Part shown: one piece after another, positions 1 to 64,000 of the stretch
Position numbering within the stretch: position 1 is the first letter of the stretch
How the letters are laid out: every line of letters begins with the position of its first letter
NCBI GenBank assembly: GCA_003707115.1
Contig: PPNB01000002.1
Location: 620,001-684,000 of the forward strand
Reading direction: 5' to 3'
Length of the DNA stretch: 64,000 bases
DNA from: Tortispora ganteri
Taxonomy: Eukaryota
Translations under genes and position numbers: made by a program
Notes under the pieces: generated by a model
What the model was told of the DNA's origin: nothing
What the model saw: the letters and a program-made list of their open reading frames with translations, nothing else
Database searches by the model: none

Positions 1-1
1 T

Positions 2-1306
2 ACAAACCGTCATCGTTCAGAGCCATTCCAATATGGTATACAGGGAGTAATTCCGGGAACAATGCAAGAAGCTACATACGATCATGGTTTTGAAACTGAA
101 GAGTCAACCGCTGACAATATATCGCCTGTAATTGGCTGCGATGTCGCTAGCTTCACTGCTTCAACAGAAGTCTCTCCTGCTATGTTCTCAATCAACAAGT
201 TTCCTACAACGAATCTGCAAGACTACCATCAGCAGCCCTCATTAGAGCCATCAAAAAACGATGAATATCTTGCTCGTCATTATAACGTCCCTCATGTCAG
301 TCATGATGCTCGTTTAGACGCTATGGAACAGCCAGCACTTGAGCCTCCGTCTACCCCTCACAGAGGTCGCGCAGGTCGCGATTCTCCACTGATGTTTGAA
401 TCCCCTACGTTTTCTTCATCGCCTACTTTATCGAATGGACCGTTCTCTCCAGGAAGAGAGCGAACATTTATTAGTTACCACATTGACAGTCCAGAATCAA
501 GCCCGACAAGAATCAGCGGCAAAACTATTATGTCTCCTCCGAGAGATATTTCACCAGGACGGTTTTATGGCGAGCTCGATACTCCTGCAATTGTTCAAAA
601 CTACCTGAATGGCCCGGACTCAGAAGGAAAGTATACTTGCAAGTATGAAGGTTGTCTAAAAGTATTTAACAGACGATACAACGCTGTTTCTCATATTAAA
701 ACTCATTTGGAATACAAACCGCATATCTGTCATGAGTGCGGGGCTGGATTTGTGCGGCATCATGACCTAATACGGCATGAAAGAATACATAACGAAGATA
801 AGCCATTCAAATGCCCCTGTGGAAAAACGTTTGTCAGGCAAGATGCTTGTATTAGACACCGTGCTCGACAAATATGTAAAGGCGGAATGGAGGTGCCGAA
901 GTACCCTAAATCTCCTAGGAAGAAGAAGATCAGAAAAGTGAAGTCTATGCCGTCTATAAAGAAGCAAGCATCAATAAAGGAGCTCAAAGCTAAAGCTTCT
1001 CAAGTTGCATTAACGAGCAAGGAGGACTCACTAAGACGCGGAAGGCCACTTGAAAGCCTTGAACCGCTTCCACCACTTCCAATCAGATTTAATATTGGAG
1101 ATCAAAACGGTACTGTTAAGCTACAGGGAATTCGCGACAGTCAATCTTTAGGTTTTGATCATGTGGGAACAGAGGCCGAAAAGAATTCGCCAATTCATGA
1201 CACAGATGAGACTTCAGAGAGTTTGTTTGGGCAGTTTGTTGAAGCTTATGGAGATCCATTGAGCCCAAATAATAACTTTGTGGAAGATCCGCTGTTTGAT
1301 ATCTGA
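2..1306 (+). CDS. ACE2: Ace2/Swi5-family C2H2 zinc-finger transcription factor, probably 5'-partial (first in-window ATG at 62)
   Basis: Fingers YTCKYEGCLKVFNRRYNAVSHIKTH, HICHECGAGFVRHHDLIRHERIH and the Swi5/Ace2-type third finger FKCPCGKTFVRQDACIRHRARQIC. Many SP/TP sites. The frame is open from position 2 to the ATG at 62. Confidence 0.8.
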   Translation, partial: TNRHRSEPFQYGIQGVIPGTMQEATYDHGFETEESTADNISPVIGCDVASFTASTEVSPAMFSINKFPTTNLQDYHQQPSLEPSKNDEYLARHYNVPHVSHDARLDAMEQPALEPPSTPHRGRAGRDSPLMFESPTFSSSPTLSNGPFSPGRERTFISYHIDSPESSPTRISGKTIMSPPRDISPGRFYGELDTPAIVQNYLNGPDSEGKYTCKYEGCLKVFNRRYNAVSHIKTHLEYKPHICHECGAGFVRHHDLIRHERIHNEDKPFKCPCGKTFVRQDACIRHRARQICKGGMEVPKYPKSPRKKKIRKVKSMPSIKKQASIKELKAKASQVALTSKEDSLRRGRPLESLEPLPPLPIRFNIGDQNGTVKLQGIRDSQSLGFDHVGTEAEKNSPIHDTDETSESLFGQFVEAYGDPLSPNNNFVEDPLFDI

Positions 1307-1481
1307 AAAGAAAGGGGTCAAGGGAAACAGGGAAGAGCAAGAAGACTAAGCCTTTTATTGTTTTTTGGTTTTTATGTATTATTTTTTATGTATTTTCGTT
1401 ATTTATTTGAGCATTGGGTATTATTTATAATTAAAAATGTGTCATTTTGTAGGTAGTAGACATAAATAATGCATTCTTCTT

Positions 1482-3401
1482 TTAAAGAAGAGAACGAATG
1501 AATCTAACAACATCAGTTCTATTCTCTTTCATTGCTTCTTCCATGACATATATAAGAGTTCCTTTTCCAACTTTTTCTTCTGATCTACGATTATAGATCT
1601 CCTTAATTGCTTGATCAAAACTCTTGCAATCAGCCATTGTACGTAAATGAGTATTGATAATTCTGAACCTGTCTTGAATCAGTTTCGCGGGCAAAAATTT
1701 GCGAGATTGTCTTGTTTTCAGCCACATTTCATATTCCACGCGGACCACATTAGCCAGACGTAGGTCCTTTTGAGTATTAGCAGCCATCATTAGACTGCGG
1801 TATATAATACTATTTCTGAGGATTCTGCTGCCATTTGGCCTATCTTTAAGAGATTTCTCTTGCCGGAAGGATATCTTCTTGGACGTCTTATCGCCATAAT
1901 AGCAAGCAAAAATATCAGCCTGAGAATAGAAAGGAATTTCTGTGAGACGCTGCACTTCGTCAAGGTAGGACTTATAAGAGTCATGCCTAGAGACAGCTTC
2001 AAGATAAAGGGAAACAACATGCGGAGAAATGAGTGAACTGTGTTTCTCTTCGAGGTATTTAAATATAGCCCTGCATTCTGCATACATAAGTGTTCTGGAA
2101 GGAAACGTCTTCACGTCTAAGAATGGTGGCATATTCTTGGAATGCAGGTTCGGTGCAGAAACCGAAAATGTTTCTCTAGCCTGATCAGGTATGAGACTGG
2201 TAATCTCTTGTGTTCCGGCATTGGCGTATGCCATCATTAAATACGAGAACATTATGCTATCAGGGTATGTGCTCGGCTTTTCACAGAGTTTTTGGAAAAT
2301 TTGTCTAACAAATTCGAGGTTTCCAGTAAGAGCACACACTTTTGTTAAGCACCTCATGGCCCTAATATCAAATTTGAGATCGTTTTGCGATATCTTGACA
2401 AGATAGTCCCATGCGTTCTGATAGTAAGTCGGACTAGTAAGACAAGCTTCAGCGAGGTTCAAGTATGTTTGTGAATCAGGGACCAGAGGATCAATAGGTC
2501 GAGTTGTCATCTCTTTGAAGTAATCTATAGCCTTCTCAGGGAGACATCGTTGTGCACAAAGTTCAATAATGCTATTGTAGGTTTCCAGGTTTGGTTGATC
2601 TGCCACAGCCGAGTGTTTTAGTCCTTCGAACGTCTCAAAAGCTAGTTCTTTAAAATCCTTATGTGGAGCACGCAAACAAGCAGCTATAAAATGTTGATAT
2701 ATCACACTTGGACATCTTTGGCCTCTTTGTTTATATTCATACGCGATCTGTTCAATTTTCACGTGTCGACCTTGATGAACATAGGCTTGGGCAAGGTAAC
2801 CGTATGATTCGTCAGTTAGCGGTATTTTTAGATATTTCATCTTGTTAAGCAACCGTTTAGCAAACCCAGCGTGATTTTGACATGCAAATATTCGCAACAT
2901 TGTGTTACAAACATCTGTGTTGTGCGGCAAAGGTAGTGTTTGTGATTTTATAACACCGTTCAGAACACGTTCAAGTTTTGGGTAAAACCATTCAGAAAAA
3001 GCATTCAGGATCTCAACTAGTTCTTCATTAGTGAACTGAAACATGTTTTTTTTAAGGTGGTCGAGCATAGTCTGTTGCACTATTATAGTGTTATTGTCTC
3101 CTCCAAGTTTCTGGATCAAAGCAGGACTTAATCCAAGGTCTTTCCGTTCAGGCCGTTTTTTGTTCGAAACATTTACAATCACATTGTACAATTTATCGAC
3201 ATCTTTAGAATCAATCGCGTACTGTGTAGGTTTTTCTGATTCTATAGCTTTGCGGGCAGCTTCGATGCTCTGTGTAGCCTTCAAAAGATCATTGCTGATC
3301 TTTATTGATTTAGGCAAAGGTACTGTCGATGTGCGCGTCAAAATTGACGAGAATTTTCGATTGAAAGGTACATAAACTCTCGTCTTAAATAATTTAAGCA
3401 T
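1482..3401 (-). CDS. CCM1: Mitochondrial pentatricopeptide-repeat (PPR) protein, Ccm1-like
   Basis: Basic N-terminal presequence from ATG 3401. PPR units such as PNLETYNSIIELCAQRCLPEKAIDYFKEM and PDSQTYLNLAEAC. The AFETF...P...TYN segment resembles Ccm1. Confidence 0.65.
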   Translation of the reverse strand: MLKLFKTRVYVPFNRKFSSILTRTSTVPLPKSIKISNDLLKATQSIEAARKAIESEKPTQYAIDSKDVDKLYNVIVNVSNKKRPERKDLGLSPALIQKLGGDNNTIIVQQTMLDHLKKNMFQFTNEELVEILNAFSEWFYPKLERVLNGVIKSQTLPLPHNTDVCNTMLRIFACQNHAGFAKRLLNKMKYLKIPLTDESYGYLAQAYVHQGRHVKIEQIAYEYKQRGQRCPSVIYQHFIAACLRAPHKDFKELAFETFEGLKHSAVADQPNLETYNSIIELCAQRCLPEKAIDYFKEMTTRPIDPLVPDSQTYLNLAEACLTSPTYYQNAWDYLVKISQNDLKFDIRAMRCLTKVCALTGNLEFVRQIFQKLCEKPSTYPDSIMFSYLMMAYANAGTQEITSLIPDQARETFSVSAPNLHSKNMPPFLDVKTFPSRTLMYAECRAIFKYLEEKHSSLISPHVVSLYLEAVSRHDSYKSYLDEVQRLTEIPFYSQADIFACYYGDKTSKKISFRQEKSLKDRPNGSRILRNSIIYRSLMMAANTQKDLRLANVVRVEYEMWLKTRQSRKFLPAKLIQDRFRIINTHLRTMADCKSFDQAIKEIYNRRSEEKVGKGTLIYVMEEAMKENRTDVVRFIRSLL

Positions 3402-3514
3402 GAGGAGCAACCTCGACGATTAACAATCAAGTCTTTAGACAGTAATTCAGTAGTAATAGCAAGCTGGAGCGGACTCAAAAAAAAGCTTTGACTTAGCAAC
3501 GGTAATTAAAAAAT

Positions 3515-4159
<645 letters not shown>

Positions 4160-4251
4160 GCCTAATGTCTACGAAATAGTATGATTTATTTCCATAAATG
4201 TTGATAGTAGTTTGAATCTGTAGAGAATTATTTCATTATGTCTTAAAAAGG

Positions 4252-5859
4252 CTATTGCTGTGGACCTTCCTTAACAGAAGATCTTCCGGCTTTAAGCAGT
4301 TCATCGCACAACAGCAAGTTCGAAGCGATCGAGCTCGCAGATGATATAGAGTTGCGTAAAACCCGGAACGAGTCATAAATACCTTTATCCATTGCATCGC
4401 ATGGCAAACCAGTCTCTAAATCGACGGCGCAACCTTTTCCTTCGGCGCGTGCATCCTGGCAGGCAGTCAATGAGTCTAAAACATCAAATCCGCCGTTGGC
4501 TAAAAGTGTTTTAGGAATTACGAGCAAGGCTTCAGCAAATGCCAAAACTCCGTATCGCGCTTTTCCACGAACAGTAGGAGCAAAATCATTTTGCAGATTA
4601 GCAGCCGCAGCAATCTGGAAACTGCCCCCACCAGGTACAACACACTTGTCACCAATTGCATTAGCCACGCTTCGAAGCCCATCGCGAACAGCATCAGTTA
4701 TCTGAGCAATTGTGTGATTATTAGGACCTTTTATGAGAACTGTAACACTTTTTGGGTCTTTGACCTCTTCTACAAAGGTGTATTTTTCTTCTCCAAGTGT
4801 AGTTTCATACACAAGTCCTGCATAACCCAGCACTTCAGGGGTTAAATCATCAACACTATTCATGGCAGTACCTCCACATACAAGCTGTAAACGTTCCATA
4901 TTGCGTCTTTTAGCTCGACGTAGTGCCATTATATTATTCTTCGCAAGGAAGTCAAGAGCTAGCGGGTCAATACCTTTCTGGTTGATAATCACAAACCCCT
5001 TCGAGGAATCTTCACCACAAACTTGATTTTTCAGTGCGACGATCTTTTCTAGTTTAGCATTAACAAAATCTCTTTCGCTCTTAACAAGTGATTCTCTTTG
5101 CTCAGCTGAACTGTAAAAAAAACCTGAGTTAATTTCGCTCTTTTCATACTCCAAAGATACATTAAGCGTGAGAATAGCGGCGTTGGTGACACGTCTAGGC
5201 ATATCAGGATGACGAGTACCGTGATCCAAAACCAAACCACGCACGAGTTGGGTTTCGGAGCCTAATTGATGTTGCATTTTCATAATTTCAACCATATGCA
5301 AGTCAAGTGGAGTACCGGGAGTCCATATAGACAAGACGGCATCAGTAACGATAGGAGTCAGGCTTTCAGATAAAGAAGATCGTACTTTTGTGTCTAAGGA
5401 GCTTCTAGCGACACCGAGCAGTAAATCGCGGTCTATTTCTTTGTCGATCTTGTATGATTTCAAAAACTCAAGAGTCTGTTGACGAGCGAGGTCAAATCCC
5501 TCGACAATGACGCGCGGATGGAGGCCTTGAGAAAGGTAGCGCTCAGCCTGTTGGAGTAGCTCTCCGACGTACAAGCACACAGAGGAAGTTCCATCTCCTG
5601 TAACTTCATCTTGAGCAGCAGCAGCACGAGCAATCATGACAGCAGTAGGATTTTGTATTTGCATTTCCGAGAGCAGAATTTTGCCATCCTTAGTGAGTTT
5701 TATTTGACCAGAACCATCTACAAGCATTTTCAGCGTGCCTTTAGGGCCCAAGTTGCTGGAAAGAACATTTTGCAAACCTTGAGCACTATTTATATTAACG
5801 GCCAAAGCCTGCTGTCTTCGTAAGCTTTCGGCTTTTGGATTCAGTAGTTGCACAGACAT
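4252..5859 (-). CDS. CCT6: Chaperonin CCT/TRiC subunit zeta
   Basis: [30 protein letters not shown] and [11 protein letters not shown] motifs. Confidence 0.97.
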
Positions 5860-6069
5860 ATTAATAACAGTGAATATTAAATAGTGAACGTTACTTAGAG
5901 GGTTTGGTTATATAAAGGTGTACTATATTCATCAAAAAGGGTAACTACATAGTTGGCATAGCAACCTGAAGCAAGCAAAAGTGTGAAGAAAAAATTAAGA
6001 TCTCTGAAAACCCTCCCTCTAAACGAAATTTTCGCTTACTTATAACTAAGGGTATTTGTTTTTGCGAAG

Positions 6070-7977
6070 ATGTCTGCAGTGAATTATCTTCTTTATGAAG
6101 ATGCCACTGGGTATGCATTGTTTGAAGTAGCAATTCAGCCTGACACTATAGGGTCTAGACTGTCAGAGGTTCAACAGGCAGCTTCTGATTTTGGCAAGTT
6201 TAGTAAAATGCTGCAACTTGTCAGTTTTGCCCCATTCAAGGGCGCAGCACATGCATTAGAAAATGCCAATGATATTTCTGAAGGTATTGTTAATGATTAC
6301 TTAAAGACATTTCTTGAAACGAATCTTCCTTTGTCAAAAAAGAAGAAATCCAAGGCTGTTATTGGGATCAGTGACCGTAACCTAGCTGTAGGGATCAAAG
6401 AAGCTCTTCCTGGCGTAGAACCATCTACCTCAGAAGTGGTTCAAGACCTGCTTAGAGGAATCAGGTTCTTTGTTGCAAAATTCTTAAAGCAACTTGAGGA
6501 AACCGATATAGAAAGAGCACAGCTCGGTTTGGGTCATGCCTATTCGAGATCGAAGGTCAAGTTCAATGTCCAAAAGAATGACAACCACATTATCCAGGCA
6601 ATTGCGCTATTAGATCAGCTTGACAAAGATATTAATACATTTTCTATGCGTGTCAGAGAATGGTACTCTTGGCATTTCCCCGAACTTGTAAAATTCGCTG
6701 CTGACAACTATACTTATGCTCGACTTGTTCTGCTTATACAAGACAAGGCTTCCTTAGATGATTCCAAACTACATGATGTTGCTGCGCTTGTTAATGATGA
6801 TGCTGAAATTGCTCAAAATATTATCGATGCTGCAAGAATGAGTATGGGTCAAGACATTTCCGATGCCGATAAGGAAACAGTATTTGCTTTTGCGGAGAGA
6901 GTCATCAAGATCACAGAGTACAGACAAAGATTGTTTTCTTATTTGTCAGAAAAGATGAAAGCTATTGCCCCTAATCTTTCAGAGCTTATTGGTGATGTTG
7001 TTGGTGCCCGTTTGATTTCAAAAGCAGGTTCGCTGACCAGTCTTTCTAAGTACCCTGCATCTACTATTCAAATTCTTGGTGCCGAAAAAGCGCTTTTCCG
7101 TGCTCTTAAGACGAAGGGCAAAACCCCCAAATACGGATTGATTTATAATTCTTCTTTTGTTGGTAAAGCTGGTGCTAAGAACAAGGGTCGAATTTCTCGA
7201 TTTTTGGCTAACAAATGTTCTATTGCTAGTCGTATTGATAGTTTTGCAGACGATCCTAGTAATGTGTTTGGTATTGCACTGAGGGAGCAAGTCGAAGAGA
7301 GGTTGAACTTTTACGTTACTGGCGAAGCGCCGACGAAGAATTCTGAAGTTATGAAAACTGCTATGGAGAAAGTATTGAAGAGTGCACCTGATAGTTTTGA
7401 TATAGATATGGACGAATCTGACGACGAATCTGATGAATCTGATAAGTCTGAGGATGAATCTGCGGATGAATCTGCGGATGAATCTGAGGACGAATCTGCG
7501 GATGAGTCTGATGAATCTGATGAATCTCAATCTGAGACTGAAACTAAAGCCAAATCAAAGCCTGTGGTTAAATCCGAGTCTGAGTCCGAATCTGAGTCCG
7601 AATCTGAATCCGAAAAAGAATCTGTATCTACATCAGATATTGAGACTGAAACTAAAGCCAAATCAAAACCTACGGTTGAATCAGATTCAGAGTCCGAATC
7701 TGAATCTGAATCTGAGGAAGAGACTAAACCTACTGCTGAATCTGAGTCTGAATCTGATGAACCTGAAACTAAAGAAGACGAGAAACCTAAGAAGAAAAAA
7801 GGTCCTGGTTACGAAGCATTCAAGAAAGCTCGCAAGGAAAAGAAAGAGTTGAAGAAACAGCTAAAGAAAGAGAAGCGCGAGAATGCGAAGATTAACAAAC
7901 CAAAACGAAACAAAGATAAATATGATCCGGTTCTTCGAAAGCAAATGAAGTACAAGCAGAAGAAGAACCGTGTATGA
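6070..7977 (+). CDS. NOP56: Box C/D snoRNP protein Nop56 with a long acidic and then basic tail
   Basis: [51 protein letters not shown] and [21 protein letters not shown] motifs. Confidence 0.96.
7411..7765 (+). repeat. Coding low-complexity repeat in NOP56: GAATCT/GAGTCT hexamers, GATGAATCTGCG 12-mers and a duplicated [10 protein letters not shown] block
   Basis: TGAGACTGAAACTAAAGCCAAATCAAA occurs twice (about 7533 and 7641). Runs of ES and DES codons are visible. Confidence 0.9.
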
Positions 7978-8027
7978 TTATAAAATAATTAGGTGATTAC
8001 ATAGAGAAATTGAATTGTATTGATCCA

Positions 8028-8729
8028 TTAGAGGTACATATTGCTAGAAGTGAATACCGAATGGTAGTCTGAAGGATTGAAACTAAAAACGTTATTAGAG
8101 ATTTTGTTTAAAACGCTGACTAGAGCCGAAATAGATTCAAATGAGTAAACTTCATGACCTGGAATGCCGTTTGATTGTACTGTTAAAGCTATATGAGGAA
8201 TGTTGTTATACTCGCAAGTATCTAGTAAACCAGCGAGTATACCTGATATATAGTTTGGAGGAGCCAATTGTGGTATATTAAGAGTAGTATTAGCAGCTGA
8301 TGTGGCAAGATATTGCACATTGTTTGCGTTAATATCATCGATAGGTGAAATCGAGACTATCAAGCTAGCTCCCGAGAATGCATGGAGCAACTTTGAAACA
8401 ATAAATTTGATTGCCTCAACTGGGATTTGATGAATTGGCAAAAATATAAAAGAAGTTTCATTAGAACAATAAACTGTAGATTTATAATTAATTGTAACGG
8501 ATCTAGCGATACTTTTAACGTTCAAAGTAAGTTGAGAGATTGGCGAGATGTTTAGTAGAAGTGGCAGATTATGTAAAGATTGTGGCAAAACAACAATTGT
8601 TTTAGATATTAAATCAGGTATTAAAAGATTTGATTCAACTGTGAAATCAATATCAACAGATTCATCATCTGAGAAATCATCCAGTAAATGTCTTTGTGAA
8701 TAAGTTTCGAGCCACGGTTTTAATTGCAT
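8028..8729 (-). CDS. PBA1: Proteasome assembly chaperone PAC1/Pba1-like
   Basis: LAPPNYISGILAGLL motif and a C-terminal HbYX motif (MYL). First ATG at 8729 (MQLKPW). Confidence 0.7.
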   Translation of the reverse strand: MQLKPWLETYSQRHLLDDFSDDESVDIDFTVESNLLIPDLISKTIVVLPQSLHNLPLLLNISPISQLTLNVKSIARSVTINYKSTVYCSNETSFIFLPIHQIPVEAIKFIVSKLLHAFSGASLIVSISPIDDINANNVQYLATSAANTTLNIPQLAPPNYISGILAGLLDTCEYNNIPHIALTVQSNGIPGHEVYSFESISALVSVLNKISNNVFSFNPSDYHSVFTSSNMYL

Positions 8730-8814
8730 AGTTTTTAAGCTGTGAATTTGACTGAGGAAGGAGAAGTGGGTCAATATTGTGATGGTAGTCAACTAAACTA
8801 CGACACTACTAGAA

Positions 8815-9188
8815 ATGGATGAATATATGCAAGAGTTACATAAATTAAAAGAGTGTAAGTATTTATAAGGATATATTGAATTTATTGATACTAATATGTA
8901 GCATTTACGAAATTGATTCAAGTACGACAACAACTTGAGGCACAGTACCAAGAGAACAAGATTCTTATTGAAGAATTTGAAAATCTGAAGCCAGAGACTA
9001 AAATATACAGACTAATTGGTCCTGTTATGGTTCCACAAGATTATGATGAATCTAAAATTAATGTGAAGAATCGTATTGATTTTATTGAAGGAGAACGTAA
9101 AAGAGTTGATACACAATTAGAAGATATTCAGAAAAAGATGTCAGATATTCAATCAAAAGCTAATGAGTTACAGTCAAAGTCAAAGTAA
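8815..9188 (+). CDS. YKE2: Prefoldin subunit 6; exons 8815-8854 and 8902-9188
   Basis: RQQLEAQYQEN and KIYRLIGPVMVPQD motifs. A 47-nt intron (GTAAGT..TACTAAT..TAG, 8855-8901) joins the exons in frame to give MDEYMQELHKLKESFTKLIQVRQQ. Confidence 0.92.
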
Positions 9189-9294
9189 TATATAATATAT
9201 TTTAAATCTATATTTATAGATATAATATCGCTGTAAATATATATATAGCCTTGACATAGAAGTGAAATTATAACTATAGATCTTAAAAGATACT

Positions 9295-9792
9295 CTAAAC
9301 AGAACTTTTTTTCCTCTTTTTCGATATTTTATCACTCTTTGACCGTTTTTTCTGTTCTAAACTATATCCCGTAGGTATATATCTAGTACGCATTCCTTCT
9401 AATTGTTTTGGCATCTGTTGCGGTTGTATGACTTGCTTATAGTCGATCTCTGGCAAATTCACATATTCAATGATCCGCAACCTTTTCACTACTTCTTGTT
9501 TAGATACTTTTAATTCTGCACTTTTCCCTATTAAAACACCAATATTTTTATCTGTTTCAAGTTCTAGATTCGCTAAAAATGTCTTACCTTTAACTTCGAA
9601 TCGGTATTCGCCCTTCTCGAGCTTTTTTACATCGATTTTCGGTAAATCTTCTAATTCAAGACATTCAGGTACTTGTACCAACCATATTTCTTTATTCTTA
9701 ATTTGTTCCTCTTTAATACCACCTTTTTCGTATTCTTTATATCCTCTAGGAGGTTTATACGCCAACTCTTCGATCTCGTCAGTCAATGTCAT
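9295..9792 (-). CDS. RPA34: RNA polymerase I subunit A34.5
   Basis: YKPPRGY, KEIWLVQVP and GMRTRYIPTGY motifs plus a lysine-rich tail. ATG at 9792. Confidence 0.8.
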   Translation of the reverse strand: MTLTDEIEELAYKPPRGYKEYEKGGIKEEQIKNKEIWLVQVPECLELEDLPKIDVKKLEKGEYRFEVKGKTFLANLELETDKNIGVLIGKSAELKVSKQEVVKRLRIIEYVNLPEIDYKQVIQPQQMPKQLEGMRTRYIPTGYSLEQKKRSKSDKISKKRKKSSV

Positions 9793-9835
9793 ATATAATA
9801 ATGCAAAAGTGAAGATTTTCTCCTCCCAATAATAC

Positions 9836-11464
9836 ATGAAGAGATCAACGCCGTTAAGTGCTTATGCAGTACAAAAACGTCAATGTATAGATAAAACACA
9901 TACAGATTTAAATTTAATCCAGTCATTAGATTCTTCTTCTGAATCGGAATCGGAATCAGAAGATGGAACTTATCATATAGATCGCTCCATCTCTAGATGT
10001 GATCCTTTGTCCCATGATCACTATTATGTCAAAGATGAAATCACTTATATAACTATTCCCGAAGAAACATGTATTCAATTAACTGGTATTTATGAATTTA
10101 AAGTTGTCCAAGGTATTATATTTATTTATTCTACAGAAATTTCTTCAAAAAATGATTGGCAGCAAGTCGTTACCCTCGAACAAGCTTATATCCCGACAAT
10201 CAAAGCTGGCCATGAAACTGTTATTATTGCTGTCAGATCAGTTCTTTTTAACCCACAAGCGTTTCCTGTACCATTATTCAGTGGTGAACCATTTACTAAT
10301 GGTGGATCATTCTCATTTGTCTCACAACGTTCTACAATCATGGCTATTAATTATCAAACCCCTTTGTGTAATCCTGATATTGATGATCTCTGCATTGGAT
10401 CAAAACTCGTGGTAATGGGTGCTAAAGGACATGGCAAAAGTACTTTCTGTCAACAACTAATGAATAGTATTACTGATAAACCAATTATTTATTTTGATCT
10501 TGATCCAGGCCGTCCTGGGTTCACTCCTCCTGGTGTAATTGCAGCAACACGCATCACTGGTCCATTATTCGACACTCCTTTTCTCAGACTCTCAAATAAC
10601 TTTAAGAATCTTGAAACGCGATTATTGTCATTCACTAGCGCAAAATTTGATATTGATAATTATATTAATGCAGCTAAAGATCTGTTTAATTCTGTCGATA
10701 CAACTAATGCAATTACAATTGTTAACTCTCCTGGTTGGATCCGTCCCGCAGGTTTATCTATTCTCTCAGATGCAATGTCACCAATATCCAATGATATCAC
10801 TCATGTGGTTTACATGAAATACGAATTCGAATGGTCTAGTCCATTCGTAAATGCAACATCTCATGAAGTTCTCGATTTACCCACTAATACCGCGCACACC
10901 GTCAATAACAAAACTGCTAGAGATTTACATTTATCTTGTCATCTTCGAGATATTTGTAAAAATAGAAGTTTCAACTTGCCTTTATGCTACACACAACCCA
11001 AACTGTTCTCTTATGACGAACCTAGCAATCATCTTCTAATAGCAGGTGCGTATTTTGCCGATCCTGGTCTTACAATCACAGATCCTATATTATCACTAAA
11101 CGGGGCTGTTGTATCACTGGTATTTGCTCCTGAAATCACAAGTAATAACGCCAAAAATAATATACTTGTTATTCAAGACTTGAACCTGATTAAATGTGAG
11201 TTCATATGTCATGCAGTTGTTCATTCATTTCTCCTCGACAAGAAAGTGCTTCGAATTATTATGCCTGGCAATATTACTGCAATTCCTGAACATAAAAGTC
11301 TTGTATTAGTAAGAGGCGATCTGCAATTGAATGAATGGGACAGGTTCCCTGGATTCATTGAATCTTTAAGAGGTTACACAATTCCATATACCTCTCCGAT
11401 CATGCATCTTCCTGGTGAATTACCATGGCGTCCTAGGCGAAATATCGGACGCCGTCATAACTAG
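9836..11464 (+). CDS. GRC3: Polynucleotide 5'-hydroxyl kinase Grc3/Nol9 (Clp1 family)
   Basis: P-loop GAKGHGKST, DLDPGRPGFTPPG, IVNSPGW and C-terminal WRPRRNIGRR. Confidence 0.9.
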   Translation: MKRSTPLSAYAVQKRQCIDKTHTDLNLIQSLDSSSESESESEDGTYHIDRSISRCDPLSHDHYYVKDEITYITIPEETCIQLTGIYEFKVVQGIIFIYSTEISSKNDWQQVVTLEQAYIPTIKAGHETVIIAVRSVLFNPQAFPVPLFSGEPFTNGGSFSFVSQRSTIMAINYQTPLCNPDIDDLCIGSKLVVMGAKGHGKSTFCQQLMNSITDKPIIYFDLDPGRPGFTPPGVIAATRITGPLFDTPFLRLSNNFKNLETRLLSFTSAKFDIDNYINAAKDLFNSVDTTNAITIVNSPGWIRPAGLSILSDAMSPISNDITHVVYMKYEFEWSSPFVNATSHEVLDLPTNTAHTVNNKTARDLHLSCHLRDICKNRSFNLPLCYTQPKLFSYDEPSNHLLIAGAYFADPGLTITDPILSLNGAVVSLVFAPEITSNNAKNNILVIQDLNLIKCEFICHAVVHSFLLDKKVLRIIMPGNITAIPEHKSLVLVRGDLQLNEWDRFPGFIESLRGYTIPYTSPIMHLPGELPWRPRRNIGRRHN

Positions 11465-11526
11465 ACGAGTTCTTTTTTTTTTACGCAAACCAAAAATAGT
11501 TAATAATATAAATATCATCACAGTAT

Positions 11527-13056
11527 TTAAAAAGACATAGGCTTGACATCATCGGCGATCTTGAATTTAGCTCCAGTTTTAGCAGTCACTTCTTCAATTG
11601 ATGATTCAGGAGCAAATTCGCGTAAAGTAAGACCAGTTTCACGATCCACATCAAATACAGCAAGATCAGTAATAATTCTGCTAACGCATTTTACGCCTGT
11701 CAGAGGGAACTCACAGGAATCGACAATCTTAGGATTGCCCTTGCGGTCACAATGTTCCATAGTGACAACAACTCGAGTCATATCAGGGTGAGCAACAAGA
11801 TCCATAGCTCCTCCCATTCCCTTAAGTTTTCCCGGAACCATCCAATTGGCGAGATCACCATACTGAGAGACCTGCATGCCTCCGAGGATAGTCATATTAA
11901 TACGGCCTGCTCTAATCATGCCGAAACTTTCGTCTGATGAGAACACAGTGCCACCCTGGGCAATAGATACAGTCTCCTTTCCTGCATTAATAAGGTCGGG
12001 GTCTTCTTCACCTTTGAGCGGATACGGTCCGAGTCCTAGGATACCATTTTCTGACTGGAGGATCACAGCGACGTCAGAGGAGAGGAATGTAGGTGCAAGC
12101 ATAGGGAGTCCAATTCCTAGGTTGGCGTACATACCATTTTGGAATTCTTGTGCAGCACGACGAACAATATTCAGGCGATTAATACTATGTTTAATGCTGG
12201 CAGCGGGATCAGCACCTGGCTCGCGAGTAGTAATGCGTTCACAACGTTTTGGTTCTGTAGACTTAACGACTCTGTCTACGTAGATTCCAGGAACATGAAT
12301 TTCTTCAGGTTTAAGAGCACCAGCTTCAACAATTTCTTCTGCTTCAACAATAGTTACTTTTCCAGATTTGGCAATTGGAGCGTTATAGTTTCCAGCAGTG
12401 AGACGGAATACACAGTTACCGAGGGTGTCTGCCTTTTCTGCATGGACAAACGCGAAATCAGGAACAAGTGAATTTTCCATGACGTATTTTTTGCCGTTAA
12501 ACTCGCGAACTTCTTTGGGTTCGCTCTTTTGTATGACAGTTTTGCCGTCTTTAGACATTTTGATAGGCATTCCGCCTTCTTGGACCCAAGTACCATAGCC
12601 TGCCGGAGTGTAGAAGGCAGGAATACCTGCACCACCAGCTCTGAATTTTTCAGCGAGAGTTCCCTGAGGAATAAGTTCCAGTTCAAGCTGGCCATTCATG
12701 AATCTGTTTTCAATTCCGGCGTTCTCGCCGACATATGACGCTACGACTCTCTTGACTTGTTCATTGTTGACGAGTCTACCGATACCAACACCATCAATTC
12801 CAGCATTGTTGCTGCTTACTGTAAGATCTTTAACTGTATCTGCACGCTCTCCAAGTTTATTTATTAATGAAAAAGGTACACCGCAGAGACCAAATCCGCC
12901 AATTCCAATAAACGAGCCTGACTTGACGTCGTCAATAGCGGCATCAATAGTATCGTAAACTTTGTTAACATTTCTACTAGATGATGTGACTGAAAATGAT
13001 CTGAAGATTGTAGGTAAAGTACATTTAGCACAAAAACGTGCTCGAATTGTTATCAT
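11527..13056 (-). CDS. Mitochondrial succinyl-CoA:3-oxoacid CoA-transferase (SCOT/OXCT)
   Basis: GGFGLCGVP, PQGTLAEKFRAGGAGIPAF, catalytic QSENG and GMGGAMDLV motifs. Single-chain, with an N-terminal presequence. Confidence 0.95.
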   Translation of the reverse strand: MITIRARFCAKCTLPTIFRSFSVTSSSRNVNKVYDTIDAAIDDVKSGSFIGIGGFGLCGVPFSLINKLGERADTVKDLTVSSNNAGIDGVGIGRLVNNEQVKRVVASYVGENAGIENRFMNGQLELELIPQGTLAEKFRAGGAGIPAFYTPAGYGTWVQEGGMPIKMSKDGKTVIQKSEPKEVREFNGKKYVMENSLVPDFAFVHAEKADTLGNCVFRLTAGNYNAPIAKSGKVTIVEAEEIVEAGALKPEEIHVPGIYVDRVVKSTEPKRCERITTREPGADPAASIKHSINRLNIVRRAAQEFQNGMYANLGIGLPMLAPTFLSSDVAVILQSENGILGLGPYPLKGEEDPDLINAGKETVSIAQGGTVFSSDESFGMIRAGRINMTILGGMQVSQYGDLANWMVPGKLKGMGGAMDLVAHPDMTRVVVTMEHCDRKGNPKIVDSCEFPLTGVKCVSRIITDLAVFDVDRETGLTLREFAPESSIEEVTAKTGAKFKIADDVKPMSF

Positions 13057-13424
13057 GATATTAGTAATATTAGAAAGAGGAGTGAATCGATATGCTTAAT
13101 ATACTTAACATATATATAAATCGGTGAGACCCAGCCGCACACGATAATTAAAGTTTCGGTGTCTAGTTTTCGGAACTACCGCGGAGCAATAATGTATGTA
13201 AGGTACTCTTACACTTACCCCTCAAAGTTTAGAAGGTATATATTATCATTTAAGATATGAATATTATAAAGTATGATTAGTATGTTAAAATATTGAAACG
13301 ATCTGTATTGTATGGTGGAGGAAAAACGCTTTAATATCAAATAACAATCTCGGAATAAGATGGCCGAGTTCGATCTCCCAATAAAGGCAAGAGAAAAACT
13401 TCGTCTGGTACTTGAAAAAAAAAA

Positions 13425-13826
13425 ATGCTGAGATTATTGAAAAATGAACCTGTGAAGTTATATAATCATGTTTTTAATAAATCTATTTTAACTAATTATA
13501 CTATTTTACGGTTATTTAGTAGTACAAATGTGACGAATTCTGGTGGCAAACGATCAAGGCGACAGGATCGCAGAGGAAATAGAAATTATATGGATCAAGA
13601 TTTCAGAAAAAGAAAAGATAATAAACATAACCGTGAACCGCCTGTGAGTTTGTCTGGAGGCAATCGAACTCCTATTGCTCAAACACGTTATACTCCATCA
13701 TATGCTCATTTGTTCGAAAAACATGTTGAAGTGAAATCTGAGTCAACTCATATGAAGATTGACTATAGTGAAATAGATTTTGATTTGCCTGAAAATGCAC
13801 GATTGAAAGCTCTTCTTAATAAATAA
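13425..13826 (+). CDS. Hypothetical 133-aa protein with a mitochondrial-type presequence
   Basis: A-rich ATG context (aaaaaaATG). N-terminus MLRLLK...ILRLFSST followed by an Arg/Lys-rich segment. No family recognised. Confidence 0.55.
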   Translation: MLRLLKNEPVKLYNHVFNKSILTNYTILRLFSSTNVTNSGGKRSRRQDRRGNRNYMDQDFRKRKDNKHNREPPVSLSGGNRTPIAQTRYTPSYAHLFEKHVEVKSESTHMKIDYSEIDFDLPENARLKALLNK

Positions 13827-13959
13827 ATTTAAGAATAGTTTGTTGCTAATCTAGGCTTGTTACATTGAGTACATATACTCTATAATCGGATTTGTAAATA
13901 TTGTGAACAACTATAGATATATTAAAAACACTAATAAATTCAGACTTAGACTTCGACAA

Positions 13960-15867
13960 ATGTATCGATTATGCTGGAAACCATACTGGAAACCATGCTG
14001 GAAACCTACACAAATTAATTTAAATGGTATAAGATTCTATGCACGTCAATCGACAAAATTAAAAAACCAAACAAGATCACCTATAATATTGCCAGAGTAT
14101 ATTTCTGTAAGTAATCTAGCAAATATGTTAGCTGTAAGGTATGAAGCACTGTCTAAACGTATGCTTCGTTTAGGATTTAGTCAAAGCGAGACTCAACACA
14201 ACTATTCGCTTGATAGGGATATGGCAACTTTGATCTCTGAAGAGTTTGATGTGCCAATAGCATCAGAATCATCTTTAGACAAGTATGACCTATTCCCTCA
14301 ACCATATCCAGACAACAAACTACTCAAACCGAGACCTCCTATTGTTACTATTATGGGTCATGTTGACCACGGCAAGACCAGTTTACTTGATTATTTACGT
14401 AAATCATCGATCGTATCGCAAGAATACGGTGGTATTACTCAACATATTGGTGCGTTCTCAGTACCGTTGAAATCCGGCAAAAGGATCACTTTCATAGACA
14501 CTCCTGGTCACGCTGCGTTCCTCAGTATGCGTGAACGTGGTGCCCTTATCACAGATATAGTCGTTCTTGTTGTCGCTGCTACTGAATCTGTGATGCCACA
14601 AACAATAGAGGCTATCAACCATGCTAGAAAGGCTAAAGTACCGATCGTCGTTGCAATGTCAAAAACTGACTTGCCTGGCGCCAACATAGAAAAAGTTACA
14701 AACGATTTGCTCGCTCAGAATCTCGAACTAGAGTCGATCGGTGGCGATGTACAAGCTGTACCGATCTCAAATGTCACAGGTAAAGGTATCTCGGAATTAG
14801 AAGACGCTATTATCGCTCAGGCCGATATGCTCAACCTCAAGAGCCCCGTGCTAAATTTCCCCTGTCAAGGCTGGATCATTGAGGCCAACATGAAGAAAGG
14901 ATGCGGTAATGTTGCTACTGTTCTGATCCGCGAAGGTCAACTCAAAATTGGATCAATAATTGTTGCTGGTACATCGCTTTGTAAAGTCAAAGGCATGTCG
15001 TCAGCACAAGGCGTCTCACAGAAAATTGCAGGTCCTGGCTCAGCCGTGGAAGTAATGGGATGGAAAACACTCCCCGAAGCCGGTGATCAAGTTCTACAAG
15101 CGAAAAATATGGAAATTGCTCGCAAAGCCATAGATGTACGTGAAACACGTATCGCTATGAAATCTCAAGCAGATATCCTTGTGAAAAGAAATGAATCATT
15201 AGAAAATGCGCAAGAGCCGAATACCACTACCGAAACCGAAACCAAACGGTTACTCAATTGTATTATAAAAGCGGATGTTTCAGGATCAGCTGAAGCCGTA
15301 AACCATATGCTCGAAACTCTCGGAAATGATAAAGTTGGCGTCAGAATCATAGAAGCAGCAGTCGGTCCTGTTACAGAATTTGACGTATCTAGAGCCAAAG
15401 CTGCAAATGCAGTGATATATTCCTTTAATTTGAAGAATGAAAAGGATGTCATATTTCTTGCCGAACAAAATAAAGTGATAATTGCTGACTTTAATATTAT
15501 CTACAAGCTAGTGGACGACGCTACAGAGCGGCTCATTAGTATGTTAGATATTGAATACGATAAAAAGATCTTAGGAGAAGCAGAGATAAGAGCTATATTC
15601 CCTATATCAATTGGAAAAAAGACTATGAATGTCGCTGGATGTCGCATATCCAATGGCTCAATACAGAGAAATAATCTTATCCAAACGCTGAGGAATGACA
15701 AAATCTTATATGACGGTAAACTCTCCTCGCTGAAAGTGATGAAAAAGGATATTGATGAAGTCACGAAAGGAAATGATTGTGGAATGGCGTTTGAAGACTA
15801 TACAGAATTCAGTGTCGGTGATATAGTCCAAGCATACGAGAAAATTCCACGGCCACGATACTTATGA
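13960..15867 (+). CDS. IFM1: Mitochondrial translation initiation factor IF2
   Basis: RPPIVTIMGHVDHGKTSLLD, GGITQHIGAF, DTPGHAAF and KADVSGSAEA motifs. First ATG at 13960. Confidence 0.95.
   Translation: MYRLCWKPYWKPCWKPTQINLNGIRFYARQSTKLKNQTRSPIILPEYISVSNLANMLAVRYEALSKRMLRLGFSQSETQHNYSLDRDMATLISEEFDVPIASESSLDKYDLFPQPYPDNKLLKPRPPIVTIMGHVDHGKTSLLDYLRKSSIVSQEYGGITQHIGAFSVPLKSGKRITFIDTPGHAAFLSMRERGALITDIVVLVVAATESVMPQTIEAINHARKAKVPIVVAMSKTDLPGANIEKVTNDLLAQNLELESIGGDVQAVPISNVTGKGISELEDAIIAQADMLNLKSPVLNFPCQGWIIEANMKKGCGNVATVLIREGQLKIGSIIVAGTSLCKVKGMSSAQGVSQKIAGPGSAVEVMGWKTLPEAGDQVLQAKNMEIARKAIDVRETRIAMKSQADILVKRNESLENAQEPNTTTETETKRLLNCIIKADVSGSAEAVNHMLETLGNDKVGVRIIEAAVGPVTEFDVSRAKAANAVIYSFNLKNEKDVIFLAEQNKVIIADFNIIYKLVDDATERLISMLDIEYDKKILGEAEIRAIFPISIGKKTMNVAGCRISNGSIQRNNLIQTLRNDKILYDGKLSSLKVMKKDIDEVTKGNDCGMAFEDYTEFSVGDIVQAYEKIPRPRYL
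13972..14007 (+). repeat. 3 x 12-bp tandem repeat (T[G/A]CTGGAAACC[A/T]) in the IFM1 presequence
   Basis: Encodes CWKP-YWKP-CWKP. Confidence 0.9.
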
Positions 15868-15927
15868 AACCAATAACTTCTTGTAAATAGCATATACATA
15901 CATATATACATACATTTTATAATGATT

Positions 15928-17028
15928 TCACATACGATTTGTTATTTGTTCTTCCCACTGAACGCCAACCCATTCTTCAGTATACTTGACCTTCTGAGAA
16001 GCGTCTTTTTCGGAAACACAATCTTTTGAGCATGTCGCCACGTATATTGATCCCCAGTCCATACCGTTAAGAATCTCATCTAAAGGCAAGTCAAATTCAA
16101 GTTCTTGAATCGCTTGCGGCATCACTTGCAATTCAAATTGCCTTGGCGATTTGCACAATGGACAAGGCGGAAATGAACCTGAAGCTAACGTTTTCGTAAG
16201 AGCATCGCGATCAGAATAAATAAGAGGGTTTCCACCACGGTTGTACCTAATGACTTGGTCTGGGTTCTGCGCAACTCTGTCTGCAAAGTTCCTAAATGCC
16301 TTATCTGAATTATCCAAGGACTCTATCTGGCTCCTCGTAGACTCGTTAATATATTCATTATCGTCATCATCTTCTATTTTGATCTTACTCAGATCGATTT
16401 TATGATCTGATAGAACAGGATCTTTACTTAGCCGCTCTTTTTCCACTACTAAAAAAAACCCTGGAAACGGTCTTGGATCAATGGGCCAGTCAGATGTTTG
16501 TGGCTGGTCAACTGGTTTGTTTGATCCAGCTTGTAAATTGTTTTCTTCAGTTTTAGCAGGCTTCAAGGAGCTTTTCAACGGTTGTGAGTTTCCAGCAAAG
16601 GGGTTTGAAGTTTTTGAAGAATCGAATAAATAAGATCCTAGCTCAATCGACTGATTCTGAGGTTTTGCAGGTTCTGTTTGCGATGCTGGTTTTGATCGAT
16701 CGATGATCGCCCTAATGCATTTCACAGAATTAATTTTGCGGCGACAAGAAGGAGATTTGCAAATGAACAAGTATATAATTCTGTCATAAGTAGTACTAAT
16801 TTCGGCATTTATCTGCGCAAGTAAAGAATAAGGATTTTGGCAGTAAGGACATGTCGCGAGTGAGGAAAGGGGAGGAAAAGAAGAAGGCCAGAGCGGGAGA
16901 CCCCCTAAACGGGAATCTATATATCTTGCAGAAGTATCTGCAGGCTCGTCGATATATGCCAAATATGTAGGAGTAGAATAAAGAGAATCAGGTAAATCTG
17001 AATCTGAATTAGAGTTGTAATCAGACAT
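15928..17028 (-). CDS. TSR4: Tsr4/PDCD2-like chaperone of ribosomal protein uS5
   Basis: SRLGGLPLWP, NPDQVIRY, RQFELQVMP and GMDWGSIYVATC motifs, ending EEWVGVQWEE. Confidence 0.92.
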   Translation of the reverse strand: MSDYNSNSDSDLPDSLYSTPTYLAYIDEPADTSARYIDSRLGGLPLWPSSFPPLSSLATCPYCQNPYSLLAQINAEISTTYDRIIYLFICKSPSCRRKINSVKCIRAIIDRSKPASQTEPAKPQNQSIELGSYLFDSSKTSNPFAGNSQPLKSSLKPAKTEENNLQAGSNKPVDQPQTSDWPIDPRPFPGFFLVVEKERLSKDPVLSDHKIDLSKIKIEDDDDNEYINESTRSQIESLDNSDKAFRNFADRVAQNPDQVIRYNRGGNPLIYSDRDALTKTLASGSFPPCPLCKSPRQFELQVMPQAIQELEFDLPLDEILNGMDWGSIYVATCSKDCVSEKDASQKVKYTEEWVGVQWEEQITNRM

Positions 17029-17195
17029 TAGCTATGTATTTTGAATGAATATGAGGAAGTAGGGGGGAGAAAAAAAAAATGGAAGTAGAATGATTGGGAA
17101 GTTGACCAAGGAGGAAGGCATCAATTCATATAAGGGGTTGAGAGGTCAAGTTTTGTTTGCGAAGGGATGTTTGTTTGTTTCTTTATTATGGCATA

Positions 17196-17984
17196 TTAGC
17201 CAAAATAAATATGAATAACCCATTTAGTTATGTTTCCTGAAAAGAGAGAAACAATATAAAGAATAAGATAGATAAGAATGGGGGAGAGTAAGATGGTAGT
17301 GTGTTCAAGGAACGGTAAAGCATTGTAGCCCAAGAAAGTGAGAAGAGTATAATAAGAGAAAGCAAAGAAATAAAGAGTATTACTGAGCAATGTAGAAAAC
17401 CAGGAATCGTATGTGAGTACCGGTAGTAGTATGAATTGAATAACATAGAGGACTAACCATATTATGAGGAAAGAATTGCAATGGACATCAAAACAGTAGG
17501 CCCATTCGAGTTCGCCAGTAGGTATTATTCCACGTTGACCGGACATTAAAAAGCGATGAGATATGAGCCAAGAGACTGTAGATACTATTAGGCCAATAAA
17601 TACGAAATCGACGACGACCATGTAAATCATTAGACGGAATATAGCGAATATTGAGGGGCTAAAGGCGACGCCCCATGCGAGCGCGCTTAAGACAAGAAAA
17701 AGGCTTAAAAGAACAACAAACGAAGGATCATCGCGAGCCCATCTATTTTTTGTTTGTTTGTGATAATAGATTGATCTATAAACGCGTCGCGGCGATAGTA
17801 TAAGGTAGCAAATTTCCCAGATAGCAGTTTCTAGGTCTAATGATGGCGGATTGGAAAGCCGTTTTATGAATTTAGGGATACTAAAAGATTTAGACGGTAA
17901 TCTATTTTGTCTTGCATAAGCTTGTGATCTTTGAGAAGTTGAGCTGTCCGATAAAGGCAGCAATGGCGCATTTCGCTGAGACAT
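17196..17984 (-). CDS. GMH1: UNC-50 family Golgi membrane protein
   Basis: LDLETAIWE, YHKQTKNRWARDDPSF, EWAYCFDVHCNSF and GYNALPFL motifs. Start placed at ATG 17984; an upstream in-frame ATG exists at 18122, inside CAF16. Confidence 0.93.
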   Translation of the reverse strand: MSQRNAPLLPLSDSSTSQRSQAYARQNRLPSKSFSIPKFIKRLSNPPSLDLETAIWEICYLILSPRRVYRSIYYHKQTKNRWARDDPSFVVLLSLFLVLSALAWGVAFSPSIFAIFRLMIYMVVVDFVFIGLIVSTVSWLISHRFLMSGQRGIIPTGELEWAYCFDVHCNSFLIIWLVLYVIQFILLPVLTYDSWFSTLLSNTLYFFAFSYYTLLTFLGYNALPFLEHTTILLSPILIYLILYIVSLFSGNITKWVIHIYFG

Positions 17985-17988
17985 AGTG

Positions 17989-18741
17989 TCAAAGGTTAAG
18001 TTGCTGTTGCGTATTTTGGGTATCTTTGGTAAGCCATGTAATGGCGAGATTGAGCAACGGCGAATAATTGATATTTTGTGGCACGTATTTTGACAGTAAA
18101 TTACTATAAGTATCAAAATCATCACATGATCCTTTATTTAAATGCAGAATATGTGTAGGCCAGTCTGTAAGTGCATCAAAGATATGAGTAGCATACACCA
18201 CAGTAGCACCGCGTTCTTCTGTCTCTTTGCGGAGGAAATTCATTAGTTTTAGCCGCACTAGTACATCTAAATCAACTGTAACCTCATCCAATAACAATAT
18301 TTTCCATGGAACAAGTAATCCCATAGCTAATTGCACACGTCGACGTTCTCCATCTGATACTCTATTCATATGCCAGTTGACATCGACATCTAACAACTTC
18401 ACTAACTCGTTGCACCGATCTTTGTACTCTTCAGACCCCATAGTCTCTAGCAATATGTTGACGGGCATATCATGGCGAACAATTGGGTTGCTTATCCATT
18501 CAGTACCAAGGTATCTGACACCCTCGGAATTGCTTCGAAATGGATCTACTCCGTCAATAGCTATACTATTCACTGGAGCAATAGTCTTGCCACTCAATAG
18601 CCTTAGAAGTGAGCTCTTACCTGCTCCGTTCGCACCAACTAGCAGTACTCTTGAACTTGATTCTATCTCGGCATTAACTGCGTTAAGCCCGACAGTGCCA
18701 TCCTCATACACGTACGTCAGGTTCTTTATAGATATGACCAT
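17989..18741 (-). CDS. CAF16: Soluble ABC ATPase, CCR4-associated factor 16
   Basis: GANGAGKS, YLGTEW, SDGERRRVQL, LLLDEVTVDLDV and YATHIFD motifs. Confidence 0.92.
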   Translation of the reverse strand: MVISIKNLTYVYEDGTVGLNAVNAEIESSSRVLLVGANGAGKSSLLRLLSGKTIAPVNSIAIDGVDPFRSNSEGVRYLGTEWISNPIVRHDMPVNILLETMGSEEYKDRCNELVKLLDVDVNWHMNRVSDGERRRVQLAMGLLVPWKILLLDEVTVDLDVLVRLKLMNFLRKETEERGATVVYATHIFDALTDWPTHILHLNKGSCDDFDTYSNLLSKYVPQNINYSPLLNLAITWLTKDTQNTQQQLNL

Positions 18742-18791
18742 TGTCTAAAGTCAGAACCTTAACCAACCAACTGGCACCCACAACACGAAAA

Positions 18792-19706
18792 ATGACAGAA
18801 CTCACACAAGTTTGGTTTATCACAGATGCAGGATCGCCCGTAGGATTACAAACTGCACGCAAAGCTTTATCGAATGGTCATAGCGTCGTGCTCGGATGCC
18901 GACCTTCAGGCTACGCTGGCTGCAAGAAACTGCAGGACCAGTTCCAGTGGACTTCACTGCTAGTAGAGCTTGATCCACGTAACAAAGCGCTCTGCCAGAG
19001 TGCAATCGAATACATAGTGCGTAAATGGAACCGCATAGATGTTGTTTTTTGCTGTTCGTCAAGCTGTATCGTCGGTGCTGTAGAAGAGTGCGAAGATTGG
19101 CATATGGCACGCGCTATTGAGGACAACGTCTATACGCAGGTAAACATTATCCGTACTGTCTTGCCTACTCTAAGAGCACAAAGATCAGGTCATTTAGTAT
19201 TTGTTACAGGGATTACTGGAGCAATAGGTATGCCAGGTCTCAGTATACTGTGCACTGTCAACCACTGTTTAGAAGGACTATGCGAGAGTCTTGCCTTTGA
19301 AATTGCGCCATTCAATTTAAAAGTATCAATTGTACAATTGCCATTGCAGGCAATGGCTCTGTACAAAACAACGTTCACCGCACAGCAACCAGAATATGAA
19401 AATTCAGAATCAACACGAGTCCGCAAACTTCTCAGTGGATTCCGTGCCCTGCCCCCAGACTCGCTAACGCTCGGAGTGCGTATAATTATGTCTATAGCAG
19501 GAACAGAAAACCCTCCCTTACGTATAGTCGCAGGAAAAGATGCTATTTCGCAGGTCCGCGACAAAATGCGAACTGTCTCTGAGGAACTCGAAGAGTTCAT
19601 GACCACATGCATTGCTTGCGAAATCAATCCGCCGTCTAAACTACCATTCACAGAAGACACAGACTCAGAATCTGAAAAAGTACCTTCTTCAACAGAACAA
19701 TCATAA
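18792..19706 (+). CDS. Short-chain dehydrogenase/reductase-fold protein with degenerate catalytic motifs
   Basis: VWFIT, RIDVV, LRAQRSGHLV, ESLAFEIAPFNLKVSIV and NPPLRIVAG motifs. Lacks TGxxxGxG and YxxxK. First ATG at 18792. Confidence 0.85.
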   Translation: MTELTQVWFITDAGSPVGLQTARKALSNGHSVVLGCRPSGYAGCKKLQDQFQWTSLLVELDPRNKALCQSAIEYIVRKWNRIDVVFCCSSSCIVGAVEECEDWHMARAIEDNVYTQVNIIRTVLPTLRAQRSGHLVFVTGITGAIGMPGLSILCTVNHCLEGLCESLAFEIAPFNLKVSIVQLPLQAMALYKTTFTAQQPEYENSESTRVRKLLSGFRALPPDSLTLGVRIIMSIAGTENPPLRIVAGKDAISQVRDKMRTVSEELEEFMTTCIACEINPPSKLPFTEDTDSESEKVPSSTEQS

Positions 19707-20423
19707 CAGAATATTTAGTAAACTATCCACCGTGATTTGCAATTCCTGGTTCTCTACTTCGTTTGTTTTTCGAAACGCGAACTTCGCGGTACTCAACACC
19801 TGCCTATATAGTGCACTGTACTCATCTGACGACTGTGAAACGCCTCTTATACGCAGTCCTGCAGTCACTGCTTTATGAAACTGCTGGTCTCTAGTGTCTT
19901 GACTTCTCTGGCGCTCGTTTTGGAGCTCGCATTGTCGCTCCATCTCTTTGTCCAATTCTGTTTGCTGTGCGACTTTCTTAAATCCTGCAAGTTTTTGCGA
20001 ACTTGTATTCAGAAACTTGTTCCCATTACTTTTATTATTACCGGACACGTTAAATTTGTTAAGCATAACTCTTACCGCCCGCACATGCGCCTCGTTGTCG
20101 ATCTTCTGAATATAAACACATATGTATTTCCCGGCTTGTGAAGGTATAGGTGCCAGAATCGCTTTACTATATATATCTATAGGACATTCTGTAAGCATAA
20201 ATGACTGTAATAATTCGCTTAACGCGTGCGATTCACTAAAGACGCGCATAAACGGCGGCTCAATTGCCCATAATGGAATCTTATTAGGGTCGATTACGAG
20301 TCCTATAGCGATCTGTACGCCACGTAGCAATTTCCTATGTTCCAAATTGTCGCTATAGATCGTGAACGATAATTCAGAGGATACTCCTTGCACGTACAGA
20401 GAACAGCGGAGTATTCTATGCAT
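19701..20423 (-). CDS. SLD7: Sld7-like DNA replication initiation factor
   Basis: The C-terminus AGLRIRGVSQSSDEYSALYRQVLSTAKFAFR...LQITVDSLLNIL resembles the Sld7 C-terminal domain. ACGCG (20426) and CACGAAA (20465) lie upstream. Confidence 0.7.
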   Translation of the reverse strand: MHRILRCSLYVQGVSSELSFTIYSDNLEHRKLLRGVQIAIGLVIDPNKIPLWAIEPPFMRVFSESHALSELLQSFMLTECPIDIYSKAILAPIPSQAGKYICVYIQKIDNEAHVRAVRVMLNKFNVSGNNKSNGNKFLNTSSQKLAGFKKVAQQTELDKEMERQCELQNERQRSQDTRDQQFHKAVTAGLRIRGVSQSSDEYSALYRQVLSTAKFAFRKTNEVENQELQITVDSLLNILL

Positions 20424-20515
20424 GAACGCGATCCATTGGCCTGGGCTAGGCCGAAATTAGAGTTCACGAAATAGCTTACCAAGTGTAAGCAGAATATTCG
20501 TTGCTAGGTAAAATA

Positions 20516-20600
20516 TAGGGTTAACGTAAATTATCACCCTAAAAAGCAGTCCCGCTGGTTTACCACACTAAGGAGTCCCAACAACGCAGGAATACCCTAC
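20516..20600 (+). promoter_or_regulatory. RPL25 promoter elements: TAGGGT (20516), ACCCTA (20536, 20594), CAGTCCCGCT (20547)
   Basis: CAGTCCCGCT is the exact reverse complement of AGCGGGACTG upstream of RPS31. Confidence 0.6.
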
Positions 20601-20651
20601 TTCAGGTTCACCTAGAGTTTCGCACAAAACCAAGTACTCTAATACAAAGAA

Positions 20652-21089
20652 ATGGCTGTTACTGTCGTAAAGAAGCAAGCTTTAGCCGCTAAAAAGGCTA
20701 CCGTTAAGGGTGTGAACGGAAAGAAGCAACTGAAGGTGCGAACCTCTGCTTCATTCCACCGCCCAAAGACTCTCAAGCTTGCTCGCAAGCCCAAATATCC
20801 TCGCAAGTCTGTTGCACATTACTCTCGCGCTGATGACTACTCTATCATCATCGCTCCTATTACTACAGAGACTGCTGTCAAAGAACTTGAGAGCTCAAAC
20901 ACTCTTGTCTTCCAAGTCGATATCAAGGCTAACAAATACCAAATTAAACAAGCTATGAAGAATCTCTATAATGTCGATGCTGCTAAGATCAATACTTTGA
21001 TCCGTCCTAATGGCACCAAGAAGGCATTCATTCGTCTCACTCCTGATCAGGATGCTATGGAGGTCGCTAGTAAAGCTGGTTTCATCTAA
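20652..21089 (+). CDS. RPL25: 60S ribosomal protein uL23
   Basis: [19 protein letters not shown] and [18 protein letters not shown] motifs. Confidence 0.97.
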
Positions 21090-21410
21090 ATGTAATGCCG
21101 AATGTCATCATGTGTAAAAGTCTATTTATGTACGCAACACGCAAAACGCCGACGTAGATTCACAAACAGCCAACAATCAAATCATTTTAACCATAATTTC
21201 TTAATACTCCTTTTATTAATTATTCACTGTTCTCCAGTAATCCTACTACTTTTGTTTTGGCCTATTAATGATTAATCACAGGTCAACTTTTTGCATAATT
21301 TACATCCCAACAACTGCCAGTACTTTTACCTACCTACCCTGCATATTGTTACATTGCACCACTCTTACTTATCCACACTCGTGAAGTTGTACTAGACAAT
21401 AACTAGCACA

Positions 21411-24369
21411 ATGCCGTCAGATGTGGCCGAGAAAAAACCACTGATACATTTAAATGGATCTTATGTCGCTATTGCACATACAGTATTCGCGATATCTGCC
21501 TTTGTTGTGGCCCTCGCTACCGGCATGACGCTCCATTTCCATAAAATCGTCCAGAACGAACATTTCGGTTACCCGGATGAATGGTTCCCCTCCGTTTCCG
21601 CAACAATTGGTGACAGGTACCCTGAACGATCTTTTTTTCAGATACTTATCGCTGTCACTTCCGGACCGAGGTTCGCGCTTATAGGTCTATGGTATCTCCT
21701 GTCCTACTCACCTACTTCTCGTTGGCCCTTGTTAACCACAGTATGCGGCCTTTTACGCACTTTCTGCTGTGGCGGATGGGTCTACATCACATCTACAGAT
21801 GACCATGATGCCCACGATATCTTCATGATATCTTACCTGTTACTCACCATCCCGTGGATCATCGGTACAATATACCTCACTCCCTATAACCGATCGGCGC
21901 TGCTCATTCGCAAGAGAACCGCATTCATATATATTGGTTCGGTCCCTTTGCTAATTTATCTTTTTATCCAGCACAAAATCAAGCATATCCCTGGAGGTAA
22001 GTATTCTCACATAACTATTGCTTTCATCTACTAACTCTTTAGCTTACACCTACTATTCCTTCGTGGAATGGTCGCTTGTATTCTACGACGTCATATTTGA
22101 CGCTGCAACTATCTTTGATTTCTCAACTTTCCAGATTTCTATTACAGATGCATCTGGAATATCAAAATTGTATGTGCACAACTTTCCTTTATAGCATGAA
22201 TATACCTATCTCATCTGCTTTTTACCTTTTTATACAACAGTACTAACTCATTCTAGCTCGCACCCTAATCAGTTTCGGCCAGCTAATCCGATATCCCGCC
22301 TTAATTTCTGCATACACGTCATTAATTCATATGTCCTCTGTACTGCCGTGTCAGCGCTGCCTTTACTCATATGGTACTTCCCTCTGTGGGATATGGGCGT
22401 ATCAGGCTTCGAAATCTCGTCTCTAGCCTTTGCCAGCCCGGCTCTTCTGCTTAACACTAAAATCAGGTTTGCCGTGTTCAAAAATATCGGTGCTGTCCAG
22501 TTCCTCGCCGCACTTTTTGGCTCAACGGCCTGGCTCATCAACCCTCCTGAACTGCGTCTGTTCGCTGACGGCTTAGCTACTGCCTTTGCTCTTCTCAGTT
22601 TTGTTGCAGGAATTGCAGGCTCTAAATCCGTACCTGGACTTGCAGACATGAAATCAATTGCCTATCTGGTTGGCTTCCTGCTCACTCTTGCTGGAAAAGT
22701 TGTATACAAAACTAAAAATCCTGCCTGGCCAGTAGTTAGACTCGAATCAGGAGGCCTTCATATTCCTTATATGATACTAGCCATCAGTGCTAGCTTATGG
22801 ACATATAGAGAGCAGGCTTCGGCATCTCAACCCGGATTTGCTGCTCCTGTCAACAGAAAAGCAGAATTTTTTGTCGGTTTCGGTCTCGGTGGGTTGCTGT
22901 TTGCACACTACTACTTCTTTGGCGACGCATCTACAATGATCAACTGGGTTTGGGACGGATACCCCTTACACGGTCCTACTCCTGTCCCGTACGGATTCTT
23001 TATTGTGCTGGCTGCAGCTCTTGGTACGTTATTTGGAGCAATTGATGCTTGCAAACCTATGGCTACCAACTACCTTATATACGCGTTCAGCCTGTTCAAT
23101 GTGTACCTGATTTTATTCAGAACCGGATGGAGAGGATTCGTTGGTTCTTTGAATCTGGCAATGTACTTATTTGCGCTGTTTCCCTCGTACTTGCAGGCTG
23201 CTAGCACGCTGCGCGTTGGCCAAGTGTTCGGATACGCCTCACTTCATTTCTTGCTGCTCACTCTAGAGCACGTATGGGTTGTCGCTTATGCTTTTGTTCC
23301 TTTGGGCAGCTTACTGAGAGAACGAACATGGGTAGTTGTTGTGCAGATATTCGCTTATATCGGAATCGGTCTGTACTACGTACAAAAGACTCAAACTCAC
23401 GCTAGTTCGAAAACACATAAAGATGGGACCAAAGCACTGGAAAAGTCACTTGACAAAGTCTACATGTATGCTCGCAACGGAATCTTTCTTGCACTGTTCA
23501 TTACAGGTGCTGGTATTCTATATAGATCGCCGACAAGCATACCTGAACCGTACCACCCAGAAGAACATCTTTTCACGGCTGGAATATGGACAATCCATTT
23601 TGGAATAGATAATGACCTCTGGGATTCTACTGGAGAGATGGCGAAGGTTCTAAAAGAGCTTGAACTAGATGTTGTTGGTCTTCTGGAGACCGATACGGAG
23701 CGATTCCTTCTCGGTAACAGAGATATCGGTCAAGAGTTGGCAGAAGAGCTCAACATGTACTATGACTATGGTCCTGGTCCTGCTGCACACACGTGGGGAT
23801 GTATATTGCTCTCTAAGTTCCCTATTCTGAAATCAACACATCACCTAACTCCATCTCCTGTGGGCGAATTAGCTCCTGCCATTCATGCCACGCTAGATAT
23901 GTACGGCCAAGAGGTCGACATAGTAATATTCCATTCCGGCCAGGAGGAGGACGAGGAAGATAGAAGACTGCAAACGCAAGCTGTAAGTACAATTATGGCT
24001 GAATCGCAGAACCCTCTTGTCCTGCTGAGTTATCTTGTGACTGATCCGCTTAAGGGAAACTACAACACTTATGTGAGCGAGTACACGCGCATGCTCGATA
24101 TAGACCCGACAGACGACGATAGATGGTGCGAGTACATTTTATATCGTGGACTTAAACGTAGCGGCTATGCGCGTGTATCTAGAGGTACGATCACAGATAC
24201 GGAGATTCAAGTGGGCAAATTCATTGTCGGCGAAGAACCGAACAAATCGAACCGCCGGATCCGTGAACGCAAGGTGCCGCAAGCACGCCGATTCCCCTCA
24301 ATGTTCAAGGGTAAAGGCGTACGTGAGCACTTCTATCACGTGTTCCCCAACCCTCGTTACTACGAATAA
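21411..24369 (+). CDS. CWH43: GPI lipid remodelase Cwh43; exons 21411-21996, 22043-22169 and 22257-24369
   Basis: GYPDEWFPSVSATIGDRYPERS, TAGIWTIHFG, FHSGQEED and DRWCEYILY motifs. Introns of 46 nt (GTAAGT..TACTAAC..TAG) and 87 nt (GTATGT..TACTAAC..TAG) join the two track ORFs in frame through GAYTYYSFVEWSL. Confidence 0.95.
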
Positions 24370-24517
24370 GATTCAAGATGTAATTTGCAATAACATGTCA
24401 TACTGTTACGTATATAACTTAGAGTTGGCTTGGAGGCGATAAGTTACCCGGCGTAGAGACAACTTGTATGAACATTGAGGCAGACACCACCGTCATATTG
24501 CATTGTGCAGATAAATC

Positions 24518-25580
24518 ATGGTGGTAAGTACATTTATGGTATATTTGTAATAATTTTTGTGAAATATAAAAGACTAACAATTAATAGGACGAGTAAGTTT
24601 GATAAAATCTTGTGCACTTTTTTGGCACGTATGTTGAGACAATGAATACTAACTAAAGTAGTCTTGGATATCCTTCTACATGTGCTCCAGGATCCAGCAC
24701 AGGGTACCCCGGTTGCCTTACGAGCGAGCAAAAACAGAAGCTAGAGCAAATGAGAAGCGAGCTCAAGGCTTTAGGATACGAAGAGAATCTTGATGACGCG
24801 ACGTTGTTGCGGTTCCTGCGTGCAAGGAAATTTGATGTTACAAAGGCTAAAGATATGTTTGTCGTATGTGAAAAATGGAGGAAAGATTTTGGCGTTAAGG
24901 ATATTGTGGAGAATTTCCACTATGTGGAGAAGCTTGCAGTATCTGAATACTATCCTCAGTACTACCATAAAACCGACAAGGATGGCAGACCGGTGTACAT
25001 CGAACAATTGGGCAAGGTAAACATTACCGAAATGTACAAGATTACAAGTATGGAACGTATGCTGAAAAATCTTGTATGGGAATACGAATCTTTAGCCAAT
25101 CATCGATTGCCCGCTTGCTCTAGAAAAGCCGGATATCTTGTTGAAACTTCTTGCACCATCATGGACCTCAAAGGAGTAGGTCTCGGTCAGATATCGCAAG
25201 TGTACCACTATGTGCGTGAAACTTCTGTTATCGGGCAAAATTATTACCCTGAACGAATGGGTAAGTTTTATATGATTAATGCCCCTTTCGGTTTCGCAAC
25301 TGCCTTCAAGATTATAAGGCCTCTTCTGGACCCCGTCACAGTAGAGAAGATCTTCATTCTGAGTTCGAACTACAAAAACGAACTACTGAAGCAAATTCCT
25401 GCGGAAAACCTTCCTGATTACTTAGGCGGTAAATGCAAATGCCCTGGAGGCTGCCAATTCTCGGATGCGGGACCATGGCACGATCCTCAATATATCGGTA
25501 AAGAAGGTGAGGCTATTTCCGCTGCTGAATACGCTAAGCAGTACTTAGCTAAACAAAACAGCCAGGAATCCAAATCTTGA
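24518..25580 (+). CDS. SEC14: PI/PC transfer protein Sec14; exons 24518-24523, 24588-24592 and 24662 (or 24659)-25580
   Basis: [25 protein letters not shown] and [11 protein letters not shown] motifs. Two canonical introns give [14 protein letters not shown]. Confidence 0.95.
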
Positions 25581-25607
25581 ATTTCTCCCTTTTCTGTCAA
25601 ACTAATT

Positions 25608-26210
25608 TCAACCTTCTTTTAGTACTCCCATCATAGATCTCACTTCTTTTCTTCTATACAATAATGCTTGTATTTCTGGAACGCGTTGTTGTAACTGTAG
25701 CAATTCATCTATCGGTAGTCTTTCGGTTTCCTGCGGGATCAACGGTTGTGGGTCCTGAATATCAACCGAATCGGGCAAATTCAGTGACACTGGTAATTTG
25801 TTCAATACTTCTTGCATTTGTTTTGTAATTTCCAGCGGTTTGGTCCGCCGTAGTTCAGTCACTTCCGAAATCAGATCGTTCGCTTCTTGGAAATGATCTC
25901 GCAGCTCTTCCAACAGCGCAGAATCAAATGGCTCAACGCCTTTTCCTTCTAGATCGTCTAAATTAAACGTTGACATTGATTCACCATCGACTATTAGCGA
26001 ATTCATAGCATAATTCATAGTTTCCTGGAGCCAGTGATCAAGTATAGGTTGCACTTCACTAATACCTTGCTCACGGTCTTCAGCGTCTTTAAAATGTTGC
26101 TCAACCCGTGTAGCCAGTTCATCCTGCCATAATTCATAAAGATACTTAAGATCTTCCCGCACTAATGAGATCTTTTGCGGCTCGTTTCCTGATATAATGT
26201 TCTCCTCCAT
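25608..26210 (-). CDS. NSL1: Kinetochore MIND/Mis12 complex subunit Nsl1/Mis14-like
   Basis: The EPFD...L..EVTELRR..P motif is typical of the Mis14 family, and the size (200 aa) fits. Confidence 0.72.
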   Translation of the reverse strand: MEENIISGNEPQKISLVREDLKYLYELWQDELATRVEQHFKDAEDREQGISEVQPILDHWLQETMNYAMNSLIVDGESMSTFNLDDLEGKGVEPFDSALLEELRDHFQEANDLISEVTELRRTKPLEITKQMQEVLNKLPVSLNLPDSVDIQDPQPLIPQETERLPIDELLQLQQRVPEIQALLYRRKEVRSMMGVLKEG

Positions 26211-26340
26211 GGTTTTGTAAACAGCAGTCGTAGGTGGGTTGATGGGAGGTGTTGATGGCGTCCGATTGGTGGGCAGGTAGGGTAACTTTGTTCAAGCTCT
26301 TTTTCTTGGTAGTAAGATCAATTAATTAATCACTGTCGCA

Positions 26341-27540
26341 ATGACACATATTGGTCCGGAACGGCCTCAACGATCAAAGGATCATGTGACTGTTGGTGCA
26401 GAGCCTCTGTCTTCTGAAGAAGCCCACCAAGTGATGAAGGAAATGAACAAAATGCCTTTGTTCATGACTGAACTTGACGAATCTGATGGCGAAGGAGGTG
26501 AGAATATTCCTCTTGAAGCCATGAAAGCTTTACAATTTGACGACGATTCAGATGCTTACGAAAATGCAAAGAGTTTTAAAGATCAGGGTAATGAGTCTTT
26601 CAAATTCAAAGACTACTCGAACGCTATTGCGCTTTACGACAATGCGCTGAAGATCAAGTCTCAAATTGCCGAAGGAAAACGCACAACTATTGAACCTCTC
26701 GGCAAACAAATGTCGCTATGGCTGTCCTGTTACCTCAACAAGTCAGCTTGCAACCTTGAACTGAAAAACTATCGTCGTTGTATTAACGACGCTAAACAGG
26801 CTTTACAAATAGACCCCAGGAACCTAAAAGCCCACTATAGAGCATCGAGGGCTTTTCTTGCACTTGACAAAACTGACGAATGCTTTGAATTATTACGTCA
26901 TGGTCTGGAAATTGACTCTCAGAATCTTGCTTTGCAATCTGTGCTAAAACAACTTGCATCGCGGCGAGAGTATCTCGACAGGATAGAAGCGGCCAACCGT
27001 GAAAGAGAAGAGAAACGAAAACTCAATGCCGAAGCATTACTAAAAGCCAAGAAACATTACAAACTTCTATTCCAAAAAAGTTTAGCATCTAATGACTCTA
27101 TGCCGGCTGGTGATATTGCCTTACTTGACCATAATAATGATCCCGCGACAACCTTTACTGAAGACACAAGCTTGTACTTCCCGGTTGTCATATTGTACCC
27201 GCTAGTATTGCAGTCAGATTATATAGAATCGTGGGAACAATCTATCACACCAGCTGAGCAGTTAGAGCAGCTGTTTGAGCAACCAGCTCCATGGGATGAG
27301 CAAAATGAATATGCAAAATCTACGGTCGAACTATTCGCCGATACTCCTTCAGGCGGTCTTTTGAAGATAGGGAAGAATATACCGCTAATAAAGATTCTGG
27401 AAAACGGCAAAGTTCCTCTATTAGATGGGATTGTTCGTCTGTATGTGACTCCAAAACAAAGATCGTCGGAGTTCATTGTGAAACATAAGGAATCAGTTGA
27501 AGAAAGAACCAAGTCTAGAGTAACGATTAATCAGTGTTAA
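26341..27540 (+). CDS. CNS1: Hsp70/Hsp90 TPR co-chaperone Cns1 (TTC4)
   Basis: MNKMPLFMTELDE, FKDQGNESFK, NKSACNLELKNYRRCIND and FPVVILYP motifs. Confidence 0.93.
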   Translation: MTHIGPERPQRSKDHVTVGAEPLSSEEAHQVMKEMNKMPLFMTELDESDGEGGENIPLEAMKALQFDDDSDAYENAKSFKDQGNESFKFKDYSNAIALYDNALKIKSQIAEGKRTTIEPLGKQMSLWLSCYLNKSACNLELKNYRRCINDAKQALQIDPRNLKAHYRASRAFLALDKTDECFELLRHGLEIDSQNLALQSVLKQLASRREYLDRIEAANREREEKRKLNAEALLKAKKHYKLLFQKSLASNDSMPAGDIALLDHNNDPATTFTEDTSLYFPVVILYPLVLQSDYIESWEQSITPAEQLEQLFEQPAPWDEQNEYAKSTVELFADTPSGGLLKIGKNIPLIKILENGKVPLLDGIVRLYVTPKQRSSEFIVKHKESVEERTKSRVTINQC

Positions 27541-27585
27541 TGAAAAGAAATATGTATTGTTATTGTACTTTTCGCCCTTATTAAT

Positions 27586-29667
27586 TTAATTACCATTGTG
27601 GTATCCCATAACTGCTGCATATTTCTGCTTCTCTTCACTTGACAACTGATCGGCATGGTTCCACATAGCAGATGATTGTCGAGCACGGTACCGTGATGAC
27701 AAGTTACCTTGAAATATATCGTCCATTTTTAATGCAGGTAGAGGTCCAAATACTTGATCTGGGTCAATATTTTTCTGTCTTCGAAGGAGTTCTCTCAATT
27801 CCGGCGAGTTGGCCCAGTCTTTCAACACAGGGTCACCTTGCTCGTCTTCAGAATCACTGGCAATTTCTGGAAGCTCTGTCTGTTCGGCCGAAGGTGTCAC
27901 AATTTGTTTAACAAACCTCTTAGGTGTAGCAGGATTTTTGGATACTTCCTGAGAGAAAACAGCATTCGTCTTAGGAGCTAATGTCGATGAAAACTTGATT
28001 GTATCATTCGAGATTTTAACAATGTTATCCATAATCGCATATTTAGTATCTGATTTCCCTTGCTGACTTGTTAATAATGATTTCATCATGCTAGAACCAT
28101 TAGTGGTAGCACTAGACGGTTTGCGGATGGGTTTGATATTGAAATTAGTGGTGTTTGACCGAAGCGTTGAAGGGGCTGTAGACGTTCCTGGTACAATTTT
28201 TCTTATTTTGTCTCCTGTGGCTCTTCGTTTGGAACTCACCGGCTCCTCATCATAATTTCGTTTTATCGCTTGATCAATTGGCTTTACGTCCTGTTCTGGT
28301 ATATCGTTTTTCTGAACATAAGAAGGTTTCATAAGCCTAGGCTTTCTATCCTTGGCAGCAGAAGAGGAACTTGAAACCGATGCAACTTTTGATAATGCGT
28401 CCTCTTTCTGTTGAGCTTGCTGCTGTTGGCGTTTCATATTTTCAACTCGTCGTCTCTCATACTCTTTTCGCTGTTCCATTCTCTTGACAGCTTCCTCGTC
28501 CCGCTGTCTTTGTGTTTTCTGAAGTCTAACAGGAACGTGACTAGTTGCATTGGAGATAGTTTTTGGCCTGGTGTTATCAATGGGTCGGTTCTCTTGTTTT
28601 TCCTGGTTTTTGACATGCATAGTTTGTCGCTGCTGATCTAGATTCCTACCTGCATTCATTGATACAGTAATCGGGACTGGCGGTGGCTTCGATTTGGATC
28701 CATCCTTAAGCACTAGTTTTTGGCGTCTTCTGCTCTGAACTTCATCCTTAGGGGGTATTGGAGGAGGATATTTAGATGTTAAAGGCGAAGAGTCTGTTGC
28801 AGATTTTGAAACAACGTATAATGCATTAGAGCCGACTGACTTTTGTCCTTTAGGAGAGAACAATCCATCTGAAGACAAATTTTCTTGGAAGTTTGGTGCT
28901 GCTAAAGGCACATTAGGCTGATTGTTTGCAGAAGTACGTGGCTGTACCAACTGAGATAAAGGTCGCTGTATCTTTTGCGATTGTTGTGCAGCAGGTATTT
29001 TCAGATTTCTTGTGGGAGATTCTCGCTCAGGTGACTTGGGTCTGCTTAAAGACGACAGGCTGTCCGACATGGTTGATTTCAAAGATTTCACTGCGGCGCC
29101 TACAGGAGACAAAAAGCTGAAAACCTGGCTTGATGCTTGCTTTGTAGGAGATCCTAAAGTAGCTGACGGCTTTTGTAAGTTGGAAGGAGCGGTAGGTACA
29201 AGAGACTCTGATGGAGATAAATAAAGACTTGAAGATGTGCTCGAAGTAGAATGAGAATCGCGTTCAAAAGGTTGATTGTTTTTAGCAGGACTAGGAGATT
29301 TTGGGTGTTTCACTATATTTGAGATTCTATGCTGATCAAAATGAAGTGAGGGTAAAGAATGCACGTTTAGAAATGTATCGGGATTCTCTTTATCTGCGGG
29401 TAGTCGATTAGAGGCGGGTACTCTTATGGGTGAGCAACAATTTGTCAAAGGGCCAGGAGTTTTCATTAAATCAGCGATATTGATGTTGTTTAGTGAGTTT
29501 TTTGAATCCATGACAGTTGCCATATACTCATTTAGCCATTCTAAGTCGTAGCGCAAAGCATAGGAGAAGTTTTCCACGTCAGATTGAACGAGGGATTTGG
29601 CATTAGAAATTTCAGCGTTCATCCAGGGAAGTGACCCATATTGAGGTCGGTTTCTGAGGTCTTCCAT
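27586..29667 (-). CDS. SLI15: Inner centromere protein INCENP (Sli15/Pic1)
   Basis: C-terminal IN-box LPEIASDSEDE...WANSPELRELL...DPDQVFG...RARQSSAMW. N-terminal GSLPW...LEWLNEYM. ATG at 29667. Confidence 0.88.
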   Translation of the reverse strand: MEDLRNRPQYGSLPWMNAEISNAKSLVQSDVENFSYALRYDLEWLNEYMATVMDSKNSLNNINIADLMKTPGPLTNCCSPIRVPASNRLPADKENPDTFLNVHSLPSLHFDQHRISNIVKHPKSPSPAKNNQPFERDSHSTSSTSSSLYLSPSESLVPTAPSNLQKPSATLGSPTKQASSQVFSFLSPVGAAVKSLKSTMSDSLSSLSRPKSPERESPTRNLKIPAAQQSQKIQRPLSQLVQPRTSANNQPNVPLAAPNFQENLSSDGLFSPKGQKSVGSNALYVVSKSATDSSPLTSKYPPPIPPKDEVQSRRRQKLVLKDGSKSKPPPVPITVSMNAGRNLDQQRQTMHVKNQEKQENRPIDNTRPKTISNATSHVPVRLQKTQRQRDEEAVKRMEQRKEYERRRVENMKRQQQQAQQKEDALSKVASVSSSSSAAKDRKPRLMKPSYVQKNDIPEQDVKPIDQAIKRNYDEEPVSSKRRATGDKIRKIVPGTSTAPSTLRSNTTNFNIKPIRKPSSATTNGSSMMKSLLTSQQGKSDTKYAIMDNIVKISNDTIKFSSTLAPKTNAVFSQEVSKNPATPKRFVKQIVTPSAEQTELPEIASDSEDEQGDPVLKDWANSPELRELLRRQKNIDPDQVFGPLPALKMDDIFQGNLSSRYRARQSSAMWNHADQLSSEEKQKYAAVMGYHNGN

Positions 29668-30779
29668 GACCAATAATAAGTACAATAGTGGTAAATGTGA
29701 AAGTAGTAACAAGTAAAGTAGAATAGTTGTTTATTTTGTATCCCAAGATAGGAAGTTGTATTAGGGTTAATATGAATTAGGTTTCGTTGGTGGTGACCAG
29801 CAAGCGGTCTGAATACGCCTTATTGAAGATGAGAAAGAACACATGTTGAACGAGTCTTAACCAATTAAATTAATAATAATAATATGTCTAGTGATAGAAC
29901 TGGAATGACTGCGCAAGGGTTCATGTAATCTGACGGTTAGTTATTTGCGGAATGTACGAATAGTAGGCCACACGAAATCTTTTGTTAGCCTCGTAAGTGC
30001 AAAACGTACCTATTCAATTAGCCAAATGTGCACATATTTTTGGCAATTGTATTCTTTTTAAAGGAATTAACAATCAAAATCGTTAACTTAGATACATTTT
30101 TGTGTAGGTATAGTGTAGGGGAGGCGTTTAAACTGTACCGATCGCAACCGCCTCGGAATTTGCAAATATAGAGATTTACCGAGCTGCATATCTTTTAGAA
30201 AATTTGTAGCATTCATTCCACGTGTAGATATTAGAGTGTTAAACCGAAATTAACACAGCCAATCACTTAAAATAAACGATATTTTACGCAATCATGGCGA
30301 TCCTTCTTGTATTTGCAAGAAAGCCAATAAAATGTGTTTTTACCCTTAACCCTTAATTTTATGATGAAAAAAGAATATTCGCTGGGTGTATGTATTTAGC
30401 GGTAATGGCGCTATTGTGACGACATAACACTGTTCATTCGATAATAATTTTTGTTATTTCTTAAGTATTATAATATATATAATTGCAATATAAAATAGTT
30501 AAGATTCGTCTGCCATTGTATCCTTAAAAGAGGTCGGACGGTAAGAGTGCATTATTTTTGAGTTAATCACATGTAGATAAGCAAAAGTTTAACTACGATA
30601 CACCTTGTCACATGAATAAATATTATACAAAATAGGGGGGTTATATAAAAATCTCCTCACAAACCCGGGTTCCCTTTCTTTCCTTTCATTATTCATTGAT
30701 CTCGTTTTCAATAAACACTTCTGGTTATTCAATCTTTTTTTTTTTAATTCTTGTATTCCTTTTCTTCATAACCTGAACT

Positions 30780-31538
30780 ATGCCATCTGCTTTTTTAGCG
30801 CACGTATATTCTTATCCTGTCGTGGCATCTACAACGGAGAAAATCATTGCTTTGAGCCCAGTAAAGGACGCTATTGCTAAAACATCTCCTTATATCGATG
30901 CTTTTGCTTCAAAGACTGCACCTCTTGTCCAGCCCGTAAAGCCTCTGTTGGCTAAGGCGGATAAGCTAGGTGACTCTTCTCTGACGAAAATCGACTCATT
31001 ATACCCTTCTGTTAAGGCCAAGATCGATAGTACTGAACCTATAATTGTCGAAAAGCTAACAGCTGTCGATGGCAAAGTTGCTCCAGTTATCAAACCGCTA
31101 AATGACTCTTTCGAAAGTATTGTTACCAAATATTTGCCTAAGGAAGGTGCAAACCAACTGACTGTAGAATCTTCTACTGAAACCTACCGCACCTATCTTA
31201 TCATTCTTGAAGCCATCAAGCGCATTCTCCCATTTTTATATTCTTCAGCTGAATTAGCCCAAACAAAAGGCGCAGAAGTTTCTGCTCATGTTAAAGAGAT
31301 TTACGGCTCCAAGCTCAATGAGCCCAAAGAGAAATCATTCACGACCCCTGTTTACGCGTCTGTTGCCACAGGTGTGGATGTTGCAGGCGAAGTTGTTACT
31401 GCTGTTAATGGATACATCAGGTCACGCCGTTCTTCATCTGAAGGGTGTACCAAGAAAGATTCCAAACCTGACAAAGTTGTATCGGAACTTCCTAAGGTCA
31501 CACAAGAGACTCTCGCTCCCGCTGTGCCTGTTAACTAA
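30780..31538 (+). CDS. Fungal perilipin-like lipid droplet protein (Pet10/Cap20/Mpl1 family)
   Basis: FLAHVYSYPVV and KADKLGDSSLTKIDSLYP motifs. About 1.1 kb of upstream region containing CCTCGG. Confidence 0.78.
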   Translation: MPSAFLAHVYSYPVVASTTEKIIALSPVKDAIAKTSPYIDAFASKTAPLVQPVKPLLAKADKLGDSSLTKIDSLYPSVKAKIDSTEPIIVEKLTAVDGKVAPVIKPLNDSFESIVTKYLPKEGANQLTVESSTETYRTYLIILEAIKRILPFLYSSAELAQTKGAEVSAHVKEIYGSKLNEPKEKSFTTPVYASVATGVDVAGEVVTAVNGYIRSRRSSSEGCTKKDSKPDKVVSELPKVTQETLAPAVPVN

Positions 31539-31733
31539 ACAAATATGATAATCTGATATTCCATGCCTGATTCGATACTATTATTTATTTGTTTATTTGT
31601 CTTTATAGAGCATATTTAACCCTTAAATCTCTGGATTTTGACCTCTATTATATATATATCACCACGGTTTGACTAACCTCCTCCCAACGTACCATTTCGC
31701 CATTAGCAAGTTTGAATACAACGCCAGGATCAT

Positions 31734-32438
31734 ATGTACATTGATATCGTGCAGCCGCATGAATCGGCTTGCATTGTGTCTGTATCAACTAGGCCAAAGA
31801 TTGGATCTCGTCCTTATAAGCCGAACGACCCCTTGATAGTGAATTCATCCTCAAAGCCATTGCCCTACACTAAAACGTCTACCTTCATCATATCTGTACT
31901 TTATCTCTTGAAATTTTTAGTTGCTGCATTAATATTATTTAAATTCATTTGGACATTTGTGCTTTCAGACTTCACTGCTTCGTTACTCCATCTGACGCCG
32001 TTCCTTAACATGTTGAAGGATCTGCCACCTATTCAGCACGTTTCATCTCGCTATTCTCCTTTGTTCCACCGCGTGTCTGACATAACTGTTTTCTCGTCGC
32101 GTTTGCCAAATCTCTTGCTTATTGCTTTTATTTACTTTCTATTTTCGTTACAAATTTACAAGCAAGTCCGCGTTACAGCCATACGAAATGTCGGGATCAG
32201 CATTGAGTACCACTCAACTTGGCTGGGTTCACCCCAAAATACCTTCATTCCCTCCGACCGGCTCAGAGGCATATTTATAAACGAAGGATTCAAGGGCTTG
32301 ACTGTACAAACATATCTTCTAGCCCTCTGCGACAACCAATCTGCTGCCACTGAATTATTCCCCACTCTCACCCTTCGCAGGCCAGCCGTGGAGCACATTA
32401 GACATTACATATGCTCGACCATGCAACTATACAGCTAG
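31734..32438 (+). CDS. GPI15: GPI-GlcNAc transferase subunit PIG-H
   Basis: Two hydrophobic segments, then AIRNVGISI, FIPSDRLRGIFINEGF and LFPTL motifs. Confidence 0.85.
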   Translation: MYIDIVQPHESACIVSVSTRPKIGSRPYKPNDPLIVNSSSKPLPYTKTSTFIISVLYLLKFLVAALILFKFIWTFVLSDFTASLLHLTPFLNMLKDLPPIQHVSSRYSPLFHRVSDITVFSSRLPNLLLIAFIYFLFSLQIYKQVRVTAIRNVGISIEYHSTWLGSPQNTFIPSDRLRGIFINEGFKGLTVQTYLLALCDNQSAATELFPTLTLRRPAVEHIRHYICSTMQLYS

Positions 32439-32560
32439 TTAATTGTTGAAGATGCGACGACACAGTACAACTCTATACTGTAATCTTAAGATTAATGTTT
32501 TATTATATTCTTTTTTTATTATGGATATTTGGATGCTAGTATGCGCCAATAGTGAGAAGG

Positions 32561-32614
32561 AGGGTATAAACCCTAATTTGGCATAACAACCATGGTTATT
32601 CACAGTCACAACCC
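32561..32614 (+). promoter_or_regulatory. RPS0 promoter: inverted AGGG-TATAAA-CCCTAA (Tbf1-like) and Homol-D ACAGTCACAACCC
   Basis: A 13-mer is shared, inverted, with the RPS31 promoter. Confidence 0.72.
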
Positions 32615-32708
32615 CTCTATCGTGGAAGCCTCCTCAAGGTGTCCCAACGCACGCAGTAAAGCCAATTGTTCCACTGATACTTCCTACCAGTTTATTACCT
32701 TGACGAAG

Positions 32709-33554
32709 ATGGCCTCTATTTTCGATCCTACTAAAGAAGATATCCAGCTTTTAATAGCTGCTAACGCTCACATTGGTGCCAAAAATGTACAGGTCCGTAA
32801 CGAGCCTTACGTCTACCAAAAGCGCGTTGACGGTGTCAGCGTCATTAACGTCTCCAAGACCTGGGAAAAGCTCGTTTTGGCTGCTCGTATCATCGCTGCT
32901 GTCCCCAACCCCGAAGACGTTTGCGTAATCTCTGCTCGTTCTTTTGGTCAACGTGCCGTCCTCAAATTCGCCGCCCACACCGGTGCTACTGCCATCGCTG
33001 GTCGCTTCACCCCCGGCTCCTTTACGAACTACATCACCCGATCCTTCAAGGAACCCCGTCTTATTGTTGTCACTGACCCGCGCACTGATGCCCAAGCGAT
33101 CCGTGAAGCCTCTTATGTTAACATCCCAGTCATCGCTCTCTGTGATACTGACTCTCCTCTTGACTTCGTAGATGTCGCCATCCCCTGCAACAACAAGGGC
33201 AGACACTCGATAGGTCTCATCTGGTACTTGCTTGCTCGTGAGGTCCTACGCATCAAGGGAATCCTTCCCCCGCGCACTGTCCCATGGTCTGTCATGCCTG
33301 ATCTTTACTTCTACCGTGACCCCGAAGAGGCTGAGAAGGCCGAAGCAGCTGCCGCCGCCGCTGCCGCCGCCGCTCCTGCCGAAACTGCTGAGGCTATCGA
33401 CTTCTCTGCACAACCCGAAGAAGCCGCCGTTGTCGGTGAAGACGACTGGGCTACTGGTGCTGCTCCTGCTCCCGCTGGTGAGACTAACTGGGGCGCTCAG
33501 CCTGCTGCTGATGACTGGGCTGCTGAGCCTGTTAAGGCTGCTGCCGAGTGGTAA
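32709..33554 (+). CDS. RPS0: 40S ribosomal protein uS2
   Basis: [22 protein letters not shown] and [11 protein letters not shown] motifs. Strong codon bias. ATG at 32709. Confidence 0.98.
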
Positions 33555-33800
33555 GCTTTGCCAATATAGCTAACTCACTCTTAATCGATTGTCATGAATC
33601 ATTCCGCGGTCTATGGATTATAGTTACGTGTTTTGAGTTCTCTCTATCATTTGCATGAGCTATTTTCTTGGATCCTAATTGTAAGTCTTATGGTTTGCGA
33701 TATAGTGCTTTTCCTCGTGCGGGAAATGCAACATATGAAATGTCTAAAATGTTGTTATATATGTAGCTGTAATAATAAAATATACAGCAGCTGCTTGAGT

Positions 33801-34703
33801 TCATACCGCACTGCAGACGGCCTTTGGTTTGTTTTTTTTCGCAAAGAAGAAATCAAACAGCAGACCCGCTATTTGCAATGATGCACTCCCAGATATTAAA
33901 TAAAGCAGCGATTTGAACGCAAGTTGGTCAACAGTAACTCTAGAAAGATACATTACCACAGAAGCTGCCCCTTTAGCAGTTTCCAGCCACAACATTGGCA
34001 TGATCCCCCATAAGACGTCGTCACCATTAGCTAAATGAATATTGGCCCCAAGCAGGTAGAAATGACTAAAACAATTCACTATATTCCAGTACAAAACAAG
34101 GCTCTGATATGAGTATTTAGTGAGCACTTCACATGGTGCCTCTCCAAACTGTTCTATTGTTGAAAGGCATCGAGACTGGAATAAACTTGGATTGATGTCG
34201 TAAGTGCAAACACCATCTGAGTCAAACAATACTCTTCGAGAATAGTAATATAACACTTTACATAGTTGTAGTGGCGCTATATCGGTGTCTATACAAAGTT
34301 CTGACGCACGGGCAACTTCAGCAGTCGATTGAACGCACCAGCCGTAAGGCTTGGATCTCAGTATTTCTGCATATATCATAGCAATTGTTTCAGTGTCTTG
34401 TATTTTAGAAAGATCAATCATGACTGAACCGTAACTTAATATTCCTGTGAATAGTGCAAATGATACACTTTGCCAGGAAAGCATAAAGTATAGTATCCCG
34501 TGAATATAATCATTGCAAAGTAATTGTGGTCTTGAATGAAGCCAATAGTCTCTTTCCTTAATGCATTCCTTCAAATCACCTTTTTGCCTCTTCATGGTCT
34601 TTGTAAAGAAGCAGAAAATATCCATTGCGACGGTGAGTCTAGTCGTTAAAAAGAAGCATAGCAGTTCCAGGACCCTTTGCCGACAATGACGCCCAAGAGG
34701 CAT
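33801..34703 (-). CDS. Hypothetical protein, 300 aa
   Basis: A 903-nt ORF fills the gap between RPS0 and SNU23. No family recognised and the start is uncertain. Confidence 0.5.
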   Translation of the reverse strand: MPLGRHCRQRVLELLCFFLTTRLTVAMDIFCFFTKTMKRQKGDLKECIKERDYWLHSRPQLLCNDYIHGILYFMLSWQSVSFALFTGILSYGSVMIDLSKIQDTETIAMIYAEILRSKPYGWCVQSTAEVARASELCIDTDIAPLQLCKVLYYYSRRVLFDSDGVCTYDINPSLFQSRCLSTIEQFGEAPCEVLTKYSYQSLVLYWNIVNCFSHFYLLGANIHLANGDDVLWGIMPMLWLETAKGAASVVMYLSRVTVDQLAFKSLLYLISGSASLQIAGLLFDFFFAKKNKPKAVCSAV

Positions 34704-35078
34704 GAAATTCTTCCCTAACAGGGGTATCCGACGAGACTGTTAGACAAACATTTGAAAAAGTCCAAGTCATAGATATCTCAAAAACAAGGAAATGAAAAAA
34801 GAACTATTGAACTGTAGCGTTGATGGTATTGAACTCAGATATGACTGGCGTATCCCGAAGGCAAATGGCATCGCACAATCAAGCAGCGACAGCCGCCGGG
34901 TGGCGGGGGGATTTGTTTCGCGTCCATAATAAGCGAATCACTTATTTTGCATTCAGCAATTAATAAAACGTCGGATATATCATTCAAATAAACCGAACTA
35001 CAATATTACCGATGCAATTCAAAACCCTAATCCAATCCACCTTGCACTTAGATTTCGACAGAACCGATCGATGTATTG

Positions 35079-35432
35079 ATGTCATTAAACCTGCTCGGAG
35101 ACCGGCCAGGTTACCATTGTGCAACGTGTAGAGTAACGTATCATGACTCACTGAGATGGATCGATCACTGCAACTCGAGATCGCACCTAAAAGCAATTGG
35201 TCAAGAGCATGTATTGGCGTATGACCGAACGGCGACTCTTGAGGAAGTTAGGATGAGAATTCGTCAACTTGCCGAGATGCAAAAGCCAAAAAACGAGTCA
35301 TACGACCTTCGGAAAAATATTGCAGCTAAAGAAGAGGCTATCGAAAAGGAGAAAACGCGAAAACGTGAAGATAGGCGGATCCGGAGGCAACAAGAGCGCG
35401 CTGCTAAACGATCTAATGACGATTCGGAGTAA
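35079..35432 (+). CDS. SNU23: U4/U6.U5 tri-snRNP zinc-finger protein Snu23/ZMAT2, short form
   Basis: GYHCATCRVTYHDSLRWIDHCNSRSH, RTATLEEVR and YDL plus a charged coiled coil. Confidence 0.85.
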   Translation: MSLNLLGDRPGYHCATCRVTYHDSLRWIDHCNSRSHLKAIGQEHVLAYDRTATLEEVRMRIRQLAEMQKPKNESYDLRKNIAAKEEAIEKEKTRKREDRRIRRQQERAAKRSNDDSE

Positions 35433-35470
35433 GAAATATTATGACAAACATTACTTAAAATGTAGTACCA

Positions 35471-36424
35471 TCAAATGATTTGTGTCTTTGATTTGACAAG
35501 ACCACCAGAGAAGTTGCGCATGATATGAGAACGTGAGTTCCGATCCTGAATTCTGTGGAAAGCTTGACGCACATGACGGGGTTCAATAGCAGACACTTGC
35601 TTTTCTGGTCCACTAAACAAGAAATGATCATGAGGCTTACGGTCTGGAGATTCATATCGCTTGTTTTCAATTGCTCCGACCAATAAAGCCTCTCCGGTGA
35701 GAATCTCGACCATGTCAAAAGTCAGAAACCCGAGAATATCCATGATATCGTCATTAAGTCTGCCTTCAACAACTTGCGTAGTACGGGCCCATTCCCTGAA
35801 CCTCTTAGCTTTACGATAAGTAAAAGATGCTTGGCGGCATTCTGACCAGTGAATGTATTCTTCTCTTGTCATTTTACGGGTCTTTTCGTCTGCAACTTTT
35901 AGTCTCACCATTGTCGCTAGGTTCTCCTCCTTGTCAAGATCTTCATCATCGTCATCCTGTTCAGGTACACGTTCTGGAAACATACAGACAAGTTCCCAAG
36001 AAAGTCTAAGCGATTTCTTTTTGCGAGTTTGAGCTGTACCGGCAGCTGCACGTTTCCCGGGAGCGACATCGCCTGCTGCTAGTTCCTCCTCGTCTTCCTC
36101 CTCTTCTACAATATCAGCGTCACCGCCATCCTGTTGGCTTTTAGCGCGCTTTCGAACGTCTTTCCAGCCGAGAAATGTGCGCAATCGAGATATTTTTGCT
36201 TTATCGTGACGGATCTGGAACATGAGATCTTCAGTGGATATACTGCGTGCACCTCTGCGGCTAGCCAACTGCCCGGCCTGACTCAAGATCTCAATGACTT
36301 GCGATCTCACAATATCCTCGATCAACGCGGTAGTTTCCGGTAGTGGATCATTAACTTCTCCTGCAATAAACATCATCTGCTGAATTTCTACTTTGTATTT
36401 GTATTTGTCTTTGTCCTTATCCAT
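35471..36424 (-). CDS. SPT3: SAGA subunit Spt3
   Basis: YKVEIQQMMF, MTREEYIHWSECRQASFTYRKAKRFREW and DILGFLTFD motifs. ATG at 36424. Confidence 0.96.
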   Translation of the reverse strand: MDKDKDKYKYKVEIQQMMFIAGEVNDPLPETTALIEDIVRSQVIEILSQAGQLASRRGARSISTEDLMFQIRHDKAKISRLRTFLGWKDVRKRAKSQQDGGDADIVEEEEDEEELAAGDVAPGKRAAAGTAQTRKKKSLRLSWELVCMFPERVPEQDDDDEDLDKEENLATMVRLKVADEKTRKMTREEYIHWSECRQASFTYRKAKRFREWARTTQVVEGRLNDDIMDILGFLTFDMVEILTGEALLVGAIENKRYESPDRKPHDHFLFSGPEKQVSAIEPRHVRQAFHRIQDRNSRSHIMRNFSGGLVKSKTQII

Positions 36425-36498
36425 TTTGACGGGGTTGGTAAATGGTAAGTAACGTCGCTGGGGAACCTTCATGGTTCACCCACATACACACTCAGACA

Positions 36499-37749
36499 AT
36501 GAAGAAGATCAGCGATTACACGAAATGGACACATGGCGATCTTATAAGAAGAATCAATGAGCTCGAAAAGGCTATTGGAAAGCGCATGCCTACTGTCGCA
36601 CCGAAAATCACGAACACTCCTGAACTCGAAGCCAAGCTGTTTGCCAATACCCGCCATGTTGCGCTAAAATTTTCGTACTTCGGATGGAGCTACAATGGGC
36701 TGGCAGTTCAAAAAGAGCCGACGCCGCTTCCGACAGTCGAAGGTACAATTTTAGGAGCTTTGGCTAGATGCAGATTGATCCCGCAAGCGGCAGAGTACGA
36801 GCCCGAACTGGTCGATTTCAGTCGTGCCGGACGTACAGACAAGGGAGTGTCAGCACGCAGTCAAGTAATCAGTCTTAAAGTACGGAGCTTGCTGAACAGA
36901 GAGCAGCAGATGGACCCGACATTTGATGAACATGAACTTAAGTACACACATATGCTGAATAGTTTACTACCTGAAGATATACGGTTCTACCAGGAGTGCC
37001 TGCGGCCCCCAGCAGGGTTTGATGCACGGTTTTCCTGCAAGTCTCGGCGATATCGGTACTTTTTCTTTGCACATGATCAATTTGGCGCGCCTTTTGTGAA
37101 TATACATCAGATGCAAGTGGCCGCTGCGCTCTTTAAGGGTGACCATGACTTTAGAAACTTCTGCAAGGTAGATGGATCAAAACAAATCACGAACTTTGTA
37201 AGAACGATATATGATTCGCAGATCATCGAGATCTCTAAAGATGCGACGACAGGCCGGACATTGTACGCATTTGATTTGCATGGAAGTGCATTCCTGTGGC
37301 ACCAGGTTCGGAGCATGATCGCGGTCCTGTTTCTGATTGGACAGGGGCATGAAGAACCACGAATTATTGAAGAGCTGTTTGATATAGACAAGTACCCGGG
37401 TAAGCCAGGCTACATTATGGCTGAGGACTTCCCCCTGGTGCTCTGGGATATAACTTACGGTGCAGATGTTGTGTGGCAAGATTGTTCACGGGACACAAAG
37501 ACCATGCAGTCGCTGAGTGATTGTTTTTATAACCAATGGTATTCGACGGCTGTACGAGGAAGCATTCAACACCAGATCGGATCGACCGTGGTACAGTCAG
37601 CGCCAACCCAAACACATATGCGCATAGTGACTGGTGGCGGACTGGGCTGCCCACTACGCAAGTACGTGCCATTGAAGGACAAACCTAGAGGACTAGAACC
37701 TGAGGAGGTCAACATGAGATTCAGAAAAAGAAAAATAAGAGATGATTAG
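36499..37749 (+). CDS. DEG1: tRNA pseudouridine(38/39) synthase
   Basis: RHVALKFSYFGWSYNG, RAGRTDKGVSA, FDARFSC, HDFRNFCK and GSAFLWHQVR motifs. Confidence 0.94.
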   Translation: MKKISDYTKWTHGDLIRRINELEKAIGKRMPTVAPKITNTPELEAKLFANTRHVALKFSYFGWSYNGLAVQKEPTPLPTVEGTILGALARCRLIPQAAEYEPELVDFSRAGRTDKGVSARSQVISLKVRSLLNREQQMDPTFDEHELKYTHMLNSLLPEDIRFYQECLRPPAGFDARFSCKSRRYRYFFFAHDQFGAPFVNIHQMQVAAALFKGDHDFRNFCKVDGSKQITNFVRTIYDSQIIEISKDATTGRTLYAFDLHGSAFLWHQVRSMIAVLFLIGQGHEEPRIIEELFDIDKYPGKPGYIMAEDFPLVLWDITYGADVVWQDCSRDTKTMQSLSDCFYNQWYSTAVRGSIQHQIGSTVVQSAPTQTHMRIVTGGGLGCPLRKYVPLKDKPRGLEPEEVNMRFRKRKIRDD

Positions 37750-39835
37750 CTTAGCGAAAAACAGTTGAACTGTTGGTAAAGTTCTGCTAACTCAGAGTTT
37801 AAATGCACCTTATTTGGAATAACATTTGCACGACATAACTCTGATCGAACTATTAATAATGTCTAAAGTCTGTTTTATAAGATACAAAGTATCAAGCGCT
37901 GAATTAAATGCTTAATTGATCGATCAATTAGCACCAAAATATTGGTGCTAGTCAGAATGAAATTATCTTTAATTGCATTGCAGCAAAACTCAATATACAA
38001 TCAAGGGAAGCTGCTAATACTACAAGGCGAGACTTTCAGGGGCCATGTGAGAAAGAGTTATCTAGAAATCACACGTTGGTCATTCACCGACTTACCTTAT
38101 GTACAACCGCATATTGAGAAATTATGGCTCATCAAAACAGTTATTGCGTTATATGCTGCCGAATATATCATATTAGGAATCTTTGCCGCGGTGGAGTATG
38201 CGCAAGTCAATAATGCCCAAATTTCTTTTACGCTCTATCATCTGCATTAAGATCCACAGAATTAACCAGGAACTAACTCTATTAATCGAAGCCGATGAGA
38301 ACATTCGCAACAAATAAAGCAGCCTTTATTTAAGTGCTCTTATTCGTGCTGATAACGTAAAAAAAGGGCCGCTTTAGGTTACGCATCTGATATCCTAGCA
38401 CCCTTAAAGGCCGATCGTGCATAATCCTCATAACATCCAAACATTTGGCCAAACGACTTCGCTATTGCCTGCGAATTTCGCAAGATTTCCATTATTCTCC
38501 CCGATTTTTTGTATCCCTCTAGCTAGCCAAGTTCTCTGCAGCATTCCGGCTATGCCGTAGACCTGCAGGAGCAAAATTAGCGTTTACATATAACCTTATA
38601 TTATAAATTTGAACCAACATTCCAATCAACTTCATCCACCTTGTCGACCAATCCGGTAAAACTATGGGGAAATATGCGTAATTCTGTTGATGGTTACTGT
38701 GACAACCATCAACAGGCTTGTATGCTGGTTTTTTTTTGTACGATTGTTTAAGCGTCTCATACGAGCGGAAAACTTTACGGCCGTACCCGCATTGAACCGC
38801 TAAGAACGCATTACGCATCCTGCGCTGAAACCTCGGTATGAACATCGCATGCATAGACTTGAAATATTGACATTCACAGAATTTATCGCCAATGATCGCT
38901 ACCTATCAGTAATACTATGTCAACAATTAATTGTTTGTAATACCGAGTCTGAAGCATTTCCGATCACATTAATAATCTGAACTAGCTTCTCCCTAATGCT
39001 TTTATCGGAAATCCATAGCGATTTTTAATACAGCCACTCATGCGCTTGAAAATAAAAATATACTTTAATGTTCTCCTCATTCGGCTTTTACAAACTCTAA
39101 CTTTAGTGGCAAAAATAAAAACATGAAAGGAAAAAAGTTTTCATAACCAACTTACTCTTTTACTCAAAGTTCGCAGCAAGGTTTAAATCCTCCTGCCAAT
39201 TCTAATCTTCCTTCTTATACACTTTCTGTACGAGAAACGCGAAGAGGTTGGACAAACATACAGCGCTTCAATCCTCTTTCAAGCTATTTGTTTCTAAATC
39301 TATCTTCTTCAATTTTCCCCGTTCATCCTTCTTCCCCTTTTTGCTCGAACATACCCTTTGACGTTAACCTTTTTTACGAACAAAGGCCCGTCTCTCCTTC
39401 TTTGTCATCCTTCTTGTCTCGTTTCCGAACTTTTATTTTAAACAGTCTGATTGAAACTGTTGCGTTCGACTGCACATCTCACTAATCGCTTGGACTCAGT
39501 AAACTAATTACTAGTAAATTGACCATCGATCTGCACTTGACCTGCTAATATCGCGCGCTTCATCTCTAATCTATTGGTTGTCAGTTTGTCGATAACAATA
39601 CAGCTTTATCGTCAACGGTACTAAAACAACAATTCCAACAAAACTATCAATCTTGATTTTGTTTTATTGGCTGGATTTATCCCTTGAGATCGAACGTACT
39701 ATTCTATTCGAGTAACCGTTCCATAATCTTTTTCTCGTTTTCGGTCCTGCATATATATATCAATTCGAAAGGATATTTCCTTAACACACTCCCCCCTTAC
39801 ATATAGACCTACTTAGTGTTGCATTTTCTTCACTA

Positions 39836-41779
39836 ATGGCCTCTAACGTATCACAAGATCCTCAACGCGACCAGCAGCTTCAGAATCCAATGACAGCTCA
39901 CTCCGCATCCACAAACCGTATGTATGCCGGATACTCAGCGCCGAACTCAAACGTGCTTGCTCCTGTAGGCCTTCCACAGGCTCCGCAGAATCAAGGTTTG
40001 CAACCGACTTTTACCGGTTTTGTCTCTTCAACTCAGGATGCTATACTTCTTTTCCAGGCCTGCTTGAATGGTGTTCTGCAGCAAGTATCTCGTCGTCCTC
40101 ATGATCGCGAACGGTCCTTCCTTATCAAGTCGGGATCTATTTTTATTTTTAATGAGGGTTCTTCCGGTATCAAGCGTTGGACTGACGGTATTGCCTGGTC
40201 TCCTTCACGTATATTGGGCAACTTCCTTGTGTATCGCGAATTGGAAAAACCTTTTGCCCCTGGCGAGAAGAAGCGTGCTACGCGTCGTCGAAGAGCTAAG
40301 AAGAAAGGTGAACCTTATCACATGTCAGACGCTCCTGATGTCATGGAACATCGTGAGATGCAGGTAGCAGCTGCCGCTGCAGCTTCTGCCTCCTCAAATC
40401 CAGCATTACGCCCTAATGACCGTGGTCCTGGTGGTGACGTGGATGCTGAACGGGCCTTAGTCGGTTCTCTTGTTGACTCGTATGGTTTTAAAGAAGGTGG
40501 TCTCATCAAGAAAACACTCTCTGTAACCATCAATGACATTCATCATCACCTGGTCTCTTATTATCGTCCAGAAGATGTTGTGAATGGTTCTTTGAAATGC
40601 CCTTCTGATTTCCCTTACCTTAAGGAACTTCATATTTCTCCGGAGTTAACGCAGCGTCAGAACTTCAGAATACCTCCAGATGGTTCTGCAGGTATTGAAC
40701 GTGTTGTTATTCCTCAATCTGGTGGACAAAGTCAAAGCCACGGTCACAGTGGTATGTACCAGGGAGGTGGTGCTCCTCCTACCGCTCCTGTGGGTGCTTA
40801 CGAAGGCTATGGTCAAGACATGACAGCTAATGCTCCATATGCAGAGGGATATGGTAAAAACTTTTTCGGTGGTGCTTCTAATAGCATTGTTGGCCCAGGT
40901 GGATATCATCAACCGACAGCTCCAGTCCAACAACCGTACGCTGGTTATATGTCTCAGGGTGGTGCTGTGGCGCCGAACATGTATGGAAATATTAAGCCTG
41001 ATTACTATGGTTCAGGCACCGAGTATGCAGGTCAGTCTTACGTAGCTGGCGCCGGCGGTGCAGGTGCAGGCGGTGGTGGCTGGTACGATGCCGGTCATCA
41101 TGATGGTGCAGGCGGCCACCTCAGCCAAATATCACCGGCTCAGCAAAATGAGTATTTAAGACAACAGCAGAATCGACGAGGTTCATCCGTGCATAATGGT
41201 ATGCCTCAACAACCCCCGTACGGGGGACAGGCTCCTCAACAGCAGCCCCCAAACTTGCAGCGCGGCCAGGCGCTCCCCCAGCCGGGCCCAGCGCAACAAC
41301 AGGGGGTCCAGGGCTCTAATTCTCAATATGAGAGATATCAGCCAGGGTCTGGAGGTGCACAGTATGGCGCCGGTAATACTTACAATGCCGGACGTTCAGG
41401 TGAGTACCCCAGTGCTGGACAGCCGATAGGCTATCAATATTCTTATGGCGGTAGTGCTGGCGGTGGCGGCAACACGAGCAGCGGTGTCGGAAGTAATGCT
41501 GCTGGCAGTAATGCTAACAGCGGTGGTGGTGACGGTAGCTCGAGACCTAATACCGGTGATGAAGGCAACTGGCGTGGAACTTGGAATGGACCTGGATCAG
41601 CTAGTGGAAATATATCGTCACAGCCTGCGACTGGTGCTCAACGCGGTGCACCGGGTTACGAAGGATCAGTACCTTCATCTGGTTCGCAACAACCTTCTGG
41701 CAGTGGAGAAATGGGTGAATGGTGGAACCAGTCGAAACCAGCTGTTCAGACAGCAGCACCAACTGCGCGTGGAAGCTAA
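39836..41779 (+). CDS. WOPR (Gti1/Pac2) transcription factor of the Wor1/Mit1/Ryp1 type
   Basis: PTFTGFV, RRPHDRER, IKRWTDGIAWSPSRILGNFLVYREL and LVDSYGFKEGGLIKKT motifs. G/Q/Y-rich tail and a 2-kb upstream region. Confidence 0.93.
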   Translation: MASNVSQDPQRDQQLQNPMTAHSASTNRMYAGYSAPNSNVLAPVGLPQAPQNQGLQPTFTGFVSSTQDAILLFQACLNGVLQQVSRRPHDRERSFLIKSGSIFIFNEGSSGIKRWTDGIAWSPSRILGNFLVYRELEKPFAPGEKKRATRRRRAKKKGEPYHMSDAPDVMEHREMQVAAAAAASASSNPALRPNDRGPGGDVDAERALVGSLVDSYGFKEGGLIKKTLSVTINDIHHHLVSYYRPEDVVNGSLKCPSDFPYLKELHISPELTQRQNFRIPPDGSAGIERVVIPQSGGQSQSHGHSGMYQGGGAPPTAPVGAYEGYGQDMTANAPYAEGYGKNFFGGASNSIVGPGGYHQPTAPVQQPYAGYMSQGGAVAPNMYGNIKPDYYGSGTEYAGQSYVAGAGGAGAGGGGWYDAGHHDGAGGHLSQISPAQQNEYLRQQQNRRGSSVHNGMPQQPPYGGQAPQQQPPNLQRGQALPQPGPAQQQGVQGSNSQYERYQPGSGGAQYGAGNTYNAGRSGEYPSAGQPIGYQYSYGGSAGGGGNTSSGVGSNAAGSNANSGGGDGSSRPNTGDEGNWRGTWNGPGSASGNISSQPATGAQRGAPGYEGSVPSSGSQQPSGSGEMGEWWNQSKPAVQTAAPTARGS

Positions 41780-42361
41780 TACAGATATTAGACTTCTTAC
41801 GATCTTGGAATGTACTTTAGTTTTCGTTGCATCAACTCTTCTGTGACTTGGTTCGTTCTGTGACGGTTTCTTTCGATTATTTTATTTGCTTTTGTTTGTC
41901 TTATTTTGCTATTGTTTTCTTGTTTTTATAATATACACAGTTTGTCTTTATTGATTCCGAACTGAATGTAGACATTCTTGATCCGGTTTCATGTTCATTT
42001 AAATAATCTTTTAAGCTTTTAGTAGCGTTCATTGCATTAAACTAAAACGTTCGCGAGCTTGTGAAGTGTAAAGTTCGCCTGAATGGAAGGTTATTCTTCT
42101 TAGACTTCAATCAAAATATGAACGTTAACTTATGAATGAGAGTTCAAGTGCAATTACTAATCTTGGCCTGAACTTACAGTTAGGCTAAATTTCATTACAG
42201 TTGACTTGTGATAAGTTTCAAAAGGTTCATCTAAAGGATCGAATAATAAAGTCAACAAATTAATTTTAGTCAAGGGAGGTATTTCAGTTTCCAAAAGCTA
42301 TAAACAAATGGACATGCCGCAAGAAAAATGAAGGTGTAAGGTAATTTTAGGGTTCAGGGTA

Positions 42362-42370
42362 GCACGTGAT
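42362..42370. promoter_or_regulatory. Cbf1-type site (TCACGTG on the minus strand) upstream of ADI1
   Basis: GCACGTGAT lies about 160 bp upstream of a methionine-salvage gene. Confidence 0.5.
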
Positions 42371-42527
42371 TTGAAGCAATTTTTGATCTTAAGTAATTGT
42401 GCAAATCGGCATTTTACTTACATTTATTTGCCATCTTTGTTAAATTGCCCTCTAAATTGTTATATTGTGATCAAGTGTGATCTTATTTTTGTGAATTTTG
42501 GCTTTTAATTGTAAGCGTCAGAGGAGA

Positions 42528-43058
42528 ATGAAAGCGTACTACCACGACGAATTGCCTGGTGATCAGCGTGAAATGCACGATAGTGGCCAACCAGTCAATG
42601 AGAGTATGCTTGAGAAAATAGGTGTATTTTACAAATATGCTGCTCCTACGGGATCTGGAGAAGTTCCTGAAGAGATTGAAGCATTGGCTAAAGAGCGCAA
42701 TTATAAGAACCGTGATTGTGTGACTATAAGCCCCAGTTCTTTTGGCGATTCCTATAAGGATAAAATCAGCATTTTCTATGAGGAACATATTCATGAAGAT
42801 GAAGAAATCAGATACGTTGTTGACGGAGATGGATTTTTTGATGTTCGCAGTTTAGACGATCGTTGGATTCGATGCTATGTCGAAAAGGGCGATCTTTTAA
42901 TCCTTCCTGAAGGAATATACCATCGATTCACGCCTGCAATTACTGATTACATTAAAGCAGTGCGACTCTTCAAAGAAGAGCCTAAATGGATTGCCTTACC
43001 TCGTCCGCAAGAACAAAACCCGTCGAGAACCTCGTACCTGAACAGCATTGCTGCTTAA
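42528..43058 (+). CDS. ADI1: Acireductone dioxygenase (methionine salvage)
   Basis: FYEEHIHEDEEIRY, GFFDVR, LPEGIYHRFT and RLFKEEPKW motifs. ATG at 42528. Confidence 0.96.
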   Translation: MKAYYHDELPGDQREMHDSGQPVNESMLEKIGVFYKYAAPTGSGEVPEEIEALAKERNYKNRDCVTISPSSFGDSYKDKISIFYEEHIHEDEEIRYVVDGDGFFDVRSLDDRWIRCYVEKGDLLILPEGIYHRFTPAITDYIKAVRLFKEEPKWIALPRPQEQNPSRTSYLNSIAA

Positions 43059-43231
43059 GGAACTACAATGATATGGCATATAAAACTATTTATTTAATAT
43101 AACAGCATAAAAAATGTAATTCAATCATTATTAGTCTAATAAAATACTTCTCATTGGCATATAGTGGTCGTATATTACAATGGTGAATTGTCCTCACTTT
43201 CGACTCTACATATACCGAGCCCACGCTTGTT

Positions 43232-44179
43232 ATGGAACAATCGAAAGATAATGAGAAAGAGGTCCATTTCCCGGATATAAATATCAGATACTTGCCAGAA
43301 TCATGTGGATTTGACCAATCTAGGCAATTAGTATGGGTAATAGTCGGAGCCACTGGTCATTTCGGGAGCATGTTGACACGGCGGGTGCTAGAACATGGCG
43401 ATTTGGTCGCGGCACTGGCAATCAACGTGGTACCAAAATCAGAAGAGAATGTTGAATGGTTGCAATGTGATATTCGAAGTATGCAACAGGTCCAAAATAC
43501 CATCGAGAAGGTGATTCAACGGTTCGGCAGAATCGATGCTTTTGCAAACGCTTCAGGAATAGCTACAGCAGGTGCATTTGAAGAACAAGAAGACTGGGAA
43601 ATATCTAATCAAATAGAAACTAATGTGATCGGACATTGGAATTTGTTGAGATGTATAATTAAACCTTTAAGGACTAATCCTAGACCTGGAAGGATCGTGA
43701 CTCTTTCTTCTACGGCCGGTCTCGTCTCTCACCCAGGACTCGCAGCCTATTCTGCCACAAAATGGGCCTTAGAAGGTCTTACAGAATCTCTTTCTCATGA
43801 AATGGATCCGTTTTCCGTACGTACGACACTTATTCAGCTTGGAAATGCAGTAGTAATAGAACCTACTGGAGACCCAGATATCGATAAGATTCAAAGAACG
43901 CACTTCGATATTAGGAGTAGGATGCCTGAGTACAGAGGCACACCATCAGATTACGGCACTGTGCTAGCATCTAGAAACCCGACAGCAAACAAACCGTTTA
44001 ACGAACGACATGCTGTCAGTCTTCCTAAAGCCGCTGACATTGTGTGGGAACTAGTTCATTGCCAGGACCCTCCAGTCAGGCTGGCATTGGGTACTCAGGC
44101 AGTTGACACTCTCTTAGACAAAATGCGATTTGCTGTAGAAGAAGCTGAAGACTGGAAGTTTCTAAGCGAAGGTGCATAA
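43232..44179 (+). CDS. Short-chain dehydrogenase/reductase
   Basis: GATGHFG, CDI, FGRID, SSTAG and catalytic YSATK motifs. Confidence 0.9.
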   Translation: MEQSKDNEKEVHFPDINIRYLPESCGFDQSRQLVWVIVGATGHFGSMLTRRVLEHGDLVAALAINVVPKSEENVEWLQCDIRSMQQVQNTIEKVIQRFGRIDAFANASGIATAGAFEEQEDWEISNQIETNVIGHWNLLRCIIKPLRTNPRPGRIVTLSSTAGLVSHPGLAAYSATKWALEGLTESLSHEMDPFSVRTTLIQLGNAVVIEPTGDPDIDKIQRTHFDIRSRMPEYRGTPSDYGTVLASRNPTANKPFNERHAVSLPKAADIVWELVHCQDPPVRLALGTQAVDTLLDKMRFAVEEAEDWKFLSEGA

Positions 44180-45782
44180 CTCTATACACATTATCCAAAG
44201 CAACCGCTGCATAGAACAGCATCTCACGAATTCTTTTTTTTTATGACTACCAGCACGTATTGAGCAAATTAACGTGCGAAATCTTAAAGAACATTAAAAC
44301 TAACTTGATATACCTGCTACAAGTAGCGAAATATGTATATGTATGACGTAATTCTTTTGCACATATCTGAACTTGCCAATATTTCTTATTTGGGAAGTCG
44401 GTTGTAACTGTCAAAACAGAGCTTGATTTCCACCCTTAAACCGTTAGTGCCGAAACATACCGAACGATAATTTTACTTGCTTTGCACCTACCACATTGTA
44501 AATTAAGCATGAATATAATTTTGTAAATTTCATTTTTTAATGCCTTGAAAGAGCGATTCTAGCTATTGTGCTAGCGGGAAGGATACATTACGTCAATTGC
44601 TGCAGCTACACGCAACACGCACTTGCGAGTTCTTCTTTAGGCTAGTATTGTTTAAATTCAAAATATCTTGTGCGAAATCACATGCGAACAAATCGAAAAA
44701 CATAAAAAGCTCAACTATAATATCTGAGTCTTAATAATGAGTATTCGCTTCACCTCGATGGTCTACATTATCATTGACCACATGCTTTCTCAAACCGTAC
44801 CGCTAGCTTTTATATGACAACAAACAAACTATGAATTTATGATTTGCTCTCATACATAATGTTGTCATTCATATCAGTTAATTTGGGCTATAATTCATGG
44901 TATACGCTATTATTGCAGACGATAAGGGTTCTTTATGTCGGATAATACTGTTAATACGGCTATGAAAGTTCCAAAAAATTGGCGAATCGTTACCTTTTAA
45001 CCTTATTTATGGAAGAACGTTTACGAGCCATGTTTGGTATTTAAGGTTTTCATAGTAGCCATTTTCAGCCTCTTACCCTTCGGTTTGGAGGGGCTAGCTA
45101 GTATTTAAGCTTTAGCCATTTTAATGGTTGCACACACACCAACAAAACCTTCAACTTCAACTCTACTTTACCTTCTCGCTCCCCTTTCAACTTTCTTCTT
45201 CTGTTCACCTTGATAAACAGCATCTTATTTGATCGCTTTTGAGGTTGCTGCTGATATATACTTCCAAGTTTTTATTAAACAGCTACAGAAGCACTTATTT
45301 TCGTACTCTTATAACCCTACGCTAATATATATTTGCTTCTATTTCATTGCCATTACGAAGTCACTGGCCCCCCTTGTCAAATTTCTCCTTGCCTTATCAC
45401 CATCAGGCAAACTCAATTATCAGACGCTTAGGCAAAAAGTTTCTGATTTACGTGGTTTTGTGCTTCCAATTTGCGCTTTCCAGAAAAGTAACTACCTTTT
45501 ACTCCAATAACAACACGTCGTTTGGTCCGGTTCAACTGGATTCGCCAACTTGTACGCAATTACTACATCACCGCCAAATTACTAAGGTTTTACTGGTAAG
45601 GTTCATTCATATTTGAATTTTAACCCCGGGTCTTTATTATATTTTGGGGATTATTTGCTTATTCGGTTTCTTCTCCCCATTGTTCCTATTTGGTGACTCA
45701 GCCTTTGCGGTTCTTACTCACATATCCTTCGCGTTTCGGGAAAATTATAAGCCTGCTTTGTTATATCGGTTAGTTGCAAATA

Positions 45783-47660
45783 ATGTCTTACTCTCGCCCT
45801 ATGATACATCCTAGTGCTCATGGGCAACGGGTAAACGAGTTGTTGGACGCAATCAAACATGAATTCGATTCTATAACCTCGGAAGCATCTGTTTATAGAA
45901 TGCACAAAGATGAGTTGGACCATAAATCATCTCAACAAGTTCACGAAATGCAACAAATTCGTCAAACTATTTACGACTTGGAAACTGCGCACCGTAAAAT
46001 GCAAGAACGTTATGATGAAGAAGTCGCTCGTCTTAAGCGCGAGCTAGAGAACGCTCTCGCCTCGAGCGGTTCCTCTGGTCAGGGACAAACTCAACGCCAG
46101 CAACCCGTCCCAATGCCACATCCTCCTGTATTGAGACACTTCAACACTGTCTTTGGTGGAATTATGGGAAACCAGAGTAATGGCACCAACCAACCTCCGA
46201 CTCACCCTTCTCAACCACAGCAGCCGCAACAACAGGTGCAACAGTTGCAGCAGCCACAACTACAGCTTCACCAACAGCAGCAACTGCAACAACATCAGCA
46301 GCAACAGCAATTACAACAACGGCTGCCTCCTCAGCCTCAACAATCTCAACAACAGTTGCCGCAATCACAATCTCAACAAACCTTGCACCCTCAGCAACCT
46401 CCTCAACAAGCTATCACAGGTTCAGTAGATCAGCCTATGCCTCAAGCATCAAACTCTTCTACGGGCCCTGATGGTCCTCCTATAGTCGATAGTGGGTATT
46501 ATAATGCTTATCCACCTGGAAATAAGTCTGCTGTTGCAGATGCCACGGGGACTAGTAACGTCAATGTCCCAGGCAGTGCGCGTGCTTCTGGCCGGCCTGA
46601 AGAAAAAGCAGAAATTGCTCATGACGGAGCTGCTTCTGATCCGGATAAACTGTATAAGAAGCATGAGGGTGATTGGTACGTATTGTATAACCCACAGGCT
46701 CCGCGAGTACTCGATGTCAACTTAGTTCATACTCTGGAACATTCTTCTGTTGTTTGTTGTGTGCGTTTCAGTGCTGATGGTAAATTTGTTGCTACTGGAT
46801 GCAATTTTTCTGCTCAAATATTTGACGTTCAAACAGGTCAGAGAATCTGTGTATTGCTTGCTGATAAAGGCAATCGTGAAGGAGATCTGTACATTCGTTC
46901 TGTTTGTTTCTCACCAGATGGCCGCTATTTAGCGACTGGGGCTGAGGATTGTCAGATCCGGGTCTGGGACATAAAAACGAAAACTATTCAGCATGTGTTT
47001 AAAGGACATGAGCAAGATATTTATTCATTGGATTTTGCGCGAGATGGAAGACGCATTGCTTCTGGATCCGGTGACCGCACTGTGCGACTGTGGGATTTAG
47101 ATAACCAAAATTGTCTTCTTACCCTAACTATTGAAGACGGTGTGACAACCGTAGCGATTAGTCCTGACGGCCGATTCATTGCGGCTGGATCACTGGATAA
47201 CAGTGTTCGTATATGGGATGCTAATACTGGTCTTTTAGTTGAAAGGCTGGAAGCGCCAGGAGGACATTTGAACTCTGTATATTCCGTTGCATTTGCGCCT
47301 AATGGAAAAGATCTTGTCTCTGCGTCGCTTGATAAAACCATCAAGTACTGGGAATTGCAATCGGCTAGAGGGCTTCCTACGCATCAGGGAGGTGTTTGCA
47401 CCAGAACTTTTACGGGACACAACGACTTTGTTTTATCTGTTGCATTGACACCTGATGGACATTGGGTGTTTTCAGGAAGCAAAGATCGATGTGTGCAATT
47501 TTGGGACCCCGTAACGGGACAGAACCAATTGATTTTGCAAGGACACAAGAATTCTGTTATTTCAGTTGCCCCTTCGCCTGCTGGGCATCTTTTTGCAACT
47601 GGATCCGGCGACTGTCGCGCCCGTATATGGCATTATACCTATGTCGATGGACGGAGGTGA
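45783..47660 (+). CDS. TUP1: General transcriptional corepressor Tup1
   Basis: N-terminal RVNELLDAIKHEF coiled coil, a polyQ linker and WD40 repeats (HSSVVCCVRFSADG, DLYIRSVCFSPDG, GHEQDIYSLDF). Confidence 0.97.
   Translation: MSYSRPMIHPSAHGQRVNELLDAIKHEFDSITSEASVYRMHKDELDHKSSQQVHEMQQIRQTIYDLETAHRKMQERYDEEVARLKRELENALASSGSSGQGQTQRQQPVPMPHPPVLRHFNTVFGGIMGNQSNGTNQPPTHPSQPQQPQQQVQQLQQPQLQLHQQQQLQQHQQQQQLQQRLPPQPQQSQQQLPQSQSQQTLHPQQPPQQAITGSVDQPMPQASNSSTGPDGPPIVDSGYYNAYPPGNKSAVADATGTSNVNVPGSARASGRPEEKAEIAHDGAASDPDKLYKKHEGDWYVLYNPQAPRVLDVNLVHTLEHSSVVCCVRFSADGKFVATGCNFSAQIFDVQTGQRICVLLADKGNREGDLYIRSVCFSPDGRYLATGAEDCQIRVWDIKTKTIQHVFKGHEQDIYSLDFARDGRRIASGSGDRTVRLWDLDNQNCLLTLTIEDGVTTVAISPDGRFIAAGSLDNSVRIWDANTGLLVERLEAPGGHLNSVYSVAFAPNGKDLVSASLDKTIKYWELQSARGLPTHQGGVCTRTFTGHNDFVLSVALTPDGHWVFSGSKDRCVQFWDPVTGQNQLILQGHKNSVISVAPSPAGHLFATGSGDCRARIWHYTYVDGRR
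46212..46410 (+). repeat. Q/P-rich CAA/CAG coding repeat in TUP1
   Basis: Imperfect CAG/CAA runs. Confidence 0.85.
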
Positions 47661-48326
47661 TTGAAAGAAATCAAATAACAAGTGTAAATTATCTATCCGA
47701 GTTCGCGTTTCTTGGTTGAAGACTGTCGTGAAGACCGCGAGCCATCCCCCCGCTCCGCAATACATAAACGCATTTGTTACCAGCTCTTCTGCTACCCGTT
47801 GCACTTGAAAATCCTTGTCTTTTTTTTTTTTTTTGGTCACGAACAGTAATAATTATGCCAAAGAGTAGTTTGCTTTTTCTTTCAAGATCGGACTTGCCCA
47901 CGTTTCTCTAGGTCTCTCCACCATCACGTGACTGAATACCCTTAACTGACATAATTATCGGCTAAATTGCTAACTGTATTTACACCCCCCACCATCGGTT
48001 ATAATCTGTACACCATCTGAAACTGACGTACTGTGATCAGTGTGACTGTATATTTAAGCCTTTGTTTCCATAGTTTTTCTTGTGGTGCCGTTTGTATCGC
48101 AGGTTATTTACTCGCTCGTGAAGCCTGCTGATTGGCCGGTCTCTTTATCTACCCGAGACCGATCACGGATATCACTACCGTCGTAATCACAAGTCCAACC
48201 TTTTTTCAAGCGCAGCAGGCTTTTCTGTGCATTAATTTGGCTGTTTTTACGCTTAATAGTATTAATAAAGTGTGTTTTATTCTATTTATAGTATTACTTT
48301 TGTGAATCTTCGAAAGTGGAAACAGT

Positions 48327-49748
48327 ATGGAGTTTTCTGATTTGGATGGCGTCGAGTTTCCCTTTTTTCCAATATCGGAAGATCACGGTCAACCCCTTGA
48401 TCTGAGCTCTGTCTTTAATATTGACGAGTACACCGAGAAAGCTCCTTTGACATTACTCGGAGGTACCTTTGACGTGAATGTGTCTAGCCCTGCACTGTCT
48501 GTGCCGGAAGCGAGCTCTTATCAATCATCCGATGCAGTCTCCACTACGAGTCCCTCTAGCCGCACATCTGGCCAGAAATACAGCCCTACAGTTTTTGAAG
48601 TTTCTTCTCCGCCAATGAACTCATCTGCTGCTGAAAGCTCTCTGGGTGTTAAAATTCAGCCATCGACCGCCATTGCTAGTCCATTTGCGCCTATCACCGC
48701 GCAGACGCAACAGCTGGCAGGTTCCGGTTCTTCTCTGCACGTCAGCGATCTTCCTAGTACATCTGACCGTCAAAGAAATCAGTACTTATCTGGTAAAATC
48801 CAGCGCTCCCTCCCGGGTGACGACAAGCAATTCATCCAGAAGCAAGACCTAGACGTGCATGCAGGAATGCATGCACGTGGCACGCAAGAGAACCCCGACC
48901 AAAGATTCAGCCAGGCCAGTAGATTAGATGTTACTGTGCGTCCTCAAAACTTTGAAAAAATGCAGGTATGTGATCTGTGTGGAGCAGAGTTCAAGAGCCC
49001 CGGCGCTTTTCGAAACCATCGTGCTGGGCACGAGCAAAAGAAACAGTTTATCTGTCGCCTCGGTAACTGTACAAAGGCGTTTACGCAATCAGGAAATCTG
49101 AGGTCTCATCAGATAAAGATTCACGGTGATATCGTCAGACAGCTTACTCAGCGCTTCGAGCGTTACTCGGAAGATCGGCTGGTCGAACTTCCACCTAATG
49201 AAAGAGACTTGTTTTTATATTTTATAGGCATCCACAGGAGATCTCGTGGGCCCAAGCCGCGAAATCGCGACGCCTCTTTAAGTTTCAGAACGACGTATCC
49301 TAATACAGCCGGTGTAAGGCATATACAAACGATTGGCATGTCCTCTATGGGTGTATCCGATTCAATGACTACTACTACGCGTTCTGGTGACGCGAATGAT
49401 ATACCCCAATACGATTTAGCTACTATTGTGGATGGAGTGGATTTATTGAGTGAATTCGAGTATGGACTGAAAGAGTACTATGCCCAACCTGCTGGTGCAA
49501 GTAGAGTTGCAGAGCCAACTCGCCAGTCGGAGCCGAGTTTAGCGAAGTCTGCTCGTATGACCTACATTAGACCTGACAGAGTTGTTGAGTCATCACTGGT
49601 TGGTGGACTTAATAATGATGTTGGTGGACTAATAATTCCACAAGAGCAACTGGATGGTTTACGACATACAAATGCAAGGTATATTATGCCTTCGCCTAAT
49701 GGAATGACCAATCCCGAATTTGACTATTTCGAAAGCGGTACATTTTGA
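48327..49748 (+). CDS. Azf1-like C2H2 transcription factor with two intact fingers
   Basis: FICRLGNCTKAFTQSGNLRSHQIKIH followed by LTQRF...ERDLFLYF, which matches the Azf1 last finger and post-finger helix. Confidence 0.8.
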   Translation: MEFSDLDGVEFPFFPISEDHGQPLDLSSVFNIDEYTEKAPLTLLGGTFDVNVSSPALSVPEASSYQSSDAVSTTSPSSRTSGQKYSPTVFEVSSPPMNSSAAESSLGVKIQPSTAIASPFAPITAQTQQLAGSGSSLHVSDLPSTSDRQRNQYLSGKIQRSLPGDDKQFIQKQDLDVHAGMHARGTQENPDQRFSQASRLDVTVRPQNFEKMQVCDLCGAEFKSPGAFRNHRAGHEQKKQFICRLGNCTKAFTQSGNLRSHQIKIHGDIVRQLTQRFERYSEDRLVELPPNERDLFLYFIGIHRRSRGPKPRNRDASLSFRTTYPNTAGVRHIQTIGMSSMGVSDSMTTTTRSGDANDIPQYDLATIVDGVDLLSEFEYGLKEYYAQPAGASRVAEPTRQSEPSLAKSARMTYIRPDRVVESSLVGGLNNDVGGLIIPQEQLDGLRHTNARYIMPSPNGMTNPEFDYFESGTF

Positions 49749-49846
49749 ATATTTAAAGTGATTTAACTTTCGAATTGGTGCTCTTTATCCGAATTTTTTG
49801 TTGTTATTTTATTTACTTATATATTTCATTCATTCGATATAATAGG

Positions 49847-50704
49847 TCATGTAGTCAAGTAAGATATCGTATTCTCGTAAACGGCGAATGTTATGCAAGT
49901 AGCGGGGAGTACCCTGAGAATATTAGGGCCAATTCCTCTATAGAATCCACGGATGCCTGAGTCTCTATAAACGTTTGATATTGTGCGGGCATAGCGGCCT
50001 TGTGATGAAGATGGAAGAGAATTTTCGTATTGGACTCTTGCACGAACGACCTGATAGGGATACGCTATTGACGAGGATGTTATTTTTGCAAGTGCAGAAA
50101 TCGTCAAAACGTCTAGTGTAGATAAATTGTCAGATTTGGACGCTGTTCTGTAGGCGCGGATATGTTCATAGACTGTAAATTGTAGGGCTGCTTGAGCCAC
50201 ACCAAATATCGATGTAAGGTAGCCTCGCCAGAACCCAGTAATACCTTCTGTATTGTACAGGTCAGCTGCAGTTTGCACAATGCTAGCATATCCAGTATCT
50301 CCGTGCATGGAAGCAAGTACTCTAGTCTTTAGGACCCAAATTGGGCTAGTTATAAAAGATACAAGGAGCCCGGCTAGTCCTGAACTAAGAAAGTATCTTC
50401 CTGTGGGGTCAAGGTCTGCTGAAAATACTTTGAGTCTATCATAAGTGGAGAAATAGAGCGCCCAAGAGAGAGCATTTCCTGTGACATTGAGCCCCACGCC
50501 ACGATACAAACCTTTAAAGAAACCGTACTTAGTTGCAGTTTTGTAAATTGTGTAGTAGCTTGGGTAGGCTGTCTGAGAAAGTACCTGCAAACGGACTTTG
50601 ATGAGATCCAGGGGGTGTACTATCAATGTAGTGGCAATGCCAGCAGATAGACCGGCTATTGCTGACGGATCGATGAGCTGAGAAGACGAGCTCCTAGAAG
50701 ACAT
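49847..50704 (-). CDS. FLX1: Mitochondrial FAD/folate carrier
   Basis: HPLDLIKVRLQ, GNALSWALYF, SPIWVLKTR, YPYQVVRAR and RVLPATCITF motifs. Confidence 0.9.
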   Translation of the reverse strand: MSSRSSSSQLIDPSAIAGLSAGIATTLIVHPLDLIKVRLQVLSQTAYPSYYTIYKTATKYGFFKGLYRGVGLNVTGNALSWALYFSTYDRLKVFSADLDPTGRYFLSSGLAGLLVSFITSPIWVLKTRVLASMHGDTGYASIVQTAADLYNTEGITGFWRGYLTSIFGVAQAALQFTVYEHIRAYRTASKSDNLSTLDVLTISALAKITSSSIAYPYQVVRARVQYENSLPSSSQGRYARTISNVYRDSGIRGFYRGIGPNILRVLPATCITFAVYENTISYLTT

Positions 50705-50753
50705 GAACACATCGAAAATAGAGTTGGGTGAGAGGGGTGTTCAAACATAAGTA

Positions 50754-50786
50754 TGCAAGAGATATACAAGAGATATACAAGAAGAT
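50754..50786. repeat. Short tandem repeat (CAAGAGATATA) x about 2.5 between TOM7 and FLX1
   Basis: gCAAGAGATATA CAAGAGATATA CAAGAagat. Confidence 0.7.
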
Positions 50787-50840
50787 GTGTGTATTTACAA
50801 TCTAAATATAAGAATAAGTAATAGCTTTAGTGGCAGCTAT

Positions 50841-51066
50841 TTACACAGGGAAAGGAGATAAGATGCGGAATAAGTTAGGTTTAGAAGCAGAACCTCTCCA
50901 TCCTAAGTATAGTACAAAGGGTACCCATCCATAGTGAATAGCGATACGCGAAAGGTCCCACAGACGAGCAAGACGTTCCTAAATGTTAGTAAATCAGTTT
51001 TTTTAATATAGAATAAAAAAAAATACTTACTCTTGTTTCTTCTGATAATCCGAGAGAAAATGCCAT
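50841..51066 (-). CDS. TOM7: Mitochondrial import receptor subunit Tom7, 57 aa; exons 51066-51031 and 50978-50841 (not in the ORF track)
   Basis: The spliced product is MAFSLGLSEETRERLARLWDLSRIAIHYGWVPFVLYLGWRGSASKPNLFRILSPFPV. The 52-nt intron reads GTAAGT..TACTAAC..TAG. Confidence 0.96.
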
Positions 51067-51206
51067 AGGTATAATAATGATTGGTCTTAAGAGTTGTTCA
51101 GGTGATGGTTGTTTAAAAAAAATAGCACCAACTTAAAGTAATAATATTGACCAATAAGAGTTCCTCACTTCAATTTTGGTCAATTACCTACTCCACCACT
51201 GACAGA

Positions 51207-52427
51207 ATGGATGAGTGTAATGCAAGGGCATGTATATGGTACTTTACTGAAGGACTTATAATTGGGCAATTATCTATGGTCGTTCTTGTAATTGCCTTTA
51301 TTAGATTTTTTATATTTACTGACGTTCCCGATCCTACACCATCCTTCTTTAGCTATTTGATTCCAAATTTGCGATCTTTCCAGCTCGGTTCAACGCTTTA
51401 TTTTCCTTTCACCAATGAACCTGTGAAATCTGCAGATGTAGCTGTTCCTGAGCAAGAAACTAGTCGCAGAGTTGCAAATACAGCACCTTCAGTACTACGA
51501 CGTACTCCGAAAATGTCCGCCGCTGATATCCTTGAAAAAACCTATTACAATGTATCTGAGCATACGTCTGAATCGCTTGACTGGCTTAATGTCCTGCTCG
51601 CACAAAGTATAGCTAAACTCCGCGACGATGCTCAACAAGACAACAATATTCTTAAGTCACTTAATAATTTCTTGAACAATGAACAGTTCACACCTTCTTT
51701 TGTCAGTAATATCAATATCACCGAACTGTCTATAGGCGACGATTTCCCGATCTTTTCCAATTGCAGAATTTGTCCTAGCAGAGACGACGCAACTCAGCTG
51801 GAAGCATTAATGGATGTAGATCTCATTGATTCAATCACACTAGGAATTGAAACTCGTTTACTTCTGAACTTCCCGGCTCCATTCATGGCAGCTCTCCCTG
51901 TATCCCTGGCTGTCACACTTAGTCGCTTTTCTGGCACTCTCACTGCCTCCCTCAAACACGCCACAGACGATGGTAAAACTGCATTCACATTCTCATTTAG
52001 ACCTGACTACCAAGTGGAATTTAGTATACGTTCCCTTATAGGTTCCAGATCAAGAATTCAAGATGTCCCTAAAATATCTCAAATTGTCGAATCTAGAATT
52101 AAAAAATGGTTTAATGAACGCTGCGTTCAACCAAGATTCCAAGAAATTTCACTACCCTCTATGTGGCCACGCAGTAAAAACACTCGCCAGCAGTCACAAT
52201 CCTACGCTACTCGTCCTTTTCAATTCTCTCCTTCTTCTGCATCTGCAACTGTTTCGGCTTCAACCTCACCTGTCATAGACTCGACTCCAACATCTCCCGA
52301 GTTTTCTCCTGATATGCGACCGTTATATAGCCCTTCATCTGCACCTACAAACGGCAGAAGCACAGCTGTTGAACAGCTCGATCTTTCTAGCCAAAATTTA
52401 CGACCAACGCACCTGCATGCACAATAG
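51207..52427 (+). CDS. MMM1: ERMES subunit Mmm1 (SMP domain)
   Basis: FTEGLIIGQLS, ESLDWLNVLLAQ, GDDFPIFSNC, SLIGSRS and LPSMWPRSKNTR motifs. Confidence 0.95.
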   Translation: MDECNARACIWYFTEGLIIGQLSMVVLVIAFIRFFIFTDVPDPTPSFFSYLIPNLRSFQLGSTLYFPFTNEPVKSADVAVPEQETSRRVANTAPSVLRRTPKMSAADILEKTYYNVSEHTSESLDWLNVLLAQSIAKLRDDAQQDNNILKSLNNFLNNEQFTPSFVSNINITELSIGDDFPIFSNCRICPSRDDATQLEALMDVDLIDSITLGIETRLLLNFPAPFMAALPVSLAVTLSRFSGTLTASLKHATDDGKTAFTFSFRPDYQVEFSIRSLIGSRSRIQDVPKISQIVESRIKKWFNERCVQPRFQEISLPSMWPRSKNTRQQSQSYATRPFQFSPSSASATVSASTSPVIDSTPTSPEFSPDMRPLYSPSSAPTNGRSTAVEQLDLSSQNLRPTHLHAQ

Positions 52428-52505
52428 TTTACCGCTCGAACAAACTCTGACGGCTTTTTTCCTTTATTATTATTACTACAATAACGGAAATTCGATTTTC
52501 GCTCA

Positions 52506-54827
52506 TTATACCTTCTCCAACAAAGCCTTCAATTCCGGGTTAGACAAGTCTAACTCATTTATCTTTGGTTTGATCGAGGAAAGCGATTTGCTGTACCTCC
52601 GTATAAGACTTCGAGCTTGGTTCAGTTTCCACCATCTCACCCATTCGTCTTTTTCTTCTTTCAGTGCTTTATCGCTATCCTGTAAAATAAATGACATGAT
52701 CTCCTGAAATTGTTCCTCGTTTTCAGAACTGGTTACTGCATTAAGCAGTCTCACAATAAGTTCCCAAATATTGAGAGACCCAATGAGCATAGACTCATAC
52801 AATTGAATAGATCTCACTTCATCATATTCATAATCTGAAGATGAATGACCAAATATCCAATGTAATATATCAATAGTATCAATTAAATTGAACGCTGCAA
52901 ATTTTTCAACTATCTGAACTCCCACACCAGGCGAATCTTTCCAGAAATTCATAATACTATCAATAGCTGTAACTCTCAACTCACTTTCCGTTCCAATGAC
53001 AGCCATTAAACTCGACAGTGATCTTTCGATGCATCGAGAAGCATGAGATAACGATCGTGATCCAAGAAAACATACACTGGAAACAATAATTCTTATCAAA
53101 AGGCTCTCCGGTGAACTTTCATTTACTAGCTGTTGCTTCACCTCCTCGAAAATCTCTTTCATTTCGGCCGGTTCTTTGCGTTCTTTAATTCCTTCTAATA
53201 CCTTTTGCCCTTGCTCATGATATTTGTAGTCGTCCTTGCCGTATTTGAACTCGACATCACCTCCGTCAATAACAAAACTGGTAAATTCGGGCGGTAAAGT
53301 CTCCAAAATTCGCTGAGGGAAACTGAGTCGCACTTCTTTAGCTATTACTTCGCGTATAGCAAGACGACGAGGATGAAATTCCGGTAATTCAAGAGCGCTA
53401 GCCCATTCAGCCCATCGCCAGGTATATGTGAAGTTGCTCAAGTGGTGTCCGAACCAGCTGATATACCGCATGAATATGTCAACATCAAATTGATGGAGGT
53501 TGTTGAAAATGTTTCGTATAGCGCGACCAAAAACAGGTGCTATAGCGACAGGTGCAAGCATACAAAGCTCTATCAGAACTGAGTGATAATATACAGGTGT
53601 CAAAACTGGTTTAGGCAATCTAAGAAGTTGGTTGAACACCGTGTCTGCAACGAAATCCTCTATTTTCCATGTAGGGCCTTCAGGGCTAATAGCATCAAGA
53701 GTGGTGGCTGGAGGAACAAAGAAAGACGGTTTGAAAAAGAGGTCTAATGAAGTGATAAGTCTGGCGACCTCCATTCTATTAAAATCTAGGTTTTCCAGCA
53801 AGTCCACGGCATTGTCACGTAATAAGGTACAAGCAAACTGCTCAAACTGGGGTGTAGTTTCAATTGGCTGGGGAGAGAACAGTCTGAAAACAAATTCTCC
53901 ATATTTGCTGCCATGACCTTCAGACGGTTTCATGTCACCAACTTCAGGCAAATCAATCTCATCAAGCTTGAAAATGCTGTCCGACAACTTCACCTGCTCG
54001 GCAGACCAAGGTGTAGGCAAAATCTCAACATTCCATTGATTTTGATCGACCTCTTTTAGTTGTTCTAATAGCGACTGGAATACGTCGACGGCGGTGGACT
54101 GGTATGTCTTTTCTTCAGATTCTGGATATTCCACATAGGGGTAGTTCAGAGAATCGGAAGAGACGTTAGTGAACGGCAGGTTGGCAATGGATTTGTATAA
54201 CTCAGATACTTTCGCCACAGTTTCCTCAGATCTATGGCCCAAAACTATATATGGTAGTGTCATAAGTATCACATATGATACCTGTCTTAGCAAAGTCTGG
54301 TCAGAAATGGTCGATAAGATGCCTGTTAGCTTGTCGACGAAAGCCAGGAGACTGTCACTGTCAAGGAGACCCGGCTGTAAACATGCAGCAAACCGTAAAT
54401 ATAGCTTCAAATCGTTCCATAAGCTGCCCTGCAAAGCATTTTTAATAGATTGATTCATTTCGTCGACGATTGCTTGACCTACTTTGGGTTCAATAGCAGC
54501 CGCGCTCATTATTGTCGTCGCAATCAAAGGGATCTTAAACGACTGTTCTTTGCAAAGAACGAAAACAAATTTTTTATTAGATAATTCAATTTCAGGCAAA
54601 AACATGTCTTTAGGGATATTTTGAATTACCCTAGATATATGATCGTAAACATCTTCGTCGGTATCATCACCTATGCTCGCTAATCCACGTCTAAATCTAA
54701 TCTGTGCCTGCTTCCATACAGGCCGTCTAGGTCGATTAAACGTGCGATTATTTTCATAATTATCTCTTCTAATATCTTGCGGTTCATAGTCATATGACCG
54801 TTTCGTGCCCCGATTGTAGTCAGACAT
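52506..54827 (-). CDS. STO1: Nuclear cap-binding complex large subunit Cbp80
   Basis: Basic N-terminal NLS, then YYHSVLIELC, IAPVFGRAIR, WFGHHLSNF and GSRSLSH motifs. First ATG at 54827. Confidence 0.93.
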   Translation of the reverse strand: MSDYNRGTKRSYDYEPQDIRRDNYENNRTFNRPRRPVWKQAQIRFRRGLASIGDDTDEDVYDHISRVIQNIPKDMFLPEIELSNKKFVFVLCKEQSFKIPLIATTIMSAAAIEPKVGQAIVDEMNQSIKNALQGSLWNDLKLYLRFAACLQPGLLDSDSLLAFVDKLTGILSTISDQTLLRQVSYVILMTLPYIVLGHRSEETVAKVSELYKSIANLPFTNVSSDSLNYPYVEYPESEEKTYQSTAVDVFQSLLEQLKEVDQNQWNVEILPTPWSAEQVKLSDSIFKLDEIDLPEVGDMKPSEGHGSKYGEFVFRLFSPQPIETTPQFEQFACTLLRDNAVDLLENLDFNRMEVARLITSLDLFFKPSFFVPPATTLDAISPEGPTWKIEDFVADTVFNQLLRLPKPVLTPVYYHSVLIELCMLAPVAIAPVFGRAIRNIFNNLHQFDVDIFMRYISWFGHHLSNFTYTWRWAEWASALELPEFHPRRLAIREVIAKEVRLSFPQRILETLPPEFTSFVIDGGDVEFKYGKDDYKYHEQGQKVLEGIKERKEPAEMKEIFEEVKQQLVNESSPESLLIRIIVSSVCFLGSRSLSHASRCIERSLSSLMAVIGTESELRVTAIDSIMNFWKDSPGVGVQIVEKFAAFNLIDTIDILHWIFGHSSSDYEYDEVRSIQLYESMLIGSLNIWELIVRLLNAVTSSENEEQFQEIMSFILQDSDKALKEEKDEWVRWWKLNQARSLIRRYSKSLSSIKPKINELDLSNPELKALLEKV

Positions 54828-54933
54828 CTGGTCTTTTTGTTTTTTTTTTCCTTTTTTTGGTGAGTTGTGATCGAAGGTGAAGTGTACTACATCGTATCCT
54901 TCCCAGCAAGGATGTGCCCTCCCCACAGCTTGT

Positions 54934-57117
54934 TTAATCACTATTGCGATATCCAAACTTCACCGCACCTTCTGTCTGTTCAGGATACTGTCGCACAAGA
55001 TAAAAATATGTCAATTGTTTATAATTCTCTTCGCTCTGTTGGTATTTCGCCGTGTTTGATGTGTCGGCAATAGCTAGCCACGGTTCTCCAAGCTTAAAAT
55101 CGCTGTTCACATAGATATCTGATATAATTGACATATTTTGCTGTCTCCATTTTCTTCCGTGAAATGCCATTTCAGCTTTGAAAATCTTGAGTGCGTATTT
55201 CCGTAATTCTGGGTGATCAACAAAAAGATAATGGCTTAACGATAGTGTATGGTCAGTACGCGAAGATGCAAACCTCACCAAGCGGAAAGCTTTCTGTTTT
55301 ATTAACTTGTGCATAATTCTCAAAAAATCAACAGCCCAAGTCAGTCTCAGCCATGAGAAATATCCGTCATCGCCTTCCGGTATGACCAGCTGGCTGGCAG
55401 TCATGTTCGGGATCTTAAGCACTGAAGTCAGCCACACTGAACTAGGTCGCGTTGAAGCTAATAAGAAAAACGCAGGAGGATCTCGAAATAACACCTGAGA
55501 AAAAATTCTTAGTGCTCTAGAATCAACTAAAAGCGTGGCCATATACTCAAATTTGAGCACATGACTTCTTTTAGACCATTTTAAAAACAAAAGGAGGTAT
55601 TCCGAAATAGATCTAAGTACAATATCCTGTGAGCGAATAGTATCTTCACTAGCATAATTCATTGCACCATTACCTTGTGTGTGATGCGTATTTTTCTCTT
55701 CGATATACTGAATGACAGTCAAAAGAGAATCAAGAATCATGGCTACCATAGAGGGTAAGTACCGCAATGAAGAAGCATATAGCGATTCGATCAGATCCAA
55801 AGTATCGGAAATGTAATCATCCGTACATATCATTTTGCTTACCTCTTTTGGGAGTTCAGACTTGAATCCTTGATTGATATTCCATTTGTGAAGTATAAAC
55901 TTCTCATCAATGATCTGTTTTTGAGAAGCGGACATGTACAAAGACGAGTTGAGTAGTTCACATGCCTCTTTGATAGAAGCTGGTGCCTCGCCCTCTCCAG
56001 AGAAAAGAAAAGGATAGTCTTGGTTTGTTTGGAAAATTCCTTTTCTAACCTTATGCCCACCCGGAGAGTGATCCATCTGATTGTTATTGCTCTGAGACAG
56101 TAAAGGCTGAGACGAGATCGTCAGAGAATCTGAGTTGTGCGCTAGTTGAGCAGAAGAAGAATTAAAGGACCGTCCTTCAAGGATCTCTATAGGTATCGGG
56201 TTTGCAGGTGGTGTCAGGATAGGATACTTTGAAGTGATCTGGTGGCGGAAAGAACTGTATGTGAGAAGAGATGCAGACAAGTCAGATTTGGAGTCCCGGT
56301 TTTGTGATACACCATTAAGTTCATTAAGAAGTAATCTAGATTTCTCAAGATCATCAAAATTTCCAAATGCATATTGTATTAGGGTATTAAGGAGAAGGAA
56401 GAATTGCTGCAGTGGGATATCGACATCTGTGATTGCACAAGCATCAGCCATTATTCGTATCAAAGATGATAAGACATCTGTAGCTAGTCGTCTATAGCGA
56501 ATAGGTTTAGGCTGATCGGAATGGAGAAGAACTTGGAAAATGACATATAGGACTGACATGGTAGAAAAAAACACTCCTCTGGATAGGTGTATAGTTTTAG
56601 TAGACTCTGGAGACGATATATGGAGAGATTGAAGATTAAGGGTAGATATTGTGTGCTTTGAAATGAGCAAGCTCATTGTATCAAGGAAGGTAGGTAGTGA
56701 CAAGCAGAGAGCCACGTCGTTTCTAATTGATGAGATGAGCTCTTCTAGAGAAGAATATGTTCCAGATAACCCGAATAAGAGCGCAGATAAAGCTTGAATT
56801 GCTAAACTTATTGAGTTCGTAGACGAAGAGCGGCATCTGGAGAGTAGGGTGTCGATAGTTGCTAGTTTAAGATCAGGAGACAATGATTGCCAGTCAGACG
56901 AGTTAGTTAGAGAATTGAGAGTCTTAGCGGAGTTTTTCTGGATATGCGATATTATGAGGGATTCAGATGCAGAGAACCAAAGGTCAATTTCTATATGCAA
57001 AGATTGCATGTGTGTGTATTCTAACTCTAGAGGTTTTGAAGCGGAAATGGGGAGATCTGAGTTGTATGCATCGGGCCCGTTTGTGAGTAATTCAGAAACG
57101 ATATCTGGATCATTCAT
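54934..57117 (-). CDS. FAR11: STRIPAK subunit Far11/STRIP (N1221 family)
   Basis: EIDLWFS, FQTNQDYPFLF, PASIKEA, LKWSKRSHVLKFEY and GRKWRQQNMSIISDIY motifs. Confidence 0.88.
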   Translation of the reverse strand: MNDPDIVSELLTNGPDAYNSDLPISASKPLELEYTHMQSLHIEIDLWFSASESLIISHIQKNSAKTLNSLTNSSDWQSLSPDLKLATIDTLLSRCRSSSTNSISLAIQALSALLFGLSGTYSSLEELISSIRNDVALCLSLPTFLDTMSLLISKHTISTLNLQSLHISSPESTKTIHLSRGVFFSTMSVLYVIFQVLLHSDQPKPIRYRRLATDVLSSLIRIMADACAITDVDIPLQQFFLLLNTLIQYAFGNFDDLEKSRLLLNELNGVSQNRDSKSDLSASLLTYSSFRHQITSKYPILTPPANPIPIEILEGRSFNSSSAQLAHNSDSLTISSQPLLSQSNNNQMDHSPGGHKVRKGIFQTNQDYPFLFSGEGEAPASIKEACELLNSSLYMSASQKQIIDEKFILHKWNINQGFKSELPKEVSKMICTDDYISDTLDLIESLYASSLRYLPSMVAMILDSLLTVIQYIEEKNTHHTQGNGAMNYASEDTIRSQDIVLRSISEYLLLFLKWSKRSHVLKFEYMATLLVDSRALRIFSQVLFRDPPAFFLLASTRPSSVWLTSVLKIPNMTASQLVIPEGDDGYFSWLRLTWAVDFLRIMHKLIKQKAFRLVRFASSRTDHTLSLSHYLFVDHPELRKYALKIFKAEMAFHGRKWRQQNMSIISDIYVNSDFKLGEPWLAIADTSNTAKYQQSEENYKQLTYFYLVRQYPEQTEGAVKFGYRNSD

Positions 57118-57584
57118 TGTTTTTTATGGTCAATCTCTTCAATAGTTTTAGATATTTGTAATTTTGTATCTTCAGAAAGAGCGGGATCCTTTAATAGAAG
57201 AGATAGTTTCTCTATTTGGCGGATATGTGCAGACTTACGAGCCTTTTTTGTTGCTTGAGCTTTACGTTTGCGTAGTAGATCAGCTTTTAAAAGGGAATGA
57301 CTCTTGTCACCGTTATAGTGTATATCCAATGCCTCTGCAAGTCTGTAACGGGCTATACGGCGATTTTCTTCGCGGGATCTAGAATCCTGGCAATAAACTA
57401 TGAGACCTGTTGGAATGTGCTTTAGCTGTACCTTGCTATTAGTCTTGTTAATAGCTTGGCCACCTGGACCTGAGCCTTTTATGAACGATTCTGTTATTTC
57501 AGATTCGTCTATTATCCTTGGACGAGGTGGGAGCTGTTTTCTGGCAAGCAAATGGGTGCAAGCAGAGAAGCGGCGATACCACAT
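57114..57584 (-). CDS. PTH3: Mitochondrial GGQ peptidyl-tRNA hydrolase / ribosome rescue factor (C12orf65/Rso55 type)
   Basis: FIKGSGPGGQAINKTNSKVQLKHIPTG and SREENRRIAR motifs, with a presequence and a basic tail. Confidence 0.85.
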   Translation of the reverse strand: MWYRRFSACTHLLARKQLPPRPRIIDESEITESFIKGSGPGGQAINKTNSKVQLKHIPTGLIVYCQDSRSREENRRIARYRLAEALDIHYNGDKSHSLLKADLLRKRKAQATKKARKSAHIRQIEKLSLLLKDPALSEDTKLQISKTIEEIDHKKQ

Positions 57585-57699
57585 TGACGTGGGGTGTTTT
57601 GTTATAAAGTGGGATGGGAAAGGTTGACTTTTATACCAATAATAAGGGCATTTTAATCTGATTGTTTTTTTAGACTAAACCTGATTTTATAGAAGGAAA

Positions 57700-57976
57700 A
57701 TGAGTAAACCTATTAGTTTAACCGGTCTAATTCGAAGAAAATGTTATCACATTTATACTCTAACACCTGCTGTTTTATTTACGCAGAAGGAGAACAGGAT
57801 CATAGGTATGTATATATGAAACGATGGTTTACGAAGTTATGGACGCTTTATTAACAATATAAGGATCAATTCTACTGATATTAAGTAGTTTATTTTTGTG
57901 GACATTATATACATATTTTCCATATGGTATTGACACGTTAATTAGTAACATGAACTATTATATTACGGGTAATTGA
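57700..57976 (+). CDS. Serine palmitoyltransferase small subunit (ssSPT/Tsc3-like), 72 aa; exons 57700-57805 and 57864-57976 (not in the ORF track)
   Basis: The spliced product is MSKPISLTGLIRRKCYHIYTLTPAVLFTQKENRIIGSILLILSSLFLWTLYTYFPYGIDTLISNMNYYITGN. The 58-nt intron reads GTATGT..TATTAAC..AAG. One TM helix and a Y.P...YYI.G tail. Confidence 0.75.
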
Positions 57977-58042
57977 AATATATACTAACGGATGGACTAC
58001 CTAAAACCCCTTTGTAGAGTTAGACTTTGACTTCACTAGAAT

Positions 58043-58702
58043 ATGAAAGTATACATTGTGCGACACGGAGAGACTAACCACAATCTACAGCGGATCTATC
58101 AAGGTCAGTTGGATACAGAGATTAATGCTGTAGGTAAGGATCAGGCTAAAAAGTGCAGTCGACGTACGGACTTGGCCGATGTAGAGTATGTATATTCTAG
58201 CGATCTGAAACGGTGCCGAATGACTAGCGAGCTTTTGTTTGCCAAGCACAAAAACCTTGGGCTCATAGAATACGATTCGCGACTAAGAGAGAGGTACATG
58301 GGTGCCTTGCAGGGGATGTCTATAGACGAGGGCCGTGTTCTACTAGCCGCTGAGCATAAGGGTACCTCTGATTATGGCGAAAGTAAACAAGAGATGGATA
58401 ATCGATTACTGGACTTTTGGGATTCTGTTATTAAGAAAAATGCGGCAGATAAAAAATACGAGAAAATATGTATTGTTACACATGGTGGTGTTATCAACAA
58501 GCTGCTTTCACTGTTAGTGAATGAGAGACGAACATATGATTTGAATATCCCCGAAAGCTCAATAAGAGTGCCAGGAAATACTTCAGTAACTGTTATTACT
58601 ACTGATATTGATAGTGACGGTGAATTATATGGAACTATAGATTTAATGGGCGATATAAGTCATTTAAGTTATCACGATATGGTGGATCAGGAACTTAGAT
58701 AA
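58043..58702 (+). CDS. Histidine phosphatase (phosphoglycerate mutase superfamily)
   Basis: RHGET, SSDLKRC, LRERYMG, VTHGG and NTSVT motifs. Confidence 0.92.
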   Translation: MKVYIVRHGETNHNLQRIYQGQLDTEINAVGKDQAKKCSRRTDLADVEYVYSSDLKRCRMTSELLFAKHKNLGLIEYDSRLRERYMGALQGMSIDEGRVLLAAEHKGTSDYGESKQEMDNRLLDFWDSVIKKNAADKKYEKICIVTHGGVINKLLSLLVNERRTYDLNIPESSIRVPGNTSVTVITTDIDSDGELYGTIDLMGDISHLSYHDMVDQELR

Positions 58703-59541
58703 TGATCAGTTTCAAGAAACGGAAGAAATTTGATAAAAGTGAACCGAAATTTAACAAAAGTGAATCGAAATTTGACAAAAGTGAATCGAAACTTGTATAT
58801 AATTCGGAAGACACTAAAGAATTAAATATAAATAATATAAATGAAATAGAATCTGATGATATAATACATGTGGCTAAGAAACTGAAACAAAAGAATGTAC
58901 AACTGTTGAAAAAGGGGCAAAATGATTTAAAGAACGACACTATATCGGAATTTAATAAAGATGATTCTGAAAACACCGATCATGTAATTCAAACAAAAAA
59001 TAACGATGATTCTTCTATAGAGAAAGATAAACAGAATGAAATTGAATCGATAGAATCTAATGATTTAGTATCTATTGATCCTACCTACAAAGGGCAAAAC
59101 AATTACAAATCATTCACTCATACAAATTCCAAAAAACTGAAAACATATTCGAATATTGATTTAACTACATACACAGATTATCAGCCAGATATATGCAAAG
59201 ACTACAAACTAAATGGTTATTGCGGATATGGCGATAACTGCAAGTTCCTGCATTTGCGTGAAGATTTCAAAGCCGGCTGGCAATTAGATAGCGACTGGGA
59301 CAAATTTGTTAAATCATCAAAATCTATATCTGACCCAAAAAAGGATATAGAAATCCCTTTTAAATGCGTTATATGCAAAAATGATTATACTGATCCTGTT
59401 GTGACCGCATGTGACCACTACTTCTGCGAATTGTGTTTCCTTAAGAGATCCAAGAAGACAGCATCATGCTTTGTATGTGGAACAAACACCAACAGATCAG
59501 CTAAACCAGCCAAAAACTTGCGCGATCTATTAAAAGCATGA
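58702..59541 (+). CDS. CWC24: Pre-mRNA splicing factor Cwc24 (CCCH and RING domains)
   Basis: N-terminal FKKR, DYQPDICKDYKLNGYCGYGDNCKFLH and IPFKCVICK...CDHYFCELC motifs. Confidence 0.95.
   Translation: MISFKKRKKFDKSEPKFNKSESKFDKSESKLVYNSEDTKELNINNINEIESDDIIHVAKKLKQKNVQLLKKGQNDLKNDTISEFNKDDSENTDHVIQTKNNDDSSIEKDKQNEIESIESNDLVSIDPTYKGQNNYKSFTHTNSKKLKTYSNIDLTTYTDYQPDICKDYKLNGYCGYGDNCKFLHLREDFKAGWQLDSDWDKFVKSSKSISDPKKDIEIPFKCVICKNDYTDPVVTACDHYFCELCFLKRSKKTASCFVCGTNTNRSAKPAKNLRDLLKA
58726..58791 (+). repeat. 3 x 21-bp coding tandem repeat in CWC24
   Basis: AAATTT[G/A]A[T/C]AAAAGTGAA[C/T]CG x3, encoding KFDKSEP-KFNKSES-KFDKSES. Confidence 0.9.
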
Positions 59542-59650
59542 TTTTCTTGATTTCTTAGAATCCTCTAATGACATTAATAATTAACGCTACTCTTTTACTA
59601 CTTATTACACCTAGAACCTCTCTCTCCCATCCCAGCCCCCACCATACACA

Positions 59651-61996
59651 ATGAGCTCACCACAGCTGCCGAAGGAGTCAAGACGCGTCAAGGTCTATGA
59701 GCTTGTGGATTCTACGTGGGAAGACCGCGGTACTGGATTCTGCGGTGGAGAAATGCAGCACAATGATGCCTTTATATTCGTAGTAAGCGAAACTGACCCG
59801 GATCAGTACTTCCTCAGAACAAAGATCTTTCCCGCGGTCGAATACCAGAAACAGGACGATACCTTGATAGTATGGACTAATCCTGACGATACTGACCTCG
59901 CTCTTAGTTTCCAAGAAGCACAGGGCTGTGATGAAACTCATGAGTTCATCCAAGCAGCTCAGAGACTCTATAATGACTCCCCAGGCGACACAAATCCTTC
60001 AGATATAATGTATCTATCTACCGTCAGCTCGATGCCCGATGAGCCCTCGCCTGAGAACCTCTCAAAGATAGAATTTTGTATAGACTATGCATTTCGGACT
60101 CAGTTTGGCAGAGACAGTCTTGTTCAGTTCCTCCAGAAACCTGGCTACCTAAGCAAACTACTTGGTCTGTTACCACAAGCAGAACAACTCTCACAAGCCA
60201 ACCCGGACGACGTCAAGGATGGCAATTCTATGCTCTTTATATTAAATAGAATATTAAAAGCAATATTTATTTTGAATGACAGCGAAATTGTTGAAATATT
60301 GATCAGTGACGAGAACTTTACTAATGTTTTAGGTGTACTCGAGTATGACTCCGAGTACCCGAATTACAAAGCGAATCATCGCTCATTCATCGAATCTTAC
60401 AGCAAGTTCAAGCAAGTTGTACCAATACCAGATGAACTTATTTGTGAAAGCATTGTTCATACATTTAGACTGCAGTATCTAAAAGATGTCGCTCTAGTAC
60501 GTCTCGTTGATGACAATACATTCACACTTCTCGCGTCGCTTATATACTTCAGCCAGGTCGAGATTATTCAGTACATTCAGAACTGCGAGTCTTTCATAAC
60601 TGAACTTTTTGGCCTTTACACAAATTCTTCTACACCGCTGGAAACTAAGCGGGATGGAATACGTTTCCTTATGCAATTCGTATCTACAGCTAAAGCTTTG
60701 CTGGCAGAGCAGAGAGCTAACATCTATGCAAAGTTTTTAGACCATGGTCTTTATCATGCCATAATATTTGCCCTTGATGATTTAGATACCTTTATATGCT
60801 CCTCAGGTGCAGAACTTATCATGGCCCTTATTGAGGATATCTCATTTTACATGAAAGACATATCTTTAAATTATAACACGTCTAGGAATTCATTTGACGC
60901 CAGAAAACTCTTGAAGAAAATGGTCACTCTTGTTGCTAATAACCATACTTTAAGCACCAAAACGCAGATTCCTGAAGCTATACGCATTTTTCTGACTGCT
61001 GATCTTCCTTTTTCTGATCAAAGTCCTGATCCTGAAAGAGGTGCATCCGACACAATGAAATTTTATTTAGAGCTACTTGAAAGCCTTTATGATTCTATAC
61101 TGAAAATTACTCCTGAAAAAACTGAGCATATGTCAATTACAGAAATAGCTTTTACCTCATACCTTTGCGACTTATTTTGCGTATGCATTCGAACGGAAAA
61201 GTCATATATTCTTGAGTTTGCTAACGAGTCAGATATATGGAATTCTCTCTGTGTTCTACTTCAATCACCAAATTCTCAAGTTGTATCAAGTGCTTTAAGG
61301 TGCTTCCGTCATGGAATTGGATCAATGCATGATCTCACAATTGAATGCATTGAGGAGACAGATTTCATCAAATTGGCTCTTGAAATTACGATTTCTAATT
61401 TGAACAGAAACACCTTGCTGGAATCTGCATTTTTAGAGCTCTTTGATTCTTTACAAAAAGTTGCTGCGAATGAACCACCATCATCTCCAATTATAAGGTT
61501 GTTTAAAACTATCGTTACTGATCACCATGAACTTGTGGATAAACTCACTGTTGGCTCTCTCAATGAAAGGTACAAGACTGTAGAGAAACTCATTGATCGC
61601 GATGATACAACTAGTAATCTTAAAATGCTACTGGTTAATATGGAGCAAGAATCAACAGTTTCTGGAACGGAAGAGATTGAAATTTGGTCTCGATCTAATG
61701 ATTCGCATTCTGGATATTTTGGAACACAAGAGACCGAGTACATAGAAGAGCAGAAGTATCTTATTGAGAGCAATCTGGAAAATATGAAACAAGATAATAA
61801 TGACAACGGAAAAGATATTGCAGAGCAGGAAAAAAATAGCTTGACTGACTCCTCTCAGACTCCGGTACCATCTCCGGGTACCGAGACAAATTCTAATAAA
61901 TTAGAGCGGAAACGCTCATTCGAGATGGCCAAAGAAGATGATGAAGAAACGGAAACTCAGCGGAATAAGCGAGAAAAATCGGAACCGACTAATTGA
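59651..61996 (+). CDS. PSY2: Protein phosphatase 4 regulatory subunit 3 (Psy2/SMEK)
   Basis: RRVKVYEL..WEDRGTGFC, YQKQDDTLIVW, DLALSFQE and TFRLQYLKDV motifs. Confidence 0.94.
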   Translation: MSSPQLPKESRRVKVYELVDSTWEDRGTGFCGGEMQHNDAFIFVVSETDPDQYFLRTKIFPAVEYQKQDDTLIVWTNPDDTDLALSFQEAQGCDETHEFIQAAQRLYNDSPGDTNPSDIMYLSTVSSMPDEPSPENLSKIEFCIDYAFRTQFGRDSLVQFLQKPGYLSKLLGLLPQAEQLSQANPDDVKDGNSMLFILNRILKAIFILNDSEIVEILISDENFTNVLGVLEYDSEYPNYKANHRSFIESYSKFKQVVPIPDELICESIVHTFRLQYLKDVALVRLVDDNTFTLLASLIYFSQVEIIQYIQNCESFITELFGLYTNSSTPLETKRDGIRFLMQFVSTAKALLAEQRANIYAKFLDHGLYHAIIFALDDLDTFICSSGAELIMALIEDISFYMKDISLNYNTSRNSFDARKLLKKMVTLVANNHTLSTKTQIPEAIRIFLTADLPFSDQSPDPERGASDTMKFYLELLESLYDSILKITPEKTEHMSITEIAFTSYLCDLFCVCIRTEKSYILEFANESDIWNSLCVLLQSPNSQVVSSALRCFRHGIGSMHDLTIECIEETDFIKLALEITISNLNRNTLLESAFLELFDSLQKVAANEPPSSPIIRLFKTIVTDHHELVDKLTVGSLNERYKTVEKLIDRDDTTSNLKMLLVNMEQESTVSGTEEIEIWSRSNDSHSGYFGTQETEYIEEQKYLIESNLENMKQDNNDNGKDIAEQEKNSLTDSSQTPVPSPGTETNSNKLERKRSFEMAKEDDEETETQRNKREKSEPTN

Positions 61997-62112
61997 TGAA
62001 TTTATGATATTAAATATTATAACTATGATTGTGCATATCTTTAAAGAACCACTATAGAAAGTGTTGAAGCTCATCTCATACGCCTAAGAGCTTAAATATA
62101 CACCTTATTAGG

Positions 62113-62985
62113 CTAAATTTTGCTAGTAGAACTTTTGCTCTTTTTTGTTCCGGCAACGTTGAAAACTTTCGGGTTTATGACGTCTTCAGGGTAGTTGATG
62201 AATGTATTGGATACTTGCCAACTGCCTCCATCAACGACGACAACGGCGCCATTCACAAAAGAAGCAGCATCGGAGCAAAGGTATACGGTAGATAACGCAA
62301 TGTCACTAATAGTTCCCATGCGACCTACCGGCACACTCTTCGCAGTAGCATCTTGATTAGGGCTAAGACGATCCATACCTTCAGTGCCGGCAATAGGACC
62401 TGGAGCTATGATATTAGATCTGACACCTTTTGGACCATACTCAATAGCAATTACCTGTGATAAGCTGTCAATTGCAGCCTTAGCTGCCGAAACGTGACCC
62501 TGGTATGGGACACCACGGTAGTGAAGAGTTGCTGATACGAAGATAACGTGTCCCTTTGACTTGATCAACTCATCTGAAGCAGCTTTGAAAGTATTGAAGG
62601 AGCCCAGAACATCAATATCAATAACAGTTTTAAAAGCATTAGGAGATAATTGTTCAATTGTAGCGAGGAAGTTACCAGCAGCGCCACAGATCAAAATATC
62701 GATACCTCCTAGTTGTTCGACAGTAGTTTTGACAGCAGCAGTTAAGCTTTCATAGCTTCTTACATCGACACTGAGACCTATAACTTTTGCATCAGGGCGA
62801 ATTTTTGAGATTTCAGCAGCAGCTTTCTCTGTTTTCTGTTTGTTGCGACCTATAATAGTGGCATTAGCACCCAATGCCACTAATGCTTCGACCTGCCCTC
62901 GACAGATCGAACCGGCACCTCCGGTACAGAATACCACCTTATTCTTAAATATATCAGGTTGGAATAACTTTTCGACACCATGCAT
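62113..62985 (-). CDS. SPS19: Peroxisomal 2,4-dienoyl-CoA reductase
   Basis: TGGAGSIC, GAAGNFLA, QGHVSAAKA and PGPIAGTEGMDRL motifs. C-terminal PTS1-like SKI. Confidence 0.93.
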   Translation of the reverse strand: MHGVEKLFQPDIFKNKVVFCTGGAGSICRGQVEALVALGANATIIGRNKQKTEKAAAEISKIRPDAKVIGLSVDVRSYESLTAAVKTTVEQLGGIDILICGAAGNFLATIEQLSPNAFKTVIDIDVLGSFNTFKAASDELIKSKGHVIFVSATLHYRGVPYQGHVSAAKAAIDSLSQVIAIEYGPKGVRSNIIAPGPIAGTEGMDRLSPNQDATAKSVPVGRMGTISDIALSTVYLCSDAASFVNGAVVVVDGGSWQVSNTFINYPEDVINPKVFNVAGTKKSKSSTSKI

Positions 62986-63058
62986 GTTTATGGATCAATA
63001 CGAGTGACCAAGAAGGTCGCTCTTTATATATTTGTGCGAATGTGGGGTAGAACAGTAG

Positions 63059-63064
63059 CCTCGG
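63059..63064. promoter_or_regulatory. CCTCGG (FarA/Ctf1/Por1-type fatty-acid response element) upstream of SPS19
   Basis: Exact core motif about 75 bp upstream of a beta-oxidation gene. Confidence 0.55.
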
Positions 63065-63246
63065 TAGATCTTGAGGGAGGAGCTTATAGGTGTCTTACCG
63101 AACCCGTTGCCAAGGGGCCCATCACAGTTTGGCCACAATAAGTCCAAAGGACAAGACAGCACACTTCTACACTTTTGCCTAACTTGCTCATTGGATCACA
63201 TAGCAGATCGCGCTGCGTATATATAGAATATCCTTGATTTGTTAGT

Positions 63247-63369
63247 ATGGTTACAGACAAACAGCTTGAAAATGTTGTCCTTGGATTGGGTGTCATAATG
63301 ATGTTATTAATAATGGTTTACCAGTTTGCCGCGACATTTACGAAAGAGAGCAACAAGAAGACCCAATGA
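63247..63369 (+). CDS. OST4: Oligosaccharyltransferase subunit Ost4, 40 aa (not in the ORF track)
   Basis: MVTDKQLENVVLGLGVIMMLLIMVYQFAATFTKESNKKTQ matches the Ost4 pattern M(I/V)(S/T)D.QL......LG...M.LI..Y. Confidence 0.9.
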   Translation: MVTDKQLENVVLGLGVIMMLLIMVYQFAATFTKESNKKTQ

Positions 63370-63610
63370 ACCAATAGTTCTCTACGGTGGTATCACTAAC
63401 CGGCAACGTATTATGACTAGTTATATCTTATGACTTTAAGTACGATTAGTATAAAGATAATTTAATGTAGATATGGTAGATACGTGTATATTAACGAAGA
63501 TCCGAGTATATGTGACATTTAAGGTTTTTTTTTTTAACGAAGCTGGGTTATGGAGGGAAAAATAGATTTCAACTATTATTATACATTAATATCCTCGGGA
63601 CATAGCGGTT

Positions 63611-64000
63611 ATGTTGCGCGCGCTTTTATATCGATCTAGAGTAGCTTCTGTGGCAATACGGAGTGAGTTTGTAGTGAAGCGGTATATTTCTGCTTGTTTA
63701 TGTAATCGCATTGAACAGGCAGTAGCTAGTCAACCGATTGAGGAAGAGCAGCGGCAGCAGGTACGCAAGGAAGACAGATACGTTACTTCGCGAATGAAAT
63801 ACGCTGATTTAATGACTGCTGACACTGAAAGGTTATGGATGAACGATTTTGATAGAAGGAATTCATTAATGGAGATCCGTAACGCCCTAGACTCTTCAGA
63901 CCCTGTGAGTGCTTGTATGGTTATTGCAGAGAGATCGAATGATCATGATTTTTTGAGGTTTTTGAGAGAATCAGGTATGCATACGGAACTAGTAAACTAC
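63611..64000 (+). CDS. 3'-partial ORF, probable mitochondrial protein
   Basis: 130 open codons run to the window edge. N-terminus MLRALLYRSRVASVAIRSEFVVKRYIS is Arg-rich and presequence-like. Confidence 0.7.
   Translation, partial: MLRALLYRSRVASVAIRSEFVVKRYISACLCNRIEQAVASQPIEEEQRQQVRKEDRYVTSRMKYADLMTADTERLWMNDFDRRNSLMEIRNALDSSDPVSACMVIAERSNDHDFLRFLRESGMHTELVNY

What the first reader, a model, noticed from the sequence alone, without database searches (positions are those of the whole stretch)
57100..57130. ATGA overlap between the mitochondrial release-factor homolog PTH3 and FAR11
Seen on the minus strand: ...AAACA-ATGA-ATGAT. The PTH3 TGA (57116-57114) overlaps the FAR11 ATG (57117-57115). 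The next FAR11 Met (aa 37) lies inside the LEY..M.SL..EIDLWFS segment, which resembles the start of the N1221 domain, so the overlapping ATG is the likely start. A short upstream ORF followed by a long downstream ORF suits reinitiation (inference).
Basis: partly seen in the sequence, partly recalled or inferred. Interest (0 to 1): 0.72.

Follow-up and report, generated by a model that had tools for sequence, protein, structure and literature searches.

The report
Overlapping PTH3–FAR11 genes, likely one mRNA
In a very compact yeast genome, a small mitochondrial ribosome-rescue gene ends inside the start codon of the signalling-scaffold gene FAR11, and the sequence suggests that both proteins may be made from one messenger RNA by ribosomes that sometimes skip the first start codon.

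Summary
On the minus strand a 156-codon RF-1/GGQ ORF (57584..57114) ends in TGA 57116-57114. That stop overlaps the ATG (57117-57115) of a 727-codon Far11 ORF (N1221 + DUF3402). The small ORF is closest to human C12orf65/mtRF-R, the Pth3 family.

The overlapping ATG is the Far11 start:
- An in-frame TAA lies 3 codons upstream.
- Homology to other Far11 proteins begins at residues 15-36, before Met37.
- The Tortispora caseinolytica orthologue (89% identical, 727 aa, no gaps) starts at the same residue. Its second residue is Thr (ACN), so ATGA is kept.

Reinitiation is not the best-supported mechanism. The locus carries three marks of leaky scanning:
- No ATG in any frame across the 467 nt between the two start codons. 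No sliding window in the other ORFs is ATG-free (0 of 10,120), and a family-aware null gives P about 0.01.
- The PTH3 start context ranks 41st of 44.
- The FAR11 start context ranks 1st of 44.

No transcript data or relatives' DNA could be obtained, so one bicistronic mRNA versus a FAR11 promoter inside PTH3 stays open. I estimate about 0.55 versus 0.3. Bicistronic leaky scanning is known in green algae and Drosophila. My searches found no report of it in Tortispora.

The parts
57114..57584 (-). PTH3-type gene: 156-codon ORF for a mitochondrial GGQ (RF-1 domain) ribosome-rescue factor of the C12orf65/mtRF-R family. It has no internal ATG in any frame.
   Evidence: PF00472 E 1.1e-22, aa 25-123; GGQ visible in the translation. 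(7a5h_C C12orf65, E 5.1e-24). (ATG only at ORF offset 0 and at offset 467, which is the FAR11 ATG).
54934..57117 (-). FAR11 (STRIPAK scaffold) gene: 727-codon ORF starting at the overlapping ATG.
   Evidence: N1221 E 3.5e-35, DUF3402 E 8.6e-54. (T. caseinolytica orthologue: 644/727 identical, 0 gaps, same start). (homology begins before Met37).
57114..57117 (-). ATGA: the FAR11 start codon (57117-57115) overlapping the PTH3 stop codon (57116-57114). The FAR11 frame is -1 relative to the PTH3 frame.
   Evidence: sequence; ORF ends.
57118..57581 (-). ATG-free stretch: no ATG in any frame between the PTH3 ATG and the FAR11 ATG (467 nt start to start). Proposed to act as the scanned leader of FAR11.
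   Evidence: (6th longest of 2,206 ATG-to-ATG gaps in the window; geometric P 3.0e-4). (0 of 10,120 sliding windows in 43 other ORFs are ATG-free). (family-aware P about 0.011).
57582..57590 (-). PTH3 start codon in a poor context (T at -3).
   Evidence: context. (T at -3 in 8 of 44 ORFs, A in 22 of 44). (leave-one-out context score -2.28, rank 41 of 44).
57112..57123 (-). FAR11 start codon in the best context of the window (A at -3, A-rich upstream).
   Evidence: 8 of the 12 upstream bases are A. (score 2.88, rank 1 of 44).
57585..57651 (-). Upstream region of PTH3. It is ATG-free for 67 nt up to an ATG at 57651 that opens a 6-codon uORF, and holds a TATAAAAG-like element at 57635-57628, 51 nt before the PTH3 ATG. 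A promoter role is inferred, not shown.
   Evidence: sequence only.

Best explanation
PTH3 and FAR11 are two intact, conserved genes pressed together in a compacted Tortispora-type yeast genome until the PTH3 stop came to lie inside the FAR11 start codon. FAR11 is translated from that overlapping ATG. Most likely the PTH3 coding sequence doubles as the 5' leader of FAR11. Transcripts begin in the short promoter region upstream of PTH3 and carry both ORFs. Some scanning 40S subunits initiate at the poorly placed PTH3 AUG and make the low-abundance mitochondrial rescue factor. The rest pass it (leaky scanning, or some transcripts start just downstream of it), meet no other AUG for 467 nt, and initiate at the FAR11 AUG in its very good context. 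Shown: the overlap, the gene identities, the FAR11 start, the ATG-free stretch and the two start contexts. Inferred: the single transcript and the leaky scanning itself.
For: (1) No ATG in any frame lies between the two start codons. The other 43 ORFs carry 7.2-28.1 internal ATGs per kb, and 0 of 10,120 codon-aligned 464-nt windows in them are ATG-free. Back-translating the homologous ~155 residues of 118 usable of 120 Pth3 relatives with this window's codon usage gives a mean P(ATG-free) of 0.011, with 4.4 ATGs expected. None of 17 fungal-like metagenomic Pth3 relatives has an ATG-free ORF (1-17 internal ATGs). (2) In this window long ATG-free runs mark leaders. Of the five other runs of 434 nt or more, three end exactly at start codons after long intergenic spaces (a WOR1-like Gti1/Pac2 gene, TUP1, a C2H2 factor). 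One ends at the NOP56/58-type start and runs partly antisense through the neighbouring gene. (3) The PTH3 AUG context ranks 41 of 44 and the FAR11 AUG context 1 of 44. (4) These are the marks reported for proven leaky-scanning bicistronic loci in green algae: weak ORF1 Kozak-like sequence, depletion of start codons before ORF2, and some loci with overlapping stop and start codons (PMC11291117, abstract and passages; PMC7896298, passages). (5) The arrangement seems conserved. T. caseinolytica Far11 starts Met-Thr, which keeps ATGA, and the 36 residues before Met37 are 27/36 identical with no gap. (6) No T. caseinolytica Pth3 protein of 85-273 aa is in the protein collection although its Far11 is. 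This fits a one-locus, one-model annotation, but other explanations are open.
Against: No transcript evidence of any kind could be obtained. The ATG-free signal is weaker than it first looks. 47 of 120 Pth3 relatives have no internal Met. The conserved GGQ core (150-204 nt) is ATG-free in 15 of 17 fungal-like relatives. Given this protein's sequence, only 1.5 out-of-frame ATGs are expected, P(0) = 0.108. The honest figure is therefore about 1 in 100, not 3 in 10,000. The context scores rest on only 44 first-ATG ORFs, some of whose starts may be miscalled. The A-rich FAR11 context is also the Lys-Lys-Gln coding end of PTH3. A second genuine overlap in the same window (histidine phosphatase / CWC24, TAATG at 58700-58704) has 16 ATGs in its upstream ORF. 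This genome must therefore also express a downstream overlapped gene in some other way, probably from a start site inside the upstream gene. Functional bicistronic mRNAs for two conserved proteins are rare in budding yeasts; this is my own knowledge, and Kominek et al. (bioRxiv 10.1101/399394, passages) attribute earlier yeast cases mainly to inefficiencies in the transcription machinery.
Confidence: 0.55

Rival explanations
1. Two separate, overlapping transcription units. FAR11 has its own promoter and start site inside the 3' part of the PTH3 coding region, and PTH3 mRNA is polyadenylated inside FAR11. The ATGA overlap is only a by-product of genome compaction, and the ATG-free state of PTH3 is chance plus family composition.
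For: The window is very compact: 79% in ORFs, and tandem gaps of only 106 and 109 nt must hold both a terminator and a promoter. The histidine phosphatase / CWC24 pair overlaps (TAATG) although the upstream ORF has 16 internal ATGs, and CWC24 has no other in-frame Met and is colinear with S. cerevisiae Cwc24 from residue 10. Internal start sites, or something equivalent, must therefore exist in this genome. Much of the ATG poverty is a family trait.
Against: It does not predict an ATG-free stretch that runs exactly from the PTH3 ATG to the FAR11 ATG (family-aware P about 0.011; 0 of 17 relatives' ORFs are ATG-free). It also does not predict the very poor PTH3 start context (41 of 44).
Confidence: 0.3
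2. Termination-reinitiation. Ribosomes translate PTH3, terminate at the TGA, and the 40S subunit stays on the mRNA and restarts at the overlapping AUG.
For: The ATGA stop/start overlap is the classic geometry of coupled termination-reinitiation. The FAR11 AUG context is excellent.
Against: The upstream ORF has 156 codons, far longer than ORFs after which eukaryotic ribosomes normally reinitiate (general knowledge, recalled). No TGGGA motif lies on the sense strand of PTH3 (the motif is recalled from calicivirus TURBS) and the junction has no special structure. The model explains neither the ATG-free ORF nor the weak PTH3 start context. In green algae, altering the ORF1 context changed the ORF1:ORF2 ratio, which argues against reinitiation in the closest known system (PMC7896298, PMC11291117, passages).
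Confidence: 0.07
3. The coding overlap is not real. Far11 starts at Met37 (57009) from transcripts beginning downstream of 57117, and the first 36 codons are untranslated.
For: The first 36 residues are less conserved than the rest (75% against 89% identity to T. caseinolytica).
Against: Homology to distant Far11 proteins starts at residues 15-36, and a conserved block (Pro29, Tyr34) lies upstream of the non-conserved Met37. There are no indels or stops in the 36 codons between the two species. Met37 has C at -3 and is preceded by two out-of-frame ATGs.
Confidence: 0.04
4. A -1 ribosomal frameshift or transcriptional slippage on the run of six A just before the junction fuses Pth3 to Far11. 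The FAR11 frame is -1 relative to PTH3.
For: Frame geometry only: a -1 shift within the second AAA codon would bypass both the TAA in the FAR11 frame and the TGA in the PTH3 frame.
Against: There is no canonical X XXY YYZ heptamer in the PTH3 frame and no stable downstream structure (z +0.57). Runs of A are expected in a Lys-rich tail. No fused form was seen among 429 Far11 relatives of any length or among the Pth3 hits.
Confidence: 0.02

Closest known systems
Nuclear bicistronic loci of green algae translated by leaky scanning (Gallaher et al. 2021, PMC7896298; Leaky ribosomal scanning preprint 2024, PMC11291117)
   Same: A small upstream ORF is followed closely by a longer ORF on one strand. 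ORF1 has a weak start context, start codons are depleted before ORF2, and some loci have overlapping stop and start codons (passages read). All three sequence marks are present here.
   Different: In the algae the single transcript was shown by Iso-Seq, and the mechanism by proteomics and mutagenesis. Here nothing is shown at the RNA or protein level. The lineage is a budding yeast, and my searches found no report of such loci in Tortispora. ORF1 here has 156 codons and is an enzyme with a conserved domain.
Drosophila stoned and Snapin bicistronic loci (as cited in PMC11291117; the original paper was not read)
   Same: The upstream ORFs are deficient in internal AUGs and have non-consensus start contexts, and the downstream ORF depends on leaky scanning (passage).
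   Different: These are animal loci that I know only second-hand. Whether their ORFs overlap was not checked.
Viral termination-reinitiation at overlapping stop/start codons (calicivirus TURBS type; recalled, no paper read here)
   Same: The same ATGA-type overlap of stop and start codons.
   Different: It needs an upstream 18S-complementary motif. The recalled pentamer is absent, and that model makes no demand for an AUG-free upstream ORF.
Overlapping transcription units in compacted eukaryotic genomes such as microsporidia (recalled, no paper read here)
   Same: Extreme gene density, with neighbouring genes sharing sequence in their transcripts. This window has 79% of its bases in ORFs and tandem gaps down to -4 and -1 nt.
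   Different: In those genomes the overlap is usually seen as a passive by-product. Here the upstream ORF carries marks of selection for scanning through it.

Membership tests
Pth3 / C12orf65 (mtRF-R) mitochondrial GGQ rescue factors | RF-1 (peptidyl-tRNA hydrolase) domain with a GGQ motif | tested here: met
   PF00472 E 1.1e-22, aa 25-123. GGQ is visible in the translation.
Pth3 / C12orf65 (mtRF-R) mitochondrial GGQ rescue factors | Closer to C12orf65 than to ICT1/Pth4 or to full-length release factors | tested here: met
   The top two solved relatives are human C12orf65 (7a5h_C, E 5.1e-24) and its mouse homologue (2rsm_A, E 4.3e-21). RF1/RF2 score at E 1e-11 or worse, and no ICT1 chain is listed among the 45 hits. 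That Pth3 is the yeast homologue of C12orf65 comes from the abstract of PMC7940416.
Pth3 / C12orf65 (mtRF-R) mitochondrial GGQ rescue factors | Small protein without codon-recognition domains, with a basic C-terminal tail and a mitochondrial presequence | tested here: inconclusive
   The protein has 156 aa, a Lys/Arg-rich tail and an Arg-rich N-terminus, all visible. No targeting predictor was available.
Far11 / STRIP (STRIPAK scaffold) | N1221 domain followed by DUF3402 | tested here: met
   PF07923 E 3.5e-35 (aa 30-311) and PF11882 E 8.6e-54. 429 relatives at E <= 0.001.
Bicistronic mRNA translated by leaky scanning | One capped transcript carries both ORFs | not testable with these tools
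Bicistronic mRNA translated by leaky scanning | Weak start context at ORF1, stronger at ORF2 | tested here: met
   Leave-one-out context scores: PTH3 ranks 41 of 44 and FAR11 1 of 44. T at -3 against A at -3.
Bicistronic mRNA translated by leaky scanning | Depletion of AUG in all frames between the ORF1 AUG and the ORF2 AUG | tested here: met
   0 ATG in 467 nt. 0 of 10,120 control windows are ATG-free. Family-aware P about 0.011. 0 of 17 relatives' ORFs are ATG-free.
Bicistronic mRNA translated by leaky scanning | Arrangement conserved in related species | tested here: inconclusive
   T. caseinolytica Far11 has the same start, and Met-Thr keeps ATGA. Its DNA and its PTH3 could not be examined. 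None of the 25 distant metagenomic loci has Far11 beside the Pth3 relative.
Termination-reinitiation | Overlapping or adjacent stop and start codons | tested here: met
   ATGA at 57117-57114.
Termination-reinitiation | Short upstream ORF, or a TURBS-like 18S-complementary element upstream of the junction | tested here: not met
   The upstream ORF has 156 codons. No TGGGA lies on the minus strand within 57117-57584 (motif recalled). No notable structure.

The most novel reading that the evidence does not exclude
A budding yeast (Tortispora lineage) uses a true nuclear bicistronic mRNA. The coding sequence of the mitochondrial ribosome-rescue factor Pth3 has been purged of AUGs so that it serves as the scanned leader of the STRIPAK scaffold Far11, and the ratio of the two proteins is set by the weak first start codon. 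If this is conserved across Tortispora and repeated at other loci, leaky-scanning polycistrony would be a recurrent outcome of genome compaction in fungi as well as in green algae.
Probability: 0.45. Interest if true: 0.65.

Novelty: new member of a known kind. Interest (0 to 1): 0.5.

Why it matters
Budding yeasts are the textbook case for 'one mRNA, one protein'. A natural locus where two conserved, unrelated proteins share one mRNA by leaky scanning would extend a mechanism now established in green algae to the Saccharomycotina. It would show how extreme genome compaction is accommodated, with coding sequence reused as a leader. It would also explain why the small upstream gene appears to be missing from the protein set of the sequenced relative. 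In practice, annotation pipelines that keep one model per locus will lose such upstream genes. If instead FAR11 has a promoter inside PTH3, the locus is an ordinary by-product of compaction.

Tried and rejected
- Whole genome of the window: none is held, so no genome-wide count of overlaps or ATG-free upstream ORFs was possible.
- RNA evidence: no RNA holder was listed for window 54900-57900, so read laying could not be used.
- Earlier notes of this scan: nothing by place or by sequence. A word search returned two Ostreococcus cases with the same reading. I took them as leads only.
- Far11 relatives by word search: only T. caseinolytica was found, both with the whole protein (1 hit among 7,996 scored candidates) and with residues 1-130 (1 hit among 426 candidates). 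The full HMMER scan was needed to see distant relatives.
- Pth3 in T. caseinolytica: not among 343 hits of 85-273 aa (best 120 listed).
- Synteny in metagenomes: 25 loci with Pth3 or release-factor relatives (42-65% identity). None has a Far11 match (0 tblastn hits). L018-L025 look like bacterial RF1-type or other non-orthologous genes, so I left them out of the '17 fungal-like' counts. L001-L011 are close to one another and L013/L014 are identical, so the 17 are not independent.
- The simple geometric P of 3.0e-4 for the ATG-free run: rejected as too optimistic after the family controls.
- Absence of internal Met as evidence: rejected, because 47 of 120 relatives also lack it.
- Intron reading: one GTAAGT lies inside PTH3 (near 57237), but I saw no CTAAC-type branch site downstream by eye. 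Reading straight through continues the basic Lys/Arg-rich tail and lies within the Pfam RF-1 match (aa 25-123), so no intron is proposed.
- Frameshift fusion on the A6 run: considered and set at about 2%.
- Literature: searches for Tortispora with 'overlapping genes', with 'polycistronic', and for 'bicistronic' + 'leaky scanning' + 'Saccharomycotina' found no report of this locus or of such loci in Tortispora. The search for the fungal polycistronic-transcript paper I recalled did not list it, so it is not cited.
- Supplementary files were not opened.
Full report
**What is there**

On the minus strand a 156-codon ORF runs 57584..57114 and a 727-codon ORF runs 57117..54934. The junction reads ...AAAAAACA-ATGA-ATGATCC. 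The ATG of the long ORF (57117-57115) shares two bases with the TGA of the short one (57116-57114). The long ORF's frame has a TAA three codons upstream of its ATG (57126-57124).

The short ORF has an RF-1 domain (E 1.1e-22) with a GGQ motif. Its best solved relative is human C12orf65/mtRF-R (7a5h_C, E 5.1e-24), well ahead of full-length release factors. The long ORF has N1221 (aa 30-311, E 3.5e-35) and DUF3402 (E 8.6e-54), the Far11/STRIP architecture.

**Where the window comes from**

The only close relative of the Far11 protein in 5.8 billion proteins is a hypothetical protein of Tortispora caseinolytica NRRL Y-17796. It has 727 aa, 644/727 identical residues and no gaps. The window is therefore from a close relative of that species (inference).

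T. caseinolytica has a 9.2-Mb genome with 4,657 genes and is described as comparatively intron-rich (PMC5499181, passages). In the window, 79% of bases lie in 44 ORFs. I kept these 44 out of the 59 ORFs of 100 aa or more. The 15 dropped were the open-ended duplicate of the first ORF, 13 ORFs nested in or antisense to longer ones, and one ORF running off the window's end. Introns were not modelled.

The 18 same-strand neighbour gaps are -134, -4, -1, 106, 109, 133 ... 2086 nt. The overlap sits in a generally squeezed genome.

**Is the overlapping ATG the Far11 start?**

Yes, on four grounds:

- There is no in-frame ATG between Met1 and Met37, and a stop lies just upstream of Met1.
- The Pfam N1221 match starts at residue 30. 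In a full HMMER scan of 1.84 billion representatives (429 hits at E <= 0.001), I picked out 15 distant Far11 proteins from the 150 listed whose best-scoring stretch begins at query residues 15-36.
- Aligning those 15 with the two Tortispora proteins shows a conserved block (Pro29, Tyr34, then E..WF) that spans Met37. Met37 itself is not conserved. All 15 relatives have longer N-terminal extensions, so Tortispora Far11 is trimmed to the minimum.
- The T. caseinolytica protein starts at the same residue, and 27 of the 36 residues before Met37 are identical with no gap. Its second residue is Thr (ACN), so ATGA, and with it a TGA in the PTH3 frame, is inferred to be kept.

In addition, Met1 has the best start context of the 44 ORFs. 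Two out-of-frame ATGs (57113, 57071) lie between Met1 and Met37.

**What points to a mechanism**

Between the PTH3 ATG and the FAR11 ATG there is no ATG in any frame. This 467-nt run is the sixth longest of 2,206 ATG-to-ATG gaps on both strands of the window.

Five other runs are 434 nt or longer. Three end exactly at start codons after long intergenic spaces: a Gti1/Pac2 (WOR1-like) gene, TUP1 and a C2H2 factor. One ends at the start of the NOP56/58-type gene and runs partly antisense through its neighbour. The remaining two lie antisense within genes. Long ATG-free runs that end at a start codon therefore behave like scanned leaders in this genome.

The other 43 ORFs carry 7.2-28.1 internal ATGs per kb, and none of 10,120 codon-aligned 464-nt windows in them is ATG-free. 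These windows overlap, so they amount to only about 110 independent samples.

**Controls that weaken the signal**

- 47 of 120 Pth3 relatives have no internal Met, so the lack of Met is a family trait.
- Given this protein's sequence, only 1.5 out-of-frame ATGs are expected, with P(0) = 0.108.
- The GGQ core (150-204 nt) is ATG-free in 15 of 17 fungal-like metagenomic relatives.

**Controls that keep it**

- The density of ATG-prone dipeptides is 0.96 per 100 codons here against a median of 2.31 in relatives. Only 5 of 120 are as low.
- Back-translating the homologous ~155 residues of 118 usable relatives with this window's codon usage gives a mean P(ATG-free) of 0.011, with 4.4 ATGs expected.
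- None of the 17 fungal-like relatives has an ATG-free ORF; they have 1-17 internal ATGs. These 17 are not independent.

My estimate is about 1 in 100, not the 3 in 10,000 of the naive model.

**Start contexts**

A leave-one-out position score over -6..-1 and +4..+6 ranks the FAR11 ATG 1st and the PTH3 ATG 41st of 44. PTH3 has T at -3, as do 8 of the 44 ORFs, while 22 of 44 have A.

A weak first start, a strong second start and no AUG between them are the features reported for proven leaky-scanning bicistronic loci in green algae. Some of those loci also have overlapping stop and start codons (PMC11291117, abstract and passages; PMC7896298, passages).

**Against reinitiation and other ideas**

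- The upstream ORF has 156 codons.
- No TGGGA (a recalled TURBS motif) lies on its sense strand.
- The 201 nt around the junction fold no better than shuffles (z +0.57).
- A -1 shift on the A6 run would enter the FAR11 frame. There is no canonical heptamer in frame, no stimulatory structure and no fused homologue.

**Against my reading**

There are no RNA data. A second true overlap lies 1.6 kb away. The histidine-phosphatase ORF (58043..58702) ends in a TAA whose last base starts the CWC24 ORF (58702..59541). CWC24 is colinear with S. cerevisiae Cwc24 from residue 10 and has no other in-frame Met. That upstream ORF has 16 internal ATGs, so leaky scanning cannot serve there. A start site inside the upstream gene, perhaps with a mini-uORF ending at the TAATG, is the likely solution, and it could apply to FAR11 too.

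**Verdict**

The mechanism is most likely scanning through an AUG-free PTH3 ORF on a shared transcript (0.55). An internal promoter is the main rival (0.3) and reinitiation is unlikely (0.07). This would be a new member of a known kind if true. My literature searches found no report of it for Tortispora. Transcript-end mapping and the DNA of related Tortispora genomes would settle it.

Noticed in passing
window 58043-59541 (+): A second same-strand stop/start overlap. The histidine-phosphatase-family ORF ends in TAA 58700-58702, and its last A is the first base of the CWC24 ATG (TAATG). CWC24 has no other in-frame Met and aligns with S. cerevisiae Cwc24 from residue 10 to 9, so this start is real. 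The upstream ORF has 16 internal ATGs; the nearest (58679, in frame) would give an 8-codon mini-uORF ending at the overlap.
   Followed up: partly
window 57700-58046 (+): A candidate spliceosomal intron in the 5' region of the histidine-phosphatase gene: GTATGT at 57806, TACTAAC at 57983-57989, TAG ending at 58017 (212 nt). If it is spliced, an upstream ORF starting at ATG 57700 would end in a TGA that overlaps the gene's ATG at 58043, which is again ATGA. It would also leave only about 100-200 nt for the divergent PTH3 promoter. Seen by eye and not tested.
   Followed up: no
window 39123-39836, 45124-45783, 47855-48327, 5636-6070 (+): Very long ATG-free stretches (713, 659, 472, 434 nt) end exactly at the start codons of a WOR1-like Gti1/Pac2 gene, TUP1, a C2H2 zinc-finger gene and a NOP56/58-type gene. 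They suggest long AUG-free 5' leaders on regulators.
   Followed up: partly
window 17196-18741 (-): The first-ATG ORF of an UNC-50 family gene overlaps the upstream ABC-ATPase ORF by 134 nt. The UNC-50 domain starts only at residue 85, and this ATG has the worst start context of the 44. The true start is probably a later Met, or an intron is involved.
   Followed up: no
window 9295-9837 (-) / 9836-11464 (+); 35471-36472 (-) / 36442-37749 (+); 18792-19706 (+) / 19701-20423 (-): Opposite-strand ORF overlaps: divergent by 2 nt (RPA34-like / CLP1-like) and by 31 nt (TFIID 18-kDa-like / pseudouridine synthase), and convergent by 6 nt (short-chain dehydrogenase / Sld7-like). These are further signs of compaction or of miscalled first ATGs.
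   Followed up: no
protein collection: No Tortispora caseinolytica Pth3 protein of 85-273 aa is present although its Far11 is. The small upstream gene may have been dropped from that genome's annotation.
   Followed up: partly
window 7060-7633 and 41194-41678 (-): Two long ATG-free runs (573 and 484 nt) lie antisense to the NOP56/58-type and WOR1-like genes and do not end at any ORF of 100 aa or more. They are unexplained and may be chance.
   Followed up: no

Follow-up and report, generated by a model that had tools for sequence, protein, structure and literature searches.

In the literature compared, genes that meet almost or entirely without a spacer fall into several described kinds. Compacted microsporidian genomes have tiny spacers, with transcripts that enter or start in neighbouring genes and with 5′ UTRs shorter than 7 nt in E. 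cuniculi (PMC2803860). For translational coupling after a long open reading frame (ORF), the reviews consulted give chiefly viral and retrotransposon examples, besides a few animal mRNAs (PMC5972666, PMC10275272), and in the fungal virus CHV1 reinitiation at a UAAUG pentamer has an efficiency of merely 2.5–4.4% (PMC2699510). Green-algal bicistrons translated by leaky scanning show ATG depletion, zero or short inter-ORF distances and some stop-start overlaps (PMC11291117), and at dicistronic loci of Drosophila the stop-to-start distances go down to negative values (PMC4528330). In S. cerevisiae, 380 two-gene RNAs were reported for one strain, the second cistron being translationally repressed in the highly expressed classes (PMC8573964), and in mushroom fungi genes contained in polycistronic RNAs are also transcribed independently (PMC4503453).

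The junction between a histidine phosphatase gene and CWC24 of Tortispora ganteri, located in a window of 64,000 nt (the whole stretch of DNA analysed), shares features with several of these systems. The compacted microsporidian genomes, with their tiny spacers (PMC2803860), would be the closest working analogue of the phosphatase/CWC24 pair, for which a start site inside the upstream gene is predicted; unlike microsporidia, T. ganteri is a free-living budding yeast, with just two verified spacer-free pairs in 864 kb. The pentamer, the long upstream ORF, the fungal ribosomes and the lack of UGGGA are as in the UAAUG coupling of CHV1 and victoriviruses (PMC2699510, PMC5972666), whereas the two genes here are unrelated nuclear genes able to have their own promoters. 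Stop and start overlap out of frame as in the TURBS systems of caliciviruses and influenza B (PMC5972666, PMC10275272), but neither TURBS motif 1 nor significant structure was found near the junction. In contrast to the green-algal bicistrons, the phosphatase ORF is not depleted of ATG (16 versus 15.9 expected), with A at −3. Same-strand neighbours with short spacers are likewise found among the bicistrons of S. cerevisiae and Drosophila (PMC8573964, PMC4528330); in the former, however, translation of the second gene is repressed and the genes are usually young (PMC8573964), whereas the phosphatase and CWC24 are both old and the second gene encodes a core splicing factor. No paper on this locus was found in the literature searched on Tortispora (by title) and on CWC24 overlap or bicistrons, a search made mostly outside subscription journals.

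The overlap is situated at 58700-58704 of the plus strand, where the TAA stop codon of the phosphatase gene (58700-58702) and the ATG of CWC24 (58702-58704) have one A in common; the TAATG described in the sequence-only reading was thus recovered exactly where it had been placed. The upstream gene (58043..58702, plus strand, 219 aa) encodes a histidine phosphatase of branch 1, with a full domain (Pfam PF00300 His_Phos_1, E 6.6e-35), an RHG motif and the second catalytic His, and presumably resembles S. cerevisiae YOR283W. Its nearest named relative among the protein-search matches came from Tortispora caseinolytica (ODV90304.1); the two proteins are identical at 190 of 219 positions, equal in length, aligned without gaps and the same at the C-terminus. 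The last four residues recur also in another protein, P0122.

The downstream gene (58702..59541, plus strand, 279 aa) belongs to the CWC24/RNF113A family, as the product contains a CCCH finger followed by a RING (Pfam zf-CCCH and RING) and the conserved N-terminal FKKR; the best PDB match was yeast Cwc24 (5gm6_a, E 2.9e-42). It was the sole full match in the assembly (9.63 Mb, 1044 contigs), i.e. a single-copy gene, and the S. cerevisiae protein is described as essential (PMC6821175). In an alignment of 30 sequences (the query and 29 homologues), K5 and R7 were invariant and F4 and K6 were conserved in at least 90%. The start codon, with A at −3, is the only Met codon of the ORF, and two codons upstream of it is an in-frame TAG (58696-58698). 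Together with the family-typical N-terminus this bears out the earlier view that the start cannot be moved. Both ORFs are intact and their ends at the junction are natural ends, and a broken fusion is therefore unlikely.

Two further features of CWC24 were recorded. The N-terminal coding region contains a 21-nt tandem repeat of 3.4 copies (58725-58795, plus strand) that looks like a recent expansion. CWC24 was also found fused to other domains, namely GNAT in two cases (P0285 and P0298) and PRP38, Bud6 and DnaJ-CSL in others (P0263, P0337, P0376); a GNAT-CWC24 fusion also exists in fission yeast. In some of these proteins the fusion may come from a gene model that has run two closely spaced genes together.

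The phosphatase and CWC24 are part of a plus-strand chain that begins with a newly listed serine palmitoyltransferase small-subunit-like gene (57700..57976, plus strand; two exons, 72 codons, predicted intron 57806-57863) and continues, after 66 nt, with the phosphatase, then at −1 with CWC24 and after a further 109 nt with a PP4R3 (PSY2-like) gene (59651..61996, plus strand). The small gene, which is absent from the ORF listing and ends 66 nt ahead of the phosphatase ATG, was recognised by a weak match of exon 2 to PF11779, which covers positions 30-52 of the 54 in the profile and, with E 0.009, falls short of the curated cut-off; the profile search gave no match for exon 1. In the 66-nt spacer (57977-58046, plus strand) a perfect TACTAAC was seen at 57983, with AGs at 58017 and 58023. 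Speculatively, splicing of the small-gene donor to a spacer AG would give a frame of 42-44 codons, with its TGA and the phosphatase ATG sharing a 4-nt overlap; the branch-to-AG distance of 28 nt is long for this genome. On one of 80 metagenomic CWC24 contigs (L106, 2812-5710) CWC24 is followed closely by PP4R3, in the same order as in the window, and this adjacency may be old. A search of these 80 loci with the phosphatase and with three homologous proteins found no phosphatase next to CWC24. Judged by N-termini and GC, the loci are mostly filamentous-fungus-like, and their flanks are varied and in some cases short, so that the result shows no more than that the pairing is not pan-fungal.

A divergent promoter region of 115 nt (57585..57699) separates the plus-strand chain from a minus-strand chain, which consists of an MTRFR/C12orf65-like release-factor gene (57114..57584, minus strand, 156 aa), at −4 an N1221 + DUF3402 gene (FAR11/STRIP-like; 54934..57117, minus strand) and, after 106 nt, a 773-aa ORF. 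The first two genes are presumably yeast PTH4 and FAR11, and the neighbourhood presumably includes CBC1 too. The TGA of the MTRFR-like gene overlaps the next ATG by 4 nt (ATGA), the FAR11-like gene thus starting inside the stop codon of its neighbour. Across the 464 nt from the start of the MTRFR-like ORF to this ATG there is no ATG in any frame, a condition found at 0 of 291 gene starts and in 2 of 1000 CDS windows; given the protein sequence its chance is about 0.035 × 0.124 = 0.004. The start context is weak for the MTRFR-like gene (T at −3, 17th percentile) and strong for the FAR11-like gene (81st percentile). The ATG-free first ORF and the weak-then-strong pair of contexts are like those of the green-algal bicistrons (PMC11291117). 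Judged by these features, the MTRFR-like/FAR11-like pair is the better candidate for a bicistron and fits leaky scanning. The sequence-only reading had named the phosphatase/CWC24 junction the best single candidate for reinitiation-dependent expression of an essential gene; for bicistronic mRNA in general the ATGA pair has the clearer sequence signature, although for leaky scanning. The AT-biased 3′ end of the MTRFR-like gene could equally conceal a promoter.

The rarity of such junctions was estimated in a gap census of the 64-kb window and 80 stretches of 10 kb, in total 864 kb or 9% of the 9.63 Mb and mostly from one contig; the stretches were handled separately, which under-counts pairs that span two of them, as well as very short genes and those rich in introns. 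Gene calling by coding score yielded 429 genes, among which 134 tandem pairs were adjacent. Of the 134 gaps one was −1 (phosphatase/CWC24), one was +26 and the remainder were at least 64 nt, the phosphatase/CWC24 pair being the sole one below 26 nt; the MTRFR-like ORF was dropped by the coding-score threshold, so the MTRFR-like/FAR11-like pair is outside the 134. A junction-centred scan (−40 to +60) returned three rows, i.e. phosphatase/CWC24, the +26 case and the ATGA overlap 1.6 kb away on the other strand. The +26 gap, in stretch L065, is probably an intron artefact, as the sequence at its end resembles a branch point. Thus, the 864 kb contained two verified stop-start overlaps, phosphatase/CWC24 and MTRFR-like/FAR11-like, and the gap distribution was two-peaked, with −4 and −1 followed by values of at least 64 nt and no continuum.

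Other apparent overlaps were set aside. A TAATG overlap in stretch L023 was spurious, the downstream ORF being an antisense shadow of a 631-aa ORF. A looser scan gave 21 rows, comprising the two verified pairs, 18 short frames and a case in stretch L038 that was left uncounted, its upstream ORF having no Pfam match, no usable Atlas match and no AT bias. In this last case (8874-9440 and 8153-8881, minus strand) a Thr/Cys-rich ORF of 188 codons, of no recognised family and beginning 32 nt past a Tim17-family ORF, overlaps a tubulin-cofactor-C-like (TBCC) gene by 8 nt (AUG-nn-UGA). Divergent or convergent genes that touch or overlap by a few bases were seen in the window at 9295-11464 (RPA34-like/CLP1-like), 18792-20423 (dehydrogenase/Sld7-like) and 35471-37749 (TFIID-18kDa-like/pseudouridine synthase); these are first-ATG calls, and the true starts may lie further inside.

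Gene spacing was compact, with a median convergent gap of 107 nt (112 pairs) and a 5th percentile of 64 nt for divergent gaps (102 pairs). Because composition alone places an ATG overlapping the stop at 60 of 299 stops in the genome sample, the exact pentamer counts for less than one might suppose. The −1 and −4 positions hold about 10% of the ATGs within −40 to +60 of stops, and under this ATG-supply null the probability that both near-zero cases are exact stop-start overlaps is about 0.01; deletion down to the limit would, we infer, likewise favour exact overlaps. What is rare is the near-zero gap more than the exact pentamer.

Codon usage around the junction was then compared with that of other genes. 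GC3 of the phosphatase gene was 0.27 in the 3′ half and 0.49 in the 5′ half. With amino-acid correction, the last 110 codons had a synonymous z of −2.9, and none of 284 comparable 3′ ends was lower; the fall from the 5′ to the 3′ half was likewise the largest (0/284). By window, 0-2 of 297 were lower at 40-110 codons, 7 at 130 and 22 at 150. On the other side of the junction, the first 110 codons of CWC24 had a z of −2.6 (12/277 lower, i.e. the lowest 4%), and the bias was weak in shorter windows (75/289 lower at 40 codons, 40/289 at 80) and extended about 450 nt into the gene. The effect was local, as the 5′ half of the phosphatase gene (z +2.1) and the start of PP4R3 (z +2.0) were GC-rich; non-coding flanks in this genome sample are AT-rich. 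A similar bias was present at the 3′ end of the MTRFR-like gene (1/297 lower at 60 codons) and absent from the downstream FAR11-like gene, in which the 5′ CDS is unlike a 3′ flank. Among other tandem pairs, the AT shift was absent in the 13 with a gap below 150 nt, and no correlation of AT bias with gap was observed in the pairs tested (126 in all).

The AT-biased synonymous sites of the phosphatase 3′ half delimit a candidate embedded CWC24 promoter (58370..58699, plus strand), and the AT-rich 5′ half of CWC24 delimits candidate signals for the 3′ end of the phosphatase mRNA (58702..59150, plus strand). The latter region contains TATATA at 58796, 94 nt past the phosphatase stop, and A-rich repeats at 58825-58842, which together occupy 94-140 nt past the stop. 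TATATA occurred in 16% of real downstream flanks as against 4% of CDS 5′ ends, and arose in 11% of synonymous resamples of CWC24. The 4-mer promoter score of the last 50 phosphatase codons was not significant (7% of synonymous resamples as high) and that of codons −100 to −50 was below expectation; the codon usage of CWC24 itself accounts for the terminator-like score of its 5′ region, and no consensus TATA box was found in the final 150 nt of the phosphatase gene. Altogether, the AT bias of synonymous sites to either side of the junction tends to favour a promoter and a terminator embedded in the coding sequences, with a marker that the control pairs did not validate, and low RNA structure favouring reinitiation would produce an identical bias.

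Both genes are intact, the spacer is zero and the synonymous sites around the junction are AT-biased. On balance, we consider it probable that the phosphatase and CWC24 are overlapping but separately transcribed monocistronic units with a predicted promoter, start site and polyadenylation site. Compaction would have deleted the entire spacer; CWC24 would be transcribed mainly from a promoter inside the phosphatase 3′ half, with a start site near its ATG, and translated by ordinary cap-dependent scanning, and the phosphatase mRNA would end within the AT-rich 5′ coding part of CWC24. Two-gene read-through RNAs may occur but would not be the main source of Cwc24, and TAATG would be the end point of spacer loss and no signal. 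Several results speak against these separate units: the unvalidated AT marker, the null 4-mer scores, the lack of a TATA box, the two-peaked gaps with both near-zero cases exact stop-start overlaps, and the short leader available. The last point arises from two phosphatase-frame ATGs, at 58646 and 58679, which open frames of 18 and 7 codons that stop at 58702. Because the ATG at 58679 lies 23 nt upstream, an AUG-free CWC24 leader can measure at most 22 nt, and any longer leader would carry one of these short frames, of 7 or 18 codons, which run into the CWC24 AUG; T. caseinolytica has Thr at this position.

Separate units are favoured, in turn, by the intervening ATGs, the lack of a branch point and of TURBS motif 1, and the lack of a significant fold, as well as by the recycling and decay factors encoded in the genome. 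The low efficiency of reinitiation in CHV1 (PMC2699510), the independent transcription of polycistronic genes in mushroom fungi (PMC4503453) and the repressed second cistrons of S. cerevisiae (PMC8573964) point the same way. The 16 internal ATGs of the phosphatase ORF correspond to the 15.9 expected from synonymous resampling, i.e. there is no depletion, which excludes leaky scanning by ribosomes that enter at the 5′ end of the phosphatase; a bicistronic mRNA would consequently require reinitiation or internal entry. As had been noted earlier, neither WCCCAH nor TGGGA is present just upstream of the junction. The nearest TGGGA, i.e. TURBS motif 1 (UGGGA), is at 58418, about 280 nt away. WCCCAH occurs in merely 71 of 290 upstream windows and its absence is thus uninformative; the lack of both motifs is no argument against an internal promoter. 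RNA folding (without pseudoknots), which bears on a structured TURBS motif 2/2* element, gave z values of −0.89 and −0.08 against shuffles, neither significant.

The genome was found to encode eIF2D-, DENR- and MCT1-like ORFs, eIF3j, UPF1 and a UPF2-like ORF; in terms of domains, three SUI1 ORFs (111, 238 and 593 aa) and one Pre-PUA ORF were seen. In yeast, such factors are established as acting in ribosome recycling and in the decay of mRNAs whose 3′ tails are very long. Profile searches for Upf2 and Upf3 gave no match, but their controls were silent too, and loss of NMD as an enabler was dropped, as an ORF of 1111 aa that has two MIF4G domains would be UPF2. The genome is without an obvious loss that would favour reinitiation.

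The sequence-only reading had put the junction forward as a candidate for reinitiation-dependent expression of CWC24, which would take a bicistronic mRNA with coupled termination-reinitiation. A few percent of the ribosomes would restart at the overlapping AUG without TURBS, an output that would suffice for a low-abundance splicing factor. We regard this as possible, if on the whole unlikely. The exact UAAUG pentamer after a long ORF, as in fungal-virus coupling, and the zero spacer, well within the about 20 nt between stop and start typical of TURBS, fit such a mechanism, as do the two-peaked gap distribution, the unstructured, AT-rich sequence 5′ of the stop and the exclusion of leaky scanning, and the ATG 23 nt upstream would be harmless on a bicistron and hence tolerated. 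The lack of TURBS does not rule reinitiation out, because fungal-virus coupling, in the available account, needs neither motif 1 nor TURBS (PMC5972666); fungal ribosomes reinitiate on CHV1 RNA without motif 1 (PMC2699510, PMC5972666), and selection in S. cerevisiae can yield 80S reinitiation on bicistrons (PMC11952965). Against this stand the fold and motif scans, which found no cis element at the junction, the recycling and decay factors, the 0/80 metagenomic loci with a phosphatase neighbour and the lack of a known functional link between the phosphatase and Cwc24. Furthermore, the AT bias about 450 nt into CWC24 is explained by an embedded terminator and is unneeded by reinitiation. Of the earlier claim, the immovable start and the unlikely fusion were supported, as was the need for reinitiation or internal entry on any bicistronic mRNA; the AT bias leans to the embedded promoter and terminator.

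A more elaborate form of the same idea includes the neighbouring pair. Cwc24 would be made by TURBS-independent reinitiation on an obligate bicistron in spite of the recycling factors, and the 115-nt region would also drive a minus-strand bicistron read by leaky scanning, the whole forming an operon-like island with two coupling mechanisms. This we hold to be doubtful.

In an improbable hybrid, transcription would start internally but upstream of 58679 or 58646, so that the leader carries the 7- or 18-codon frame that stops on the CWC24 AUG, and Cwc24 would be made by leaky scanning past this short frame or by reinitiation after it, with expression damped. Both ATGs open phosphatase-frame stretches that stop at 58702, eukaryotic ribosomes commonly reinitiate after short ORFs, and SLAMF1 has a uORF with a UGAUG overlap (PMC5972666); however, the Met at 58679 is replaced by Thr in T. 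caseinolytica, and reinitiation after a short uORF normally requires spacing past the stop (PMC5972666). Alternative splicing from an upstream exon to the YAG at 58696-58698, by which the phosphatase ORF would be lost, is very improbable: CTTAG stops 3 nt short of the ATG and the small spliced gene upstream has donor-like sites, but none of the YAGs at 58690, 58698 and 58709 has a CTRAY branch point within 45 nt, and the likely introns of the sample, read by eye, are short with the branch point near the AG. Hardly credible, too, is an assembly error in which one base is missing and the true product is a phosphatase-CWC24 fusion, as, although one inserted base near the junction would open the frame and CWC24-GNAT fusions exist (P0285, P0298), the T. 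caseinolytica orthologue is a stand-alone protein of 219 aa with the same C-terminus, P0122 shares the last four residues, CWC24 starts at the family N-terminus and a domain scan found His_Phos in none of 16 longer CWC24 homologues picked from the protein-search matches, all in line with the earlier view that a frameshift fusion is unlikely.

If reinitiation were true after all, the junction would be a native nuclear budding-yeast example of coupling after a long ORF and would offer multigene expression in yeast an element that is natural and can be tested. The overlap itself is real and rare and belongs to known kinds. In its best reading, that of two separately transcribed units, it would represent an extreme yet known outcome of compaction, with coding sequence doubling as promoter and terminator. 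Searches of the protein collection recognised no Tortispora CWC24, although the phosphatase orthologue was present, and the gene may have stayed unannotated owing to the overlap. The junction thus carries a warning that overlapped genes can escape gene predictors.
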